Assembly (NCBI GenBank): GCA_020632555.1
Contig: JACKFI010000001.1
Span: 133,152 to 197,151, forward strand
From: Candidatus Omnitrophota bacterium
Lineage (GTDB): Bacteria > Omnitrophota > Gorgyraeia > Zapsychrales > JANLHA01
DNA: 64,000 nucleotides
Direction of reading: 5' to 3'
This document shows positions 1 through 64,000 of this stretch, piece after piece. The translations under genes were made by a program, and so were the position numbers. A model generated the notes under the pieces. The model was not told where the DNA came from, did not search any database, and saw only the letters and a program-made list of their open reading frames with translations. Position 1 is the first letter of the stretch. Each line of letters starts with the position of its first letter.

Positions 1-301
1 CCAAGAATCCAAAGGTGACAGCCAAAGCACCAAAATTAAGGCCTACGCATTGGGCCGCCAAAATAATTCCAAAAAAGACAATAGAATAATGGACAATCCG
101 CTGAAATGTATACGTGATACCTGCAGAAAGTTTCAGCTTCTTAGCAATTTGCACAGCAATAATGCGCTGCAGAATCATGGAGGTCAACAAAGCCGTAATA
201 AAAATAAAGACGGCGCTACCGATCCCCCCAAAAGTCACCGGCGTTGTCCCAATGTGCACAATGGGCAAATTGATCCATTGAACAACTTGTTCAAATGTCA
301 T
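1..301 (-). CDS. MscS-like mechanosensitive channel, N-terminal part (3' end runs off window)
   Basis: Minus-strand ORF not in supplied track because no stop occurs inside the window. ATG at 299-301 is preceded by AGGAGA and lies directly after the glgB stop. Translation MTFEQVVQWINLPIVHIGTTPVTFGGIGSAVFIFITALLTSMILQRIIAVQIAKKL... looks like an MscS-type TM region. Confidence 0.4.
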   Translation of the reverse strand, partial: MTFEQVVQWINLPIVHIGTTPVTFGGIGSAVFIFITALLTSMILQRIIAVQIAKKLKLSAGITYTFQRIVHYSIVFFGIILAAQCVGLNFGALAVTFGFL

Positions 302-313
302 TTTATCTCCTGG

Positions 314-2290
314 TTACTGTTTCTTAAAAACAACGATGCCCAAAGGCGGCAAGGTCAACGATAAAGAATGATAAAACCCGTGAATCGCAACCGGGTCACT
401 GTCTTTGCCGCCGCAATTGCCCTGCCCGCTGCCCCCGTATTCTTGCGCGTCAGTGTTGAGAATTTCACGCCAATAACCCGATTGGGGCACACCCACCCGA
501 TACGCTAAACGAACCGCTGGCGTAAAATTACAAACAATCAAAATATCCTCGCTGGAATCCTGCGTTTTTCTTAAAAAACTAATAATACTTTGCTGAGCGT
601 CGCTGGCATCCACACAATGAAAACCCGCAGCAGAGAAATCTGTTTGATACAGCGCCGGTTCTCGTTTATACAAAGCATTCAAGTCTTTGACACACCGCTG
701 CAACCCCGAATGCGCCGGATAACTTAACAAATGCCAATCCAAACTCTTTTCATGATTCCATTCGGTCCATTGCCCTATTTCACTGCCCATAAACAATAAT
801 TTCTTGCCCGGATGGGTAAACATATAAGCAAACAATAAACGCAAATTCGCGAACTTCTGCCAAAGATCGCCGGGCATCTTATTGATCAATGACCCTTTGC
901 CGTGAACCACCTCATCATGCGACAAAGACAAAACAAAATTTTCTGTAAAAGCATACAAATAACTAAACGTCAGCTCACCGTGATGATATTTGCGATAAAT
1001 CGGATCTTGCGCAAAATAACTCAAAGTGTCATGCATCCATCCCATATTCCACTTCATCCCAAAACCCAAACCGCCCAAATACAAAGGCCGCGAAACCGAC
1101 GGCCAAGCAGTAGATTCTTCGGCAATCACTTGCGTATCCGGGAAATATTCATACACCGTTTTATTAAGTTGTTTTAAAAAATCAATCGATTCTAAATTTT
1201 CGCGTCCGCCGTATTTATTGGGAATCCATTCTCCGGCTTTACGTGAATAATCCCGATACAGCATGGAAGCGACCGCGTCAACGCGCAAGCCATCCACATG
1301 GTATTTTTCCAGCCAAAAAATAGCGCTGGAAATCAAAAACTCTTTGACCTCCACTCGCCCGCAATTGAAAATATAACTTTTCCAATCTGGATGAAAACCC
1401 TCTCGCTCATCAGCATGCTCATACAACTTGGTGCCGTCGAAATAAACCAACCCATGCTCATCCGACGGAAAATGCGATGGAACCCAATCCAAAATAACGC
1501 CAATATCATTCTGGTGCAGCATATCAATCAAAAACATAAAATCCTGCGGCGTGCCATAACGATTGGTCGGCGCGAAATACCCAATCGACTGATAACCCCA
1601 AGATCCATAAAACGGATGCTCCATCACCGGCAAAAATTCAACATGCGTGAAACCAATCTCTTTGATGTAATCCACCAACTGTTGCGCCAACTCCCGATAG
1701 GTCAAATACCGGTTGTTTTCTTCAATCACCCGACGCCAAGACCCCAAATGAATTTCATAAATTGACATCGGTTTATCCAAAGCGTTATGTTGATAACGCT
1801 TCTTCATCCACTGCTGGTCATTCCACGTATTATCCAAATCCCAAACGATCGATGCTGTCTTGGGAGGATTTTCATTAAAAAATGCGTATGGATCGCGTTT
1901 CTCTACGGAATAATTTTGATTATTCGAAACAATCGAATACTTATAAAGCGCACCCTTACCTATCCCTTCGATAAACCCTTCCCATATCCCTGAAGAATCC
2001 CAGCGGGCAAATAAAGGATGTTGTCCTTTGGTCCAATAATTAAAATCGCCGACAACCGAAACCGACTGAGCATTGGGCGCCCAAACCGCGAAATGCACAC
2101 CGCGTTTTCCATCTTTCTCAATGCAATGAGAACCCAACTTTTCATAAAGCTTTAAGTGATTACCTTCCCGAAATAAATAAATATCATGATCGGTAATAAA
2201 ACTCTGATTTTCTATCGGTACTTGCATAGTCCTTGTATTGACAATTGGCGCTACAACCGTATTCTTTATTTTGCTTTTCCCTGCCATCAT
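314..2290 (-). CDS. glgB: 1,4-alpha-glucan branching enzyme
   Basis: 658 aa; GH13 branching-enzyme blocks (GFTHVEFLPVMEHPFYGSWGYQ..., VILDWVPSHF, GLRVDAVASM) and N-terminal CBM48-like region. Confidence 0.9.
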   Translation of the reverse strand: MMAGKSKIKNTVVAPIVNTRTMQVPIENQSFITDHDIYLFREGNHLKLYEKLGSHCIEKDGKRGVHFAVWAPNAQSVSVVGDFNYWTKGQHPLFARWDSSGIWEGFIEGIGKGALYKYSIVSNNQNYSVEKRDPYAFFNENPPKTASIVWDLDNTWNDQQWMKKRYQHNALDKPMSIYEIHLGSWRRVIEENNRYLTYRELAQQLVDYIKEIGFTHVEFLPVMEHPFYGSWGYQSIGYFAPTNRYGTPQDFMFLIDMLHQNDIGVILDWVPSHFPSDEHGLVYFDGTKLYEHADEREGFHPDWKSYIFNCGRVEVKEFLISSAIFWLEKYHVDGLRVDAVASMLYRDYSRKAGEWIPNKYGGRENLESIDFLKQLNKTVYEYFPDTQVIAEESTAWPSVSRPLYLGGLGFGMKWNMGWMHDTLSYFAQDPIYRKYHHGELTFSYLYAFTENFVLSLSHDEVVHGKGSLINKMPGDLWQKFANLRLLFAYMFTHPGKKLLFMGSEIGQWTEWNHEKSLDWHLLSYPAHSGLQRCVKDLNALYKREPALYQTDFSAAGFHCVDASDAQQSIISFLRKTQDSSEDILIVCNFTPAVRLAYRVGVPQSGYWREILNTDAQEYGGSGQGNCGGKDSDPVAIHGFYHSLSLTLPPLGIVVFKKQ

Positions 2291-2297
2291 GGCCCCC

Positions 2298-5200
2298 TTA
2301 CGTGTCAGTGTTATTAATCGCCAAAATATACTTAATGCCTTTGATCGGAATAATCGTTTTGTCCGGCCGATTATTCAATTCATAACCCAGTTCATAAACA
2401 GCTTTATCCAAAAGGAAAATATCCAATAACAAAGCAATTTCGTCACGATCTTGCGGAATAAAACACAACGGCTGCTCAACATCCAAATAGGATTGAATAA
2501 AAAGCTGGCTGGCCCAAAAGTACCACGCGTGCGCCCACGGTTCGAGAAATTTTAAATCATCCTCCGGCAAGGTTGACTTGAGTAAAAGCGAACTCAACGC
2601 GGCATAATGAAACGACCGAATCATTCCGGCAATATCACGAAACGCTGAGCGTTTCAATTTTCGTTCAGAAACCGAACGGCTGGGCTCTCCTTCAAAATCA
2701 ATCACGGTAAAATCTTTACCGGTAAAAAGAACTTGACCCAAATGATAATCCCCATGAATACGAATTTTGGAAGCAGAAAATTTTTTATCTTTGATGCGCA
2801 TAAAACTTTTGAGAATCAATTTCTCACTGTCCATCACATCCAAAGCTTCTTTTCGCAAATGTTGCGGCAAACGGCTCTGCTGCAACTGTAACGTTTGAAA
2901 CACTCGTTTCAATTGCCCTTGCATCGACTGCAAAACAGAACGTTGATACAAAACGGTGGAATCTTCCGGAGCAAAATCAGGATCATCCTCTGAAGAAATC
3001 GCTTGATGCATCTGGCGCGTCCTTTGTCCTAATAGTTGAATCATCTGCGGGAATATCGGATCCAAAGCTTCTTGCAAAATCTTGGCACTTTCGATAGGCT
3101 CCACCTGCAATAAAGAAACAGGAACAACAGGAACCGCTTGATATTTGTCCTTATTCGACAAAATGTTTTCATAAAACCGACCCAACTGATCCATGAAATA
3201 CGCCCACGCATCTCCCTGATTAGGAACAAAATGACTTAAAAGCGCAACGGTCACCGGCTCAGATTTGGTGGACGCATATTGAATCGCGCCGGCGTACGCG
3301 GAAATATTTTTAAATCGCGTTTTTTCCGTTAAAAACTGCGTGATTTCTAAATCCGGGTTGATACCTTCTTTCACCTGCCGAAAGAACTTGAGAAACAACT
3401 CTTGCCCATAAATGATCGAAGAATTGCTTTGCTCGGCTTTCAGAACCTTTGACCCCAAAGGTTCTGGTTGACTCTTCAGCAAAGCCTTCACCGATTTACC
3501 CGGATAAAACAGCAAACGACCTTCCCGGCCGGTTAATCTTTTGCGATTAGCGATGTATTCTAAAAACAAAATTCGCAATGAAGCGCTATAAATTCCGTCG
3601 TAAAGATAGCCTTGTTCATTGTCAGAAACAACCTGCGCGATCAAACATTGCGGTTGTTCACTCACCAATCCTTCCATACGGCTTTTTTCTTCATACGCCA
3701 AAACCAAAGAATACGCTTGAGTCAACCCGTCAAATAGCACAACATTCACAAACACAAAATAAGCTTTTTGATCGGGAATATCGAAGATATCCATAATCTT
3801 GATGGTTCTAATCGAGCTGGCTTTTTGACCAAACCAGCGGCATTTTTTAAAATATTGCGGCAAAACTTGATTCTCAATTTGATCCTTCAACTCTCTTTCA
3901 AAAATCTCGCTCCAGCGATCATTGACATTCAACGTCGGCATTTCTTGTTCCTGATTAACACCGACAGACGATGTTTCTTGTTTCAACAAAAACCAAAAAT
4001 GCGTATACGAACCTAACGTCACCAGATAGGGAGATTGCGTGATCTTGGGAAACTTGTTCTGGCTAAAGATTTCTTCTGGAATATAACCGGCATAGTCGGG
4101 CAGGTTTAATTCCACTGCCTGCGAGAATCGAGACAAATTGATCACGCACAATATGGTTTCTTCTTCATATTTGCGAATAAATACCAAGACTTTTTTATTA
4201 TCTGTATAAAGAAAATCCACGCTCCCGCGGCTAAACGCTTTAAACTTTTTGCGCATATAAATCACACGACGCATCCACCATAACAAGGATGAAAGATTGG
4301 CATCTTGATTCTCGACATTCACACTGCTGTATTGATATTCTGGATCAATCACAACCGGCAAATACAAGCGCTGCGGATTAGCTTGCGAAAAACCGGCGTT
4401 TTTATCCGGGCTCCATTGCATCGGCGTACGAACCCCATTGCGATCCCCTAAATAAAAATTATCGCCCATCCCGATTTCATCGCCGTAATAAATAATGGGT
4501 GTCCCCGGCAAAGAAAACAACAGCACATTCATCAGCTCGACCTTTTTACGATTATTCCCCAAAAGCGGCACCAGCCGACGACGAATCCCCACATTAATCT
4601 TAGCTTTAGAATCCTTGGCAAAAGAGCTGTACATATAATCTCTTTCCTCATCGGTCACCATTTCCAAAGTCAACTCATCATGATTTCGCAAAAAAATCGC
4701 CCACTGGCAGGGTTCCGGAATAGCCGGTGTTTGTTCCAGAATATCTTTAATGGGAAAACTGTCTTCCATCTGCATGGCCATAAACATTCGCGGCATCAAA
4801 GGAAAATGAAACGCCATTTGGCAAGAATCCCCATCCCCAAAATACGCAGCAGCATCTTCCGGCCATTGATTGGCTTCCGCCAAAAGCATTCTGTTTTTAA
4901 ATTTACTGTCCACATACGCCCGCAACTTTTTTAGAAATGCGTACGTTTCGGGAAGATTTTCACAATTTGTTCCCTCGCGCTCATACAAATACGGCACCGC
5001 GTCCAAACGCATACCGTCGACACCCATGCCCAGCCAGAAATCAACCACTTTAAAAAGCTCTTTATGCACTTGCGGATTATCAAAATTCAAATCCGGCTGA
5101 TGCGAATAAAACCGATGCCAATAATACGATTTGGCCAGCGGATCCCACGTCCAATTGGATGTCTCGAAGTCTTTGAAAATAATGCGGGCTTCTTTGTATT

Positions 5201-5621
5201 TCTTGGGATTATCGCTCCAGACGTAATAATCGCGCAACACAGAACCCGGTTTAGCCAAACGCGCTCTCTGAAACCACGCGTGCTGGTCAGAGGTATGATT
5301 GACAACCAACTCCGTTATCACGCGAATCCCATGAGCGTGAGCGGCATTGAGAAATTCTTTAAAATCTTTAATGTTTCCATATTGCGGATGGACATCAAAG
5401 TAATCGGCAATATCATAGCCATCATCCCGCAAAGGTGACGGATAGAACGGCAATACCCAAATCGCGGTAACCCCTAACTTTTGCAAGTGATCCAATTTCT
5501 GTGTCAGTCCGCGAATATCTCCGATGCCGTCGGCATTGCTATCGTAAAAAGACTTGATATGAACCTGGTAAACAACCGCGTCTTTATACCACAAAGCATC
5601 TTCTTTAAGTTTTTTAATCAT
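2298..5621 (-). CDS. treS: Trehalose synthase fused to maltokinase (TreS-Pep2/Mak fusion)
   Basis: 1107 aa. N-terminal GH13 trehalose-synthase region (AVVYQVHIKSFYDSNADGIGDIRG..., GMRLDAVPYL, LRNHDELTLE). C-terminal ~450 aa is aminoglycoside-phosphotransferase-like, consistent with a maltokinase. Confidence 0.8.
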   Translation of the reverse strand: MIKKLKEDALWYKDAVVYQVHIKSFYDSNADGIGDIRGLTQKLDHLQKLGVTAIWVLPFYPSPLRDDGYDIADYFDVHPQYGNIKDFKEFLNAAHAHGIRVITELVVNHTSDQHAWFQRARLAKPGSVLRDYYVWSDNPKKYKEARIIFKDFETSNWTWDPLAKSYYWHRFYSHQPDLNFDNPQVHKELFKVVDFWLGMGVDGMRLDAVPYLYEREGTNCENLPETYAFLKKLRAYVDSKFKNRMLLAEANQWPEDAAAYFGDGDSCQMAFHFPLMPRMFMAMQMEDSFPIKDILEQTPAIPEPCQWAIFLRNHDELTLEMVTDEERDYMYSSFAKDSKAKINVGIRRRLVPLLGNNRKKVELMNVLLFSLPGTPIIYYGDEIGMGDNFYLGDRNGVRTPMQWSPDKNAGFSQANPQRLYLPVVIDPEYQYSSVNVENQDANLSSLLWWMRRVIYMRKKFKAFSRGSVDFLYTDNKKVLVFIRKYEEETILCVINLSRFSQAVELNLPDYAGYIPEEIFSQNKFPKITQSPYLVTLGSYTHFWFLLKQETSSVGVNQEQEMPTLNVNDRWSEIFERELKDQIENQVLPQYFKKCRWFGQKASSIRTIKIMDIFDIPDQKAYFVFVNVVLFDGLTQAYSLVLAYEEKSRMEGLVSEQPQCLIAQVVSDNEQGYLYDGIYSASLRILFLEYIANRKRLTGREGRLLFYPGKSVKALLKSQPEPLGSKVLKAEQSNSSIIYGQELFLKFFRQVKEGINPDLEITQFLTEKTRFKNISAYAGAIQYASTKSEPVTVALLSHFVPNQGDAWAYFMDQLGRFYENILSNKDKYQAVPVVPVSLLQVEPIESAKILQEALDPIFPQMIQLLGQRTRQMHQAISSEDDPDFAPEDSTVLYQRSVLQSMQGQLKRVFQTLQLQQSRLPQHLRKEALDVMDSEKLILKSFMRIKDKKFSASKIRIHGDYHLGQVLFTGKDFTVIDFEGEPSRSVSERKLKRSAFRDIAGMIRSFHYAALSSLLLKSTLPEDDLKFLEPWAHAWYFWASQLFIQSYLDVEQPLCFIPQDRDEIALLLDIFLLDKAVYELGYELNNRPDKTIIPIKGIKYILAINNTDT

Positions 5622-5658
5622 ACCGTCCTCTGAATGTTAACCGGAAAGTTTCATCAAA

Positions 5659-7635
5659 CTAAGCTTGTTGAACACTAAAAATATGTGCTGGCATTTTATA
5701 AGGATTTAACTCAACAAAATTCCATTCTCCCTGCCAGCTGTACTCATCACTGGTCAACAAATCCACGACCTTATAAGATTGATCATAGGCAAAACCCCAC
5801 TGCCCTAAAGGCAACTTGACTGTACCAGCCTGCGTATTGGCGCTATCCAAATTGACAATGACCAAAATAATATTTTTCGAATCATCAGTCTTTTTATAAT
5901 ACGCAATCAGATTATCATTATTCACATCGCAAAATTTCACATTCCATGTTGTTTGCAAAGCTGGATTTCGTTTACGAATACGATTGATGCGCGTCATAAT
6001 ATCTTTAAGATTTTGCGGCTCATTCCAATTCCACTGTTTGATTTCATACTTTTCCGAATCAAAATACTCTTCTTTGCCGGCCACCGGAGTATTAACACAA
6101 AGCTCATAAGCCGGTCCATAAAGACCATAATTCGACGATAATGTCGCCGCTAAAATCAATCGGCTGATAAAAGCCGGACGGCCGCCAGTTTGCAAATGAT
6201 ACGGTAAAATATCTGGAGTATTTGGCCAAAAATTCGGCCGAAAATATTCCCGAGATTCCGTTTGCGTCAATTCGGTCATATATTCAATAAGTTCCGCCTT
6301 ACTGACCCGCCAGGTAAAATATGTATAGGATTGATGAAACCCTACTTTTCCTAATTGCTTCATAATATTCGGACGAGTAAAGGCTTCGGCGAGAAAAACA
6401 ACTTCCGGATGGTTCTTATGCGTTTCTCCAATCATCCATTGCCAAAAAGCAAATGGCTTGGTGTGCGGATTATCCACCCGAAAAATCGTAATCCCCTGGT
6501 CAATCCAAAAATCCACAATACTTTTTAACTCTTGCCATAATTCGAATGAATTCGAACAATAAAAATTGACCGGATACACATCTTCATATTTTTTAGGAGG
6601 ATTTTCGGCATATTGAATCGTGCCATCCGGCCTTTGGTAAAACCATTCGGGATGCTCTTTAACATAAGGATGATCCGGCGAACATTGATAAGCAATATCA
6701 ATCGAAACTTCTAAACCCAGCGAATTGGCTTTTTTGATAAAGCGATGAAAATCATCCATCGTTCCCAAACGAGCGTCAATAGCTTTATGGCCGCCCCCCT
6801 GACCTCCAATAGCCCAGGGACTGCCCGGATCATTGGGCCCGCCGACACGCGCATTATTCTTTCCCTTACGATGCGTTGTCCCGATCGGATGAATCGGCGG
6901 CAAATAAATCACATCAAATCCCATGCGCGCGATTTCCGGTAAAATGGCTTCACAATCTTTAAACGTTCCATGTTTCCCATTCTTGCCAAAGGAACGCGGA
7001 AAAAACTCATACCAACTGCTTAATAAAGCTTTGGGACTGTTGACCTGAACTTTTAAAACTTTGTCATAACAGACATATGAGGCCGTATCTGGTGTTGCTT
7101 GAGTTAAACTCAACAGCTGGGCACTCAATAGCAATGTCTGTTTCTGATTGGAATTGGAAGCCTTTTGTATTTCCTCCAGCAAAGATTTAATACGCTCAAC
7201 CTCTTTACCCTTTTCTTGTTCAACAATATGTTTTAAATAATTGATCCCGATCAGGATATCAACCGTGACATCTTGGCCGGCTTCAATCCGCTTTTTAAAA
7301 TCTTTTTGCCAGGTTTCAAAATGATTAACCCAGGCCTCAATGCAATATTCATGATCAGATTGTTCCGTAATCACAAAATCCGCCCGCCAACGATCATTGC
7401 CCAAACTCGTCATGGGCAATTTCTTCCAAGCTTTTTCTCCCAACTTCCTGTATAAAAGCACCGCGTTGACACTGTCATGCCCTTCGGTATAGATATCCGC
7501 CATTACCGCAACCTGCTCCTGCGGCACACGTTTAATAGGAAACACGCCCCCATCAATCTCAGGCGCAAGATGCTCAATAATCACGCGTTGAAAAGTATGT
7601 TTTGCGTTCGCCGTCTTTAACTGTGTCATAAACAC
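5659..7635 (-). CDS. glgE: Alpha-1,4-glucan:maltose-1-phosphate maltosyltransferase
   Basis: 658 aa; GlgE-like N-terminus and GH13_3 core (GFDVIYLPPIHPIG, RVDNPHTKP); contiguous with the treS-mak fusion and glgB. Confidence 0.8.
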   Translation of the reverse strand: MFMTQLKTANAKHTFQRVIIEHLAPEIDGGVFPIKRVPQEQVAVMADIYTEGHDSVNAVLLYRKLGEKAWKKLPMTSLGNDRWRADFVITEQSDHEYCIEAWVNHFETWQKDFKKRIEAGQDVTVDILIGINYLKHIVEQEKGKEVERIKSLLEEIQKASNSNQKQTLLLSAQLLSLTQATPDTASYVCYDKVLKVQVNSPKALLSSWYEFFPRSFGKNGKHGTFKDCEAILPEIARMGFDVIYLPPIHPIGTTHRKGKNNARVGGPNDPGSPWAIGGQGGGHKAIDARLGTMDDFHRFIKKANSLGLEVSIDIAYQCSPDHPYVKEHPEWFYQRPDGTIQYAENPPKKYEDVYPVNFYCSNSFELWQELKSIVDFWIDQGITIFRVDNPHTKPFAFWQWMIGETHKNHPEVVFLAEAFTRPNIMKQLGKVGFHQSYTYFTWRVSKAELIEYMTELTQTESREYFRPNFWPNTPDILPYHLQTGGRPAFISRLILAATLSSNYGLYGPAYELCVNTPVAGKEEYFDSEKYEIKQWNWNEPQNLKDIMTRINRIRKRNPALQTTWNVKFCDVNNDNLIAYYKKTDDSKNIILVIVNLDSANTQAGTVKLPLGQWGFAYDQSYKVVDLLTSDEYSWQGEWNFVELNPYKMPAHIFSVQQA

Positions 7636-7671
7636 CTACTTTCTCTAAAGTTAAAACATCGGTGCATTATA

Positions 7672-8268
7672 CTATGCTTGAATCCCACGCAGGAAAATTT
7701 CCCACAAAACTTCGGCTTTATTTAATGGAAATACAGTGTAATTCGTCAAAGAGTACAAAATAATACATGTTTGAATCAGTCCAAAAAAAGCCAAACTCGC
7801 GACTTCCAAATCCGTCTCTGGACGCACTTCTTTCTGTTGCCGAGCTTGCTCAAGAATACTTCTGATCTTAAGCTGATAGCGCCGCACAACATCAAGAACT
7901 TTCTTGGTCAATACCTTATCTTTAAAATGAATCGACTCAGAAGTGATCGCAAAAAAAATGCCTTTTTTACGCTCCGAAAGAAATAAATGCGCCTTCATAA
8001 TTTCTTTGAGCTGCTCGATCGGATCAACAGTTGAAGCAATGGATTGGGCCACGCCATCACTTAAAGTTCCTTCAAAATCTTCAATCAAAGCACCTAAAAT
8101 CGCTCGTTTATTATCAAAATGCCGATACAAAGCCGGCTCAGAAATCTTCATTTTTGAAGAGAGATTCTTCATCGTCAAAGCTTTGATGCCTTGATGAATA
8201 ATCAAATCCCGAGCGGTGTCGATGATTTCTCTCTTGCGAATATCTGTGGGTTTTTTTGTCATAGTCAT
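7672..8268 (-). CDS. TetR/AcrR family transcriptional regulator
   Basis: 198 aa; N-terminal TetR HTH signature (REIIDTARDLIIHQGIKALTMKNLSSKMKISEPALYRHFDNKRAIL). Confidence 0.8.
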   Translation of the reverse strand: MTMTKKPTDIRKREIIDTARDLIIHQGIKALTMKNLSSKMKISEPALYRHFDNKRAILGALIEDFEGTLSDGVAQSIASTVDPIEQLKEIMKAHLFLSERKKGIFFAITSESIHFKDKVLTKKVLDVVRRYQLKIRSILEQARQQKEVRPETDLEVASLAFFGLIQTCIILYSLTNYTVFPLNKAEVLWEIFLRGIQA

Positions 8269-8343
8269 GTTAGTTAATGATAACTAACATAATGTAACAG
8301 AGTCTGATTCATCTGTCAACCACAACCTTAAAAAAGTCTTGCT

Positions 8344-9021
8344 TCACAGCACATTTTCTTTGCGACCTTTTAGGAATTTCTGCAAAACATAGACTCCTGC
8401 TAATAGGACAACAGCGACACCCACCTTCCAAATATGCTGCGGATTAGCAATAACGCTAATAAAAGAAGAGCCAAAATACACCAAAGCAAATGAGCCGGGC
8501 ATAATGCCAAAGAATGTGGCTAAAAAATAATCGCGAAACTTAACCTTGGTCAAACCTAAGCCAAGATTTTGAATATCCCAAGGCAAATTAGGAATCAACC
8601 GTATCAACAACACCGTTACAAACCCCCGTTTCTCAATAGCCACATCTATATTGCCCATTTTGCCTTTGAGCAATTTTTCAACCGCGTCCCGAGCCAGATA
8701 GCGCGCAATAAAAAATTCTCCCACCGCTGACAAATTCGCCGCAATCAATAAATACATAAAACCCTGCACGCCCCAAATCACACCAGCAGAAGCTGACAAT
8801 AGTGAAGCAGGAAAAAGAATCAACGGGCGAGCGATATAAAAAATGATATAAATCACCGGCCCCCAAATCCCGAAACCTTGGATGATTTCCCTGAATCTCT
8901 CCGGCGTCATCCCTGAAAAATCAATATGCAAAGCCCGCACCAAAATAAACATAGCCACCAGCAGATTCATCCCAATCAATAATTTCAACCACGGATTTTT
9001 CTTCATCAAGTCATCTCGCAA
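8344..9021 (-). CDS. DedA/TVP38/TMEM64 family membrane protein
   Basis: 225 aa polytopic membrane protein with SNARE-associated/DedA-like features. Confidence 0.65.
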   Translation of the reverse strand: MRDDLMKKNPWLKLLIGMNLLVAMFILVRALHIDFSGMTPERFREIIQGFGIWGPVIYIIFYIARPLILFPASLLSASAGVIWGVQGFMYLLIAANLSAVGEFFIARYLARDAVEKLLKGKMGNIDVAIEKRGFVTVLLIRLIPNLPWDIQNLGLGLTKVKFRDYFLATFFGIMPGSFALVYFGSSFISVIANPQHIWKVGVAVVLLAGVYVLQKFLKGRKENVL

Positions 9022-9030
9022 TTTCTCTAT

Positions 9031-10452
9031 TTATTTAAGCAAATAGGTTGCAATCTTAATCAAAGGACTTTGAGCGGCCAAATACGTCCCGCTGACCTTT
9101 TTATTAATCTGTGCCAGCGTCGGATAAACATGCATCGCTTTTTCAATTTTGCCAATGTCAACCTTGGCATGGATTGCCGCAACCCATTCATGAATCAATT
9201 CGCCGGCGTGAAGGCCAACAATTTGTGCTCCAATGATTTTCCGTTTGATATCAGTCAACAATTTGATAAATCCCTGCGTTGCCCCCTCAGCCAAAGCGCG
9301 ATCCAAATGAGCAAAGTCATATTTATAAACCTTGTATTGAATTCCCGCCTGCTGGGCCATGGTTTCATTTAAGCCAACACAAGCGACCTCTGGATCAGTA
9401 AACGTACACCACGGCACAGCAGTATAATCGGTTTTCAACAGCGGCCATGGCAATTTGGCATTTAAAGCGGCAATTCTCGCATCATATTCTGCGACATGCG
9501 TGAATAAAAACCCGCCTTTGCAATCTCCACAGGCATAAATATTTTTCGCCGTGGTTTGCAGGTTCCGATTCACTGTGATGCCCTGCGGTGCGTATTGAAC
9601 ACCCGCTTTTTCTAAATCCAATCCCGCAACATTGGGCTGCCGTCCCGTCGCAACCAGTAATCTTTGGGCTAATACCTTTTTCATATTGCCCTGATATTCC
9701 ATCGTGACTTCGATCCCCTCACCTGCTTTGCACACCTTTTGCGCTTTTGCTTGCACAAAGAACTCAATGCCTTCTTTAGCCAATAGCTCATGGACATAAG
9801 ACGAAACATCCGGGTCTTCCTTGGGCAGAATACAATCGGCAAACTCGATGACGGTGACTTTTGATCCCAAGCGCGAAAACGATTGCGCCATTTCCATACC
9901 AATGGGTCCCCCGCCCAAGACAATCAGAGATGCCGGCAACTTATCCAGCAAGAAAATTTCAACATTGGTGATAAAAGGAACATCTTTTAGTCCTTCAATG
10001 GGCAAGATCCGAGCCGATGAGCCCGTGGCTAAAATAATTTTTTTAGCAGTAATCTTTGCTCCGTTGCATTCAAGCGTGCGACTATCTAAAAATCTTGGCG
10101 AACCAAAGCGTGTTTCAATATTGTATTGCTTTTTAAATGCCTCGGGGGAATCATGCTTTTGTATGCCGGCGATAATGCCCTGAATGCGATCCCGGACCTT
10201 GGGAAAATCCACCGGTTCAATAGGAACTTTCGGCAAACCATACTGCTGGACCTGTTTCATCAAGTGATAAACGTTTGCACTTTTAATCAATGATTTCGAC
10301 GGTATACAACCATAATGCAAACAATCGCCGCCCAATTTTTCTTCTTTTTCAATCAACAATGTTTTGGAACCCAGCTGCGCTGACCAAATAGATGACGTTA
10401 ACCCTGCCGCCCCACCGCCGATCACCACCATATCAAAAGAAAAGTCTGCCAT
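9031..10452 (-). CDS. FAD-dependent pyridine nucleotide-disulfide oxidoreductase (dihydrolipoyl dehydrogenase/MerA-like)
   Basis: 473 aa; FAD Rossmann motif VIGGGAAG; redox-active CX4C (GGDCLHYGCIPSK); second NAD-binding GXGXXG (VLGGGPIGMEMA); C-terminal dimerisation region. Confidence 0.75.
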   Translation of the reverse strand: MADFSFDMVVIGGGAAGLTSSIWSAQLGSKTLLIEKEEKLGGDCLHYGCIPSKSLIKSANVYHLMKQVQQYGLPKVPIEPVDFPKVRDRIQGIIAGIQKHDSPEAFKKQYNIETRFGSPRFLDSRTLECNGAKITAKKIILATGSSARILPIEGLKDVPFITNVEIFLLDKLPASLIVLGGGPIGMEMAQSFSRLGSKVTVIEFADCILPKEDPDVSSYVHELLAKEGIEFFVQAKAQKVCKAGEGIEVTMEYQGNMKKVLAQRLLVATGRQPNVAGLDLEKAGVQYAPQGITVNRNLQTTAKNIYACGDCKGGFLFTHVAEYDARIAALNAKLPWPLLKTDYTAVPWCTFTDPEVACVGLNETMAQQAGIQYKVYKYDFAHLDRALAEGATQGFIKLLTDIKRKIIGAQIVGLHAGELIHEWVAAIHAKVDIGKIEKAMHVYPTLAQINKKVSGTYLAAQSPLIKIATYLLK

Positions 10453-10462
10453 AAATCTCTCC

Positions 10463-11209
10463 TCAACGAATATTTTTGTAAAATTTTGCTAATCGCTGTG
10501 TGGACACACCTAAAATAAAACCCCAACTGAGTAAAATATTCATTAAGGTTGTTTTAACAATGCCTCGCTTTTCCCAACGCCGCGGCAAAACAGTGGCTGA
10601 TGAATCGAGAACAATGGTTTTACCTAACTGACGCAACTGTCGAGAGAAAAGCACATCTTCAAACAAAGGCACATTATCAAACCCACCGATTTGCTCAAAA
10701 ATATCTCGGCGGACAAAGATGGCTTGATCTCCATAAAAGATCTTAAATAATTCCGCACGCAAATTCCCAGACGATTCTATCCAACGATAAATCCATTTTC
10801 CAGAGTCAATCTTATGGGTAAAGCAACCGCCAACATAATTTAATAAAACTTGTTTAGCGATAATTCTCAATCCCTCCGCAGCGATGACACAGTCGGCATG
10901 TAAAAAAAGCAAAACATCTCCCTTTGCTGCACAAGCTCCCGCGTTCATTTGCACAGCTCTGCCGCGCGGGGATGTGATAACCTTCACTGAATACTGACCA
11001 ACAATATCCCTAGTCCTATCATTGCTATGACCGTCGACAACAATAACCTCAAGATCCGAAGCATAAGGCAGAGCCTTTAATGTTCTTTCAATCGCGGCCT
11101 CTTCGTTATAAACCGGAATAATAATAGAAATCACTGCAAAGTTCCCTGACAACTGGATCCTGTTCCCGCGGTGCAACCAAAACAATGATTGGCGGTCAAC
11201 ACCTGCCAA
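10463..11209 (-). CDS. GT2 glycosyltransferase (TIGR04283-like partner of the radical SAM protein)
   Basis: 248 aa; GT-A start ISIIIPVYNEE...VIVVDGHSNDRT. A GTG at 11132-11134 overlapping the upstream TGA as GTGA is an alternative, more likely start. Confidence 0.6.
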   Translation of the reverse strand: MAGVDRQSLFWLHRGNRIQLSGNFAVISIIIPVYNEEAAIERTLKALPYASDLEVIVVDGHSNDRTRDIVGQYSVKVITSPRGRAVQMNAGACAAKGDVLLFLHADCVIAAEGLRIIAKQVLLNYVGGCFTHKIDSGKWIYRWIESSGNLRAELFKIFYGDQAIFVRRDIFEQIGGFDNVPLFEDVLFSRQLRQLGKTIVLDSSATVLPRRWEKRGIVKTTLMNILLSWGFILGVSTQRLAKFYKNIR

Positions 11210-12111
11210 CTCTCCAAATCTTTTTTGGTAACATCAAAAACAGTAAGCTCATGATCCTTGCGCATTCCCATACCCAACATTTGATTAAAATCACAATCAA
11301 ACAGTTTCCCGTCCCAACCAATACTTAAGGTATTGCGACACATCAGTCCGTCTAAAGTGCCGGGATTAAAACTATTAACCAATAATTCACAATAACTTTC
11401 CAACTGATTAAATGTTTTTAAGAATTTGGCATAACGCGTAATGGGCATATTGGTGATGGTGTAAAGTTTATTAAAAACAATCCCGAAATCATCAGAAAGC
11501 CGCTGCTTGTAATCCTGTTGCAATTTCTCTTGTGCCGGTGGCAAATGCGCTCCGACGGGATTATAAACCAAATTCAACACAAGCCCACTATTGCTCTGCC
11601 CATACCCCAAGCGATTCAACTCTTGCAAAGCTTCAATAGATTTACCAAACACTCCCCTGCCTCGCTGTTGATCAACATTGTCTTGGGTATAACACGGCAA
11701 AGACGCAATCACCTCAACCTGATGCTGTGCCAGAAAATCTCCCAAGTCCTGCATGCCTTGTTCAAAGAGAATCGTTAAATTGCAACGGTCAATAATATGT
11801 ATTGCGCGCTGATGGGCTTGGTGCACCAAATAACGAAAGTGAGGATTCATTTCCGGCGCTCCACCCGTCAAATCCAAAGTCTTAGGATGAAATTCATCCA
11901 TTAACCGGACAATAGCCTGTGCTGTTCTCAAATCCATATTTTCTTTGACTTTGCTCGGCCCAGCCTCGACGTGACAATGAGAACAGGTCAAATTGCACAA
12001 CTTGCCTACATTGACTTGCAAAATGTCAATGCCCGTCTTGCGCAAATCATATTGATGTTGTGTTAATTTTTCTTTAAAGGATTTCATGCATACTACCTGA
12101 TTTAATCTCAT
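11131..12111 (-). CDS. Radical SAM/Cys-rich domain protein (ArsS-like, TIGR04167-like)
   Basis: 326 aa; CNLTCSHC (CX3CX2C) radical-SAM cluster motif; C-terminal Cys-rich tail (CDFNQ...HCFGCTAGTGSSCQG). The real start may be the ATG at 12085-12087, 8 bp after the upstream stop. Confidence 0.7.
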   Translation of the reverse strand: MRLNQVVCMKSFKEKLTQHQYDLRKTGIDILQVNVGKLCNLTCSHCHVEAGPSKVKENMDLRTAQAIVRLMDEFHPKTLDLTGGAPEMNPHFRYLVHQAHQRAIHIIDRCNLTILFEQGMQDLGDFLAQHQVEVIASLPCYTQDNVDQQRGRGVFGKSIEALQELNRLGYGQSNSGLVLNLVYNPVGAHLPPAQEKLQQDYKQRLSDDFGIVFNKLYTITNMPITRYAKFLKTFNQLESYCELLVNSFNPGTLDGLMCRNTLSIGWDGKLFDCDFNQMLGMGMRKDHELTVFDVTKKDLESWQVLTANHCFGCTAGTGSSCQGTLQ

Positions 12112-12685
12112 CTAAATCTTCTAAAACAGACACTGATTGATATTTTAATTTTAATTTTGTAATTATGTGATATGTCTGAGCTAAAACGTCGCTGGTGCTC
12201 CAACTGATATTCACGAACACTTGCGGATGATTCGCCGATAAACCAATCAAATAATAGCCGCCATCTTTAGCCGGCCCGATCACCACATCAATTTCATTAA
12301 GCAAGGCAAAACCTTGTTGAGCTATTGCAGTGGTCAAATGCAAAGTATCGCTGCCATAAGCGGCTACCCTTTTATACCCCTGAGCAAACGCCCAAGCAAA
12401 AGCCGACGTTAAACGCTGCCCCAAATCATCACCCTGCTGCGGAAGATACTCATCCGCACTGGGCAGCCACTGTTGAATTTTGTCATGATCCTCTGGCGGA
12501 TCAAAGAAAACGATCAAGTCTGTCTGCCCACAGGCCCGCAGAATAGAATAATTCTGCCCAGCCAATTGCCGATAAACTCGCGCGGCCGCTTGATCACCCA
12601 ATGTTTTGGCTAAGCGAGTCTTGACGTGTCCGGCCGTCGGATATTTCACAAAAAACAAAATCGCCTGTTGATTACGGCACGTCAT
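12074..12685 (-). CDS. DUF2064 family protein (TIGR04282-like putative glycosyltransferase)
   Basis: 203 aa; motifs AILFFVKYPTAGHVKTRLA and VVIGPAKDGGYYLIGL typical of DUF2064. Confidence 0.55.
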   Translation of the reverse strand: MTCRNQQAILFFVKYPTAGHVKTRLAKTLGDQAAARVYRQLAGQNYSILRACGQTDLIVFFDPPEDHDKIQQWLPSADEYLPQQGDDLGQRLTSAFAWAFAQGYKRVAAYGSDTLHLTTAIAQQGFALLNEIDVVIGPAKDGGYYLIGLSANHPQVFVNISWSTSDVLAQTYHIITKLKLKYQSVSVLEDLDEIKSGSMHEIL

Positions 12686-12887
12686 TTAGTCTCCAATTTT
12701 AGGTAACTAAAAAAGCTCCACCGTCGCAGCGCCTCGCCTCAACCCCAGAACCAAAGATAAAATCAAAAAGATTTAACGCAATAATAAGAAATCCAACAAT
12801 TCAAACGGGAGTTTTTTGAACATAATTCACAAGCATTTGAATTTTTTCCAATTTGATTGTTATATTTTCCACACAAGCTCAAACCGC

Positions 12888-13481
12888 CTACGCGACGGGG
12901 ACAGAATTCTTAACACTGGGGCGCTGAGAAATTTTCTGATACCACTCATTGAGTTTGGAATGTTTTTCTGCGCGATACAAATCCGGTAAACGAAATTGCA
13001 AATAACCCAACGCGCACACAACGGCCACTGATCCCAAATGCCAAGATTCAAGATCAGCAAGGTGGCTATCAAAATATTCCAACACCCGGTCAATGGAAAC
13101 AATGTTAAGATCAATAAACTTCGCATTATAATCCTGAGGATGACGCATTTTTTCCATAACGACGCCAACCGTGATATCCATCAAACCGTCAGCTATTGCG
13201 GCCATATTAAGAACCTTCCAACGCTCAATTGAATCTTGCGGAATAAAGCGCGGCGCCGGCGTCAAAGCGTCAAGATACTCACAAATCAATGGATTATCAC
13301 AAAGACTCATGGTTTCATCGATAACCAAAGCAGGAACCTTACCGACAGGATTGGCTTTTAATAAAACCGAAGATTTATTGGCCAAATCTTCCTCGAACAG
13401 CTCTAATTTGATATTTTTTTCTTCAGCAATAATACGGGCCTTGCGAGCATAAGGCGAACGCTGGGTGTAATAAAGTTTCAT
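12888..13481 (-). CDS. Glutathione S-transferase family protein
   Basis: 197 aa; N-terminal thioredoxin-like GST fold (MKLYYTQRSPYARKARI...NPVGKVPALVID) followed by an alpha-helical C-terminal domain. Confidence 0.7.
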   Translation of the reverse strand: MKLYYTQRSPYARKARIIAEEKNIKLELFEEDLANKSSVLLKANPVGKVPALVIDETMSLCDNPLICEYLDALTPAPRFIPQDSIERWKVLNMAAIADGLMDITVGVVMEKMRHPQDYNAKFIDLNIVSIDRVLEYFDSHLADLESWHLGSVAVVCALGYLQFRLPDLYRAEKHSKLNEWYQKISQRPSVKNSVPVA

Positions 13482-13560
13482 GTTGATCTCCTATTAATAA
13501 GTTATCTAAAAGTATAAAAACTTTAACTGGACATTAACAGAAGCGGTCCTTCTCTTCTAT

Positions 13561-14868
13561 TTACTTTTCGTTACGCCACACAGAACGCAAATACGTTACA
13601 ACTTTTCGCTCTTGCCGCATTAAAGAATCAGTCCCATCACCCAAAGACATAATACCCCACCATTCATCGTGGGCCGTATGATCAGGCGTATTCCAAGACT
13701 TTGTTCCCGAATTATGTTCGGCGGGCGAACCATCCATATACCACCGATCTGTCCAATCAAAAACAACACCGCCAATTGAATTCCCAGCATGCCCGTCCAA
13801 CGAATCACGATGCTTCAAAATATCCTGCCAAGCCCCACGAGTATAATGATCCTGCCAATCTTGATCTTCACCTTTGTTTTTATTATAAGCTTGCGTACCA
13901 AACTCTAGAATAAACATTGGCCGATCAAAGATTTTCTTTGTTTCTGCCCATAAATCCCCAAAACCATACTGCCCCCGATAAGAATTATAAGCCACAATAT
14001 CAATCTCCGGCGCCAACTCGCTGTACAATTCCAAAGTCACTTCATTAAAACCAGCATCACCCTCACTGATAGCAACAGGATGATTTGGATCAAGCTCCTT
14101 AACAATTCTCGCCAATTCACCAACCAGCGTCGCATATTCCCGCGGCTTAGTCTTAGCATTGCACCGAGAAAAATCCGCCATATTATTTTCATTGCCCAAT
14201 AACCACATCAAAACATATGGCTCATCTTTATTATCCAAAACCATGGCCCGTACAGATTTCTTAATATTCTCACGATGAATAGGGTTTGCATAATCTGTCC
14301 CGGCATCCCAGCTAGCACCTGAGCCGATGGTCCAAGACCCCAAGAAATTACCCATAATCACCCTAATCCCATAATCCGAATAAAGCTGACGCAACAAGTC
14401 TTTATTAACAGGATGCGCAAATTGCAAAGCAACGCCAGGATTATTCTTATAAATGTCCCCAACAATTTTATTATTCGAAGCCACGTGATAAAGACGAATC
14501 GTATTGACCCCTAAATCTTTCATCAAAGAAAAATCGCCAATCGCCTTTTCATCGACATCCTGAACATTATTGTGATTCTTATCTAGCCAAGATTGATAAG
14601 CAAAATCATTCTGGCCATCATGATCATCATCATAATCCATCCAATTTCGCATCGTCAGCTGCTTAGGGTCTTCCCCAATCTTAACCGGAGTATACGTCAT
14701 ACCTTTGATAAAATACGGCTGGTCATCAACCAATAATTGCCAATTTCCGCTTTTATCTTTAACAACTTTGACAAAACCTTCTGTAGGTTTTATAACATCC
14801 TGACTCGATGCGTAAAAAACCTGAAAAAAAATCATCACCACCACAGACATTAGAATTCGGATCTTCAT
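13561..14868 (-). CDS. Secreted glycoside hydrolase, clan GH-A (GH5-like TIM barrel)
   Basis: 435 aa with signal peptide; candidate acid/base in LLGNENN and nucleophile in FILEFGTQ. Confidence 0.5.
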   Translation of the reverse strand: MKIRILMSVVVMIFFQVFYASSQDVIKPTEGFVKVVKDKSGNWQLLVDDQPYFIKGMTYTPVKIGEDPKQLTMRNWMDYDDDHDGQNDFAYQSWLDKNHNNVQDVDEKAIGDFSLMKDLGVNTIRLYHVASNNKIVGDIYKNNPGVALQFAHPVNKDLLRQLYSDYGIRVIMGNFLGSWTIGSGASWDAGTDYANPIHRENIKKSVRAMVLDNKDEPYVLMWLLGNENNMADFSRCNAKTKPREYATLVGELARIVKELDPNHPVAISEGDAGFNEVTLELYSELAPEIDIVAYNSYRGQYGFGDLWAETKKIFDRPMFILEFGTQAYNKNKGEDQDWQDHYTRGAWQDILKHRDSLDGHAGNSIGGVVFDWTDRWYMDGSPAEHNSGTKSWNTPDHTAHDEWWGIMSLGDGTDSLMRQERKVVTYLRSVWRNEK

Positions 14869-14929
14869 ACTATCTTACCTCCCACAACATCGACGAGAAT
14901 ATTACGGGTTGAAAATGTCTTATAAATTT

Positions 14930-16165
14930 CTAGAACTTAATCCCAACATCCAAGATGACTTTTTGCGTATCTGTCAAAAAATCATCAGCATTATAGTACG
15001 CATACTTGACGGAAGTTGTAACATACTGATTGATCGGCTTTTCCAAAAAGAGACCCCACTCTTGGCCATAATCCATTGGGCCATATTCCGCCGAGAAATA
15101 ATGATACTGTGCATTAACAAGCAACCCGTTGATCATTTTAAGATTTCCTGCCAAATCCTTCACTTTATAATTTAAATCAACATAAATATCTTCCAGCCCC
15201 GCAGCGGGTGTCGTTAAAAATTTATCCGCCCATCCATTAAATTTATGTCCTGTAGCCAAAGGCGTTCTAAACGCAAACTTGCCATGATCACTGCCCAAAA
15301 CTTCATAGCCTACTGTCGTGGTTAAACCTTGCCAAACAATAGCAGGAGCAATGTGAAAATAATTAGCTCCATAATTCGTTGGATTGTCGGCAAAATCCAA
15401 TTGATGCGCATATTCTCCATAATATTTGAATTTGATATCCTCACTTAAGTCAACATCTCCGGCGAGACTTGCGCCAAATGTTTGACTGGAATTCGCAGCT
15501 GAATCACTGCCAAAATCAAAAAGATAACCATAGGTCGTAAGTTTGCCGATTGACAAACTTGTATTTGAAATATTATAGAAATGACTTTTGGAGCCCCAAT
15601 CTCCAACTAAGGATTGTTCACCAAAAATACGATTAACATTATAAATGTAACCATATTTTATTTCGGTAGCGACGATGGACTTATTCGCAATGGTCGCTGC
15701 ATCAAAGACCTGATTATTTTGCCGCCATCCCACCGCGCCAATAAACCGCTGATTATCCACGACAATCACTTGCCGCCCGCCACGAAGAGTTGTATCTGGA
15801 ATCCCGGTATACTGACCATAAGCTTGATTGACCTGTATGTTTTCGGGATCGGCCACAACTGGATAATTTGTCCGTCCGTTGACGGTATCATTATAATTAT
15901 CCTTCCCTAAATAATTGACGGATTCTCCCTCAATCACAGCAGAGACGCCATAAAATTCCCCGGTCTTCAAACCCAAAAGAGTACGCAGTGTTGAAGAATT
16001 GGCTCGTTTGACTATTGCATCTTGGTCAACATACTCATAACGCATTCTCATTTGGGCATAAAACTGGCTCTCTTTAATCGCTTCTTTTACGGTGTCACCG
16101 GCATTAGCTGGGATTGCCATGAACAACACCGCCCCAACAACCAAACCTCGTAATAATAATCTCAT
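14930..16165 (-). CDS. Outer-membrane beta-barrel protein (porin-like)
   Basis: 411 aa; signal peptide ...AIPANA; many alternating amphipathic strands; C-terminal aromatic residue (..GIKF). Confidence 0.45.
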   Translation of the reverse strand: MRLLLRGLVVGAVLFMAIPANAGDTVKEAIKESQFYAQMRMRYEYVDQDAIVKRANSSTLRTLLGLKTGEFYGVSAVIEGESVNYLGKDNYNDTVNGRTNYPVVADPENIQVNQAYGQYTGIPDTTLRGGRQVIVVDNQRFIGAVGWRQNNQVFDAATIANKSIVATEIKYGYIYNVNRIFGEQSLVGDWGSKSHFYNISNTSLSIGKLTTYGYLFDFGSDSAANSSQTFGASLAGDVDLSEDIKFKYYGEYAHQLDFADNPTNYGANYFHIAPAIVWQGLTTTVGYEVLGSDHGKFAFRTPLATGHKFNGWADKFLTTPAAGLEDIYVDLNYKVKDLAGNLKMINGLLVNAQYHYFSAEYGPMDYGQEWGLFLEKPINQYVTTSVKYAYYNADDFLTDTQKVILDVGIKF

Positions 16166-16224
16166 AAACTCCTCCGTATTATTTCTATTTAAAAATTAAC
16201 TCTGCTCAAAAGTGGGAGCTGTCG

Positions 16225-17034
16225 CTACTTTTGAACGAAATATTTCATTGCTTGCGGCATCAACTCTTTAATATTATTAATGCGGGTTTGGTCTGAAGGA
16301 TGCGAGCTTAAGAATTCTAAGTTGAAATTCCCTTGCTTTAATTTGGCCATTCTTTCCCAAAAGGCAATGGCAGCATGCGGATCATAGCCAGCCATAGACA
16401 TAAAAATCAAACCCAAGTGGTCGGCTTCGCTCTCTTGCAGACGGCTATAAGGCAATTGCACTCCATATTGGGCACCCACATTAAAAGTGGTCATCCAAAG
16501 TTTTTTTGTCTCTTCTGGTTTGTCTTTCAAGGCGATAGACAGAGCTTGACCACCCAAACTCGAAAGCACTCCCTGACTCATCCGCTCATTTCCATGCTGA
16601 GCAATTGCGTGCGCAATCTCATGAGAGAGAACAACGGCTAATCCCTTGTCATCCTCAGCGACGGGTAAAATACCGGTATAAACAACAACCTTGCCTCCCG
16701 GCATACACCAGGCATTGATCTCTTGGCTCTCCACCACATTAAATTCCCACTGATAATTTTTCAACCGATCTGACATATTATTTTCAGCCATGTATTTCTC
16801 AACAGCCGTTTGGATCTGTCGTCCAACAGTCTTAACAGATTGAACTTTAGCTGCATCCTTACTGATTGTATTCGATTTAAGAAAATCGCCATATTGTTGA
16901 AAACTTATGGAAAGCATAACGTCCGCCGGAACAATATCAAGCTGTCTTCGTCCAGTCAACGGCACCGTCGCACAAGAGGAACACGCAACACACAAGATGA
17001 ATAAAACAATAATAAATCTAAATTCATTTTTCAT
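16225..17034 (-). CDS. M48 family zinc metallopeptidase lipoprotein
   Basis: 269 aa; lipobox region (LCVACSSC) and HEIAHAIAQH (HEXXH) zinc motif. Confidence 0.75.
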   Translation of the reverse strand: MKNEFRFIIVLFILCVACSSCATVPLTGRRQLDIVPADVMLSISFQQYGDFLKSNTISKDAAKVQSVKTVGRQIQTAVEKYMAENNMSDRLKNYQWEFNVVESQEINAWCMPGGKVVVYTGILPVAEDDKGLAVVLSHEIAHAIAQHGNERMSQGVLSSLGGQALSIALKDKPEETKKLWMTTFNVGAQYGVQLPYSRLQESEADHLGLIFMSMAGYDPHAAIAFWERMAKLKQGNFNLEFLSSHPSDQTRINNIKELMPQAMKYFVQK

Positions 17035-17061
17035 ATAATCCTGACTGTTTTGAATTTTTTA

Positions 17062-17616
17062 TTAAACGGTTTCATCTTCCACCGAGGCCTCGATATCAAT
17101 CACCTCATCAGATCGATCATAATTTGGCGGCACTCTTTCTTGTAATTTTGCCGACATCTTTACCCCATAAAGACGCATGCCATAAGTAAATACTACGCCA
17201 ACACATAGCAAGAATGCTGATCCTATTTGCCCCTTAAGCAACAGCCCAATCATAGCTATGGGCGCAACCAAATGAAACATAAACATAAAAAATATCGCAA
17301 TCCATCCTAAATAATAGAATATTGTCAGAAATGAATACATAAAAACTGATGCCCCGACGATATAAGACAATATAAACGACAATCCCGCCAAACGTCCCCG
17401 CAGATTTTCAAACAAAGATAATGGCAAAATGATCAACAAAAACGCGACAATCGACGCACCCGCCAATACTGAGATAACCGGATAAAGAAATTCCGAAACT
17501 TTGAGAATTCCGAAAATCAAAATAAACGGAATCAGGAGAAACCCCAAAAACAATAAGAAACCCAAAACCCTCAAACCAAAACCTTGGGCATTATTCATTA
17601 TATTTATTCTAATCAT
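17062..17616 (-). CDS. Hypothetical polytopic membrane protein
   Basis: 184 aa with 4-5 predicted TM helices; no recognisable motif. Confidence 0.35.
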   Translation of the reverse strand: MIRINIMNNAQGFGLRVLGFLLFLGFLLIPFILIFGILKVSEFLYPVISVLAGASIVAFLLIILPLSLFENLRGRLAGLSFILSYIVGASVFMYSFLTIFYYLGWIAIFFMFMFHLVAPIAMIGLLLKGQIGSAFLLCVGVVFTYGMRLYGVKMSAKLQERVPPNYDRSDEVIDIEASVEDETV

Positions 17617-17860
17617 GAAACTTCCTTAAGTTAATTCTTAAACAGGCTGGAACACTATCGAATAATTTTAAACGGCATAATCTTTCTTTTACAATATCAA
17701 AAATCTTAACCTGGTCTTCTTAATTAATTTTGGAAACCCTTATGATATTTTTAATGGTCTCTAATTTTCCCTTACGAAAATACACACATCCTGAGGACAC
17801 TTCCGCCGCAACTTACGCAATATAAGAGGCCAATAAAAAACGGTTCAAGTTATGGCTGAT

Positions 17861-18415
17861 CTAGAACTTGCGGCTATCATAGGCCCAATGCAACAATGCC
17901 TGACGCTGTTTACGACGACATGCTAAATCTCGAGGTTTACAATTTCTCTTTATTTGGGTGACATGGCGTTGCATAGCCCGCCAACGCTTGATCTGACGAA
18001 CATCCTCATCTGGTATGCGCCGGCCCATATAATAGCGACAATACCACTGAAACCAACCTCTGGGATCAGCTGGATGAATCCACCCTTTCATGCGCCAGGT
18101 ATGTAACGATTGACTAGCCTTTACCCCAAAAAAATTCGACTTTGAATCGTGACGCAAAGGACATAATTTCGCCTTCTTAAACCAAGTCGATGGAAACTCC
18201 TTGACACAATCGGTCATATACTTTCCACCAAAAACACCCAAAGATAACATCTGTTGTGGACTCAATTCAGGTTTGAATGCTTGATCAAAGTTCTTTCCCA
18301 TCGGTTGGACGAGTTGATAGTGGTAATTCTTTTGCATATGATCGTTTACAATAACAATCCTATGTCTCATCGCTAATCCATTGACTGACGACAAACACAT
18401 ACCAAAGATTGGCAC
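17861..18415 (-). CDS. Hypothetical protein (basic, Cys/Trp-rich)
   Basis: 184 aa ORF with coding-like composition; no family recognised. Confidence 0.3.
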   Translation of the reverse strand: MPIFGMCLSSVNGLAMRHRIVIVNDHMQKNYHYQLVQPMGKNFDQAFKPELSPQQMLSLGVFGGKYMTDCVKEFPSTWFKKAKLCPLRHDSKSNFFGVKASQSLHTWRMKGWIHPADPRGWFQWYCRYYMGRRIPDEDVRQIKRWRAMQRHVTQIKRNCKPRDLACRRKQRQALLHWAYDSRKF

Positions 18416-18923
18416 TAATCACCACTGCTTGCTTTATGGAGTTTAATAAAAATTGTTTTATTTCATTGACCGGGATAATAATCACTTCGATATCTTCCAA
18501 TGCCCCCAAATGCTGTTTTGGATTTTGATTCACCTGAGCATTTTCATCAATATAAACAAACACAACCCGTCCAGAATCATTGATGATTCCTGCTTGTGAT
18601 TTGATTAAAGGCCCCTTGTGTTTTATAAATCCAGTATATCCCGTTTCTTCCTTAAGTTCTTTGATAATTTGGGAATCGGAATGATTGTCTATTCCGGCCG
18701 GAAATCCGAGAATATAACCATTTATCGCAGGTCGGAATTGTTTAATCAATACAAATCTCCGAGATGGAATTAATTTTGCAATTATGACCACGCTAGAAGT
18801 ATTATTTTTACGAGCAACACTTTCCCAGCGTACTAAATCACCGTTTTTATTTTCATAAACGGTCTCTTTCAGCGATAACCAGCGGCCAGAATACAAATTA
18901 TTCTCAGTTATTCTTCTCATCAT
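18360..18923 (-). CDS. NUDIX hydrolase
   Basis: 187 aa; Nudix box GFPAGIDNHSDSQIIKELKEETGY (GX5EX7REUXEEXGU pattern). Confidence 0.7.
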   Translation of the reverse strand: MMRRITENNLYSGRWLSLKETVYENKNGDLVRWESVARKNNTSSVVIIAKLIPSRRFVLIKQFRPAINGYILGFPAGIDNHSDSQIIKELKEETGYTGFIKHKGPLIKSQAGIINDSGRVVFVYIDENAQVNQNPKQHLGALEDIEVIIIPVNEIKQFLLNSIKQAVVISANLWYVFVVSQWISDET

Positions 18924-19470
18924 TAACCAGTTCCCCAGATTGTTTTTGCCAGAGTTGAGGAACTTTACGTACTTTGCTCATATCATAACCCTGGTCTTTT
19001 AACATACTGATCAGACGCTGATAATCAGCCTCAGGAATTTCGGGAGTGCGCGCCATGATCCAAAAATAATCACGTTTATTGCGGCCAATAATGGTTTGAC
19101 TATAATCCGCGTTTAAATAGGTAATCAGATACTCCGCTTTAAAAGGCCAAATAAACTGCATCGCCCAGGTTGAGTTGTTGACCTTATCGACAACAAAACC
19201 ACGCGGATTGTATCGTTTAGCCGGTCCATCAAAACCGCCTTGATTAAAAGTAAAAATCGTGTCAATCGAACCATCGTCCAGCAGCCGGTATTCTTCAATG
19301 CCGTTATAAGCTTTGGTTTCTATAAAGGTGGGAATCGCCGCCAAAACATACCAAGGCCCCATAAATCTTTTCAAATCAACTTTCTCGGCAGTCTTCAACC
19401 GAGGCAGCGAACTGGCACAGCCGGTCACAAAAAAGGTGCACATTAAAATCAATATCGCTTGTATTCTCAT
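18904..19470 (-). CDS. blc: Bacterial lipocalin (Blc-like outer-membrane lipoprotein)
   Basis: 188 aa; lipoprotein signal (..FFVTGCASS) and lipocalin SCR1 motif (FMGPWYVLAAIPT). Confidence 0.7.
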   Translation of the reverse strand: MRIQAILILMCTFFVTGCASSLPRLKTAEKVDLKRFMGPWYVLAAIPTFIETKAYNGIEEYRLLDDGSIDTIFTFNQGGFDGPAKRYNPRGFVVDKVNNSTWAMQFIWPFKAEYLITYLNADYSQTIIGRNKRDYFWIMARTPEIPEADYQRLISMLKDQGYDMSKVRKVPQLWQKQSGELVNDEKNN

Positions 19471-19525
19471 ATTTCTCCTTTTGGTTTTAAAATCATTCTT
19501 AATTTATTGATCGTTCTCTTTATCA

Positions 19526-20311
19526 TCATCGCCGCTTTGGCAAGGGGATAAAGAAACTTGTTGTCCGCATATATTCTTTAAAGGCCTCTCCTTTATTCTT
19601 CAAAGCTCGTGTTTCCATCAGCGGGATTCCTGTCACTTTCATTAAAAGAAAGAGCATCAATGCTGGTGCGATGAAACCCCACCATCCCTGAGGACTGCCT
19701 AAAGCGAAGATAAAATAGGCCACCCACATCAGCCATTCAAAAAAGAAATTAGGATGTCGTGAATAATTCCATAATCCTTGCTGACAAATCTTGCCTTTGT
19801 TGTTTGAATCCGCTTTAAATTTTCTTAATTGTTCATCCGCTACCGATTCGCCGATCAGACCAATCAACCATATCACCACCGCGATAAGTTCAATCACCTT
19901 AATGGTTGGATCAGTATTGAGAAACGCAATAAAAAACGGGACGGACAGCACAACATTAAAAATTGGCTGCAGTTGGAAGATCACAAAAAAATTCCGCCCA
20001 GCTTGGCGCCCCCAATCTTCTCTAAATTGAGCGTAACGACTGTCCTCGCGTCCATCATGAATGATTCGCCGCAGCAAATGCGAGGACAAACGCAAGGTCC
20101 AAATGAAAATAGGCAGCAAAATCAACCACTTCCTTAATAGAAACCCATCTAAGTTGATCGCATACCAACCAACTAAAACAGACATGCCAATACTCCAACC
20201 CACATCAGCTGTTGACGCATCTTTGGTGCGCATTTGTATGCCCCACAACACCGTCTGCATCAAGACAAGCATCAGGTACCCTTTAAAAATGATGTCAAAG
20301 TTTTCGCTCAT
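19526..20311 (-). CDS. DUF1295 family membrane protein (steroid 5-alpha-reductase/ICMT-like fold)
   Basis: 261 aa polytopic; C-terminal GLWNYSRHPNFFFEWLMWVAYF block typical of DUF1295/3-oxo-5-alpha-steroid dehydrogenase-like proteins. Confidence 0.55.
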   Translation of the reverse strand: MSENFDIIFKGYLMLVLMQTVLWGIQMRTKDASTADVGWSIGMSVLVGWYAINLDGFLLRKWLILLPIFIWTLRLSSHLLRRIIHDGREDSRYAQFREDWGRQAGRNFFVIFQLQPIFNVVLSVPFFIAFLNTDPTIKVIELIAVVIWLIGLIGESVADEQLRKFKADSNNKGKICQQGLWNYSRHPNFFFEWLMWVAYFIFALGSPQGWWGFIAPALMLFLLMKVTGIPLMETRALKNKGEAFKEYMRTTSFFIPLPKRR

Positions 20312-20754
20312 TGTGGTTTATGATGGTTCGCCATTTTGTTTTTAACAAAACGCACCATCCCTCCTAAAATTGGTATACCTTCGTAGACAAACTCACCCAG
20401 ATCAAAATAATCCCGGTGATAAATAGCTTTGCCTTCTTTTCCTCCGAATTTAATAACCGATACGCCATCAACGATAACCGGTTGACCTTTATTAAAGTTT
20501 TTGGCTATCAATGTCATCTTCCAGACCAAACTGCAACTGTTGCCATCTCTGATCTGATCAGGAATATCCCAATGGATTGATTGAACATTGTTATACATGT
20601 TCCGATAATAATCCTTCATTTGCTGGCGATTGTTGACGGCGACTAAAGGATCAAGAAATTTGATATTCTCGTCGTAAAATTGATCAACCAGATGCATGGT
20701 ATCCTTGTTGAGTGCTTCAAAAAATTCTTTGGGTGTTAAGATTTCAGCAGCCAT
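20308..20754 (-). CDS. NTF2-like/SnoaL-like small protein
   Basis: 148 aa; fold-level guess only. Confidence 0.3.
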   Translation of the reverse strand: MAAEILTPKEFFEALNKDTMHLVDQFYDENIKFLDPLVAVNNRQQMKDYYRNMYNNVQSIHWDIPDQIRDGNSCSLVWKMTLIAKNFNKGQPVIVDGVSVIKFGGKEGKAIYHRDYFDLGEFVYEGIPILGGMVRFVKNKMANHHKPQ

Positions 20755-20777
20755 AGATAACTCTCCTTATCAGCTGA

Positions 20778-21773
20778 TTAAATAAGATTGTTGACCTTTA
20801 GTAAACCACACAACTGTTTTAATGTAAATCGCTTATTAACTGCCAAATACGTCTGCTGTTTATTCGCTTTGTAATGATCTTTATGCTGACCAATGGTCTG
20901 ATAATTGTAAAATAAACTTGTCCGATAAATCAGTTGAAATATCTTTTCTGCGAATTGTGAATATGGGAATGATTGATTGTTCCTTTGATATAAGGGCGCC
21001 AATCCTAATGATATCTGTTCGAATCCTTCTTGTTTAAATTGAAACAAAGCATTGAGTATTAAAAAATCCTGGGATCCTAAAGGCGCTTTATCAGATACCC
21101 GAAGATGTTGAAGGGTGTAACTTAACACCTGACCTGTGTTCATTTTAGAAAAAATTGGATCAAAAGTGCAAAATCCAATGATATCTTTGTTTTTGACCAT
21201 ATAGAAATATCTAACCCCTGGCTCTTTGGTCCCATTAAAGGGCCGAGCCATAAACCGCAATTCTTTAGAACCCGGTTTTACTTTGAGCCATTGATCATTG
21301 ATGTCCCAGACTTTTTGAGCGTCAGCGTTATACTCAAAAACAAAATACTTTTGATTATTCAATTTTGAAAGATAACTCTTTAAACATTTTCTTTTTTTCC
21401 AAGACACCTCAAAATCTTGAGTATTGATCACATGCTCAACACCAAACCCATTGATTGTATAATTTAAACATTTTAATACTGTTGCATAGTCATAAGAAAT
21501 CTGACAATAAACAGCATTTTTGTGCTTTTGCTCAAACAAAACGGTTGCTTTTAACATTTCACTTTTGGGTGTTATCGGATCAGAAAGCACAAAATCAACA
21601 CCCCAAACAGATGTATAAGGAATAAAGCCTTGAAACGACGGATGACGAAATTCTCGAATGTCTTTCTGAAGAGCTGAATAAGACATGCTATTGGTACCGT
21701 ATTTCAAGATATTTTCAATCTTTATATGATTGTCAAAATTTACCAATGATTTATTTAAGGTTTGTCCGCTCAT
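20778..21773 (-). CDS. DUF2156 protein (C-terminal domain of aminoacyl-phosphatidylglycerol synthase MprF, stand-alone)
   Basis: 331 aa; N-terminal block ILKYGTNSMSYSALQKDIREF...FIPYTSVWGVDFVLSDPI resembles the LPG-synthase C-domain start; no TM flippase domain. Confidence 0.5.
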   Translation of the reverse strand: MSGQTLNKSLVNFDNHIKIENILKYGTNSMSYSALQKDIREFRHPSFQGFIPYTSVWGVDFVLSDPITPKSEMLKATVLFEQKHKNAVYCQISYDYATVLKCLNYTINGFGVEHVINTQDFEVSWKKRKCLKSYLSKLNNQKYFVFEYNADAQKVWDINDQWLKVKPGSKELRFMARPFNGTKEPGVRYFYMVKNKDIIGFCTFDPIFSKMNTGQVLSYTLQHLRVSDKAPLGSQDFLILNALFQFKQEGFEQISLGLAPLYQRNNQSFPYSQFAEKIFQLIYRTSLFYNYQTIGQHKDHYKANKQQTYLAVNKRFTLKQLCGLLKVNNLI

Positions 21774-21945
21774 GATAAATTCCTCTCTGGTCTAGGCATA
21801 ATTGGGCCAAGGTCCCCCTACCAAAAAATAATTGGGTCCCATCTTTTCCTTATTGATTGTTCTCTTTGAAGGCTCTTGCTCAACAAAACAATCTTTGCAA
21901 TTTATACCGTGCAACTTTGCATAAATTGTTTGCGCTAATCTTTTT

Positions 21946-23214
21946 TTATCCAATAGTGTTTGTGCACACATGATTCATCTCCCTTTTTAGTTTATGTGTT
22001 CTTCCGTATTTCTTATGGGCTTGAGTAAAGTGTCCGGCCGCAATGGCAGCCGCAATTGAGATTTCTCCTGCCAGAACAGTGGCGGCACAAATTTCAGCAA
22101 ACTTTTTTGATTTATCTTTTCCATAACAATCCATCAGTTCTAAACATTCTTTCTGAGTGGGAAGATGCGTTCCTCCACCCACAGTGCCCACAATCAAATT
22201 GGGCAATGAAATGGAGATATAAAGATCCCCTTGTTTGGTTAACTCCGCCCTGGAGGTCCCTGTTGAGGACTCAGCAACACAAGCAGCATCTTGACCACAA
22301 GCAATAAAAAGAGCTGTCAAAGCATTGGAGAAATGCGCATTGACCCCAATAGAACCACTGTGAATGCCGCCGACCATAGCCATATTGCTATACTCAACAA
22401 ATTCTTCAGGCGTTGTATGCAAAAACTTTTTGACTAGCAATTTATTGATAGTAACTTCGGCCAACATATTTTTTCCTCTACCTGCATATTGAGATAGCCT
22501 AGTGGCCTTTTTATCTCCAGAAAGATTGGCATCGATATACCATTTATTGGGTTTAATGGGACTGAACTTTTCAATATAGTGACAAATCGCGTCGGTGGCG
22601 ATAGTCACCATATTCTGCCCAGCCGCATCCCCGCTAACAAACTTAAAGTTAATCCAAACATATTTACCGTCTATCTTAGAATCAAAATCTTCAAGGTGAC
22701 CATAACGGGTTGTTGTTGTAACGATATCTCTTAAAATAGTAAAATGCTCTGATACCCAAGCCACAAATTGCGCGGACTCAAAAATACTATTAAAAATAAA
22801 TCCAGGCGAGCGCGTTATCGTTTCGGAAATACACAAAACATTCGCTCCACCACTGAGTGTTATAATCTTTGCTCCTCTGTTATAGGAGGCCACCAAAGCC
22901 CCTTCAGTGGTCGCTAATGGGACGTGCCATGAGCCACCCGCATAAGCCCCATTGACTCTCAAGGGACCAATCAATCCAATTGGAATCTGAGCCATACCAT
23001 AAAAGTTCTCTATATTCCCATCAAAAATACTGGGATCTTGAATCTTCTTGATTCCAGCCAAATAAGGCCCAGCTGGCGGTTGCTGATTTTTCATAGGTTT
23101 TACCCCAATCCCGTGATTCTTAATGTTATTTTTTATTTGACCTAAAACTTCCGAATCAATGATTGTATTTAACCTCGTTTTCATTTGACTTTTTGATATA
23201 TACATTTCGCTCAC
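21946..23214 (-). CDS. Hydroxymethylglutaryl-CoA reductase (class I catalytic domain)
   Basis: 422 aa; ENFYGMAQIPIGLIGPLRVNG, VPLATTEGALVAS, DAAGQNM and VGTVGGGT motifs match the HMGR catalytic core. Confidence 0.8.
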   Translation of the reverse strand: MSEMYISKSQMKTRLNTIIDSEVLGQIKNNIKNHGIGVKPMKNQQPPAGPYLAGIKKIQDPSIFDGNIENFYGMAQIPIGLIGPLRVNGAYAGGSWHVPLATTEGALVASYNRGAKIITLSGGANVLCISETITRSPGFIFNSIFESAQFVAWVSEHFTILRDIVTTTTRYGHLEDFDSKIDGKYVWINFKFVSGDAAGQNMVTIATDAICHYIEKFSPIKPNKWYIDANLSGDKKATRLSQYAGRGKNMLAEVTINKLLVKKFLHTTPEEFVEYSNMAMVGGIHSGSIGVNAHFSNALTALFIACGQDAACVAESSTGTSRAELTKQGDLYISISLPNLIVGTVGGGTHLPTQKECLELMDCYGKDKSKKFAEICAATVLAGEISIAAAIAAGHFTQAHKKYGRTHKLKREMNHVCTNTIG

Positions 23215-23847
23215 CTACCTTTCCACTCGCATGGCGAGTTGCTCTTGACGAAAGTTCTGGTCATTTTTTAACCCTAGGATTTGATTTTTTAAATTCTGAT
23301 CAAATGGTTTTTCCCCAATCCATACCGAAAATAAAGCCTTGGCAAAATCATTGCCTTGAATAACTCCGGTGAGTTGATCATTATGAGCAAACTTTGTACC
23401 AACTCCGGGAATATACGTTAATGAAAATCTATCGCCGGGTTTTAAATCAACAAAATATTGGCCCATTAAATCAACTTCTGCGGCAATGCTGTTGAATTGC
23501 TCATTGGTTATATTTTCTTTCATCGTATCAATTGTAAAATTGTTGAGTTTTTTGCCAGGGATTTTAACGAAATACTCAACTTCAATTCTTTTTGCTGTCT
23601 GGCCGAGAACAATTTCTTGATCAATCGCATCTGTATAAAAACCAGCAACAAAGGCCTTAAAAAAGACCACGGTCTTTAAACCTGTTCCTTGAAGAGTCAT
23701 GCTAATGCCTTCGTCTTGATAAGTCTCTTCAAAATTAACGCCAACAATCTGTGCCGCATTGGCATTGAATGAAATAAAAATGCTGCACAAAAAAGTTGTG
23801 ACAAAAATATTAATTTTCTTCATTTGACCTCCCCTGACTATTGGCAC
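23215..23847 (-). CDS. Secreted hypothetical protein (possible chalcone-isomerase-like lipid-binding fold)
   Basis: 210 aa with signal peptide (..SFNANA); weak resemblance (VVFFKAFVAGFY) to bacterial CHI-like proteins; low certainty. Confidence 0.35.
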   Translation of the reverse strand: MPIVRGGQMKKINIFVTTFLCSIFISFNANAAQIVGVNFEETYQDEGISMTLQGTGLKTVVFFKAFVAGFYTDAIDQEIVLGQTAKRIEVEYFVKIPGKKLNNFTIDTMKENITNEQFNSIAAEVDLMGQYFVDLKPGDRFSLTYIPGVGTKFAHNDQLTGVIQGNDFAKALFSVWIGEKPFDQNLKNQILGLKNDQNFRQEQLAMRVER

Positions 23848-24361
23848 TGTTTAAGATGGATGAAGTCGTATAATTAAAAGCAACTCCTAAATAACCCATG
23901 CTCTTGGACTGCATAGAACCTTTGAAATAATTTTGGCTTTGTTGATACTCTAGCTGGTCGGGGAAAAACATAGCCGCGATATATTGACAGCTTATGGTAA
24001 ATTTTCTTTTTGGAGAGACCAGAACACTAAAATATCTATCCGTCAAATCCGGCACTATCCGACTTTCCTCAATATCCCAAAAAAGGAAATTATTAACCAT
24101 CACGGGAAAGTCATTGGGATTAAATATCGTTATTAATATGTCGTGGCGTGTTCTCAGTTCACCATGCTGATCTGTAGTTCCACAAATAAAATCAGCCCGA
24201 TTCTCATACTCAATAGGATCTTGAATATATGCTTGGACGCTGACAACAGTGCTGGCCGCAATGATTGCAGCAAAAAGTAGAATTTTGATAAGTTGATTGA
24301 TTTTGACTGTCATTGCTCTGCTCTCCTTTATGTTGCTAGAATAGCAGGCTCCAAAAAACAA
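23810..24361 (-). CDS. Secreted hypothetical protein
   Basis: 183 aa; signal peptide; no motif. Confidence 0.3.
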   Translation of the reverse strand: MFFGACYSSNIKESRAMTVKINQLIKILLFAAIIAASTVVSVQAYIQDPIEYENRADFICGTTDQHGELRTRHDILITIFNPNDFPVMVNNFLFWDIEESRIVPDLTDRYFSVLVSPKRKFTISCQYIAAMFFPDQLEYQQSQNYFKGSMQSKSMGYLGVAFNYTTSSILNSANSQGRSNEEN

Positions 24362-24431
24362 TCAACGCCGCATGATACACTACATAACATGTATATAAAA
24401 GTAAGTGTTTAGTATATTTCTTGAAATCTTC

Positions 24432-25325
24432 TTAAAGCGTTTGAAGATAAGTGGTTAGGTTAACATCCTTGTTTGTTATACCTAATTTATTGCGGATTCT
24501 GTTCCGATGAGTCTCTACAGTCTTGGAAGAAATGTTTAACATTTCTACAATTTCTTTGCTGCTAACTCCGTTTTTAATGAGATTGGCGATCTCGACTTCA
24601 CGTGGGGATAATTTCAACTGCTGCTCAGAAACCTTAATGCCAAAAGTTGAAGTTAAGTCTTTCAAGTTCTTCTCTAAAATGTCAATATACTTTTTGTCTA
24701 AGCGGGTTCCTTTTCGCTTGATTTTCTTTAAAGCGGGAATCAAAACTTCCTCGACATTCATCACAACCCCTTCTTTGATTCTTTTTTTCTCTAATTCTAT
24801 TTGCTCCAAAATCTCCTTCAATGCCCCATTTTTTTGCTCGATAGCTTGCTCTGATTTCTTGCGATCGGTTATGTCATGCTGAATAGCGATATAATGAGTC
24901 AAATTCCCCGATTCATCCTTGATGGGCTCAATATGCCACTCATTCCAAAACTCGGAACCATCTTTGCGATAGTTAATGGCTTGCCCATAAAACACTTCTC
25001 CGGCTTCTAATGCTGCTCTAAGCCTGCGGGTAACAGATTGATCTGTCTTTGGCCCTTGTAGGATGCGAGGCGTCTTTCCCAGCACGTCCTCGGGCAAATA
25101 GCCGGTCATCCTTGTAAAACCCGGATTCACATAAAGAATTTTAGGGCCGGGCGGATCCAAATCTTTTGTTGTGACAATAATCGAATCTTGAGTAAAGTGA
25201 ACCACAGAGGCCAGAAGCTTTTCATCTGCTTGATATTTTGAATTGTATTGACTCATGCTTGTGAAATTTCCTAAAGTTTTAATCACTTTTCCCCTAATTC
25301 TACGTTGACTTGTGCAACATGACAA
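24432..25325 (-). CDS. PAS-domain LuxR-family transcriptional regulator
   Basis: 297 aa; PAS fold in the N-terminal half; C-terminal LuxR HTH (LSPREVEIANLIKNGVSSKEIVEMLNISSKTVETHRNRIRNKLGI). Confidence 0.75.
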   Translation of the reverse strand: MSCCTSQRRIRGKVIKTLGNFTSMSQYNSKYQADEKLLASVVHFTQDSIIVTTKDLDPPGPKILYVNPGFTRMTGYLPEDVLGKTPRILQGPKTDQSVTRRLRAALEAGEVFYGQAINYRKDGSEFWNEWHIEPIKDESGNLTHYIAIQHDITDRKKSEQAIEQKNGALKEILEQIELEKKRIKEGVVMNVEEVLIPALKKIKRKGTRLDKKYIDILEKNLKDLTSTFGIKVSEQQLKLSPREVEIANLIKNGVSSKEIVEMLNISSKTVETHRNRIRNKLGITNKDVNLTTYLQTL

Positions 25326-25399
25326 GTGAATTTACGAGCCTGAAAACATCCCTTGATCATTCTTTTCTCATGACTATTAATAGTGGTTTTATTGTCAAA

Positions 25400-25456
25400 A
25401 GGCGGGATAGAACTATCTTCGATAGGTTCAGGTTATGAAAGGTCTAGCCTGATTCC
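25400..25456 (-). pseudogene. Degraded tRNA-fMet-like fragment (putative distal att remnant of the island)
   Basis: ttcaggttatga (25427-25438) is a 12/12 match to the anticodon arm of the intact tRNA-fMet at 38759-38770, same orientation. Upstream gcgggatagaac resembles a deleted version of the tRNA 3' half (gcggggacaggatttgaac). Confidence 0.35.
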
Positions 25457-25480
25457 CAACCTGTTTAATAACAATATGTT

Positions 25481-25515
25481 GCGTGATGGTCAAAAAAATG
25501 TGCCAGATTTGTGCC
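25481..25515 (+). repeat. Island direct-repeat motif, copy 1 (TGTGCCA-N4-TGTGCC)
   Basis: gcgtgatggtcaaaaaaATGTGCCAGATTTGTGCC; the 22-nt core is identical to copies at 29991-30012 and 35931-35952 apart from one base, and the flanking 5' similarity with copy 2 extends to about 35 bp. Confidence 0.7.
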
Positions 25516-25556
25516 TATCCTAAAGAGCTACTTTTTTTGATGATAAGCCGACCTGA

Positions 25557-26690
25557 TTAAGTGTCCTTCAATGCGTAACTTGTGCTGCGCCCACCCGCGG
25601 TTTCTTTTACTAAAATACCCTTTTCAACAAGATCGAGAATATCGCGCAACGCCGTGTCCTGTGAACACTGGGTGATCTTCGCCCATTTAGAAGAAGTGAG
25701 CTTGCCTTCAAAACCATCAAACAACTTATTGATGATCATCTTCTGCCTCTCGTTAAGGGATTGGGCAGGATGAGATTCCCAAAAACGCGCTTTCTTAAAT
25801 ACACCCGACAAAGTATTTTCAGTTGCATCCAACGCCCGACCCAAACAGCTCAGGAACCACACAAGCCATGGCGTAATATCAATGCCGTCTTTTGTGGCAC
25901 GGTTACTTTTCTGTGTTTTTTCAAGAATATCATAATAGGCATTCCGTTCCTGCCGGATCTGATTCGACATGCTGTAAAAACGCTCCCGGCTGCCGTCGGC
26001 ACGTGCCAGTTGCATATCGGCAATAGCCCGGGCAATTCTTCCGTTACCATCATCAAAAGGATGAAGTGTCACAAACCACAAATGCCCAATACCAGCTTTG
26101 AGCACAGGATCTAAATCCTTTGTGAGCGAAATCGAAGTGTTAAACCATTTCAGAAATTCCTTCATTTCACTTTTAAGACGGTTGGCCTGCGGTGCTTTAT
26201 AATGAACCTTCTCCCGGCCGATAGGACCAGACACAACTCTCATGGGACCATGCTTATCGTCGCGCCAATCAGCCACTGTAATTTTATGCATTCCGCTTCT
26301 ACCGGTTGGGAATAAACTGGCATGCCAGCCAAACATTCGATCCTGCGTAAGGGGCTTGTCAAATTTCTGTGTGGCATCGAGCATCATTTCCACCACTCCA
26401 TCCACATGACGATCAGAAGGCACAAGTCCACCGATGTCCATGCCCAGCCTGCGTGCAATGGATGACCGCACTTTGGCAGGGTCAAGAATCTCACCTTCAA
26501 TTTCACTACTTTTTAAAACATCAAGGGTGAGAGTCTGCAGGATTGCCTCGGAACGCAAAGAAAAACCCAATGCTTCCATTCTTCCAATCAGTCGCCCTTG
26601 GCGATTGCGGACAGTCCCCAAGATAGACGCGACCTTTTCGTGATCCCATGTCAATTTAGGCCAAATGGTTAATTCATGAATGTATTTCAT
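25557..26690 (-). CDS. Fic family protein (AMPylase-type toxin, class with N-terminal inhibitory motif)
   Basis: 377 aa; Fic motif HPFDDGNGRIARA; N-terminal S-x-x-x-E-G (SSEIEG) inhibitory-helix motif; C-terminal winged-helix-like region. Confidence 0.85.
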   Translation of the reverse strand: MKYIHELTIWPKLTWDHEKVASILGTVRNRQGRLIGRMEALGFSLRSEAILQTLTLDVLKSSEIEGEILDPAKVRSSIARRLGMDIGGLVPSDRHVDGVVEMMLDATQKFDKPLTQDRMFGWHASLFPTGRSGMHKITVADWRDDKHGPMRVVSGPIGREKVHYKAPQANRLKSEMKEFLKWFNTSISLTKDLDPVLKAGIGHLWFVTLHPFDDGNGRIARAIADMQLARADGSRERFYSMSNQIRQERNAYYDILEKTQKSNRATKDGIDITPWLVWFLSCLGRALDATENTLSGVFKKARFWESHPAQSLNERQKMIINKLFDGFEGKLTSSKWAKITQCSQDTALRDILDLVEKGILVKETAGGRSTSYALKDT

Positions 26691-26889
26691 GGCAAATTCC
26701 TGCGGTGAATAGTCTCATTATTCTACGCATACTATGCGGAGAATATACCATGTTTTCTCCGCATACACAAGAGAGATTTAAATCTATATTGCTCCCTACT
26801 AAAAGAAAGCGTCATTGGATATAACGGCTATGTCCAATCATATCCAATTATTGAATCTTTCCATGAGATTTGAAACGATGTGCCGGATT

Positions 26890-26909
26890 CCTGCCTACCG
26901 GCAGGCAGG
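26890..26909. repeat. Near-palindrome CCTGCCTACCGGCAGGCAGG (copy 1)
   Basis: 7-bp arms CCTGCCT/AGGCAGG around ACCGGC; embedded in a degenerate copy of the TGTGCC motif (gaTGTGCCggattcCTGCC...ggTGTGCCaa). Second copy at 38564-38583. Confidence 0.6.
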
Positions 26910-26918
26910 TGTGCCAAG

Positions 26919-27866
26919 TTATAATCGATCTGAATATTGTGAGATTGTACTTAAAATTTCATCAAACGATATTTGCCCCTGATAATACAATGTTGCAGTT
27001 TTTAGGCACTCCTTCTTAAATTGATCTCTTATCTTCGTATCTTTCAGCAAAAAAGCCTCCTGCTTTGCAATAGGAAACTTTTGATCTGCGACGGGAAATC
27101 TCTTCTTCTTATGCTCGTTGTATTCTGAAGTCCCGATAAACTTCTGAACCGTATCGTTTTGCAAAAGGCAAGCAACATCGTAATAATGCCGGATAAAATT
27201 AGCAGGCATCTTTCCGGACTCTTGCAGTTTCCGAAACTTTGTTGCGATTGTTTGCAATTTCTCAACAAACGTATAACCCAGATGATAGCACAAAACACCA
27301 CCAGCTCTATTATCCTTAACCTTGAGTCCATTCTGCAATGCAAAATCAAGCGCCCAAGAGCTAATATCCATCGGGCTGTTGGGCGTCACCTCATCAAACC
27401 CAACTTCGAGCAATACACCCTCTTTTATGCCGCCGGCAACAGAGAAAGCACTTTTGTAAAAAAGCCGTATTCCACCGCTAAAGAATTTTTCATTATCAAA
27501 TTCCGTGTCACGAATAATTCTTTGTATCCCATCAATATTAATTTTCTTCGCCAACCAGTCATAGTATTTCTTACGGCTTGCACAATGATCTGGTTTTATA
27601 TGGTTTGGACCTGTCTTGACTTCCATGCCGGCAGGCGGTTCGATACGAATATCAATGTCCTCAGAAAATCGATGAATAATGCCATACCCTTTTGAGAGCG
27701 ACGTACCTCCTTTGAGCTCGAAGGTAAATCCCCCTTGTTGCAAACCATATAAAACATGCATGATCCAATAATCTTTTTCAACCAGACTACGCTCTATCTT
27801 TTTTTCATGCTCTACAGCTCGCAAGAGTTCTTTAAATTCAGCGTGGTTATGTAAATAATCAGACAT
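26919..27866 (-). CDS. AbiEii/DUF1814 nucleotidyltransferase toxin (type IV TA)
   Basis: 315 aa; start of family alignment (MHVLYGLQQGGFTFELKGGTSLSKGYGIIHRFSEDIDIRI); 8-bp overlap with the upstream AbiEi gene. Confidence 0.8.
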   Translation of the reverse strand: MSDYLHNHAEFKELLRAVEHEKKIERSLVEKDYWIMHVLYGLQQGGFTFELKGGTSLSKGYGIIHRFSEDIDIRIEPPAGMEVKTGPNHIKPDHCASRKKYYDWLAKKINIDGIQRIIRDTEFDNEKFFSGGIRLFYKSAFSVAGGIKEGVLLEVGFDEVTPNSPMDISSWALDFALQNGLKVKDNRAGGVLCYHLGYTFVEKLQTIATKFRKLQESGKMPANFIRHYYDVACLLQNDTVQKFIGTSEYNEHKKKRFPVADQKFPIAKQEAFLLKDTKIRDQFKKECLKTATLYYQGQISFDEILSTISQYSDRL

Positions 27867-28452
27867 GTGCTAAGTTTCCCTCTAACATCCATTGATTAAA
27901 TAAAGTTTTTGTTCTTTCTCCTGCATAAACATTGACCGCGCGCTTCATCTGAGATTCTGGTTCTTTCAGCACTTTTTCCTTAACACTTCGCAAAACACTT
28001 TCCCGATCTTCCGCTAACTCATTTAAATTGTTCAGTAAATCAACCAGTAGAAATTCTTCGGACAATTCTCTGGGGAATTTATGCTTTAATCGAAAATCAA
28101 ACTCCTTTCCACCAAGAACGAATTGACCATGCCGTTTATGATTATAAACAAAGCGCGTATTGTACAACTGCGTAGTTCCCACTCCTAAAGAATTGTAAAG
28201 GTTAGGCGAGGTTAAAAGAAAATCATCGCTTTTTAAGAAGGCCCGTACCAATTTTTCGTCTTCCGGTGGCACAGAGCCAAACGAGGCTTTTGCAGGATAA
28301 TAGTACAATCCCTGTGACATTTTTTGCAAGGTCCCCTCATCAACCAGTTGCTTTAAATGCCGATCAACCGCGGTTGACCATTGCTCCAGATCAACCCTGC
28401 GATAAACCTGTCCCGGTTTTAAATGCCTTTTAAGTTCGCTAAGCGCGTCCAC
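27859..28452 (-). CDS. AbiEi-like antitoxin/transcriptional regulator
   Basis: 197 aa; AbiEi_4-like N-terminus (LKPGQVYRRVDLEQWSTAVDRHLKQLVDEGTLQKMSQGLYYYP); position and overlap with AbiEii. Confidence 0.7.
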   Translation of the reverse strand: MDALSELKRHLKPGQVYRRVDLEQWSTAVDRHLKQLVDEGTLQKMSQGLYYYPAKASFGSVPPEDEKLVRAFLKSDDFLLTSPNLYNSLGVGTTQLYNTRFVYNHKRHGQFVLGGKEFDFRLKHKFPRELSEEFLLVDLLNNLNELAEDRESVLRSVKEKVLKEPESQMKRAVNVYAGERTKTLFNQWMLEGNLAHV

Positions 28453-28568
28453 GTCTTCTGCCTCCTACTTACCTCAAGTATAAAGAGTTTTCTCTAAGAA
28501 TGCAACAATATTAATTTAAAATTCATGCAAATAAAGTGGAAGGACGCACCCAAGATGCTGATATAAAT

Positions 28569-29918
28569 CTAATTGTGATGATTAGCCATCATCCAATCAA
28601 GCACCCCTTTAACACGACGCCAGACAGTAGCCATCTCATGGGCATAATACCGAGCCTCATCCTCTCCGCCCATAGATAAATAATCAGGAATCGCCTTCAA
28701 ACGGAAACCTTTGACAAGATAATTAGGAATAAATTTATTTGTTTTAAAAGCGCGCGCCATCATTTCCCTTGATTGCAACGAATCACCTTCTTTAATAAAC
28801 CACACCAACGCCCTCGTGTAGCACCATGGCGCGGAGCAATCATTCGCATACGGCCCATCCTCCATGAATTGTTCAAGTTCCGCAAATTTCGATCTCTTTG
28901 CCAGATAGCCTGCAAGAACATAGCGCATTCCCTGATTGTCATTCTCATTCAAACACAGCATATCGCGACACACCTCAATCGCTTCGGCATGCTTACCAAG
29001 CTCCCATAAAATTTCCTGAAGTCCAGCCAAAGCGCGCATATACGGCCTTGATTCCAGCAAAGCCCAAAATTGTCCGGCATTCTCTATAAAAAATTTTTGC
29101 CCTAATGCTTCTTTGCCAACCCTAACCCCTTGTAAAAAGTAGGTTGCGGCTTCGTCAAGATACTCTGCTGAATCACCTAAAACAACGTAGGCATCCGTGC
29201 AATTCGGATCAAGATTTAAAGCTTTTTGAGCCAAACCAACACGCTCATCAGAATCAGCCCGCTCCCATGCTTCATAAATCAACTCTTGAGCGATACGTGC
29301 AGGCGACGCATCTGCGAGCTCAGAGGCGGCTTCACCCAATTCTCTTCTTAAGTAAGTCTTCAAATCTTCCTCTTTTGGAATACCCCAAAGAATATTTCTA
29401 AGATCTGGTGGGACCTTGTAACCGTAAAGTGCCGAAAACGTCTCGATCGGAAACCCGTATTTCAGCGCTCCCATGGGCATGCCATTCAATTGAGCGGCTA
29501 CGACGGCCGCAGGATCCTCGTCCTTCTTAGCTTTACTCAGCCACCAGCGGGAATTTAAGACCATCTGGTTCATGGAGGCAAGCACACTGCGATCATTGGC
29601 TTTATCGACGACAATCTCGTCACAGCCTTGCAAAACTTTCTGCATCATTTCACTTGGACAATGCGTATGAAACATAGCACGCGAAAGCCCTTTGTAAAAA
29701 AGTTCACGAAGGTTTTTGAGATCCTTTTTCTTCACTCCCGCGACAAGGAAAGAAAACAGCGTCGATCGATGAGTAAAAAGCAGCTGCTTCTTGTGCTCAT
29801 GATAAAATAAATTCACGAACCATTCTGAAACAGATGGACTATCAGTGTTCAAAGATAAAGACTGAGGCTTGATACCGCTAAACAATAAAAACTTTTGTGT
29901 CCCACGTAAAAGAATCAT
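28569..29918 (-). CDS. Hypothetical protein with TPR-like helical C-terminal half
   Basis: 449 aa; no catalytic motif recognised; island cargo between the AbiE pair and repeat copy 2. Confidence 0.4.
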   Translation of the reverse strand: MILLRGTQKFLLFSGIKPQSLSLNTDSPSVSEWFVNLFYHEHKKQLLFTHRSTLFSFLVAGVKKKDLKNLRELFYKGLSRAMFHTHCPSEMMQKVLQGCDEIVVDKANDRSVLASMNQMVLNSRWWLSKAKKDEDPAAVVAAQLNGMPMGALKYGFPIETFSALYGYKVPPDLRNILWGIPKEEDLKTYLRRELGEAASELADASPARIAQELIYEAWERADSDERVGLAQKALNLDPNCTDAYVVLGDSAEYLDEAATYFLQGVRVGKEALGQKFFIENAGQFWALLESRPYMRALAGLQEILWELGKHAEAIEVCRDMLCLNENDNQGMRYVLAGYLAKRSKFAELEQFMEDGPYANDCSAPWCYTRALVWFIKEGDSLQSREMMARAFKTNKFIPNYLVKGFRLKAIPDYLSMGGEDEARYYAHEMATVWRRVKGVLDWMMANHHN

Positions 29919-29976
29919 TTTTTAATAACCTAACGTTGTTAAATCACCTACAAGCGCCCTCGTTTTGTCATACACT

Positions 29977-30012
29977 GCGTAATGGTCAATAAAAATGTGC
30001 CAGATTTGTGCC
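29977..30012 (+). repeat. Island direct-repeat motif, copy 2
   Basis: gcgtaatggtcaataaaaATGTGCCAGATTTGTGCC; ends 5 bp before the stop of the 141-aa ORF and 59 bp upstream of the 449-aa gene's start. Confidence 0.7.
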
Positions 30013-30017
30013 ACATG

Positions 30018-30443
30018 CTATATGAGTTTTTCCATTTTTTCTATAGCAGCATAGTAAATACTCAAAAACTTATCTTTTATTGTAAAAAGCTCGTCCATCA
30101 TTTTTTCAGAATGGGACTTATTCTCATATTCAAAAGGATAAAACCGAATACCCTTTTTATAAAATCCGCCTTCATAATTAATTTGAAAAAAATAATCTCG
30201 GTCAACAAGAGATCGATGCTTACTCAAGTTACAAAAACTCCTCACGTAGCCAAACTCATCTGAGTCAATCCATTCTCCTATAGCATTCTCTAAATCCGGA
30301 GCGATACCTTTCAATTGTTTACTCACTTTATAAATTGTAACTTTGCTTCGGGGCAGCGTAGAAGATAGGATTACCATATTGATTACCTGTGCGCAAATAT
30401 CAGGAGCCAAAGAGAATATTTCCAAACGTGCCATATTCAGCAC
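30018..30443 (-). CDS. Hypothetical protein
   Basis: 141 aa ORF 100 bp downstream of rtcA on the same strand; no motif. Confidence 0.3.
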   Translation of the reverse strand: MLNMARLEIFSLAPDICAQVINMVILSSTLPRSKVTIYKVSKQLKGIAPDLENAIGEWIDSDEFGYVRSFCNLSKHRSLVDRDYFFQINYEGGFYKKGIRFYPFEYENKSHSEKMMDELFTIKDKFLSIYYAAIEKMEKLI

Positions 30444-30546
30444 AAACCTGCCGAAGGACGAGCAAGTCCGCCAGAAGCAAATGAACCCGACACTCCTGGA
30501 AATGTTCTCTTTTACTCTCTTTTGAGTTTCTTTAGAATTTTATTTT

Positions 30547-39050: not shown

Positions 39051-39230
39051 TGCTATCTTTTGATACTATAAATATCTTTAAATCTTTATGCAGATCCCCA
39101 ATAAAATCCTTCGGGGATGACAACTAATTAGGATTGCCGCGCCCCTTCGGGGCCCGCAATGACAAATCTTTTCGATTTGGTTCTCGTCGAAAAGGGACTC
39201 ACTGCGTTCGCAATGACAACACTTCTAATT

Positions 39231-39512
39231 CTATCTTTTCTCGCTATTAGCGGGTTGGTTGATTCGATAAACCACTTCACCATTGCGAATCAGGCCCATC
39301 TTTTCGCGGCCTACTTTTTCTAAATAAATCGGGTCTTCTTCCAAGCGCCGCTTTTCTTCTAACATCTTAATTTTACGCAACTTAAGCGCCTCAATCTTGT
39401 CGCTATACTCCACATTCTTCTGTCGCAAATCTTGAAGTTTTGTATAAGACGGCAAAAAAATATAAAGAGCGAGAATCGCAAAACCAAAAAGCCAAAGGGC
39501 GTTTTTTATCAT
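39231..39512 (-). CDS. ftsB: Cell division protein FtsB/DivIC (septum formation initiator)
   Basis: 93 aa; N-terminal TM plus coiled coil; conserved position downstream of eno. Confidence 0.7.
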   Translation of the reverse strand: MIKNALWLFGFAILALYIFLPSYTKLQDLRQKNVEYSDKIEALKLRKIKMLEEKRRLEEDPIYLEKVGREKMGLIRNGEVVYRINQPANSEKR

Positions 39513-39579
39513 CGTAATCAGAAGTTAGAATTTAGTGGAAAATATTTTTTCCCAACTAGCCGCTAACCACCCGTTGCTA

Positions 39580-40854
39580 TTAATATATCTTGCCCCACAA
39601 AGCGCCGGCATAAACTGCTTTTTTGCCAAGCTGTTCTTCAATACGCAAAAGTTCATTATACTTGCAAAGCCGATCGGTGCGCGATAAAGATCCGGTCTTA
39701 ATCTGCCCAACGCCGGTGGCAACAGCCAAATGCGCAATGGTGGTGTCTTCTGTCTCGCCTGAGCGATGAGAAATAATCGATGTATATTTGTTCTTTTTAG
39801 CCAAATTCACGGTATCCAATGTTTCGGACAAACTGCCGATCTGATTGACTTTAACCAAAATCGAATTGGCAACGCCCCTATTAATACCGTCTTTTAAACG
39901 TTTGACATTGGTCACAAACAAATCATCTCCAACCAGCTGAACTTTCGCAGCTAATTTATCAGTCATAACCTTCCAACCGTCCCAATCATTTTCATCCAAA
40001 CCATCTTCGATAGAAACAATCGGATAATTCTTGAGCATGCTGGCATATACCGCGATCATTTCGTCAGCGGTATTAATTTTGCCATTGTAATTGTAACCAC
40101 CTTTTTTATCAAAAAAGGAAGCCGCCGCGCAATCTAACGCGATAGAAATATCTTTGCCTGGTTTATAACCGGCTTTGCTGATCGCGTCGATAATCAAAGA
40201 CAAGGCTTCTTCATTCTTGCCCAAGTTCGGCGCGAAACCACCTTCGTCACCGACGGAGGTAGAAAGTTTTTTGTCATGCAAAATTTTCTTTAAGTTATGA
40301 AAAACTTCGGTCGCCATGCGAATCGCTTCGCTAAACGTTGGTGCGCCGATGGGAGCGATCATAAATTCTTGAATGTCCAGATTATTGTCCGCGTGCAAAC
40401 CGCCGTTTAAAATATTCATCAAAGGCACCGGCAAGATGCTGGCCCGATTGCCACCCAAATAACGATACAGCGGTTCTTCCTTATCTTCTGCGGTCGCCTT
40501 GGCAACAGCCATCGAAACGCCCAAAATCGCATTGGCGCCCAATTTGGATTTGTTTTCAGTGCCGTCTAAATCTAATAAAATTTGATCGATATCTTGGAAG
40601 TCAGCCTTTTGGCCTTTGATTTTTTTAGCAATCAAGGTGTTCACATTGTCAACAGCTTTGGTAACGCCTTTGCCCATCCAACGGCTTTTGTCCCCGTCGC
40701 GCAATTCGATAGCTTCGTATTCTCCCGTCGATGCGCCTGATGGAACCGCTGCGCGTCCGAAAGCGCCGCTGCCCAAAAGAACGTCAACCTCAACGGTTGG
40801 ATTACCACGAGAATCAATGATCTGTCTTGCTTTCACTGCTTTAATTTTTGCCAT
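39580..40854 (-). CDS. eno: Enolase
   Basis: 424 aa; canonical enolase N-terminus ([14 protein letters not shown]...[10 protein letters not shown]) and catalytic blocks. Confidence 0.95.
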
Positions 40855-41031
40855 GTCGCTATCCTTTTGAAAAATAATTTATAATGAACTCTAAAAGTGG
40901 AGAAAACTGCGATTTACCTGCTTTAAGAATATGGACAAGTTATCATAGTTCCTTTTTAAAGTCAAGGTTTGTGAACTTTATGCTATACTTTAACCTGCAA
41001 TCTTAAGAGAACTTTTACCCAAGGACACGCT

Positions 41032-42720
41032 ATGAAGCGCCTCGTTATCTATCTTAAACTTTATTGGTTAAGAATCATTTTTGCCACAATCATCCTCATT
41101 GGAATATATTTCACAATACAATTTTTAATTTATTGCGTTCACAACTTTAATATGCTGGAAGATTTCAGTAAACGGCAGATTTCTGGTCAAATGGCGCTGC
41201 TTTTGCCGATGTTTGTTCTGGTCAACCTGATCGCACTACCTATTATGCTCGGGATGCAATATTATTTTATGCAAGGCGGATTGGCTGGCTCAATGGGCCG
41301 GGAAAAATTAGATCGCGAAAAAGTCAATGTTCATTGGTCAGAAGTTATTGGCATGGAAAGTGCCAAACGCGAGGCCTGGGAATTGGTCAAACTTCTCAAA
41401 GACCGTCATCTAGTCAAAGTCATTGGCGGAAAAATCATCAAAGGAACCATGATGATCGGCCCGCCGGGCTGCGGAAAAACTTATCTGGCCAAAGCCATTG
41501 CCACCGAATGCGGTTTCCCTTTTTTATCTGCCGTCGGTAGTGAATTCGTCGGAATTTTTATCGGCGTTGGTGCCGCACGCATGAAATCAATGTTTAAGCA
41601 AGCTCGCGCCTTGGCGAAGATGGAAGGCGGATGTCTCATTTTTATCGATGAAATTGATTCTTTTGCTCGACCACGCCAAGCTGAACGCGGATTCGGCGGA
41701 GCAACAGATCACAATGCCACCATCAATCAGTTTTTAACTGAACTCGATGGTTTACGAAAAACAGAAAACAATGTCGTTGTCATCGCGGCAACCAATGTGC
41801 CTGAAAATGAATTAGACCCAGCTATTATGCGGTCTGGACGCTTTGACCGCAAAATCCATATCACGCTCCCAAATCTCGAAGAACGCGTCGAGCTTTTTAA
41901 ATTTTATTTAAACCGTATCAAATGCGATGCCTCCGTCGATGCCCAACTCTTGGCAAGAAAAGCTTTATGGTTTACTCCATCGGATATTGATTCCATGGTG
42001 CGTGAAGCCGTTTTAATCGCCTTGCGAGATATCCGTGATGTTATTTCAACAAAAGACATTTCCGAAGCTTATGATCGAGTCACCTTTGGATTGAAAGCCA
42101 ATATCACTTTATCTGAAAAAGAAAAAATCTGGACCGCCTATCACGAAGCTGGTCACGCTGTCATTTCTTATCTGACGCATCCTTCTAACGACGTTATTAA
42201 AGCTTCTATAATTCCTCACAAAGGAAACCTAGGTTTTGTTTTTCAACGCCCAACGGAAGAACTGCATTCTTCTAACCGCGAACACTTACTAGCAAATATT
42301 AAAGTCAGCGTTGCCAGTTTTGTCGCCGAACAAATGAAATTCAACTCCACCTCCAGTGGTGTCGGCGGCGGCCGCGGCAGTGACTTTGATACGGCCATGC
42401 GCATTGCCCACGCGATGGTTTGGCAATACGGCATGGGCAAATCTGGCTTGCTGGGCGATTTTCATGCCATCAGCACTCAGCAAGAACTTCCCTTGGTATC
42501 CGAAAAAACAAAAGAAATTCTCGACCACGACGTACAAGACATTTTACAATCCTGCATCAAAGAGGTTCGCGAAATCCTGACAGCCAAAAATGAAATTCTT
42601 GAACACTTTGCCCAAGAACTTTTACGCAAAGGCGAATTAGAATACGATGAGATTGAAGCTATTTTCAATAAGTTCGGCGCCCGAGCGGCATCACGACCAA
42701 TACAAAGCAATGAAATATAA
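41032..42720 (+). CDS. FtsH-family AAA+ zinc metalloprotease (short N-terminal membrane anchor)
   Basis: 562 aa; Walker A GPPGCGKT; AAA second region; zinc-binding HEAGHAV. Confidence 0.75.
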   Translation: MKRLVIYLKLYWLRIIFATIILIGIYFTIQFLIYCVHNFNMLEDFSKRQISGQMALLLPMFVLVNLIALPIMLGMQYYFMQGGLAGSMGREKLDREKVNVHWSEVIGMESAKREAWELVKLLKDRHLVKVIGGKIIKGTMMIGPPGCGKTYLAKAIATECGFPFLSAVGSEFVGIFIGVGAARMKSMFKQARALAKMEGGCLIFIDEIDSFARPRQAERGFGGATDHNATINQFLTELDGLRKTENNVVVIAATNVPENELDPAIMRSGRFDRKIHITLPNLEERVELFKFYLNRIKCDASVDAQLLARKALWFTPSDIDSMVREAVLIALRDIRDVISTKDISEAYDRVTFGLKANITLSEKEKIWTAYHEAGHAVISYLTHPSNDVIKASIIPHKGNLGFVFQRPTEELHSSNREHLLANIKVSVASFVAEQMKFNSTSSGVGGGRGSDFDTAMRIAHAMVWQYGMGKSGLLGDFHAISTQQELPLVSEKTKEILDHDVQDILQSCIKEVREILTAKNEILEHFAQELLRKGELEYDEIEAIFNKFGARAASRPIQSNEI

Positions 42721-43693
42721 CTTTCTTTTTCTTTGTTTGCTCAGCGGACTCATTTGCACGCCTTTGGCTTGTGCACCCCAAAACGTACCCCAAAAAGTTT
42801 CACTGACCTCTGCGCAGGAAAAATTTCTTAAACTCTGCCATGAAGAGCTCAAGTACGAGGTCTCCGTGTTTCCCAAGGGCAAAACGCTGTGGGTTTATGT
42901 TCCGCTGTCTGATAATATCAGCATTCTCAAAGCGGCACCCAAAAACCAAACACCGCCGGCGGATACCATAGAAAGCTGGTCCATCAATTTTCTAAAAAGC
43001 ACGTTTGAAAACAAAACATTTGTGATCAGCTATGACATTACGCCGACTAAGAAATATGATCAACCCCTAACATATAAAAATAGCTATTCCGATGAATATT
43101 CGAAGAAACAAAGAGAAGTCTTAACCGCTTTGACGCGCGCGTATTTTGATGTCGGGCAAAAGAACATCGACAGTTCTTTGACCGTTGGCAATCAAGCCGA
43201 TACGACCAGCGATAAACCCCTAGTCAAAAACATTGCCGAGGGCATTTTGCCGCCAGAGAAAGAAGCCGCGCCTCCCGAATTCTTTGTCACAATCTTTGCC
43301 GACATCAAAAACGGGGTCGCGGTAAAAACCACCAACTATTTTGAAGATATGCGCATGGCTCTCTCAAACCCGCCGGCTATTTCTAACGACGAATATGCCA
43401 AACGTTTTGTTTATGAAATATTGGGAGATGAGAAGATGATTGGCAATACAACCGGTACCAATCTAGAAATGAATGAAATCATTTTGAGCGATTTTTTGGC
43501 CAAACAAATCGAAACCCGCATCAAATACCAGTTCACGCAAAGTAATTTTCCTCCCACGGGACAAGTGCTAGATGAGATTTGGACTATCGTCGGAGAAACC
43601 TGCCGTTTGTATCAATTCAAGGATTTCGAGAAAATCAAACTCATTGACCTGCAGACTCAAAAAGAATCAACTTTCGATAAAAGCCAACTTTAG
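42710..43693 (+). CDS. Secreted hypothetical protein
   Basis: Signal peptide MKYNFLFLCLLSGLICTPLACA; the track ORF starts earlier (42647) but the ATG at 42710 fits a signal peptide and avoids overlap with the upstream gene. Confidence 0.4.
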   Translation: MKYNFLFLCLLSGLICTPLACAPQNVPQKVSLTSAQEKFLKLCHEELKYEVSVFPKGKTLWVYVPLSDNISILKAAPKNQTPPADTIESWSINFLKSTFENKTFVISYDITPTKKYDQPLTYKNSYSDEYSKKQREVLTALTRAYFDVGQKNIDSSLTVGNQADTTSDKPLVKNIAEGILPPEKEAAPPEFFVTIFADIKNGVAVKTTNYFEDMRMALSNPPAISNDEYAKRFVYEILGDEKMIGNTTGTNLEMNEIILSDFLAKQIETRIKYQFTQSNFPPTGQVLDEIWTIVGETCRLYQFKDFEKIKLIDLQTQKESTFDKSQL

Positions 43694-44535
43694 AACTCCA
43701 CGCCCACTTTCATGCCGACGATAATTGAAGTATTCTCGAATTCTTGCTGTGATTTAGCCGCTTGCACGCCGGTGTGGAAAACGGGCTTCACCTCCGAGCT
43801 GTCGATGCTCCAATAATCCACGTAAGGCTCAAAAATATAATTTTTGTCACTCATTTCTTTACGAATTTGGATAGAAATTTTAAAACCATACCCGGAATCT
43901 TGGTCATTATCAACATCACCAAATAAAGGGTCCAAATCACTCAAATAGGTCGTTTGTTTGCCAGACCAAAAGAAATCATATTCTGCCTTGACTCCAGCCG
44001 ACCAACCTTTGGCTAATGGGGTATTGGTTTCAAAACCCAACGGCGTGTACAAATATTCAGAAACTCGTCGATATCCCGCATTAACTTTTTGCAATTGATC
44101 TTTCAAATAACGATAACCAATCCCGGCAAATGGCGTGATCGTCGTGTCTGAAAATATCGAAAAATCATAGCCAGCCAAACCGCGAAATTCACTGATAAAG
44201 TTTTTAACATCCTGAATCTCATAATAACGATCATCATAAAGATAACCGTTAAAATCAACTCTGCCGAAGATAATGCGGCCATCAACTTTGAGCATAACCT
44301 TGGAAAATTGTTCCACCCACGATTCTCCCCGATACGTGTACGAACCCGACAAACCATACAAAAATCCATTTTCTTCCATAGCTGTTTCTTTAAAATCGTA
44401 ATAGCCCGCCTCGGGACTTAAAGTGATGGTATGTGTTTTAGGTTCCAAAGCGTCGACCGCACCAGGAGCCAAAGCACAAACTAAAAATAATACAACAATC
44501 AATATCGCAAACCTTGGCATAATCAACCTCCTCAA
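43690..44535 (-). CDS. Outer-membrane beta-barrel protein
   Basis: 281 aa; signal peptide; amphipathic strands; C-terminal ...VGVEF. Confidence 0.4.
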   Translation of the reverse strand: MRRLIMPRFAILIVVLFLVCALAPGAVDALEPKTHTITLSPEAGYYDFKETAMEENGFLYGLSGSYTYRGESWVEQFSKVMLKVDGRIIFGRVDFNGYLYDDRYYEIQDVKNFISEFRGLAGYDFSIFSDTTITPFAGIGYRYLKDQLQKVNAGYRRVSEYLYTPLGFETNTPLAKGWSAGVKAEYDFFWSGKQTTYLSDLDPLFGDVDNDQDSGYGFKISIQIRKEMSDKNYIFEPYVDYWSIDSSEVKPVFHTGVQAAKSQQEFENTSIIVGMKVGVEF

Positions 44536-44568
44536 AAATTAAAATAAAACATACGTTGCCGTCCCATT

Positions 44569-44982
44569 TTATTGCCTGGGCAGAACAAAAAGCGGTAAAG
44601 ACGCACAATTGATTCCGTCAACGGCCAAATCAATAGAATACTCGCCGATCCTTTCAACTTTTAATCCATGAATATTAAGAATCAAATTGGCTGAACCTGT
44701 CCGTTGTTGATCAGGAAAATTCACATGAATCACTCCTGTTGTAGACGGAATAATGTGCTTGCCGTCGATATCCACAAAATTGACCGTAATGCGATGCTCT
44801 CCGCGCTCCTGATTATTAAATCGAATGCGCAAAACAACCGCGCATTGAGGATGAACTCCAGGAACTTGCTTAATCCACAACGTGTCAAACGCGCCTAAAA
44901 TATTTAATTTGCCGGTATCATTGGTCGCGGCATCACAAAGAGAAAACACTTCAATATTCATAAGCCCAAACCCTTTCTTCAA
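44569..44982 (-). CDS. Hypothetical protein
   Basis: 137 aa ORF; no motif. Confidence 0.3.
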   Translation of the reverse strand: MKKGFGLMNIEVFSLCDAATNDTGKLNILGAFDTLWIKQVPGVHPQCAVVLRIRFNNQERGEHRITVNFVDIDGKHIIPSTTGVIHVNFPDQQRTGSANLILNIHGLKVERIGEYSIDLAVDGINCASLPLFVLPRQ

Positions 44983-45234
44983 AAGTCACGGCTTGGATTA
45001 TAGCATTGAAACGAATATGAGAAAATTATTTGATCCCAAATTTTGCATTACAACACAGTGCGCGACGATACGTTGCGCACAAAAAAGTGAAATGCAAAAT
45101 TTGCCTTCGGTTCTGGTTTTTCTCGAGACATGCGGCCCTTTGGGCGAAGTTTGCTTGGCCTCGCAGAGGCGAGGCTAATGCAAAATTCGGGTTAATTACG
45201 ACAAGCATCAGGAAGAATCAACGTGCATGAGAAT

Positions 45235-45870
45235 TTATTGCGAGTTTTCTGCTTTAACTTCGGGCTTTTCTAAAATTGTGACGCGTCGGCCTTTGACTTT
45301 CAACCGCTGATCAGCCATCAAAACCACAGCTTGTGGATAAATTCGATGCTCGACACGATGGATTTTGGCTTCCAAAGTTTCTAAGGTGTCCTCTTCATTG
45401 ATCTTAACAGTATCCTGTAAAATAATCGGGCCATTGTCCATTTTTTCATTGACAAAATGCACAGTCACGCCGGTCTGCTTGACACCGTAAGTAAACGCGT
45501 CTTTAATGCCGTGAGCGCCTTTAAATGATGGCAGCAATGACGGGTGGACGTTAATAATTTTATTGGGGTACTCTTTGATAAAATACGGGGTCAATAAGCG
45601 CATATAACCGGCTAAAACAAGAAAATCAATTTTATGCTCTTTGAGCGCGATCACAATATCACGGTCAACACTTTGTCGATTGGTGTAATTGTCAGGAGAG
45701 AAGACCAGAGTTTTGATGCCAGCTTTTTCAGCACGCTTGAGACCAAAGGCTTTATCAGTGCTGGAAATGACCAAAGACAATTCAGCTTTGATCTCACCGT
45801 TTGCGACGCTATCAATAATCGCTTGCAAATTGCTGCCATTGCCTGAAATAAAAACCGCAAACTTTTGCAT
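45235..45870 (-). CDS. purN: Phosphoribosylglycinamide formyltransferase
   Basis: 211 aa; PurN motifs (AVFISGNGSNLQAI, NVHPSLLPSFKGAHG). Confidence 0.85.
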   Translation of the reverse strand: MQKFAVFISGNGSNLQAIIDSVANGEIKAELSLVISSTDKAFGLKRAEKAGIKTLVFSPDNYTNRQSVDRDIVIALKEHKIDFLVLAGYMRLLTPYFIKEYPNKIINVHPSLLPSFKGAHGIKDAFTYGVKQTGVTVHFVNEKMDNGPIILQDTVKINEEDTLETLEAKIHRVEHRIYPQAVVLMADQRLKVKGRRVTILEKPEVKAENSQ

Positions 45871-45974
45871 ATCAATCTCTTGTCCTTTTTGCTGACTTAC
45901 TTAAAGTACGTCAATTATGCCCTGTTTTGGTCGAAAAATCAAGGTAAGCGGATAAAAGAACTTAAAAAGAACAA

Positions 45975-47996
45975 TTAAGGACGATGTTGAAGTTTTTTCT
46001 CGAGGGTTTGCAATTGCAGTTCAATTTTTTCAAAGGTCTGATCTTGTAAGCGCATTTGATTGTTCTGCTCTTTGAGCGCGCCGGTTAGAACCGCGGTAAT
46101 GCCCATCGGATCAACACTTCTGCGACCTTCTTCAGCGACGAACTCCGGAACATCTTCGGCAATAAACCCGACGTGATGTTCCTCATGATTGACTTTATAA
46201 TTATAAGTCACAGGCTGCAATTCTTTGACCACTTCTAAAGCTTGGCGGGTATCTAATGGATAGATATGCTCTTTATACTCGCGGCTGGATAAAGTCATCC
46301 ACGTTCCAACATCGTCCAAATGCGCATTATTACCAAAATGCAAAGGGTAGGCCGGATCAGGTCGTCCAACACCAATTCGACCATTATTTTTAACCATAAA
46401 AATATCTCCAGCGGTTGCGGAGTTCTGTGAAGTCACAGCAAAAAAATCGTCCCCATTATTAATTTTTATATCTAAAATCGCACTGGGCGCAGTGTTACGA
46501 ATACCGAATTTGGGATTATTGGTACTGGGCGCAATAATAAACGCATCCGAGGCTGAAATCGAAACAGCTGATATGGAATACCCCCACACAAAAGATCGAT
46601 TTGCGCTATTAATCAAATTCATATAACGTCCTCCTGCCCATGAATAATCGCCCAAAACCGTATTATTTCGACCATTGCTAATGACTGAATAATTTCCTGA
46701 AACATCATTATTCACACCACCAACAACTATTGAAGAACGTCCAGCCCTATTATTAGCCCCTCCCCAAATAACCGCATAATCCCCAGATGTCACATTTCCT
46801 GTTCCACCCATAATCGCCGACCAAGAGCCATTAACTGTATTGCTCCTGCCTCCATCAATCACTGAATACAAACCATTCGCGGTATTGGTCAATCCTCCCG
46901 CAATAAATGAATAACTCGCCAACGCATTATTTGATTGCCCCCCGCCGACCACAGCATAAGGACCAGCTGAATTTTGACAACCGCCACTGACCACAGAATA
47001 AATACCGGGATCGTGATGCAATGTGCCGCCGGAAATAGTAAAATAATCGGCCGCAACAGTTTTGGTCGGATCCGTTAAACAATTTGGAAAAACCCATTGC
47101 GCATTATTACTACTGCCGCCGGTGATCGTCGCACCGACTCCTGCCGCAACATTACAAGAACCACTAAAAACAACATTATAATCATTTCGTGTTTGGCTTG
47201 ATTCTCCACCGACAACAGAAGCTCTCCCCTGCACATCACTTCGCTCACCCCAATTGACAGCATACTGACTGAAAACATCTGTTTTTAAACCGCCCAAATT
47301 AGCTGAATAATCTCCGGAAGCTTTTGAATACCGTCCAAATGCAACTGCAGCTAACCCACTGGCCTTAATATTGTCTTTACCTAAAGCAATTGAATAATCG
47401 CCAATATTGCCATCATTCCAAGCATCGGAAAAATCTTCTTCCCCCCAAAAATGCGTTAAATGTCCAACACGAAAAGCCGCTTTACGAGGATACCAAATCA
47501 TTTGCACCGCCCCTTCAAAACTAGACTCAGCAATAGCAGGCAAGTCAGGCAAAAGTTGGCCACTGCCCAATTGCCCCATCGCTAAAATACCGCCATCATT
47601 TTCTAAAGTCAGCTTGAATTCCGGAACAGTCGTGCCAATACCCACAAAAATATTGGGATTGGTGACTATCGCAGTTGGAAAAACATCATTGCCCGACTGG
47701 GTCCAAGAGCTTTCCAACAATGTCCATTGTCCATTTCCACTGCCATCATCAAAACAATAATGCAATTGATCTGTCCCCTGCTTAACAGACAATGTCCCAA
47801 GCGCACAAGGGGTGGATAATACTTGCGGCAATAAAGTCACTCGATCATAAGCGCCTTGCGGTGCCGGATAATATGTCGTTAATGTAAGACTCTCAGCCAA
47901 CGCAGACAAAGAACTCAATACAATCAAAGCGACGCTGATCGCCCCAATTTGAATTGAGCGTAAAAAACCATCGTCTCTGTGCTGAGCCTTTTGCAT
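45975..47996 (-). CDS. Secreted fibre protein with C-terminal peptidase S74 intramolecular-chaperone domain (paralog 1)
   Basis: 673 aa; signal peptide; conserved N-terminal YYPAPQGAY...RVTLLP block; Gly/Asn/Ser-rich ~14-aa periodic middle; C-terminal SSREYKEHI...HVGFIAEDVPE auto-processing chaperone signature; terminal coiled coil. Confidence 0.7.
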   Translation of the reverse strand: MQKAQHRDDGFLRSIQIGAISVALIVLSSLSALAESLTLTTYYPAPQGAYDRVTLLPQVLSTPCALGTLSVKQGTDQLHYCFDDGSGNGQWTLLESSWTQSGNDVFPTAIVTNPNIFVGIGTTVPEFKLTLENDGGILAMGQLGSGQLLPDLPAIAESSFEGAVQMIWYPRKAAFRVGHLTHFWGEEDFSDAWNDGNIGDYSIALGKDNIKASGLAAVAFGRYSKASGDYSANLGGLKTDVFSQYAVNWGERSDVQGRASVVGGESSQTRNDYNVVFSGSCNVAAGVGATITGGSSNNAQWVFPNCLTDPTKTVAADYFTISGGTLHHDPGIYSVVSGGCQNSAGPYAVVGGGQSNNALASYSFIAGGLTNTANGLYSVIDGGRSNTVNGSWSAIMGGTGNVTSGDYAVIWGGANNRAGRSSIVVGGVNNDVSGNYSVISNGRNNTVLGDYSWAGGRYMNLINSANRSFVWGYSISAVSISASDAFIIAPSTNNPKFGIRNTAPSAILDIKINNGDDFFAVTSQNSATAGDIFMVKNNGRIGVGRPDPAYPLHFGNNAHLDDVGTWMTLSSREYKEHIYPLDTRQALEVVKELQPVTYNYKVNHEEHHVGFIAEDVPEFVAEEGRRSVDPMGITAVLTGALKEQNNQMRLQDQTFEKIELQLQTLEKKLQHRP

Positions 47997-48011
47997 ATTT
48001 TTATCCCTGTC

Positions 48012-50006
48012 TTATTTCTCTAACCTTGTCCGCAATACTTTAATTCTTTCTTCAATCAGCTGAATCTTGTGTTCCCGTTGTTCAATTTCAGATTGTTGAT
48101 TTTGAACAACCTTGGTTAAAACGGCAACAATATCCATTGTGCTCAAAGTTTTGCGGTCTTTAACCGCAACTAAACTCGGAACATCTTCGGCAATAAATCC
48201 AATATTCGTATGATCAGGATCATTTTTATATTCAAATGTAACCGGATTTAATTGCTCAAAAGCTTGCTGGGCATCTGCTCCTGTCAGCGGAATAATATTT
48301 TCTTTAAGCTTGCGGCTAGATCCATTTTCCCAGGATCCTCCAGAACTCACATAAGCCCCATTGCCAAACTCCATTGCATAAGTAGGATTTGTTGGCATTA
48401 TTTTTTGGCTGCCAATATAACCATTTCTTTTCACAATAAAAACATCCCCAGAAGTTATTTTTCCCAAAGCCAAGAAATTATCAGCAGTTCCGTTGGCATT
48501 AACTTCTAAAACACCAACCGGATTAGTATCCCTGATCCCAACTCTGGGATTCCAAACAACTCCGCCAATCGTTCCCGGCGCAATAATAAATGCATCCGGC
48601 ACAACAATAGAAACCGCTGTATCAGAATATCCCCACGCAAAAGTTCGCTGCGCGGTACTTGTCAAATTCATAAAACGTCCCCCAGCCCAAGAATAATCGC
48701 CATCTACTATATTGTCCGTCCCACCCATGATCGTAGAATACCCGCCGTAAGCTCTGTTTCGCTCACCCCCCGCGATCACAGAATAATTATAGCTAGCATC
48801 ATTTTGCCACCCACCACCTATAATCTGGCCGAAACCTCCGCGAATCACATTCGTGCGTCCACTAGAAATAAACGAATACCTATTACCAGTTAAAATGGAA
48901 TTGCTGTCCCCACCGGAAATTCGCACATATTCACCAGCTGGACTAAACACAGAAACGTATTCACCGGTTTTATTCGCCAAGCCACCGCCAATGCTTGAAT
49001 AAGGTCCCTCAACAATATTGCCCTCACCCCCCAAAACAATAGAATAATCAGATCTGACTTTATTGTCCTTACCCCCACCAATCAGCGAATACCCCGTCGG
49101 AACACCAAAATCAGTAAAATCAATTAAATTATTAAAACCACCATTGATGTTTGAATATGGAATTGTGACACGATTTTGTGCCCCGCCGGCAACAACACTA
49201 TAAATCGCAGTGGCCTGATTATCTAAACCCCCAAGAATCGCAGAAAAATCTCCGGAAACCACATTGTTTTCTCCACCCCAAAGTGCCGCATATCGACCAC
49301 TGGCCATATTGTCCTTGCCACCGCCAACCGCTGAAAAATCCGCACTGGCCGTGTTCCTAAATCCACTGCCAACCACAGAATATAATGCACTGGCAATATT
49401 TCCATCGCCGCCGCCGATAGCTGAATAATGTCCACTGGCCCTTGTATTCTTTCCAAAAGCCGTGGAATAATTGCCGATATTCCCATTGTCCCATTGAGCC
49501 CCATCAACATAACCGGCGCGAATCGCGGCTTTACGCGGATACCAAATAAACCGGCTGCCCGCTCCTAAATTCGGCAAGGTCGCGCCACTGCCAAATGTCC
49601 CCTTAGCCATAATCCCGCCATCTTTTATTAAAGTCAGTTTTGAATCCGGCGTGTTGGTCCCAATCCCAACACGCAATAAAGGATTGCTCAAAGTATCTTT
49701 CAAATAAATATCATCATTCGTTTGCATCCAAACATCACTAAGCGCTTCCCACGCACCATTACCGCTGCCATCATTGTGACAATACTGAAGACTCCCCAAA
49801 GAATTCACATACAAAGATCCAATCGGACAAGCCGCAGTCAAGTCTGCGCGTGGCAGTAAACGAAAAGTGTCATATTCCCCTACCAATGAAGGATAATAAA
49901 TATCCATTTTCATTTCTGGGCTCGCCTGCGCAACGGGGACAAACACAAATCCCGTACAAATGAGGAGAAGAATTAGGAAAAGTTTTTTTGAATTATTTAT
50001 CATCAT
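48012..50006 (-). CDS. Secreted fibre protein with C-terminal peptidase S74 domain (paralog 2)
   Basis: 664 aa; same architecture (YYPSLVGEY..., SSRKLKENI...NIGFIAEDVPS). Confidence 0.7.
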   Translation of the reverse strand: MMINNSKKLFLILLLICTGFVFVPVAQASPEMKMDIYYPSLVGEYDTFRLLPRADLTAACPIGSLYVNSLGSLQYCHNDGSGNGAWEALSDVWMQTNDDIYLKDTLSNPLLRVGIGTNTPDSKLTLIKDGGIMAKGTFGSGATLPNLGAGSRFIWYPRKAAIRAGYVDGAQWDNGNIGNYSTAFGKNTRASGHYSAIGGGDGNIASALYSVVGSGFRNTASADFSAVGGGKDNMASGRYAALWGGENNVVSGDFSAILGGLDNQATAIYSVVAGGAQNRVTIPYSNINGGFNNLIDFTDFGVPTGYSLIGGGKDNKVRSDYSIVLGGEGNIVEGPYSSIGGGLANKTGEYVSVFSPAGEYVRISGGDSNSILTGNRYSFISSGRTNVIRGGFGQIIGGGWQNDASYNYSVIAGGERNRAYGGYSTIMGGTDNIVDGDYSWAGGRFMNLTSTAQRTFAWGYSDTAVSIVVPDAFIIAPGTIGGVVWNPRVGIRDTNPVGVLEVNANGTADNFLALGKITSGDVFIVKRNGYIGSQKIMPTNPTYAMEFGNGAYVSSGGSWENGSSRKLKENIIPLTGADAQQAFEQLNPVTFEYKNDPDHTNIGFIAEDVPSLVAVKDRKTLSTMDIVAVLTKVVQNQQSEIEQREHKIQLIEERIKVLRTRLEK

Positions 50007-50008
50007 AT

Positions 50009-51943
50009 TTACTCAAAGTGCCTGTTTAATTGCTCTAGCTCATTTAATAAATCTTCACTTTTTTGCTTCTGTTGCTCAATTTTCTCTTGTTGATAAGCAA
50101 CAACCTTGGTTAAAACCGCAGCAATATCCATTGGGGCTAATCCTTGGCGTTGTTTTTGAACAACCAAAGCAGGAACATCTTCGGCAATAAAACCAACATA
50201 TTCTTCATCTTTTTGTAATTTATAATTAAACCGTACCGGATTTAAACCACGCAATGTTTCTAAAGCTTGATCCAGGTCCAAAGCCGTAATATTTTCTTTA
50301 TATTCACGACTTGATGAAGGCATGAATTTACCACTGGCATCAACATAGGCACCGTTACCAAAATCCATAATGTATTGCGGATTACTCTTATTAACCCCAA
50401 TGCAACCATTGCAACTGCCGCCTTTCTTGATGGTAAAAATATCACCCACAACAGAACTAGAGTTGCTGGTAAAGTTTAAATAATCATCCGCAGAATTATT
50501 GCCATTAATTTCCAACCCAGCGGCAGGAGTTATATCGCGAATACCCATTCTGCCAGAATAAATGATAAAAGCATTGGCTGTCGAAATATCTGCAGGCGCT
50601 GCAGAATATCCCCACAAAAAAGTATTATTAGCCCCAGTGGTCAATCTCATATTTCGACCAGCAACAAATGAATATGGGCCAACAATAGAATTATCAGCCC
50701 CACCGGCAATCATCGAACAATCAGAAGCCGCCTCAACCCTATTGAGCTTACCCCCCATAACCGTTGCATAAGGACTCAAAACGCCATTGTCTTCTCCTGC
50801 GCCAATCACAGAATAATCCTGACTCACAGTATTTCTATGCCCACCACCGACGACCGAATAAAGACCCTGAACAAGATTATCACTGCCGCCGGCAATAACC
50901 GAATACTGTCCAGAAATAACATTTGACTTCCCACCGGAATTAACAGAATATGAAGCGCTGGACGAATTTAAATGCCCCCCCGCAATAACAGTCCGATCCG
51001 TTACATTGACAAAGGTGTTGGCCCGACCGCCGCTAATGACCCCATAACTGCTAACCTGACTTGGCGAAAAAGAATTATCCCCACCACCTGAAATTATTTG
51101 ATAATCATAATAAGTCTTATTATTGTTCCCACCCGCAATAATTCTAAAACGAGAATAATTATCCGACCCGCGCGGGTGAGAATTATCTCTCCCTCCGCCG
51201 ATATCAGACCACACGTCCCCCGCACTATTATTAAAACCGGCTAGTCCTCCCTCCCAACAATCATCACGGCAAACATTGTTTTCTCCACCAAGAATAATTC
51301 CGCCCTTAGCTGCATTCGATTTACCTCCTAAAATCATTCCCCATCTGGCATCGTTATTCTCGCCACCTAAAACAAACATCCCTCTGCTGCCATATCCCAT
51401 AACTACACTGCCTGGATCAATATTCCCAACATCCCATTCATTCCCGGCAGCATACCCGGAACGAAAAGCTTTTTTCGATGGAATCCACATCAAGCGCGTA
51501 CCGGCTCCCGCAGTAACTAAGGCTGTCCCACTGGCCCAACTGGGCGTAAACCATCGCGATAAAATTCCACCATCACCGGCGAGCGTTAACTTAAACTGCG
51601 GCATCATTGTTCCAATCCCAACTTTTTTAGCTGCTGGATTCGTCGTATCGGCAAGATGGAGATTGTCTCCTGTCAATACCCACGTACCAGAGACAAGCAC
51701 GTATTTAGAAAACGGAGTGTCCTTAACACAATAATAAAGTCTGCCTAGGTCTGTCGCATTGGCATACAATGTACCAACAGGACAATTTGTATTTGGAGTA
51801 ATAGCTGGCTGAGGATTTAATCTGAGTTTGCTGTAATTTCCCGTTGGAGCAGGATAGTAGGACGTCATTTCCAAACCGCTGCAAGCTGCACAGGCGATAA
51901 ACGCGAACGAAAAAAACAAATATGCTGAAAATATTCTTCGCAT
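50009..51943 (-). CDS. Secreted fibre protein with C-terminal peptidase S74 domain (paralog 3)
   Basis: 644 aa; same architecture (YYPAPTGNY..., SSREYKENI...YVGFIAEDVPA). Confidence 0.7.
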   Translation of the reverse strand: MRRIFSAYLFFSFAFIACAACSGLEMTSYYPAPTGNYSKLRLNPQPAITPNTNCPVGTLYANATDLGRLYYCVKDTPFSKYVLVSGTWVLTGDNLHLADTTNPAAKKVGIGTMMPQFKLTLAGDGGILSRWFTPSWASGTALVTAGAGTRLMWIPSKKAFRSGYAAGNEWDVGNIDPGSVVMGYGSRGMFVLGGENNDARWGMILGGKSNAAKGGIILGGENNVCRDDCWEGGLAGFNNSAGDVWSDIGGGRDNSHPRGSDNYSRFRIIAGGNNNKTYYDYQIISGGGDNSFSPSQVSSYGVISGGRANTFVNVTDRTVIAGGHLNSSSASYSVNSGGKSNVISGQYSVIAGGSDNLVQGLYSVVGGGHRNTVSQDYSVIGAGEDNGVLSPYATVMGGKLNRVEAASDCSMIAGGADNSIVGPYSFVAGRNMRLTTGANNTFLWGYSAAPADISTANAFIIYSGRMGIRDITPAAGLEINGNNSADDYLNFTSNSSSVVGDIFTIKKGGSCNGCIGVNKSNPQYIMDFGNGAYVDASGKFMPSSSREYKENITALDLDQALETLRGLNPVRFNYKLQKDEEYVGFIAEDVPALVVQKQRQGLAPMDIAAVLTKVVAYQQEKIEQQKQKSEDLLNELEQLNRHFE

Positions 51944-52033
51944 AAGCGGTTTTGAAAAAGACCAACTGATATAAAAAAAACACTTTTTTATACTATAGGA
52001 GAAGTATACCTGAAAAAATGACTAGTCACAATG

Positions 52034-53317
52034 TCAAGAATGCATCTTTTCAGTCAAAAAGGCAAGATCGCCGCCGTGGCGATAACGAATCATACCGGCA
52101 ATGCCTACAATGGTAAAAATCGCGCCCACCGAAACCAAAATCCAAAACGCGTCAATACGTTCAGCTAGCCATGAACTGATCAACATGGAGGTCAAAAACG
52201 CAAAATGAATAACGATTTCCAACGCGCTAAAAACTTTTCCTCGCATCGCCTCATCACTGGCCACATGAACAATCGTATTAGACGCGATAAAAATCGGACC
52301 AATCACAATACCCAATAAAAACGCCAGAATCCCAGCCAAAAAAACACTTGGGTATTGCTGGACGGTCGTCGCGAAAACAATAACCATCGCTCCGCCAGCC
52401 ATCAAGCTCAAAAAAATCGTACGCGACCACAAAACTTTTTTGCCCCAACGCCCATAAAGCAAAGCGCCAATAAAGAGCCCCACACCTAAGCAAACAGCCA
52501 AAACACCCAAGTCCCGCGTGACCGTGTTAAAAGCTTTTTGAATAAAAACGATAATGACTACATAAATAGCACCAGCTGCGGACAAAAGAATAAAAAACAT
52601 ATTCATCACGAAACGAATCTGACGCTGGCTAAACAAATACTGCAAGCCTTCTTTGATTTCTGAAAAAAAAGATTTCTCAATCGCAAGAAATTCCTTGCCC
52701 TTATCAATGATTTGTTTTTTACTCAATTCGACATGAAACTTAGCACCCATTGATCCAATTAATAACGCTGAAAAAAAGTATGTTGCTCCATCACCAAAAA
52801 AACCTGCTTTCACGCCAACTTTATCAACCAAAAAACCACCTAATGCACAACCCAAGACAAAAGCCAACATACCTGTGGTCGTCAAAAGCGAATTGGCCAT
52901 CAAAATATTTTCGGCGGGAACAAGTTCAGGAACAATAGACATTTTAGCGGGCACATAAAAACGGCTAAAACAAAAAATCAGAAAAACAATAATATAAATT
53001 TCGATCATGGATTGTTTATACAAAAAGAAAAAAGGAATGATCAAAACCAGAAGTCCACGAACCAAATCACATACAAATAATGTCTTGCGTTTGTCCCAAC
53101 GATCCACATAAACGCCGGCAATAGGCCCGACGATAAAAACGGGAATAATCGTAAACGACAACAGTTTGGCCAAGCTGTAAGCTGAACCAGGTTCACGCTG
53201 GGCAATCAAACCAATCAAGGCCATTTGATTTAAGCGATCTCCAAACTGCGAAATCAGCTGTGCCCACCACAGACGCATAAACTGCTTATTTTTTTTATCA
53301 AAAATAAAACGCAACAT
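52034..53317 (-). CDS. MFS transporter
   Basis: 427 aa; 12 TM; MFS N-terminal signature (AQLISQFGDRLNQMAL...VDRWDKRK). Confidence 0.75.
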   Translation of the reverse strand: MLRFIFDKKNKQFMRLWWAQLISQFGDRLNQMALIGLIAQREPGSAYSLAKLLSFTIIPVFIVGPIAGVYVDRWDKRKTLFVCDLVRGLLVLIIPFFFLYKQSMIEIYIIVFLIFCFSRFYVPAKMSIVPELVPAENILMANSLLTTTGMLAFVLGCALGGFLVDKVGVKAGFFGDGATYFFSALLIGSMGAKFHVELSKKQIIDKGKEFLAIEKSFFSEIKEGLQYLFSQRQIRFVMNMFFILLSAAGAIYVVIIVFIQKAFNTVTRDLGVLAVCLGVGLFIGALLYGRWGKKVLWSRTIFLSLMAGGAMVIVFATTVQQYPSVFLAGILAFLLGIVIGPIFIASNTIVHVASDEAMRGKVFSALEIVIHFAFLTSMLISSWLAERIDAFWILVSVGAIFTIVGIAGMIRYRHGGDLAFLTEKMHS

Positions 53318-53320
53318 AAT

Positions 53321-55126
53321 TTAAAGCTTCTCAATACGCCGGGCCATATCGGCCAAATGCATAGTCGCCAGACGATCCAATTCATCAGGACCGGACTTGA
53401 GCAACAAAACACGCTCATAAAACGCGATCGCTTTTTCCCGTTGCCCCAGCATTTGATACGTTGAAGCGAGGTTAAATAAAGCTTCTTTCAAATTTCCATC
53501 TAATGAAATTGCTTTTTCGTAATACTCAATGGCCCGCCGGGGATCAGATAATTTCGAATACAAAATCCCCAAACTATGGTAACCGCGCGCATTATCGGGT
53601 TTTTCTCTCATCAAACGTTCATAATGTGAAACCAAAAACAATTCCGTAGACTTGATATTATCGTCAAGCAAGTTCTTCAAATCGCCCGGATCGGTAATCT
53701 TATCATATTCGCGCAAACCTTCCCAAAACTTACCTTGATCACATAAGGATTTACCCAAACCAATGCGCGCCCGGATATTAAAAGGTTCAACATCCAAAAC
53801 TTTTCGAAAATTATGTTCAGCCAGATCAAACCGATTGCGCTTAGCATAAGATAAAGCCAAAGAATTGCGAATACGCGTATTGGTCGGATTAATGGACAAA
53901 GTGCGCTCGAACATTGCGATTTCATTGCTGGAATAAATGTTGTATTGAATCGTTAAAAGAATCAAAAATAAAGAAAACCCTATCACACCAGAGCGAATCA
54001 TGAAAGGAGAAATCAATTTACGGCGCGCACAGGCTTTTTTGTAATGCTCAAAGAGCACCATGGCTAAAACAAAAATACCAATGCTGGGCACATATAAAAA
54101 ATGCTCCGCTGTTGAAATATAGCCCGGCTGGACTCCCACTGTTGTAATAATCTGAGAAACAGGTAAAAGTTCAATAAAAAACCAGCTCACACAAAAAGCT
54201 TGCAACCCTGTGATTTTCTCGCGCTTAATCCAAGCCATCGCCATTAAGGCCAAGAAAAATAGCACAGTCAGAATCACCTGAGTGTCCATGAAACTAATAA
54301 AAATCGGCTGAGAACGATCAAAATAAAGATCAACCGGAAAAATGAAAAGGCGCAAATCGATGATCACACTTTTTAAAAATGTCAAAAAACCCAAAACCAT
54401 TTCACTCGCCGATCGCCACGGAAAAGTTCTCGTAATGCCTAAAATATGGCGTATCCCCAAATAAACTCCGGCGACAGCAGCGTAAGGAACAAGGCCAACG
54501 AAAAGTTTTTTAAAATGAAAGCTTTGTTTTTCCTTAATAAAATAAGAATAACTTAAAAACACCAATGGAAGAATACCCGCGGATTCTTTGCACAGCAGCG
54601 CCAAAGCAAACGCGATCAGTGAAAAATACGAATAATATTTCCGGCGGTCGGAATAAATAAAAAAATAAAATGACGCCAGCCCATAAAAAGCGCACAAAAG
54701 AATAGAACGCCCGGGAATATTAGACACCGCCTCCCATTGAATCGGATGCAAAGCAAACAAAAATGCCGCTCCCAAGGCCATGGCTCGTCGATCTGTCAAA
54801 GCAAAAACAATCGCAAAAACCCAGAAAGCGTTGAGAATATGAATAAGAATATTGTCTACATAATACGGAACGGGATCGAGTTTAAAAAAATGGTATTCCT
54901 TCATAAAACTCAGCGTAACCAATGGCCGATAATAAGCCTCCCCACTAAAAAAAGCGCTGGTCATCACTTTGGGAATATTACGAAAACTGCGAACATCTTC
55001 ATTGCGGACAATTGAATAATCATCATCCAGCGTCTTAAAAGCGCCATTAATGCTAAACGAATAGACAAAACATGTCATAAACGCCAACAAAATCAACCCA
55101 ACAAGTGTTTTACGTTTTTCAATCAT
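53321..55126 (-). CDS. TMTC-like GT-C membrane glycosyltransferase with C-terminal TPR repeats
   Basis: 601 aa; first-loop acidic motif LDDDYSIVRNEDV; YYRPL and FALHPIQWEAV blocks as in TMTC/DUF1736 proteins; about 11 TM; C-terminal TPR repeats. Confidence 0.6.
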   Translation of the reverse strand: MIEKRKTLVGLILLAFMTCFVYSFSINGAFKTLDDDYSIVRNEDVRSFRNIPKVMTSAFFSGEAYYRPLVTLSFMKEYHFFKLDPVPYYVDNILIHILNAFWVFAIVFALTDRRAMALGAAFLFALHPIQWEAVSNIPGRSILLCAFYGLASFYFFIYSDRRKYYSYFSLIAFALALLCKESAGILPLVFLSYSYFIKEKQSFHFKKLFVGLVPYAAVAGVYLGIRHILGITRTFPWRSASEMVLGFLTFLKSVIIDLRLFIFPVDLYFDRSQPIFISFMDTQVILTVLFFLALMAMAWIKREKITGLQAFCVSWFFIELLPVSQIITTVGVQPGYISTAEHFLYVPSIGIFVLAMVLFEHYKKACARRKLISPFMIRSGVIGFSLFLILLTIQYNIYSSNEIAMFERTLSINPTNTRIRNSLALSYAKRNRFDLAEHNFRKVLDVEPFNIRARIGLGKSLCDQGKFWEGLREYDKITDPGDLKNLLDDNIKSTELFLVSHYERLMREKPDNARGYHSLGILYSKLSDPRRAIEYYEKAISLDGNLKEALFNLASTYQMLGQREKAIAFYERVLLLKSGPDELDRLATMHLADMARRIEKL

Positions 55127-56927
55127 TTTTTTTCTCTGCCTGGTTAAGGTAATTTTCTACCGCTTTTAAATTCATATCCCCATCAAACTTTTCTTGAGCT
55201 TTTGCCAATACCGTCCGCGCTTGCGGCAAATCACCGGCCTCAATGTTAATATGTATCACAAAAACATAAGCCAGTACCGATTGAGAATCAACTGCCATGG
55301 CCTGCAAAGCACAATCTTTTGCCGACACATAATCTTTTTTAATCAAATAATTCCTCGAAAGCTCCAAATACAATCCCGAAAAACCGGGAGCCAACTCAAT
55401 GGCTTTCTTCAAATAACCAATCGCGGCGTCGGGAGTAGCAGCCGCTTTACTTAGAAGATGATAAGTCATAAATTTTTCTTTGTCACTGGAAATAAACGGA
55501 TTATTCATCGCGACTTTAAGATGTTGTGTAAGATATTTAACCGCCTGCGGCGAATGACCTGCCAAATAACTATCCAAGCCTAAAATCCAATACGGGCGAG
55601 AACTATCCGGATACCGGCGAATCATTTCGCGGCAAGCCACAAAATTATTTCTAAAGAAATCATTATTGGCAATGGTTAAAATAATCAAAAACCCTGTCCA
55701 AACTCCTGGCAATATCAATCTCATGTTCAACGTAATATGTCGTCGAGTAAACCACTGCGCAAGATGGTCTATACCAATCGCAAATAACAAAAAAAATCCA
55801 ATCGACGGCAAATACAAGAAACGAAATGCTAAAGGATTAAGCAAAGGAAAGATCCCAGAAGCCGGGAAATAATTGACAAAAAACCACACAAACCCAAAAG
55901 TAATAATTTTATCGCGTCGAAAAAAATTAACGGCTAAAATTATGGACAATAAGCTAACAACCAACGGCACCATCAATTCCCAAATCGGCATTGGAAAAAT
56001 TGGCGGGGCATACAAGGGAGGAAGAACAGAAACTTTAAACGGCAAAACCAGCGCCACGCAGTACTGTAAGAAAAGTTTAAGCATCAAGACAATTTGCGCT
56101 AAACCTTTTAAAGCATAAGGCGAAGGCTGTAAATAAAATACATTAGGAATTAAAATGAAGTACACACATAAATAAAAGATCGTGATTCCAGCCAAAACCG
56201 CGTAAAGCCCCTTCTTTTGACCAAGAATCTGTCGACCCTTTTGCGCTGAAAGAAAGAACCAGTCGACAATAAAAATAATAAATGGAAAAGTTACTGCTGT
56301 TTCTTTTGAAAACAAAGCCAAAAAATATGACACTCCGACAAGACCAAACCAGAGGCCTTTTCTTTTAGCCTCACTAAAGCGCGCATAAGCTAAAACCGCG
56401 CACAAATAAAACATCGTCATCAAAATATCCGAACGATACCCGCTGGCATTGACAACTTCCGACTGAATTGGATGGACTGCGAAAAAACTTGCCGCCCAAA
56501 AAGCTATTTTTTTATTGCCGGAAATCCGCAGGATAAAATAAAAAACCAAAATGCAGGTCAAAAAATGAAGAAATATATTACTAAAATGATGCCCCGTCGG
56601 ATTGTTCTTCCATAAAGCGTAATCTATAAAAAAGGTCGCAGCGCTAACCGGACGATAAGAAACGCACCCGGAAAAAGATTGAGTCTTTTGTGAAGCATCA
56701 TAAGTCGACGGATTCATGACCAAATCTTGTGAGAAAATCTTTGGGAAATTGGTCAGACTTTTATAAAATTCATTGCCGCTAAAAAGAGCCTTGTCGTCGC
56801 CAACAAAGTCATTTTGCAAACAATTGTGAAAAGCGGCTGCAACAAAAAGCGCTAAAAGAAAAATAATTAATCGATTGGTGAAGGGAATTTTTGTGAAGGA
56901 AAAATTTTTCAAGGCACGAAGAATCAA
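55119..56927 (-). CDS. TMTC-like GT-C membrane glycosyltransferase with C-terminal TPR repeats (paralog)
   Basis: 602 aa; FVGDDKALFSGNEF, YRPV and FAVHPIQSEVV blocks; polytopic; C-terminal TPR; 8-bp overlap with the downstream paralog. Confidence 0.6.
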   Translation of the reverse strand: MILRALKNFSFTKIPFTNRLIIFLLALFVAAAFHNCLQNDFVGDDKALFSGNEFYKSLTNFPKIFSQDLVMNPSTYDASQKTQSFSGCVSYRPVSAATFFIDYALWKNNPTGHHFSNIFLHFLTCILVFYFILRISGNKKIAFWAASFFAVHPIQSEVVNASGYRSDILMTMFYLCAVLAYARFSEAKRKGLWFGLVGVSYFLALFSKETAVTFPFIIFIVDWFFLSAQKGRQILGQKKGLYAVLAGITIFYLCVYFILIPNVFYLQPSPYALKGLAQIVLMLKLFLQYCVALVLPFKVSVLPPLYAPPIFPMPIWELMVPLVVSLLSIILAVNFFRRDKIITFGFVWFFVNYFPASGIFPLLNPLAFRFLYLPSIGFFLLFAIGIDHLAQWFTRRHITLNMRLILPGVWTGFLIILTIANNDFFRNNFVACREMIRRYPDSSRPYWILGLDSYLAGHSPQAVKYLTQHLKVAMNNPFISSDKEKFMTYHLLSKAAATPDAAIGYLKKAIELAPGFSGLYLELSRNYLIKKDYVSAKDCALQAMAVDSQSVLAYVFVIHINIEAGDLPQARTVLAKAQEKFDGDMNLKAVENYLNQAEKKND

Positions 56928-56942
56928 ATTTTAATGAAACAT

Positions 56943-57015
56943 CAAAAAACAAGCTGGCGGTCAGGGTTGAACTGACGGCCTGCGCATTACGAATGCGCTG
57001 CTCTACCGACTGAGC
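56943..57015 (-). tRNA. tRNA-Thr (anticodon CGT)
   Basis: Reverse complement GCTGGCGTAGCTCAGTCGGTAGAGCAGCGCATTCGTAATGCGCAGGCCGTCAGTTCAACCCTGACCGCCAGC+T; perfect 7-bp acceptor stem; anticodon loop TTCGTAA; CCA not encoded. Confidence 0.85.
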
Positions 57016-57495
57016 TACGCCAGCGAATTACCTTAAAATAATCAAAACAAACCTTAAGAAAAATTCGCCAGTACTGTTTTCCTTATATCTTTTTACAGAA
57101 AAAACAGTGCGCCAGCAAACTTCCACTAAACTTACAAAATTTACCCTTAGAACAGTTTGCCAGTACTGCCTTCTACTTTTACTATCTTGAGAAGGCATGT
57201 ACGCCAGCGAATTACCTTAAAATCATCAAAACAACCTTAAGAAAAATTTGCCAGTACTGTTTTCCTTATATCTTTTTACAGAAAAAACAGTGCGCCAGCA
57301 AACTTCCACTAAACTTACAAAATTTACCCTTAGAACAGTTTGCCAGTACTGCCTTCTACTTTTACTATCTTGAGAAGGCATGTACGCCAGCGAATTACCT
57401 TAAAATCATCAAAACAAACCTTAAGAAAAATTTACCAGTACTGTTTTCCTTATATCTTTTTACAGAAAAAACAGTGCGCCAGCATTTACATCAAA
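57009..57495. repeat. Tandem repeat array (~190-bp units made of two ~95-bp sub-units, about 2.6 copies) starting inside the tRNA-Thr 5' end
   Basis: cgccagcgaattaccttaaaat... recurs at 57009, 57202 and 57385; each sub-unit carries an inverted repeat (ACTGTTTT..AAAACAGT or TGCCTTCT..AGAAGGCA) and the palindrome CAGTACTG. Confidence 0.8.
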
Positions 57496-57496
57496 T

Positions 57497-57650
57497 TTTT
57501 CGCGGGAAACCGGGACATCACCCACCGAACAACATTGCACCAAACTAAAAAAAAAGAATGGTGCCGAGACTAAGGGATTGTTGTGGGAAACCGGGATTTC
57601 ACCCACCGAACAACAAAGCACCAAACTAAAAAAAAGAATGGTGCCGAGAC
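57497..57650. repeat. Tandem ~80-bp repeat duplicating the tRNA-Phe 3' end
   Basis: gggaaaccggga(c/t)(a/t)tcacccaccgaacaaca(t/a)(t/a)gcaccaaactaaaaaaa(a)gaatggtgccgagac occurs at about 57505-57570 and 57585-57650; the second copy is fused to the tRNA-Phe 3' terminus. Confidence 0.75.
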
Positions 57651-57714
57651 CCGGAATTGAACCGGGGACGCACGGCTTTTCAGGCCGTCGCTCTACCGAC
57701 TGAGCTATCTCGGC
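57639..57714 (-). tRNA. tRNA-Phe (anticodon GAA)
   Basis: Reverse complement GCCGAGATAGCTCAGTCGGTAGAGCGACGGCCTGAAAAGCCGTGCGTCCCCGGTTCAATTCCGGGTCTCGGCACCA; CCA is encoded. Confidence 0.9.
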
Positions 57715-57973
57715 ACAACTGCTGCTACAAATAAAAGGTTGCTACCTTAGAAGTTTTGCTTTGAATAGCTTTTGTCCCGCTTGCGGGACTGAGCTACTCA
57801 AGCGTTTGCATCTAAATCTTTTCTGAGAAAACGCCAGTGCCGCACAATTAGCGGCGCTCGGCACAACTATCTTTTAAGATATTAAATCCAAATCAAAGAC
57901 CAGTGATTCTATCCAACCTCATCCCAAATGTCAACCGCGAAAGCCCACAACGACCACCGCGACACAATCACAA

Positions 57974-58375
57974 CTACGGATGCGACCGTTGAACAATCTT
58001 GGTATAAATATCCTGAGCTAATTTAATTCTTGGCATCATGCCCCGACGAGCTTTGACTCGTAGTTTTACAGTATCTGCGACCGGTTCAGCCACTGTCACC
58101 GTAATATGAGCCCCAGAAACCTTAGCAACAACCACTCCGGCAATTTCATTCTTCTCTTCAATCAGCCCCATAATGGATACTGTATCAACCGCGGCCTGCC
58201 AAATATCCTGCATGGTATATCCACTGACCATGCCCTCAACCGTGTCTGGACTAATCGCATAACCGCCCAAAGCCCCGACGCCGCCAATTACCAAATAAAA
58301 ACAGCCACTGCCGGTCAATAAAAATAAAACCAACGCTATCGAAAAAAAACTTTTCTTAACAGAAAACCTTTCCAC
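57974..58375 (-). CDS. Hypothetical lipoprotein
   Basis: 133 aa; signal peptide with LTGSGC lipobox-like sequence. Confidence 0.35.
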   Translation of the reverse strand: MERFSVKKSFFSIALVLFLLTGSGCFYLVIGGVGALGGYAISPDTVEGMVSGYTMQDIWQAAVDTVSIMGLIEEKNEIAGVVVAKVSGAHITVTVAEPVADTVKLRVKARRGMMPRIKLAQDIYTKIVQRSHP

Positions 58376-58562
58376 CCTTTATCTCCCAACCAAATGAGCA
58401 ATCCATTACAGCGTCAAGATTTTTGCTTATCCCTTGCAAGGCTTACGGCCATGATTGGCTTTTTTTGATCGCCAATTCAATTTGCCAACTTTACTTTTAC
58501 GTCCCATTCTGATCCCCTCCTTAATAATTTAAGGTACCATCGTACTACGCGACACGAAAAAA

Positions 58563-59216
58563 TCAAAGCAAAAATTTTCTCACCTGATAAACATTCTCAA
58601 CTACGGCCAAAGGCTTTAAAGCTGTTAATTCTGCAATTGTACTGGAACCTGTTGCTACCGCTACGGTTTTAACTCTCGCCCGCCGGCCGGTCAAAACATC
58701 AATCCCCATATCTCCCACATAGAGAGCTTGAGACGGCTTGAGCTTAAACTTCTTTAAAATCGCCTTAAGAATATCCGCCGCCGGCTTAGGACGCGCCACC
58801 TTATCCCCACATAAAACATAATCGAAGAAAATATTGATTTTTAAATACCTTATCGCAATCAGCGAAAACTTAGTCGGGCGATTGCTGGCCACTGCGATTC
58901 TTAATCCTTGCGCCTGCAAATATTGTAGAATTTTCAACGCGCCCGGCAATAGCTTGGTATCTTTGCGCAAAGCTAAAGCATGATGCTGTCGATAAACACT
59001 CAGCGCTCGGTCAATATCTTTGTCTCCGATTTTGTCCCCCAGAAAAGACTGCAACAAATGCCGGTCACCCCAACCCACTGTGCGTTTAATCGTCGAGTGC
59101 GCAATTGGGGCAAAACCAAATTTATCGACGGTATAATTGACACTGCGATAAACCGCCGGATAAGCGTTCATCAAAGTCCCATCAAGATCAAAAACAACAA
59201 GTTTGATTTTTTTCAT
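58563..59216 (-). CDS. HAD-superfamily hydrolase (phosphoglycolate phosphatase-like)
   Basis: 217 aa; motif I VVFDLDGTL and the other HAD motifs. Confidence 0.7.
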   Translation of the reverse strand: MKKIKLVVFDLDGTLMNAYPAVYRSVNYTVDKFGFAPIAHSTIKRTVGWGDRHLLQSFLGDKIGDKDIDRALSVYRQHHALALRKDTKLLPGALKILQYLQAQGLRIAVASNRPTKFSLIAIRYLKINIFFDYVLCGDKVARPKPAADILKAILKKFKLKPSQALYVGDMGIDVLTGRRARVKTVAVATGSSTIAELTALKPLAVVENVYQVRKFLL

Positions 59217-59376
59217 AGTCGAATATTATAATTTAGAAATATTTTAGAAACTCATCTTATCATCGATTAACTAAATTGCTTGCCTTAGTGCTACAATTTT
59301 ATTTCGATGCTAAGACAAAAAAATCCCGCATGCCGATTTTCCAACATGCGGGATTGTGACGCAATGACTAATGAAC

Positions 59377-64000: not shown

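Follow-up and report, generated by a model that had tools for sequence, protein, structure and literature searches.

Three co-oriented genes lie on the minus strand between positions 45975 and 51943 of the window, as we call the whole 64-kb stretch of DNA that was analysed. Gene C (644 aa; 50009..51943) comes first, gene B (664 aa; 48012..50006) starts 2 nt after the C stop codon, and gene A (673 aa; 45975..47996) starts 15 nt after that of B. The first-pass annotation had described three adjacent paralogous proteins of 644-673 aa here, and the ORFs were confirmed at those positions and on that strand. Pairwise identity among the three is 37-38% by alignment, and all have the same layout of signal peptide, two-Cys N-domain, beta-roll, neck, Peptidase_S74 domain and terminal helix. 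The 90-nt gap upstream of C contains a candidate sigma-70-like promoter (TTGTGA-17-TATACT; 52003..52031, minus strand), a weak match to the consensus only. The best explanation is that A, B and C belong to a single operon of an Omnitrophota chromosome.

The window is Omnitrophota chromosome, and its enolase is 100% identical to an Omnitrophica MAG enolase. Around 45 ORFs were scanned with Pfam and are housekeeping, defence or IS genes, alongside three tRNAs; GC content is level through the A/B/C locus. No phage genes were found across the whole 64 kb, so that the earlier remark that none are nearby holds beyond the stretch first examined, and none were found at about 10 related loci with flanks of ±9-10 kb. 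The neighbours vary by genome (purN/MFS here; elsewhere acpP...fabV, pyrBC...glmS, or the dcw cluster), and among the compared loci no conserved neighbour hints at an outer-membrane route or anchoring partner.

The N-termini of A, B and C each have K/R residues, then a hydrophobic stretch, then an AxA-type cleavage site. The predicted signal peptides cover residues ~1-22 of C (51878..51943), ~1-27 of B (49926..50006; cleaved between AQA and SP) and ~1-35 of A (47892..47996; between ALA and ES). That all three proteins carry them, as first proposed, is borne out by these features, by an AF2 helix at residues 4-22 of B and by the cleavage site conserved in orthologues, which lies at constant spacing ahead of the YYP motif. 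A Cys-rich stretch in the signal peptide of C was considered as a lipobox and rejected; it is not conserved in orthologues, which have type I sites (...QA followed by E).

The N-terminal region that follows spans residues ~23-152 of C (51488..51877), ~28-154 of B (49545..49925) and ~36-167 of A (47496..47891), as delimited by alignments and profile matches for C and A and by AF2 and exhaustive HMMER for B. It consists of a YYPAPxGxY...C...C...W subdomain and a VGIGT..KLTL..GG connector, with residues 23-173 of C matching profile positions 1-146. In B, a small beta domain with the two Cys takes up residues ~50-102 (predicted strands at 65-102, pLDDT ~83), and the connector module residues ~105-154. 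Exhaustive HMMER searching found the full region preceded by a signal peptide in every case, and giant proteins with as many as 13 repeats of its profile positions 78-145. The conserved N-terminal block noted earlier is confirmed by alignment, with invariant residues (A numbering) Y42, Y43, P44, G48, Y50, L55, P57, C64, G67, L69, Y80, C81, D84 and W98, two of them Cys; its "DGSGNG" element is present in A and B only, C having DTPFSK.

The periodic middle is also real, but its period is 15 residues (GGxxNxVxGxYSxIx) rather than the ~14 first reported, giving ~17-19 turns per chain. This beta-roll head covers residues ~153-446 of C (50606..51487), ~155-460 of B (48627..49544) and ~168-473 of A (46578..47495), where sub-threshold YadA_head and LbR_Ice_bind Pfam matches also occur. 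The head of Moraxella UspA1 aligns with family-profile positions 251-494 (3PR7, E=9.9e-41; 3NTN, 8.4e-14). AF2, used here for monomer models only, models the B head as a single-chain beta-roll with pLDDT >90 at 160-250 (mean for B 76.6), and Foldseek matches it to UspA1, CbpF, AtaA and BoaA. Sequence comparison therefore supports homology of the body to trimeric adhesin heads. Beyond the head lies a neck, the presumed distal tip once the fibre is mature, at residues ~447-543 of C (50315..50605), ~461-562 of B (48321..48626) and ~474-569 of A (46290..46577), placed by alignment and, in B, AF2. Its length in C is ~99-103 residues and orthogroup-specific; that of B has a second VGIxxxxPxxxL motif at 489-500 and an identity of 0.60 within its orthogroup.

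S74 domains of phage tail fibres and endosialidases trimerise and then cleave themselves. Here the S74 domain and terminal helix comprise residues 544-644 of C (50012..50314; with the sequence SSREYKENI), 563-664 of B (48015..48320) and 570-673 of A (45978..46289), with PF13884 scores of 38.4, 39.7 and 43.2 bits (E=5e-11 for A) where the gathering cutoff is 22 bits. The alignments begin at profile position 1 on Ser544 of C (codon 50312-50314), Ser563 of B (48318-48320) and Ser570 of A (46287-46289). From the motif these are the putative cleavage sites and nucleophiles, paired with Lys549 (50297-50299), Lys568 (48303-48305) and Lys575 (46272-46274), and the S[S]xxxK Ser-Lys motif is found in all orthologues examined. 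A PDB profile search matched the S74 region of B to 6F45, the long tail fibre of phage S16 (3.4e-8), and to the MyRF ICA 7DC3 (2.4e-7), and Foldseek matched the fold to 7DC3 and 3GW6. Residues 623-663 of B are predicted to be the terminal helix; in all three proteins this helix has ordinary hydrophobic heptads, and charge complementarity is absent. The HMM search and the motif thus support the original assignment of these C-termini as genuine intramolecular-chaperone domains. Similarity to 50,697 phage genomes is confined to the last ~110-150 residues, and tblastn of B to phage tail fibres covers residues ~500-660 only. It is not unusual in itself for a chromosomally encoded bacterial protein to carry S74: GTDB species representatives contain >547 S74-bearing stretches across many phyla.

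A sister Omnitrophota subfamily, also in triplets, shares N-domain, head and neck with these proteins, but S74 is replaced there by a ~145-residue all-beta domain at the same position (e.g. P0043). This domain gave no sequence match in Pfam, PHROG or PDB; its model is predicted to adopt the auto-chaperone fold of the phage phi29 gp12 appendage (3GQH, prob 1.0, TMt 0.55), for which C-terminal structures are available (3GQH, 3SUC; PMC3357383). The likeness is structural only and belongs to the sister subfamily, the domain being absent from the window proteins. Such a swap of chaperones supports seeing the C-terminal module as a folding device that can be exchanged, and everything else as the product.

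A, B and C fall into separate, ancient orthogroups (bootstrap 1.0, 0.93 and 0.98, respectively). Their order is C-B-A in 10/10 complete triplets from 8 genomes, with tight or overlapping gene junctions, and duplications take in whole triplets, all six genes then being kept (copies 66/59/62% identical in L002 and 51/64/45% in L086). Orthologues are 40-58% identical to the window copies, and paralogues are 33-41% identical to each other. Divergent Omnitrophota subfamilies have triplets too: the non-S74 type (L084, L088), L048, with another middle and paralogues only 27% identical yet lengths of 651/646/641 aa, and the short L061 type (429/423/431 aa). The C-terminal module type is uniform within each triplet. 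Distant triplets could not be assigned 1:1 to C, B and A, L089 is a complete two-gene cassette, and other phyla have mostly singletons (67) or pairs (8).

These patterns bear on the initial proposal that divergent middles and conserved ends reflect a diversifying receptor-binding repertoire. Within orthogroups the head is indeed mildly less conserved (identity 0.46-0.54 vs 0.56-0.67 elsewhere), but between paralogues the contrast disappears, with 0.38 in the head, 0.35-0.37 in the first N-subdomain and 0.30 in the C-terminal helix. With ancient orthogroups, a fixed order and orthologues closer than paralogues, a diversifying repertoire is not supported. On the best explanation the three genes are non-redundant paralogues of ancient origin that are passed on and duplicated only together, and this conserved set speaks for a fixed device of cell-surface attachment rather than a phage remnant.

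We favour, with moderate confidence, the reading that the operon encodes three trimeric surface fibres, exported by Sec and self-processing, that are comparable in kind to the mosaic adhesive trimer (MAT) fibres of Bdellovibrio bacteriovorus; these are the nearest precedent and include an S74 subgroup, e.g. Bd3182 (PMC10769870). The S74 domains, adhesin-type head, signal peptides and non-phage chromosomal context make secretion as a trimeric fibre or adhesin the reading with the best support, which comes from homology, and to that extent the first-pass view of these proteins stands. The signal peptide would carry each chain over the inner membrane. By analogy with K1F endosialidase, T5 pb1 and Bd3182, the S74 domain and helix would then trimerise and template C-to-N folding of the neck and the UspA1-like beta-roll. 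The SSxxxK dyad would cut before Ser570 (A), Ser563 (B) and Ser544 (C), freeing a chaperone of ~100 residues and leaving a mature chain of ~520-535 residues as a rigid trimer, probably with the two-Cys N-domain at the cell and the neck pointing outward. Such fibres may bind other cells or surfaces, which would suit the Omnitrophota, a phylum of ultra-small bacteria suspected to be host-dependent or predatory.

By default, and most simply, the genes would yield three homotrimers, made together and each with its own fixed role, but this leaves the retention of exactly three genes, and their duplication only as a set in divergent subfamilies, unaccounted for. A tentative alternative, which we think possible though rather unlikely, is that A, B and C are three chains of one 1:1:1 heterotrimeric fibre, registered by cognate S74 domains, much as three tandem genes encode the single heterotrimer of C1q. 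On that view, a three-fold structure would make the cassette of three genes the minimal unit. Gene number equals fold symmetry, and the unchanging order, tight junctions, whole-triplet duplications, uniform C-terminal modules and recurrence of triplets in divergent subfamilies, set against singletons and pairs in other phyla, are consistent with it. The C-terminal helix is moreover the most paralogue-specific segment (0.51-0.58 within orthogroups vs 0.30 between paralogues), although divergence of the helices would be no less expected if homotrimers made together had to be kept from mixing, and the heptads show no complementary charges. Chains of one fibre also sit poorly with a body length, counted between the first conserved Cys and the S74 Ser, that differs by 15-56 residues per triplet (mean 24.5), with head and neck lengths specific to the orthogroup and with body lengths that lack consistent covariation (C-B r=-0.7, C-A r=-0.56, B-A r=0.82; n=6). 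The two-gene cassette and the distant triplets that do not map onto C, B and A argue against it as well, and neither a heterotrimeric S74 fibre nor a trimeric autotransporter adhesin (TAA) that is heterotrimeric was found in the literature searched.

It is less probable again that the trimers are secreted for a non-adhesive structural role, as a surface coat or spacer or as an ice- or mineral-binding beta-roll. A published description calls Omnitrophota cells "coated" (PMC10066038), and the head conservation within orthogroups fits structure as well as binding. The Lolium ice-binding beta-roll PF21300 (12-22 bits vs GA 30) falls below Pfam cutoffs, and it and 3ULT (E=2.5e-8 with the family profile) are matched because a 14-15-residue beta-roll repeat is common to both; adhesin heads are by far the strongest homologues, and the sole characterised family of like architecture serves cell-cell recognition (PMC10769870).

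We regard it as very improbable that A, B and C are true tail fibres, as remnants or components of a phage, a tailocin or a contractile injection system with its remaining genes at another place. Relatives are labelled "tail fiber domain-containing protein" by NCBI, the Foldseek hits in BFVD include viral S74 and YadA-head proteins, and the PHROG tail-fibre families phrog_1980 (E=6e-12) and phrog_6921 are matched, but PHROG and phage-genome matches are essentially confined to the C-terminal part. Particles of phages and tailocins are built in the cytoplasm, whereas all three proteins and their orthologues have Sec signal peptides; the level GC content, the vertical inheritance of the cassette as orthogroups and the lack of phage genes in the window and around related loci also speak against this origin. 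Classical TAAs using type Vc secretion, suggested by the UspA1/YadA-like head, are refuted, as the C-terminus is S74 then helix and the YadA_anchor beta-barrel is absent from A, B and C even at E<=1 in Pfam.

An S74-fibre family on a bacterial chromosome is already characterised in Bdellovibrio, where experiments showed that MAT fibres process themselves, are located at the surface and take part in handling prey (PMC10769870). The two families have their parts in the same order: signal peptide, conserved N-domain (~120-130 residues, rich in beta structure), long trimeric fibre and C-terminal S74 with S-x-x-x-x-K. They also share a VG..P...L-type loop motif adjoining the S74, a chromosomal rather than phage-borne location, mosaicism in which some subfamilies have another C-terminus, and small host bacteria whose dependence on other cells is established or suspected. 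They belong to different phyla, and their N-domains are alike in position and description, a search for a Bdellovibrio match finding none. The proteins here are also shorter (~650 vs ~1,000 aa), with a body that is nearly all UspA1-type beta-roll, SSxxxK instead of SDxxxK and a loop motif one residue longer (VGIGTxxPxxxL). Their alternative C-terminus resembles a second auto-chaperone where that of MAT is an adhesive tip, and they form a strict three-gene cassette, none being described for the 21 MAT genes.

With the TAAs (Moraxella UspA1, Yersinia YadA, Fusobacterium CbpF, Acinetobacter AtaA) they share a homologous head repeat (3PR7, E=1e-40), presumed rigid trimeric stalks and adhesive function. 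Unlike in TAAs, the C-terminal membrane-anchor barrel is missing, trimerisation is presumably by a cleavable S74, and the polarity of the head would be reversed, since the cell-proximal end here is presumably the N-terminus. K1F endosialidase, T5 pb1, phage S16 gp37 and eukaryotic MyRF have the same C-terminal domain family (6F45, 7DC3, 3GW6), with a Ser-Lys motif and a helical segment after it. In A, B and C the carrier is cellular and Sec-exported, so that folding would occur outside the cytoplasm, and nothing but the S74 part has a counterpart in phages. A, B and C appear to be exported proteins in which a stalk of adhesin type is capped by a phage-type folding module that cleaves itself.

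Genes C (50009-51943), B (48012-50006) and A (45975-47996) are arranged head to tail, all on the minus strand, as ORFs of 644, 664 and 673 aa, respectively. The intergenic gaps are 2 nt between C and B and 15 nt between B and A, and a sigma-70-like site is found within the 90-nt gap 5' of C. The three proteins are 37-38% identical in pairwise comparison and can be aligned over their whole length. Each has six parts: a signal peptide, an N-region, a repeat region, a neck of ~100-115 residues, a block with the signature SSxxxK...GFIAEDVP, and a terminal amphipathic helix. The three-paralogue architecture described in the first-pass annotation is correct, bar three small corrections which concern the repeat period, the motif DGSGNG and a lipobox in C. 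The signal peptides have a basic N-terminus, a hydrophobic core and an AxA-type site, and in the AF2 model of B this part (residues 4-22) is a helix. A lipoprotein anchor was considered for C, the window copy of which reads FIACAACSG, and was rejected; orthologues of C have ordinary ...QA|E sites without Cys, and the Cys-rich signal peptide of C is therefore no conserved lipobox.

The assignment of the C-termini to S74 (the intramolecular chaperone auto-processing domain, ICA) is borne out by Pfam, as all three proteins score above the curated cutoff of PF13884 (Peptidase_S74; A 43.2, B 39.7 and C 38.4 bits, against a GA of 22). The match opens in each case at profile position 1, the first Ser of SSxxxK. 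The Ser-Lys dyad (S-x-x-x-x-K) is formed by SSREYK in A (S570/K575), SSRKLK in B (S563/K568) and SSREYK in C (S544/K549); the motif is present in 26 of the 26 family members listed and in every orthologue examined, and both residues of the dyad reach at least 90% conservation in an alignment of 49 sequences. The 49-sequence family profile matches the solved ICA domains of the phage S16 long tail fibre (6F45, 3.4e-8) and MyRF (7DC3, 2.4e-7), and in a Foldseek search the AF2 monomer model of B matches 7DC3 (prob 1.0) and the K1F chaperone 3GW6. The C-terminal domains are thus predicted, from a monomer model, to adopt the ICA fold at the end of a putative trimeric fibre.

Similarity to phage is limited to this end of the proteins. 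Among 50,697 phage genomes the only matches are to residues ~500-660, in tail-fibre and tail proteins at 27-31% identity, and PHROG matches are likewise confined to the C-terminal part. S74 is common on chromosomal bacterial proteins (>547 stretches in GTDB representatives) and proteins with a YadA head and S74 are also found in viral metagenome bins, so the pairing of the two domains alone is not new. The best viral structural matches (BFVD A0A481YTP2, A0A481ZFW2 and others) come from metagenomic 'Marseillevirus/Pithovirus' bins, which may be viral or mis-binned bacterial in origin.

The repeat region, of ~290-305 residues, is made up of 15-residue GGxxNxVxGxYSxI units in about 17-19 turns. 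The periodic middle recognised from the sequence is real, with a period of 15 and not ~14, and goes beyond a general likeness to YadA. The family profile matches the head of Moraxella UspA1 (3PR7, E=9.9e-41; 3NTN, 8.4e-14), the head of B is modelled by AF2 as a single-chain beta-roll (pLDDT >90 at residues 160-250; mean for the whole B model 76.6), and Foldseek returns UspA1, CbpF, AtaA and BoaA as fold matches for the B model. The match to Pfam YadA_head is below the cutoff (15.4 vs 25 bits). Despite the UspA1-like head, identity as type Vc autotransporters was rejected. The C-terminus is S74 plus a helix, and none of A, B or C has a Pfam match at E<=1 to YadA_anchor, the C-terminal 12-strand trimeric barrel; because the membrane anchor of trimeric autotransporter adhesins is absent, these proteins are not type Vc autotransporters. 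An ice-binding protein was also considered and dismissed, its Pfam matches being below cutoff and accounted for by the generic beta-roll repeat.

The N-region (~120-130 residues) starts with YYPxPxGxY..L.P and has two invariant Cys. The conserved N-terminal block reported in the first-pass annotation is present, except that DGSGNG is missing from C. An exhaustive HMMER scan showed the N-region to be bipartite. In the AF2 model its first subdomain (B ~50-102) folds as a small beta domain, for which Foldseek gave no significant PDB match. It is followed by a connector at profile positions ~78-145 (VGIGT..KLTL..GG..WYPRKAAFRAG; B residues ~105-175), which is repeated 4-13 times in giant metagenome proteins of 1,000-4,000 aa (P0138-P0141 and others). 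The small fibres are thus built in part from modules that also occur in very long fibre proteins, which may conceivably be connected to the 'giant ORFs' of Omnitrophota. Complete matches to positions 1-145 of the N-region always start from residue ~23-38, right after the signal peptide, in proteins of 400-850 aa.

The surroundings of the genes are those of a bacterial chromosome. About 45 ORFs over the whole window were scanned against Pfam, and phage structural, lysis and integration genes were found neither among these nor at related loci. A prophage was rejected on this annotation, and a phage or tailocin tail fibre is very unlikely in view of the lack of particle genes at all these loci and the signal peptides of A, B and C. 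GC content is flat over the fibre locus, which also agrees with the non-phage context proposed earlier. The sole mobile-element gene of the window encodes an IS256/Mutator-family transposase (37347-38471, plus strand) and adjoins tRNA-Met (38731-38804, minus strand); the window has three tRNAs. Other ORFs encode a TetR regulator, oxidoreductases, an M48 peptidase, a lipocalin, enolase, FtsH, PurN and a HAD hydrolase. An NCBI 'Candidatus Omnitrophica' MAG encodes an enolase 100% identical to the one in the window. The named close relatives of this enolase are without exception from Omnitrophota, as are all the MAGs with full-length fibre relatives, some of which are labelled 'Planctomycetales'.

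Further from the fibre genes, the window holds a GlgE-type alpha-glucan gene set (314-7635, minus strand; a branching-enzyme-like protein, a 1107-aa alpha-amylase/TreS-like protein and GlgE) and an HMG-CoA reductase (21946-23214, minus strand; E=2.5e-112), a hint of a mevalonate pathway in a bacterial genome. A defence or toxin-antitoxin-type cluster (25557-28452) comprises a Fic/DOC protein with DUF4172 (25557-26690) and an AbiEii nucleotidyltransferase toxin (26919-27866) overlapping the upstream ORF (27859-28452), and an RtcB - SPFH/Band7 - RtcA operon (30547-35842, minus strand) has a divergent RtcR sigma-54 activator. A 281-aa protein with a signal peptide (43690-44982, minus strand), which ends in ...VGMKVGVEF and adjoins a DUF6941 protein, resembles an outer-membrane beta-barrel and has no Pfam or PHROG match. 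A secreted protein of 1224 aa (59377-63051, minus strand) contains about 16 near-identical tandem Ala-rich helical repeats of ~50 residues (AKAAVDNYFAALMAAQNPAIAKTVMEAAMAAVLNPSDKLIVNNYYGQTAIV); its C-terminal region of ~370 residues has only a weak FG-GAP-like match, and the protein could be placed in no family.

Related genes in other Omnitrophota genomes are arranged in the same way. Every full-length locus fetched has one member each of A, B and C, transcribed in the order C-B-A. Ten complete triplets were counted in eight genomes with no exception to this order, namely those of the window, of related loci L001, L005, L012, L087 and L009, and two tandem triplets in each of L002 and L086; the L009 triplet is preceded by the tail end of another. 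The orthogroups A, B and C are monophyletic (NJ bootstrap 1.0, 0.93 and 0.98), and orthogroup-specific N-domain HMMs reassigned 25 of 25 members correctly on leaving out one genome at a time. Duplicates of the whole triplet show C/B/A identities of 66/59/62% in L002 and 51/64/45% in L086; these duplications are old, and all genes have been kept. In the loci sampled outside Omnitrophota, S74-tailed ORFs mostly stand alone (67) or in pairs (8).

The flanks of the cassette vary (MFS/purN in the window, acpP-SMC...fabV in five others, further arrangements elsewhere), which indicates that it is autonomous, with no conserved partner gene. In the window, an MFS transporter and two tandem paralogous membrane proteins of ~600 aa are encoded directly upstream of the fibre operon (52034-56927, minus strand); both paralogues have C-terminal TPRs and one has a sub-threshold match to PMT_2 (glycosyltransferase-39-like). 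As conserved secretion, anchoring or glycosylation neighbours these were rejected: the cassettes of other genomes do not have these genes beside them, which leaves a functional link, e.g. fibre glycosylation, unsupported.

The first-pass annotation had proposed a diversifying receptor-binding repertoire with variable middles. Identities within orthogroups and between paralogues are 0.56-0.67 and 0.35-0.49 for the N-region, 0.46-0.54 and 0.38 for the head, 0.60-0.63 and 0.45 for the neck, 0.59-0.63 and 0.50 for S74, and 0.51-0.58 and 0.30 for the terminal helix. Within orthogroups the head varies only mildly more than the other parts, and between paralogues it is not the most divergent one, so that such a repertoire is unsupported. 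Judging from these alignments, A, B and C are three old genes that evolve under purifying selection, not fast-evolving alternative tips.

More distant relatives show that parts of the fibre can be exchanged. Many have the signal peptide, N-region, head and neck in common with A, B and C and are without S74; these too occur as three tandem genes in housekeeping surroundings, between pyrBC and glmS in L084/L085 and by the dcw cluster in L088. Sequence searches of Pfam, PHROGs and the PDB gave no match to their C-terminus of ~145 residues. In a representative protein, P0043 (residues ~570-715; L084 8001-10148), it is modelled by AF2 at pLDDT 86-96, opens with a conserved G-[SY]-D-L-A-E-x-F motif, and has as best fold matches the C-terminal fragment of phi29 gp12 (3GQH; prob 1.0, TMt 0.55) and pre-mature gp12 (3SUC). 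The same model also matches trimeric phage capsid-decoration proteins. Besides S74, the gp12 domain is the one auto-chaperone known in phage spikes to serve trimerisation and be cleaved (PMC3357383), and the non-S74 C-terminus may tentatively be regarded as a gp12-like auto-chaperone. If this structural match is correct, two unrelated chaperone classes have been exchanged on the same body, and the C-terminal module would be a replaceable folding device, with the N-region, head and neck as the functional product.

Exchange is also seen at the level of the cassette and of the middle. The non-S74 triplet of L084 (8001-14587) and a two-gene S74 cassette in L089 (6285-11391), one exception to the rule of three, share a syntenic site (pyrR-pyrB-pyrC ... 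TP_methylase-glmS-rpmA-dsbA), showing cassette replacement at a fixed chromosomal site. One gene of the L089 pair has an SSRTLK motif and the other the canonical SDERLK. In L048 the same N motif and S74 enclose an unrelated middle, and the paralogues are only 27% identical yet have lengths of 651, 646 and 641 aa; L061 has a short triplet of ~425 aa. A 1:1 orthology of the distant triplets (non-S74, L048) to C/B/A is plausible by eye and was not adopted, since the N-domain HMMs put all of their members nearest to B; the NJ tree leaves the position of these triplets unresolved.

Taken together, A, B and C are likely to be secreted trimeric fibres or adhesins; this part of the earlier interpretation stands, and the diversifying repertoire gives way to three old conserved orthogroups. 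Each chain would be exported by Sec, as its signal peptide suggests. By analogy with K1F, T5 pb1 and Bd3182, S74 and the helix would nucleate the trimer, after which the neck and beta-roll would fold in the C-to-N direction. Self-cleavage before Ser570, Ser563 or Ser544, predicted from the motif, would free ~100 residues. The N-domain would retain the mature trimer with the neck distal, a presumed polarity opposite to that of autotransporters. The fibres may bind other cells or surfaces, in view of the UspA1 and MAT (Bdellovibrio mosaic adhesive trimer) precedents and the suspected lifestyle of the phylum (PMC10066038).

The strict three-gene unit raises a clear and testable question, which is whether the products assemble as homotrimers or as a heterotrimer. 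The conservative reading is that three homotrimers are produced together, each with a fixed, distinct role. The three chains could also form one obligate A:B:C heterotrimeric fibre, put together by three auto-chaperone domains that are cognate and mutually specific. The number of genes equals the symmetry of the fold, triplets recur in divergent subfamilies and are duplicated and retained as whole sets, the module type is uniform inside each triplet, and the gene junctions are tight. However, the bodies of one triplet vary in length by 15-56 residues with no consistent covariation, the terminal helices have ordinary hydrophobic heptads with no charge complementarity or core asymmetry, a cassette of two genes exists in L089, and the literature searched offered no precedent. 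On balance we consider the obligate heterotrimer unlikely. If true, it would add a first heterotrimer to the class of S74/ICA-chaperoned fibres, and would account for Omnitrophota retaining and duplicating these genes, and swapping their modules, only in threes.

Omnitrophota are widespread, uncultured and ultra-small, and are suspected of living on other cells; the candidates so far for their attachment machinery are pili (Tad and type IV) and giant ORFs of which little is understood (PMC10066038). These fibres are not mentioned in the Omnitrophota literature searched. The cassette is a compact candidate apparatus for host or surface recognition which could be expressed in the laboratory, and in it phage trimerisation auto-chaperones appear to have been recruited by cellular fibres with predicted Sec export.

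The closest described system, likened by order of parts, is the Bdellovibrio MAT family, in which autoprocessing at the S74 dyad, display on the cell surface and involvement in prey handling have been demonstrated, and for which location at the surface or in vesicles is a characteristic trait (PMC10769870). No Bdellovibrio match to the N-domain was found in a word-index search or among sampled names, and papers citing the MAT study concern only Bdellovibrio-like predators. In MAT fibres a conserved, beta-rich N-domain (~130 aa) comes immediately after the signal peptide (PMC10769870); A, B and C, as candidate relatives of this family, have the same order of parts, with a possibly homologous N-domain equivalent in position and size. 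Both have a C-terminal S74 on a long fibre, and each belongs to a mosaic family, as seen here in the non-S74 sister subfamily and the different middle of L048. Loop motifs in B (VGIGTNTPDSKL, 113-124; VGIRDTNPVGVL, 489-500) resemble the MAT capping-loop consensus V-G-[G/N]-pi-x-x-P-x-x-x-L (PMC10769870) and are one residue longer. Unlike MAT fibres, those described here are from another phylum, differ in size, have a body that is almost all UspA1-type beta-roll, show an apparent swap of chaperone for chaperone, and are encoded in a fixed three-gene cassette. The cassette, which parallels the prey-recognition fibres of Bdellovibrio, may be regarded as an Omnitrophota counterpart to MAT-like fibres, whose genes here form a strictly conserved set of three.

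Follow-up and report, generated by a model that had tools for sequence, protein, structure and literature searches.

What do two adjacent genes for TMTC-like glycosyltransferases do in an Omnitrophota genome, next to a transporter gene and three genes for surface fibers? The locus lies in a 64,000-nucleotide stretch of DNA from a Candidatus Omnitrophota bacterium, all of which was analyzed and which is called the window below. A preliminary description of the sequence proposed that the two gene products, here termed A and B, are TMTC-type GT-C enzymes with C-terminal TPR arrays that could O-glycosylate either the fibers or a 1224-aa repeat protein. Bacterial enzymes with this GT-C/TPR architecture are abundant, and almost none is characterized; TfpW of P. 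aeruginosa is the only case that we found. We therefore asked to which family A and B belong, with which genes they are stably associated, and what their acceptors might be.

Organization of the Locus

The features of the locus are collected in Table 1. As first described, A and B are two adjacent paralogs of about 600 residues, and their open reading frames and motif blocks were recovered as stated: VGDDKALFSGNEF, SYRPV, and FAVHPIQSEVV in A, and LDDDYSIVRNEDV, YYRPL, and FALHPIQWEAV in B. The coordinates also confirm that the MFS gene and the three fiber genes follow on the same strand. A and B share 29% identity over 422 aa (BLASTP, E 5e-31). Database protein P0121 is identical to A and has 597 residues, so the start of A may lie about five codons downstream of the TTG. 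The ATG of B lies inside the 3′ end of A, giving an 8-nt overlap, and the ATG of the MFS gene lies 3 nt past the B stop codon. No A/B-type copy beyond these two occurs in the window. Homologues number 314 for A, mostly from Omnitrophota, and 470 for B. Tandem GT-C/TPR arrays of up to nine copies were observed in Omnitrophota and Gemmatimonadetes loci.

Table 1. Features of the GT-C/TPR locus (window coordinates)
Feature	Coordinates	Strand	Description
GT-C/TPR paralog A	56927..55119	minus	602 aa, TTG start; ORF call
Domains of A			GT-C membrane domain, 11 TM, ~residues 1-425; TPR array, residues 428-601
Putative catalytic DD motif of A (D44-D45)	56793..56798	minus	First periplasmic loop; corresponds to TMTC motif M1 (PMC7801869)
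GT-C/TPR paralog B	55126..53321	minus	601 aa; ORF call
Domains of B			11-TM GT-C membrane domain, residues 1-399; TPR array, ~residues 400-601
Putative catalytic DD motif of B (D34-D35)	55022..55027	minus	First periplasmic loop (predicted); both residues invariant in the B-family alignment
MFS transporter	53317..52034	minus	427 aa, DHA3/LplT-like subfamily; Pfam MFS_1 and MFS_3
Three paralogous fiber genes	51943..45975	minus	Secreted, 644, 664, and 673 aa; C-terminal Peptidase_S74 chaperone domain in each (Pfam)
PurN	45870..45235	minus	TIGR00639, 244 bits (cut-off 150); separated here from the MFS gene by the fiber insertion
tRNA-Thr (CGT)	56952..57024	minus	ARAGORN and Rfam; directly upstream of A
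p133	57974..58375	minus	Predicted 133-aa lipoprotein; lipobox-like LTGSGC
LpxL-like Lip_A_acyltrans gene	64000..63605 (window edge)		Conserved upstream neighbor

Fold and Topology

The membrane domains of A and B have a PMT/ArnT/STT3-type GT-C fold within a TMTC-like architecture. AF2 models of B residues 1-400 (pLDDT 87, pTM 0.90) and of full-length A (pLDDT 90.6, pTM 0.88) each contain eleven TM helices, in agreement with the number first estimated. When the long, motif-bearing loops are set outside, the short inside loops are rich in K and R, and the topology model places the B loop surrounding the DD pair (residues 26-84) outside. The arrangement of eleven helices, outside motif loops, and a TPR array is TMTC-like, with its sidedness taken from the model. 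The TPR arrays read from the sequence are borne out in B by strong Pfam matches (TPR_1, E 1e-21). In A, where the Pfam matches are weak, the model has 12 helices over residues 428-601, and this segment superimposes on consensus TPR proteins with TM values of 0.81-0.87.

Structural comparison of B residues 1-400 by Foldseek identified STT3, AglB, ArnT, PglB, DPY19, PMT, ALG3, or EmbB in every one of the best 26 PDB matches. STT3 (E 6e-5), AglB, and PglB rank above ArnT (5ezm, E 5e-3), and PMT follows at E 0.1; structures of DPY19 and of Pmt1, Pmt2, and Pmt4 are also among the matches. For the full-length A model, Foldseek gave TPR proteins and PglB. No match was obtained when profiles were compared with the sequences of the PDB.

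Family Assignment

Assignment of A and B to a named family is less direct. TMTC_DUF1736 (PF08409) matches B with an E value of 0.65 over residues 236-294 (10.4 bits; gathering score 27) and does not match A; by Pfam, neither paralog is thus a TMTC family member. Human TMTCs match the same model at E < 1e-30 (PMC7801869). PMT_2 (PF13231) scores 21.6-22.7 bits on B, below its gathering score of 26.1, and gives no match on A. Many homologues of B carry a precomputed PF13231 match, and among 18 relatives searched at E <= 1, eight match PMT_2 (best E 3.7e-8) and three match TMTC_DUF1736 (best E 4.9e-4). For both TMTC_DUF1736 (29-30 bits) and PMT, the Pfam gathering scores are exceeded by the more distant bacterial relatives P0197, P0204, and P0212, whose alignment with the B family spans 358 columns (hhalign, probability 100%, E 5e-54). 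The TMTC-type designation of the preliminary description is therefore sustained by the GT-C/TPR architecture and by transitive homology, but not by A and B themselves, which fall below the DUF1736 and PMT_2 thresholds.

The other class considered for A and B was the Wzy_C/O-antigen ligase type, which includes PglL, TfpO, and WaaL. Even with the threshold relaxed to E <= 1, neither of the two paralogs nor any of the 18 relatives matches Wzy_C, and no WaaL- or PglL-type structure is found among the Foldseek matches. This class was rejected because it is absent from both the Pfam and the structural matches. Profile and structural comparisons agree that the enzymes are TMTC/PMT-like rather than Wzy_C-like, as had been proposed.

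Conserved Residues of the Active-Site Loops

The DD, YRP, HP..E, and KE(S/T) motifs are invariant or nearly so in both families. In orthologues of B, this group comprises D34, D35, Y66, R67, P68, H127, P128, K180, and E181. In the A family, it comprises G43, D44, Y91, R92, P93, H152, P153, E157, K208, and E209, with R165, R369, and Y372 among the further invariant residues; across 38 A-family sequences, D44 is invariant and D45 is at least 90% conserved. The conserved TMTC motifs M1-M7 are DD, SHKSYRP, RxD, KE(T/Q)xxT, DW, PxxP, and ERxxY (PMC7801869), and each paralog matches this set in part. A has RSD, KETAVT, and FRFLY (xRxxY) and lacks the acidic residue of loop 4. B has RSI, KESAGI, an acidic loop 4 (PVDLYFDRS), and AEHFLY (EHxxY).

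Gene Order in Omnitrophota

The neighborhood was compared across 61 B-orthologue loci from 61 Omnitrophota species genomes. The MFS gene lies directly 3′ of B in 51 of the 53 testable loci. The gap between the two has a median of about 24 nt, 4-nt overlaps are frequent, and the adjacency holds as identity to B falls to 37%. PurN comes next after the MFS gene in 47 loci (median gap 39 nt, again with many overlaps). The phylum-wide order is LpxL-like, p61, HAD, p133, tRNA-Phe, tRNA-Thr, (A), B, MFS, PurN. The tRNA-Thr gene keeps its position in L001, L002, L006, L008, and L009; 32 of the 61 loci have a p133 homologue upstream of B, and at least 19 have a Lip_A_acyltrans gene upstream. p133 itself has no match in Pfam or NCBIfam. 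B and the MFS gene form an operon conserved across Omnitrophota, in which B is the copy conserved throughout the phylum and A is a clade-specific second paralog. Such phylum-wide conservation points to a housekeeping envelope function rather than to a cassette dedicated to fibers.

The fibers and the 1224-aa gene do not belong to this conserved order. The closest relative of the locus is L003, whose B is 91% identical. By blastn, L003 positions 1-4970 match window positions 57006-52034 and L003 positions 5070-5749 match window positions 45870-45192, with 99 nt in L003 in place of the 6.16-kb fiber block. No fiber homologue occurs in the 83 loci L001-L083, and no homologue of the fibers or of the repeat protein lies within 10 kb at any of the 61 B-orthologue loci. 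Three other Omnitrophota genomes have fiber homologues, as triplets or sextets between ACP-SMC and FabV genes, a different site whose neighborhood lacks homologues of A, B, and MFS. The fiber block also has a promoter-like site of its own in the 90-nt spacer. Similarly, the 1224-aa gene is inserted between p61 and HAD relative to L002 and L006. Both are lineage-specific insertions into a conserved gene order, and the adjacency of the fibers to A and B therefore carries little functional weight.

Donor-supply genes were sought as well. No polyprenyl-phosphate-sugar synthase and no GtrA/SMR-type flippase was found in the window or among the called genes of L001-L003. The sole GT2 gene in the window, 42 kb away (10463..11209), is an arsenosugar-type member of TIGR04283.

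The MFS Transporter

The assignment of the adjacent gene product as an MFS transporter was confirmed by its MFS_1 and MFS_3 domains. Its best NCBIfam match is TIGR00900, a drug:H+ antiporter subfamily (E 1e-58, 199.5 bits against a cut-off of 319.6). PRK08633, the MFS domain of LplT-Aas, matches at E 1.7e-30 (105 bits; cut-off 1221), and the LplT model NF008397 at E 7e-15. The latter score of 55 bits is below the cut-off of 297, so that this equivalog model does not assign the protein to the LplT-type lysophospholipid transporters. Indirect support for an LplT-like protein comes from relatives found at E 1e-41 to 1e-42, in which the transporter is joined to a PlsC-type domain (P0457) or a Lip_A_acyltrans (LpxL-type) domain (P0460). 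Because these relatives are fused to lipid acyltransferases, their sequences suggest that the MFS protein of the B operon moves lipids.

Proposed Function and Alternatives

Our analyses lead to a reading to which we assign an even chance: A and B face the periplasm and use polyprenyl-phosphate-sugar donors, B and the MFS protein constitute a conserved housekeeping envelope module, and a protein is the favored acceptor. A and B would be inner-membrane enzymes with a cytoplasmic N-terminus, eleven TM helices, and a periplasmic DD pair and TPR array. On the periplasmic side of the membrane, a polyprenyl-phosphate-sugar would donate the sugar, with the donor phosphate presumably held by the conserved K-E pair of loop 3 and the R or H of loop 5. 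The TPR domain would recruit the acceptor, most probably Ser or Thr residues of periplasmic or surface proteins. The MFS protein may move lipid across the inner membrane, either the sugar donor outward or spent polyprenyl-phosphate inward, and would then replace the GtrA or ArnE/F flippases of three-component systems. A, which is translationally coupled to B and has active-site loops that differ from those of B in a complementary manner, might use another donor or acceptor or form a heteromer with B. In a bolder version, B and MFS would be a previously undescribed two-gene module for extracytoplasmic glycosylation, universal to Omnitrophota, with the LplT-like MFS protein serving as the polyprenyl-phosphate(-sugar) flippase or recycler of a TMTC-like protein O-glycosyltransferase and, in genomes that have A, with A and B assembling as a Pmt1/Pmt2-like heteromer of complementary active-site loops. 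We regard this version as improbable. If it is true, the locus would encode the bacterial equivalent of the TMTC pathway, and its transporter would represent a new class of flippases for lipid carriers.

The substrates first proposed for A and B are the fibers and the 1224-aa protein, with A, B, and MFS acting as a dedicated O-glycosylation system. The genes are adjacent on the same strand, the signal-peptide-like N-termini of the fibers would bring them to a periplasmic enzyme, and the gene for TfpW lies directly beside that of its pilin substrate. However, both proposed substrates are insertions absent from all 61 orthologous loci, as the short L003 junction and the comparison with L002 and L006 illustrate, fiber homologues elsewhere occur away from A, B, and MFS, and the fiber block has its own promoter-like site. 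We consider a dedicated system very unlikely, and this part of the preliminary description is not upheld. Both proposed substrates are conspicuous surface proteins, but their genes entered a conserved backbone only recently, which made their proximity to A and B a misleading guide. A better candidate, though still an unlikely one, is an envelope acceptor other than a protein, for example lipid A, the LPS core, some other glycolipid, or a glycan of the cell wall, modified in an ArnT-like manner. In that case the task of the MFS protein would be to handle the lipid, whether substrate or product, and the TPR domain would tether the enzyme to the machinery of envelope assembly. ArnT itself appears in the structural comparison, PMT_2 includes ArnT-like enzymes, the transporter is related to LplT and LplT-Aas and to fusions with PlsC-type and lipid A late-acyltransferase domains, an LpxL-like gene belongs to the conserved upstream neighborhood, and the phylum-wide housekeeping context fits a core role in envelope lipids or glycans. 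A protein acceptor does not follow from the TPR array, since TPR domains also work in scaffolds for polysaccharide export. Several observations nevertheless argue against such an acceptor. The top structural matches (STT3, AglB, PglB) are protein glycosyltransferases, beyond PMT_2 the Pfam links lead to PMT and TMTC_DUF1736, which are families of protein O-mannosyltransferases, and the enzymes of the same architecture that have been studied experimentally, TMTC1-4 and TfpW, modify proteins. We also know of no lipid A- or core-modifying GT-C enzyme with a TPR array, which counts against this view.

The coupling of the MFS protein to A and B is a separate matter. It could be an ordinary DHA3-type efflux protein or H+ antiporter that is merely cotranscribed, as PurN is. 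Its best NCBIfam match is of this kind, and PurN, a purine gene of unrelated function, is linked just as tightly, so that conserved adjacency alone is no proof of shared function. Relatives outside Omnitrophota form tandem arrays without any MFS gene, which indicates that GT-C/TPR enzymes do not intrinsically need one. On the other hand, the adjacency to B persists in 51 of 53 species despite extensive divergence of B, start-stop overlaps are frequent, and the enzymes fused to its relatives act on lipids, with no drug-resistance modules among them. We consider an uncoupled transporter rather unlikely. The B-MFS operon bears on how lipid carriers move in GT-C systems, and a single orthologue kept with its MFS partner across a phylum is a concrete target for heterologous work on acceptors.

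Comparison with Known Systems

Eukaryotic TMTC1-4 are protein O-mannosyltransferases that act on folded beta-rich domains with Dol-P-Man as the donor. They share with A and B the GT-C fold, eleven TM helices, and an extracytoplasmic C-terminal TPR array. The DD pair of loop 1, (S)YRP, (F)A(V/L)HPI..E, and KE(T/S) of loop 3 are TMTC-like in both paralogs; RxD and xRxxY are shared by TMTC with A, and E.xxY with B. In contrast to TMTC, A and B lack the SHK of motif M2, B has H in place of the phosphate-binding R of ERxxY, and loop 4 of A reads PPLYAPP, without an acidic residue of the DW type. A and B are also only about 600 aa long with fewer TPRs, a bacterial polyprenyl-phosphate-sugar presumably takes the place of Dol-P-Man as their donor, and the MFS operon partner of B has no TMTC counterpart.

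The inner-membrane protein TfpW of P. aeruginosa has 646 aa and 11 predicted TM helices, carries DDX in its first periplasmic loop and a large TPR domain in the periplasm, and is required for pilin O-glycosylation from a lipid-linked Araf donor; tfpW lies consistently beside its substrate gene pilA and near genes for Araf-donor biosynthesis and a GtrA-like protein (bioRxiv 10.1101/2020.04.19.049825). Compared by its published description, TfpW resembles A and B in its cytoplasmic N-terminus and overall architecture, and its closest template is ArnT. Unlike those of tfpW, the fiber neighbors of A and B are not conserved, the vicinity holds no donor genes, and it is an MFS gene that is conserved as a partner; no conserved pilin neighbor of B was seen in the orthologous loci.

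Three-component systems that combine a GT2 synthase, a GtrA or ArnE/F flippase, and a GT-C enzyme are well established (Gtr, Arn, CsbB/GtcA/YfhO). As in B-MFS, a periplasm-facing GT-C enzyme adjoins a transporter that could supply or recycle the lipid carrier. The GT2 synthase of these systems is not in the A/B locus, however, and the candidate flippase, a 12-TM MFS protein, differs from the small flippases of the GtrA or SMR type. The Gtr, Arn, and CsbB/GtcA/YfhO systems modify glycans or lipids, and we know of no TPR domain in systems of the Gtr, Arn, or CsbB type.

PMT/POMT (GT39) and ArnT (GT83) share with A and B the GT-C fold and an acidic pair in loop 1, a kinship that in profile searches appears as PMT_2 and PMT matches that are sub-threshold or run through relatives. 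A and B have a TPR array instead of the MIR domain of PMT. Their arrangement as tandem, translationally coupled paralogs recalls the Pmt1-Pmt2 heterodimer.

Classification of A and B

A and B, the neighboring GT-C/TPR proteins of 602 and 601 aa, are paralogs that BLASTP aligns at 29% identity across the entire membrane domain (E 5e-31), and they are the only two copies within the window. Nearly all of their homologues come from Omnitrophota MAGs. The motifs quoted in the preliminary description are present and are invariant or nearly so in both orthologue families. High-confidence AlphaFold models were obtained for full-length A (pLDDT 90.6, pTM 0.88) and for residues 1–400 of B (pLDDT 87, pTM 0.90). 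Each protein is predicted to have the 11 TM helices initially proposed, given that a hydrophobic helix in the TM7–TM8 loop is counted as a periplasmic juxtamembrane helix, which has precedent in ArnT and in TMTC models (PMC7801869). In the topology model, the short cytoplasmic loops are K/R-rich, and the long outward-facing loops bear the DD, YRP, loop-4, and loop-5 motifs; this arrangement would place the TPR array in the periplasm. The array of B gives strong Pfam TPR matches. That of A is weak in Pfam, but the A model matches consensus TPR proteins structurally at TM-scores of 0.81–0.87. The sequence features given in the preliminary description thus hold. When A and B are each searched against the PDB as single sequences, only TPR proteins are returned.

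By Pfam, B matches PMT_2 below threshold (21.6 bits versus 26.1), and the membrane domain of A has no match. Among 18 relatives, PMT_2 is found in 8 (best E 3.7e-8), TMTC_DUF1736 in 3, PMT in 1, and Wzy_C in none. When the B model is compared with the PDB by Foldseek, the matches above the noise floor are solely GT-C enzymes of the PMT/ArnT/STT3 kind (STT3, AglB, ArnT, PglB, DPY19, Pmt1/2/4, ALG3, and EmbB), and no WaaL or PglL-type ligase appears among the PDB matches. Because Wzy_C is absent by Pfam and such ligases are absent by Foldseek, a robust Wzy_C assignment, which had been set beforehand as the refutation of a TMTC-like class, was not found. A profile of 18 membrane domains retrieves nothing from the PDB sequences even at E ≤ 10. 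In Pfam, P0197, P0204, and P0212, all distant matches of A (E 1e-27 to 1e-29), score above the gathering thresholds of TMTC_DUF1736 and PMT; P0204 and P0212 do so for PMT_2 as well. When a profile of DUF1736-positive proteins of this kind is compared with that of the B family, 358 columns align (probability 100%, E 5e-54). In loop 4, PVDLYFDRS of the B family is set against P(I/V)TL(N/S)ADYSYN, and in loop 5, LLPVSQ...AEHFLY is set against LLPVSQIIPHHE.MAE(H/R)YLY.

For the motif comparison, the reference was the set of seven TMTC motifs described by Eisenhaber et al. (PMC7801869). Both families keep DD, YRP, and KE. A also keeps RxD (as RSD) and KETxxT in exact form, and of ERxxY it retains the arginine and the tyrosine, but it has PPLYAPP where TMTC has an acidic loop-4 motif. 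B keeps the acidic loop-4 residues and E..xxY, whereas His replaces the phosphate-binding Arg and the Asp of RxD is absent. Judged from sequence and models, the Pfam relatives, Foldseek matches, profile alignment, and partly shared motifs place A and B in the same superfamily as TMTC and TfpW, the P. aeruginosa pilin glycosyltransferase, and a TMTC or TfpW-type working mode is predicted. By the Pfam criterion, A and B fall outside the TMTC family proper. Their GT-C class is sound, though expected.

Gene Order and the Fiber Insertion

Every gene between 45 and 64 kb of the window lies on the minus strand. The 3′ end of A and the 5′ end of B share 8 nt (ATGATTGA), and 3 nt separate the B stop from the MFS ATG.

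Coordinates of features at the A/B locus and elsewhere in the window
Feature	Position	Strand	Remark
LpxL-like lipid A acyltransferase, C-terminal part	64000..63605	-	at window edge
p61		-	small gene, after LpxL-like gene in transcription order
1224-aa tandem-repeat protein	63051..59377	-	
HAD phosphatase	59216..58563	-	
p133	58375..57974	-	lipoprotein-like, 133 aa
tRNA-Phe	57639-57714	-	between p133 and A
tRNA-Thr	56952-57024	-	between p133 and A, after tRNA-Phe
A	56927..55119	-	GT-C/TPR protein
B	55126..53321	-	GT-C/TPR protein
MFS transporter	53317..52034	-	
Three paralogous fiber genes	51943..45975	-	C-terminal Peptidase_S74 domains
PurN	45870..45235	-	
IS256/Mutator-family transposase	37347-38471		
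HEPN/nucleotidyltransferase pair	35977-37015		
RtcR-RtcB-Band7-RtcA RNA-repair cluster	30547-35842		
AbiEii toxin	26919-27866		
Fic/DUF4172 gene	25557-26690		
HMG-CoA reductase	21946-23214		
Free-standing homologue of MprF C-terminal lysyl-PG synthase domain	20778-21773		
DUF1295/steroid-reductase-like membrane protein, lipocalin, chalcone-isomerase-like protein	within 18904-23847		

Three orthologous contigs (L001–L003; B identities of 91% in L003 and of 74% and 66% in the other two) all keep the order A, B, MFS, PurN, and none has a fiber-like gene between MFS and PurN. HAD and p133 are also kept in L001 and L002, whose contigs reach further upstream. When each GTDB species was represented by one genome, a scan gave 80 loci, 61 of which contain a B orthologue by tblastn (37–76% identity). 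In 53 of these loci the downstream sequence is long enough to show the next gene, and in 51 it is MFS, at a median gap of about 24 nt and frequently with a 4-nt overlap. PurN follows MFS in 47 of the B-orthologue loci (median gap 39 nt). An A-type paralog lies directly upstream of B in 15 of 50 loci; p133 and HAD are found upstream of B in 32 and 21 of the 61. The tRNA-Phe and tRNA-Thr pair upstream and the LpxL-like gene further upstream are conserved too.

The closest relative (L003) matches window positions 57006–52034 at the DNA level and resumes at 45870, such that 6.16 kb at the fiber site stand against a 99-nt spacer. The fiber-flanking intergenic DNA, aligned with this spacer, contains no target-site duplication or recognizable junction. 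A tblastn search with fiber 1 found no match in 50,697 phage records and thus gives no evidence of a prophage-derived block. Three other Omnitrophota genomes have fiber homologues, as triplets or sextets that lie between ACP-SMC and FabV genes; no homologue of A, B, or MFS is near them. Because the orthologous loci are fiber-free and the fiber homologues occur elsewhere without A, B, and MFS, the adjacency in the window is, by sequence comparison, accidental and lineage-specific, the outcome of an insertion into the B-MFS-PurN operon. The earlier suggestion, based on adjacency, that the fibers or the 1224-aa protein are the substrate fails this comparison, as both are missing from all 61 B-orthologue loci. 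The conserved position of the LpxL-like gene shows the 1224-aa gene to be another insertion, the second at this locus, which lies between p61 and HAD.

The fiber paralogs share a signal-peptide-like N-terminus and the conserved motif YYP.P.G.Y. Their repeats are glycine-rich and beta-helix-like, and the C-terminus is formed by Peptidase_S74, an intramolecular chaperone domain. In this Omnitrophota family (the window and L084–L086), the genes are always arranged in ordered triplets or sextets, a pattern that may point to heterotrimeric or three-part fibers. A 781-aa protein (L084 18547–20892; also in L085 and L086), encoded beside an NTP_transferase gene and a few genes from the sextets, has a multi-TM N-terminal domain with the loop-1 motif KDLDLWLH and C-terminal TPRs. 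Pfam matches nothing in residues 1–549, and the protein does not resemble A or B. It lends no support to a fiber–glycosyltransferase link and may be another uncharacterized membrane/TPR enzyme. The 1224-aa protein is secreted, with helical units of about 52 aa, a C-terminal FG-GAP-like region, and weak NCBIfam matches to the Leptospira LIC_10421 family. Its gene encodes these units in near-identical tandem repeats of 156 and 159 nt (93–98% identity), is inserted relative to L002 and L006, and is absent from 83 of 83 loci examined.

The 614-nt spacer between the two tRNA genes carries a 183-nt tandem repeat (57016–57484; 2.6 copies, 98% identity), and an 81-nt duplication (57504–57668) that takes in the tRNA-Phe 3′ end and has an exact 23-nt repeat. 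In relatives, these tRNAs lie 17–22 nt apart or are separated by 4–6 kb of ParE, Fic, and HTH cargo. Given this variable spacing, the interval resembles a hotspot of integration that carries a scar.

The MFS Partner and Proposed Mechanism

The MFS transporter belongs to the MFS_1/MFS_3 domain families. NCBIfam scores fall below cutoff for the nearest model, the DHA3 antiporter subfamily (E 1e-58), for the MFS domain of fused LplT-Aas (E 1.7e-30), and for LplT (E 7e-15). No PDB sequence was matched by the protein alone or by a 28-sequence profile. Searched exhaustively, a set of 1.8 billion representative proteins yielded 270 relatives with E ≤ 1e-30. Among the best 150 of these, the few longer proteins include one with a PlsC-type acyltransferase domain (P0457) and one with a lipid A late-acyltransferase domain (P0460), and none is an MFS-GT-C fusion. 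The acyltransferase fusions link this MFS subfamily to membrane-lipid handling. Such a link would fit a flippase for a lipid-linked donor or spent carrier, and would fit equally well a whole module acting on envelope lipid.

Our proposed mechanism, which has about an even chance of being correct, is that A and B would face the periplasm and draw on polyprenyl-phosphate-sugar donors, with their TPR arrays recruiting protein acceptors. B and MFS would constitute a housekeeping module of Omnitrophota, and A would be a clade-specific second paralog, translationally coupled and perhaps in complex with B. The remaining new idea is that MFS may act as a carrier-lipid flippase. Its functional coupling is uncertain, as PurN is linked just as tightly, and MFS may be uncoupled from the glycosyltransferases.

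The main rival places lipid A, LPS, or a glycan as the acceptor; it draws on the lipid-related MFS, the LpxL-like neighbor, and the resemblance of A and B to ArnT, and we judge it unlikely. The fiber-dedicated glycosylation system of the preliminary description is highly improbable in light of the insertion. Our preferred reading remains that of protein acceptors recruited by the TPR arrays. The reading of PurN as an ArnA-type sugar formyltransferase was rejected: the protein scores 244 bits with the PurN equivalog model, above the cutoff of 150.

Other Features of the Window and of Relatives

Relatives of A and B also stand in tandem, with up to nine consecutive GT-C/TPR paralogs per array (L065, L081, L083, L070, and L074) and no MFS gene beside them. 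The hosts are one Omnitrophota genome and Gemmatimonadetes genomes; smaller arrays occur in Patescibacteria and Clostridia MAGs. Within the window, positions 25557–38471 hold a cluster of mobile/defense-type genes, and 18904–23847 hold lipid-related genes. An arsenosugar-type biosynthesis trio (10463–12685) consists of a TIGR04283 GT2, a radical-SAM protein with DUF3641, and DUF2064, and is adjoined by a pyridine-nucleotide disulfide oxidoreductase gene and a VTT/DedA-domain gene (8344–9021). Its GT2 (10463..11209) was rejected as a donor synthase on account of this family and of its radical-SAM and DUF2064 partners. Positions 314–7635 carry an alpha-glucan (GlgE pathway) cluster of GlgB-like, TreS-maltokinase fusion-like (1107 aa), and GlgE-like genes.

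Comparison with Known Systems

A literature search found nothing on a B-MFS(-PurN) operon or an A-B tandem, and the phylum-wide operon and the conserved tandem with complementary loop motifs seem to be undescribed. The same search found TfpW as the sole characterized bacterial TMTC-like enzyme; cyanobacterial Ogt was dropped as a lead because it is a GT41 enzyme. The architecture of A and B is common to eukaryotic TMTC1–4, and its bacterial counterpart is TfpW, in which a DDX motif accompanies 11 TM helices and a TPR domain in the periplasm. Pilin O-arabinosylation requires TfpW, whose gene adjoins pilA (bioRxiv 10.1101/2020.04.19.049825). TMTC homologues in prokaryotes were noted earlier (PMC7801869), and JGI annotates some A/B relatives as 'protein O-mannosyl-transferase'. 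Given this shared architecture, the earlier homologues, and these labels, A and B are divergent new members of an already known kind of enzyme.
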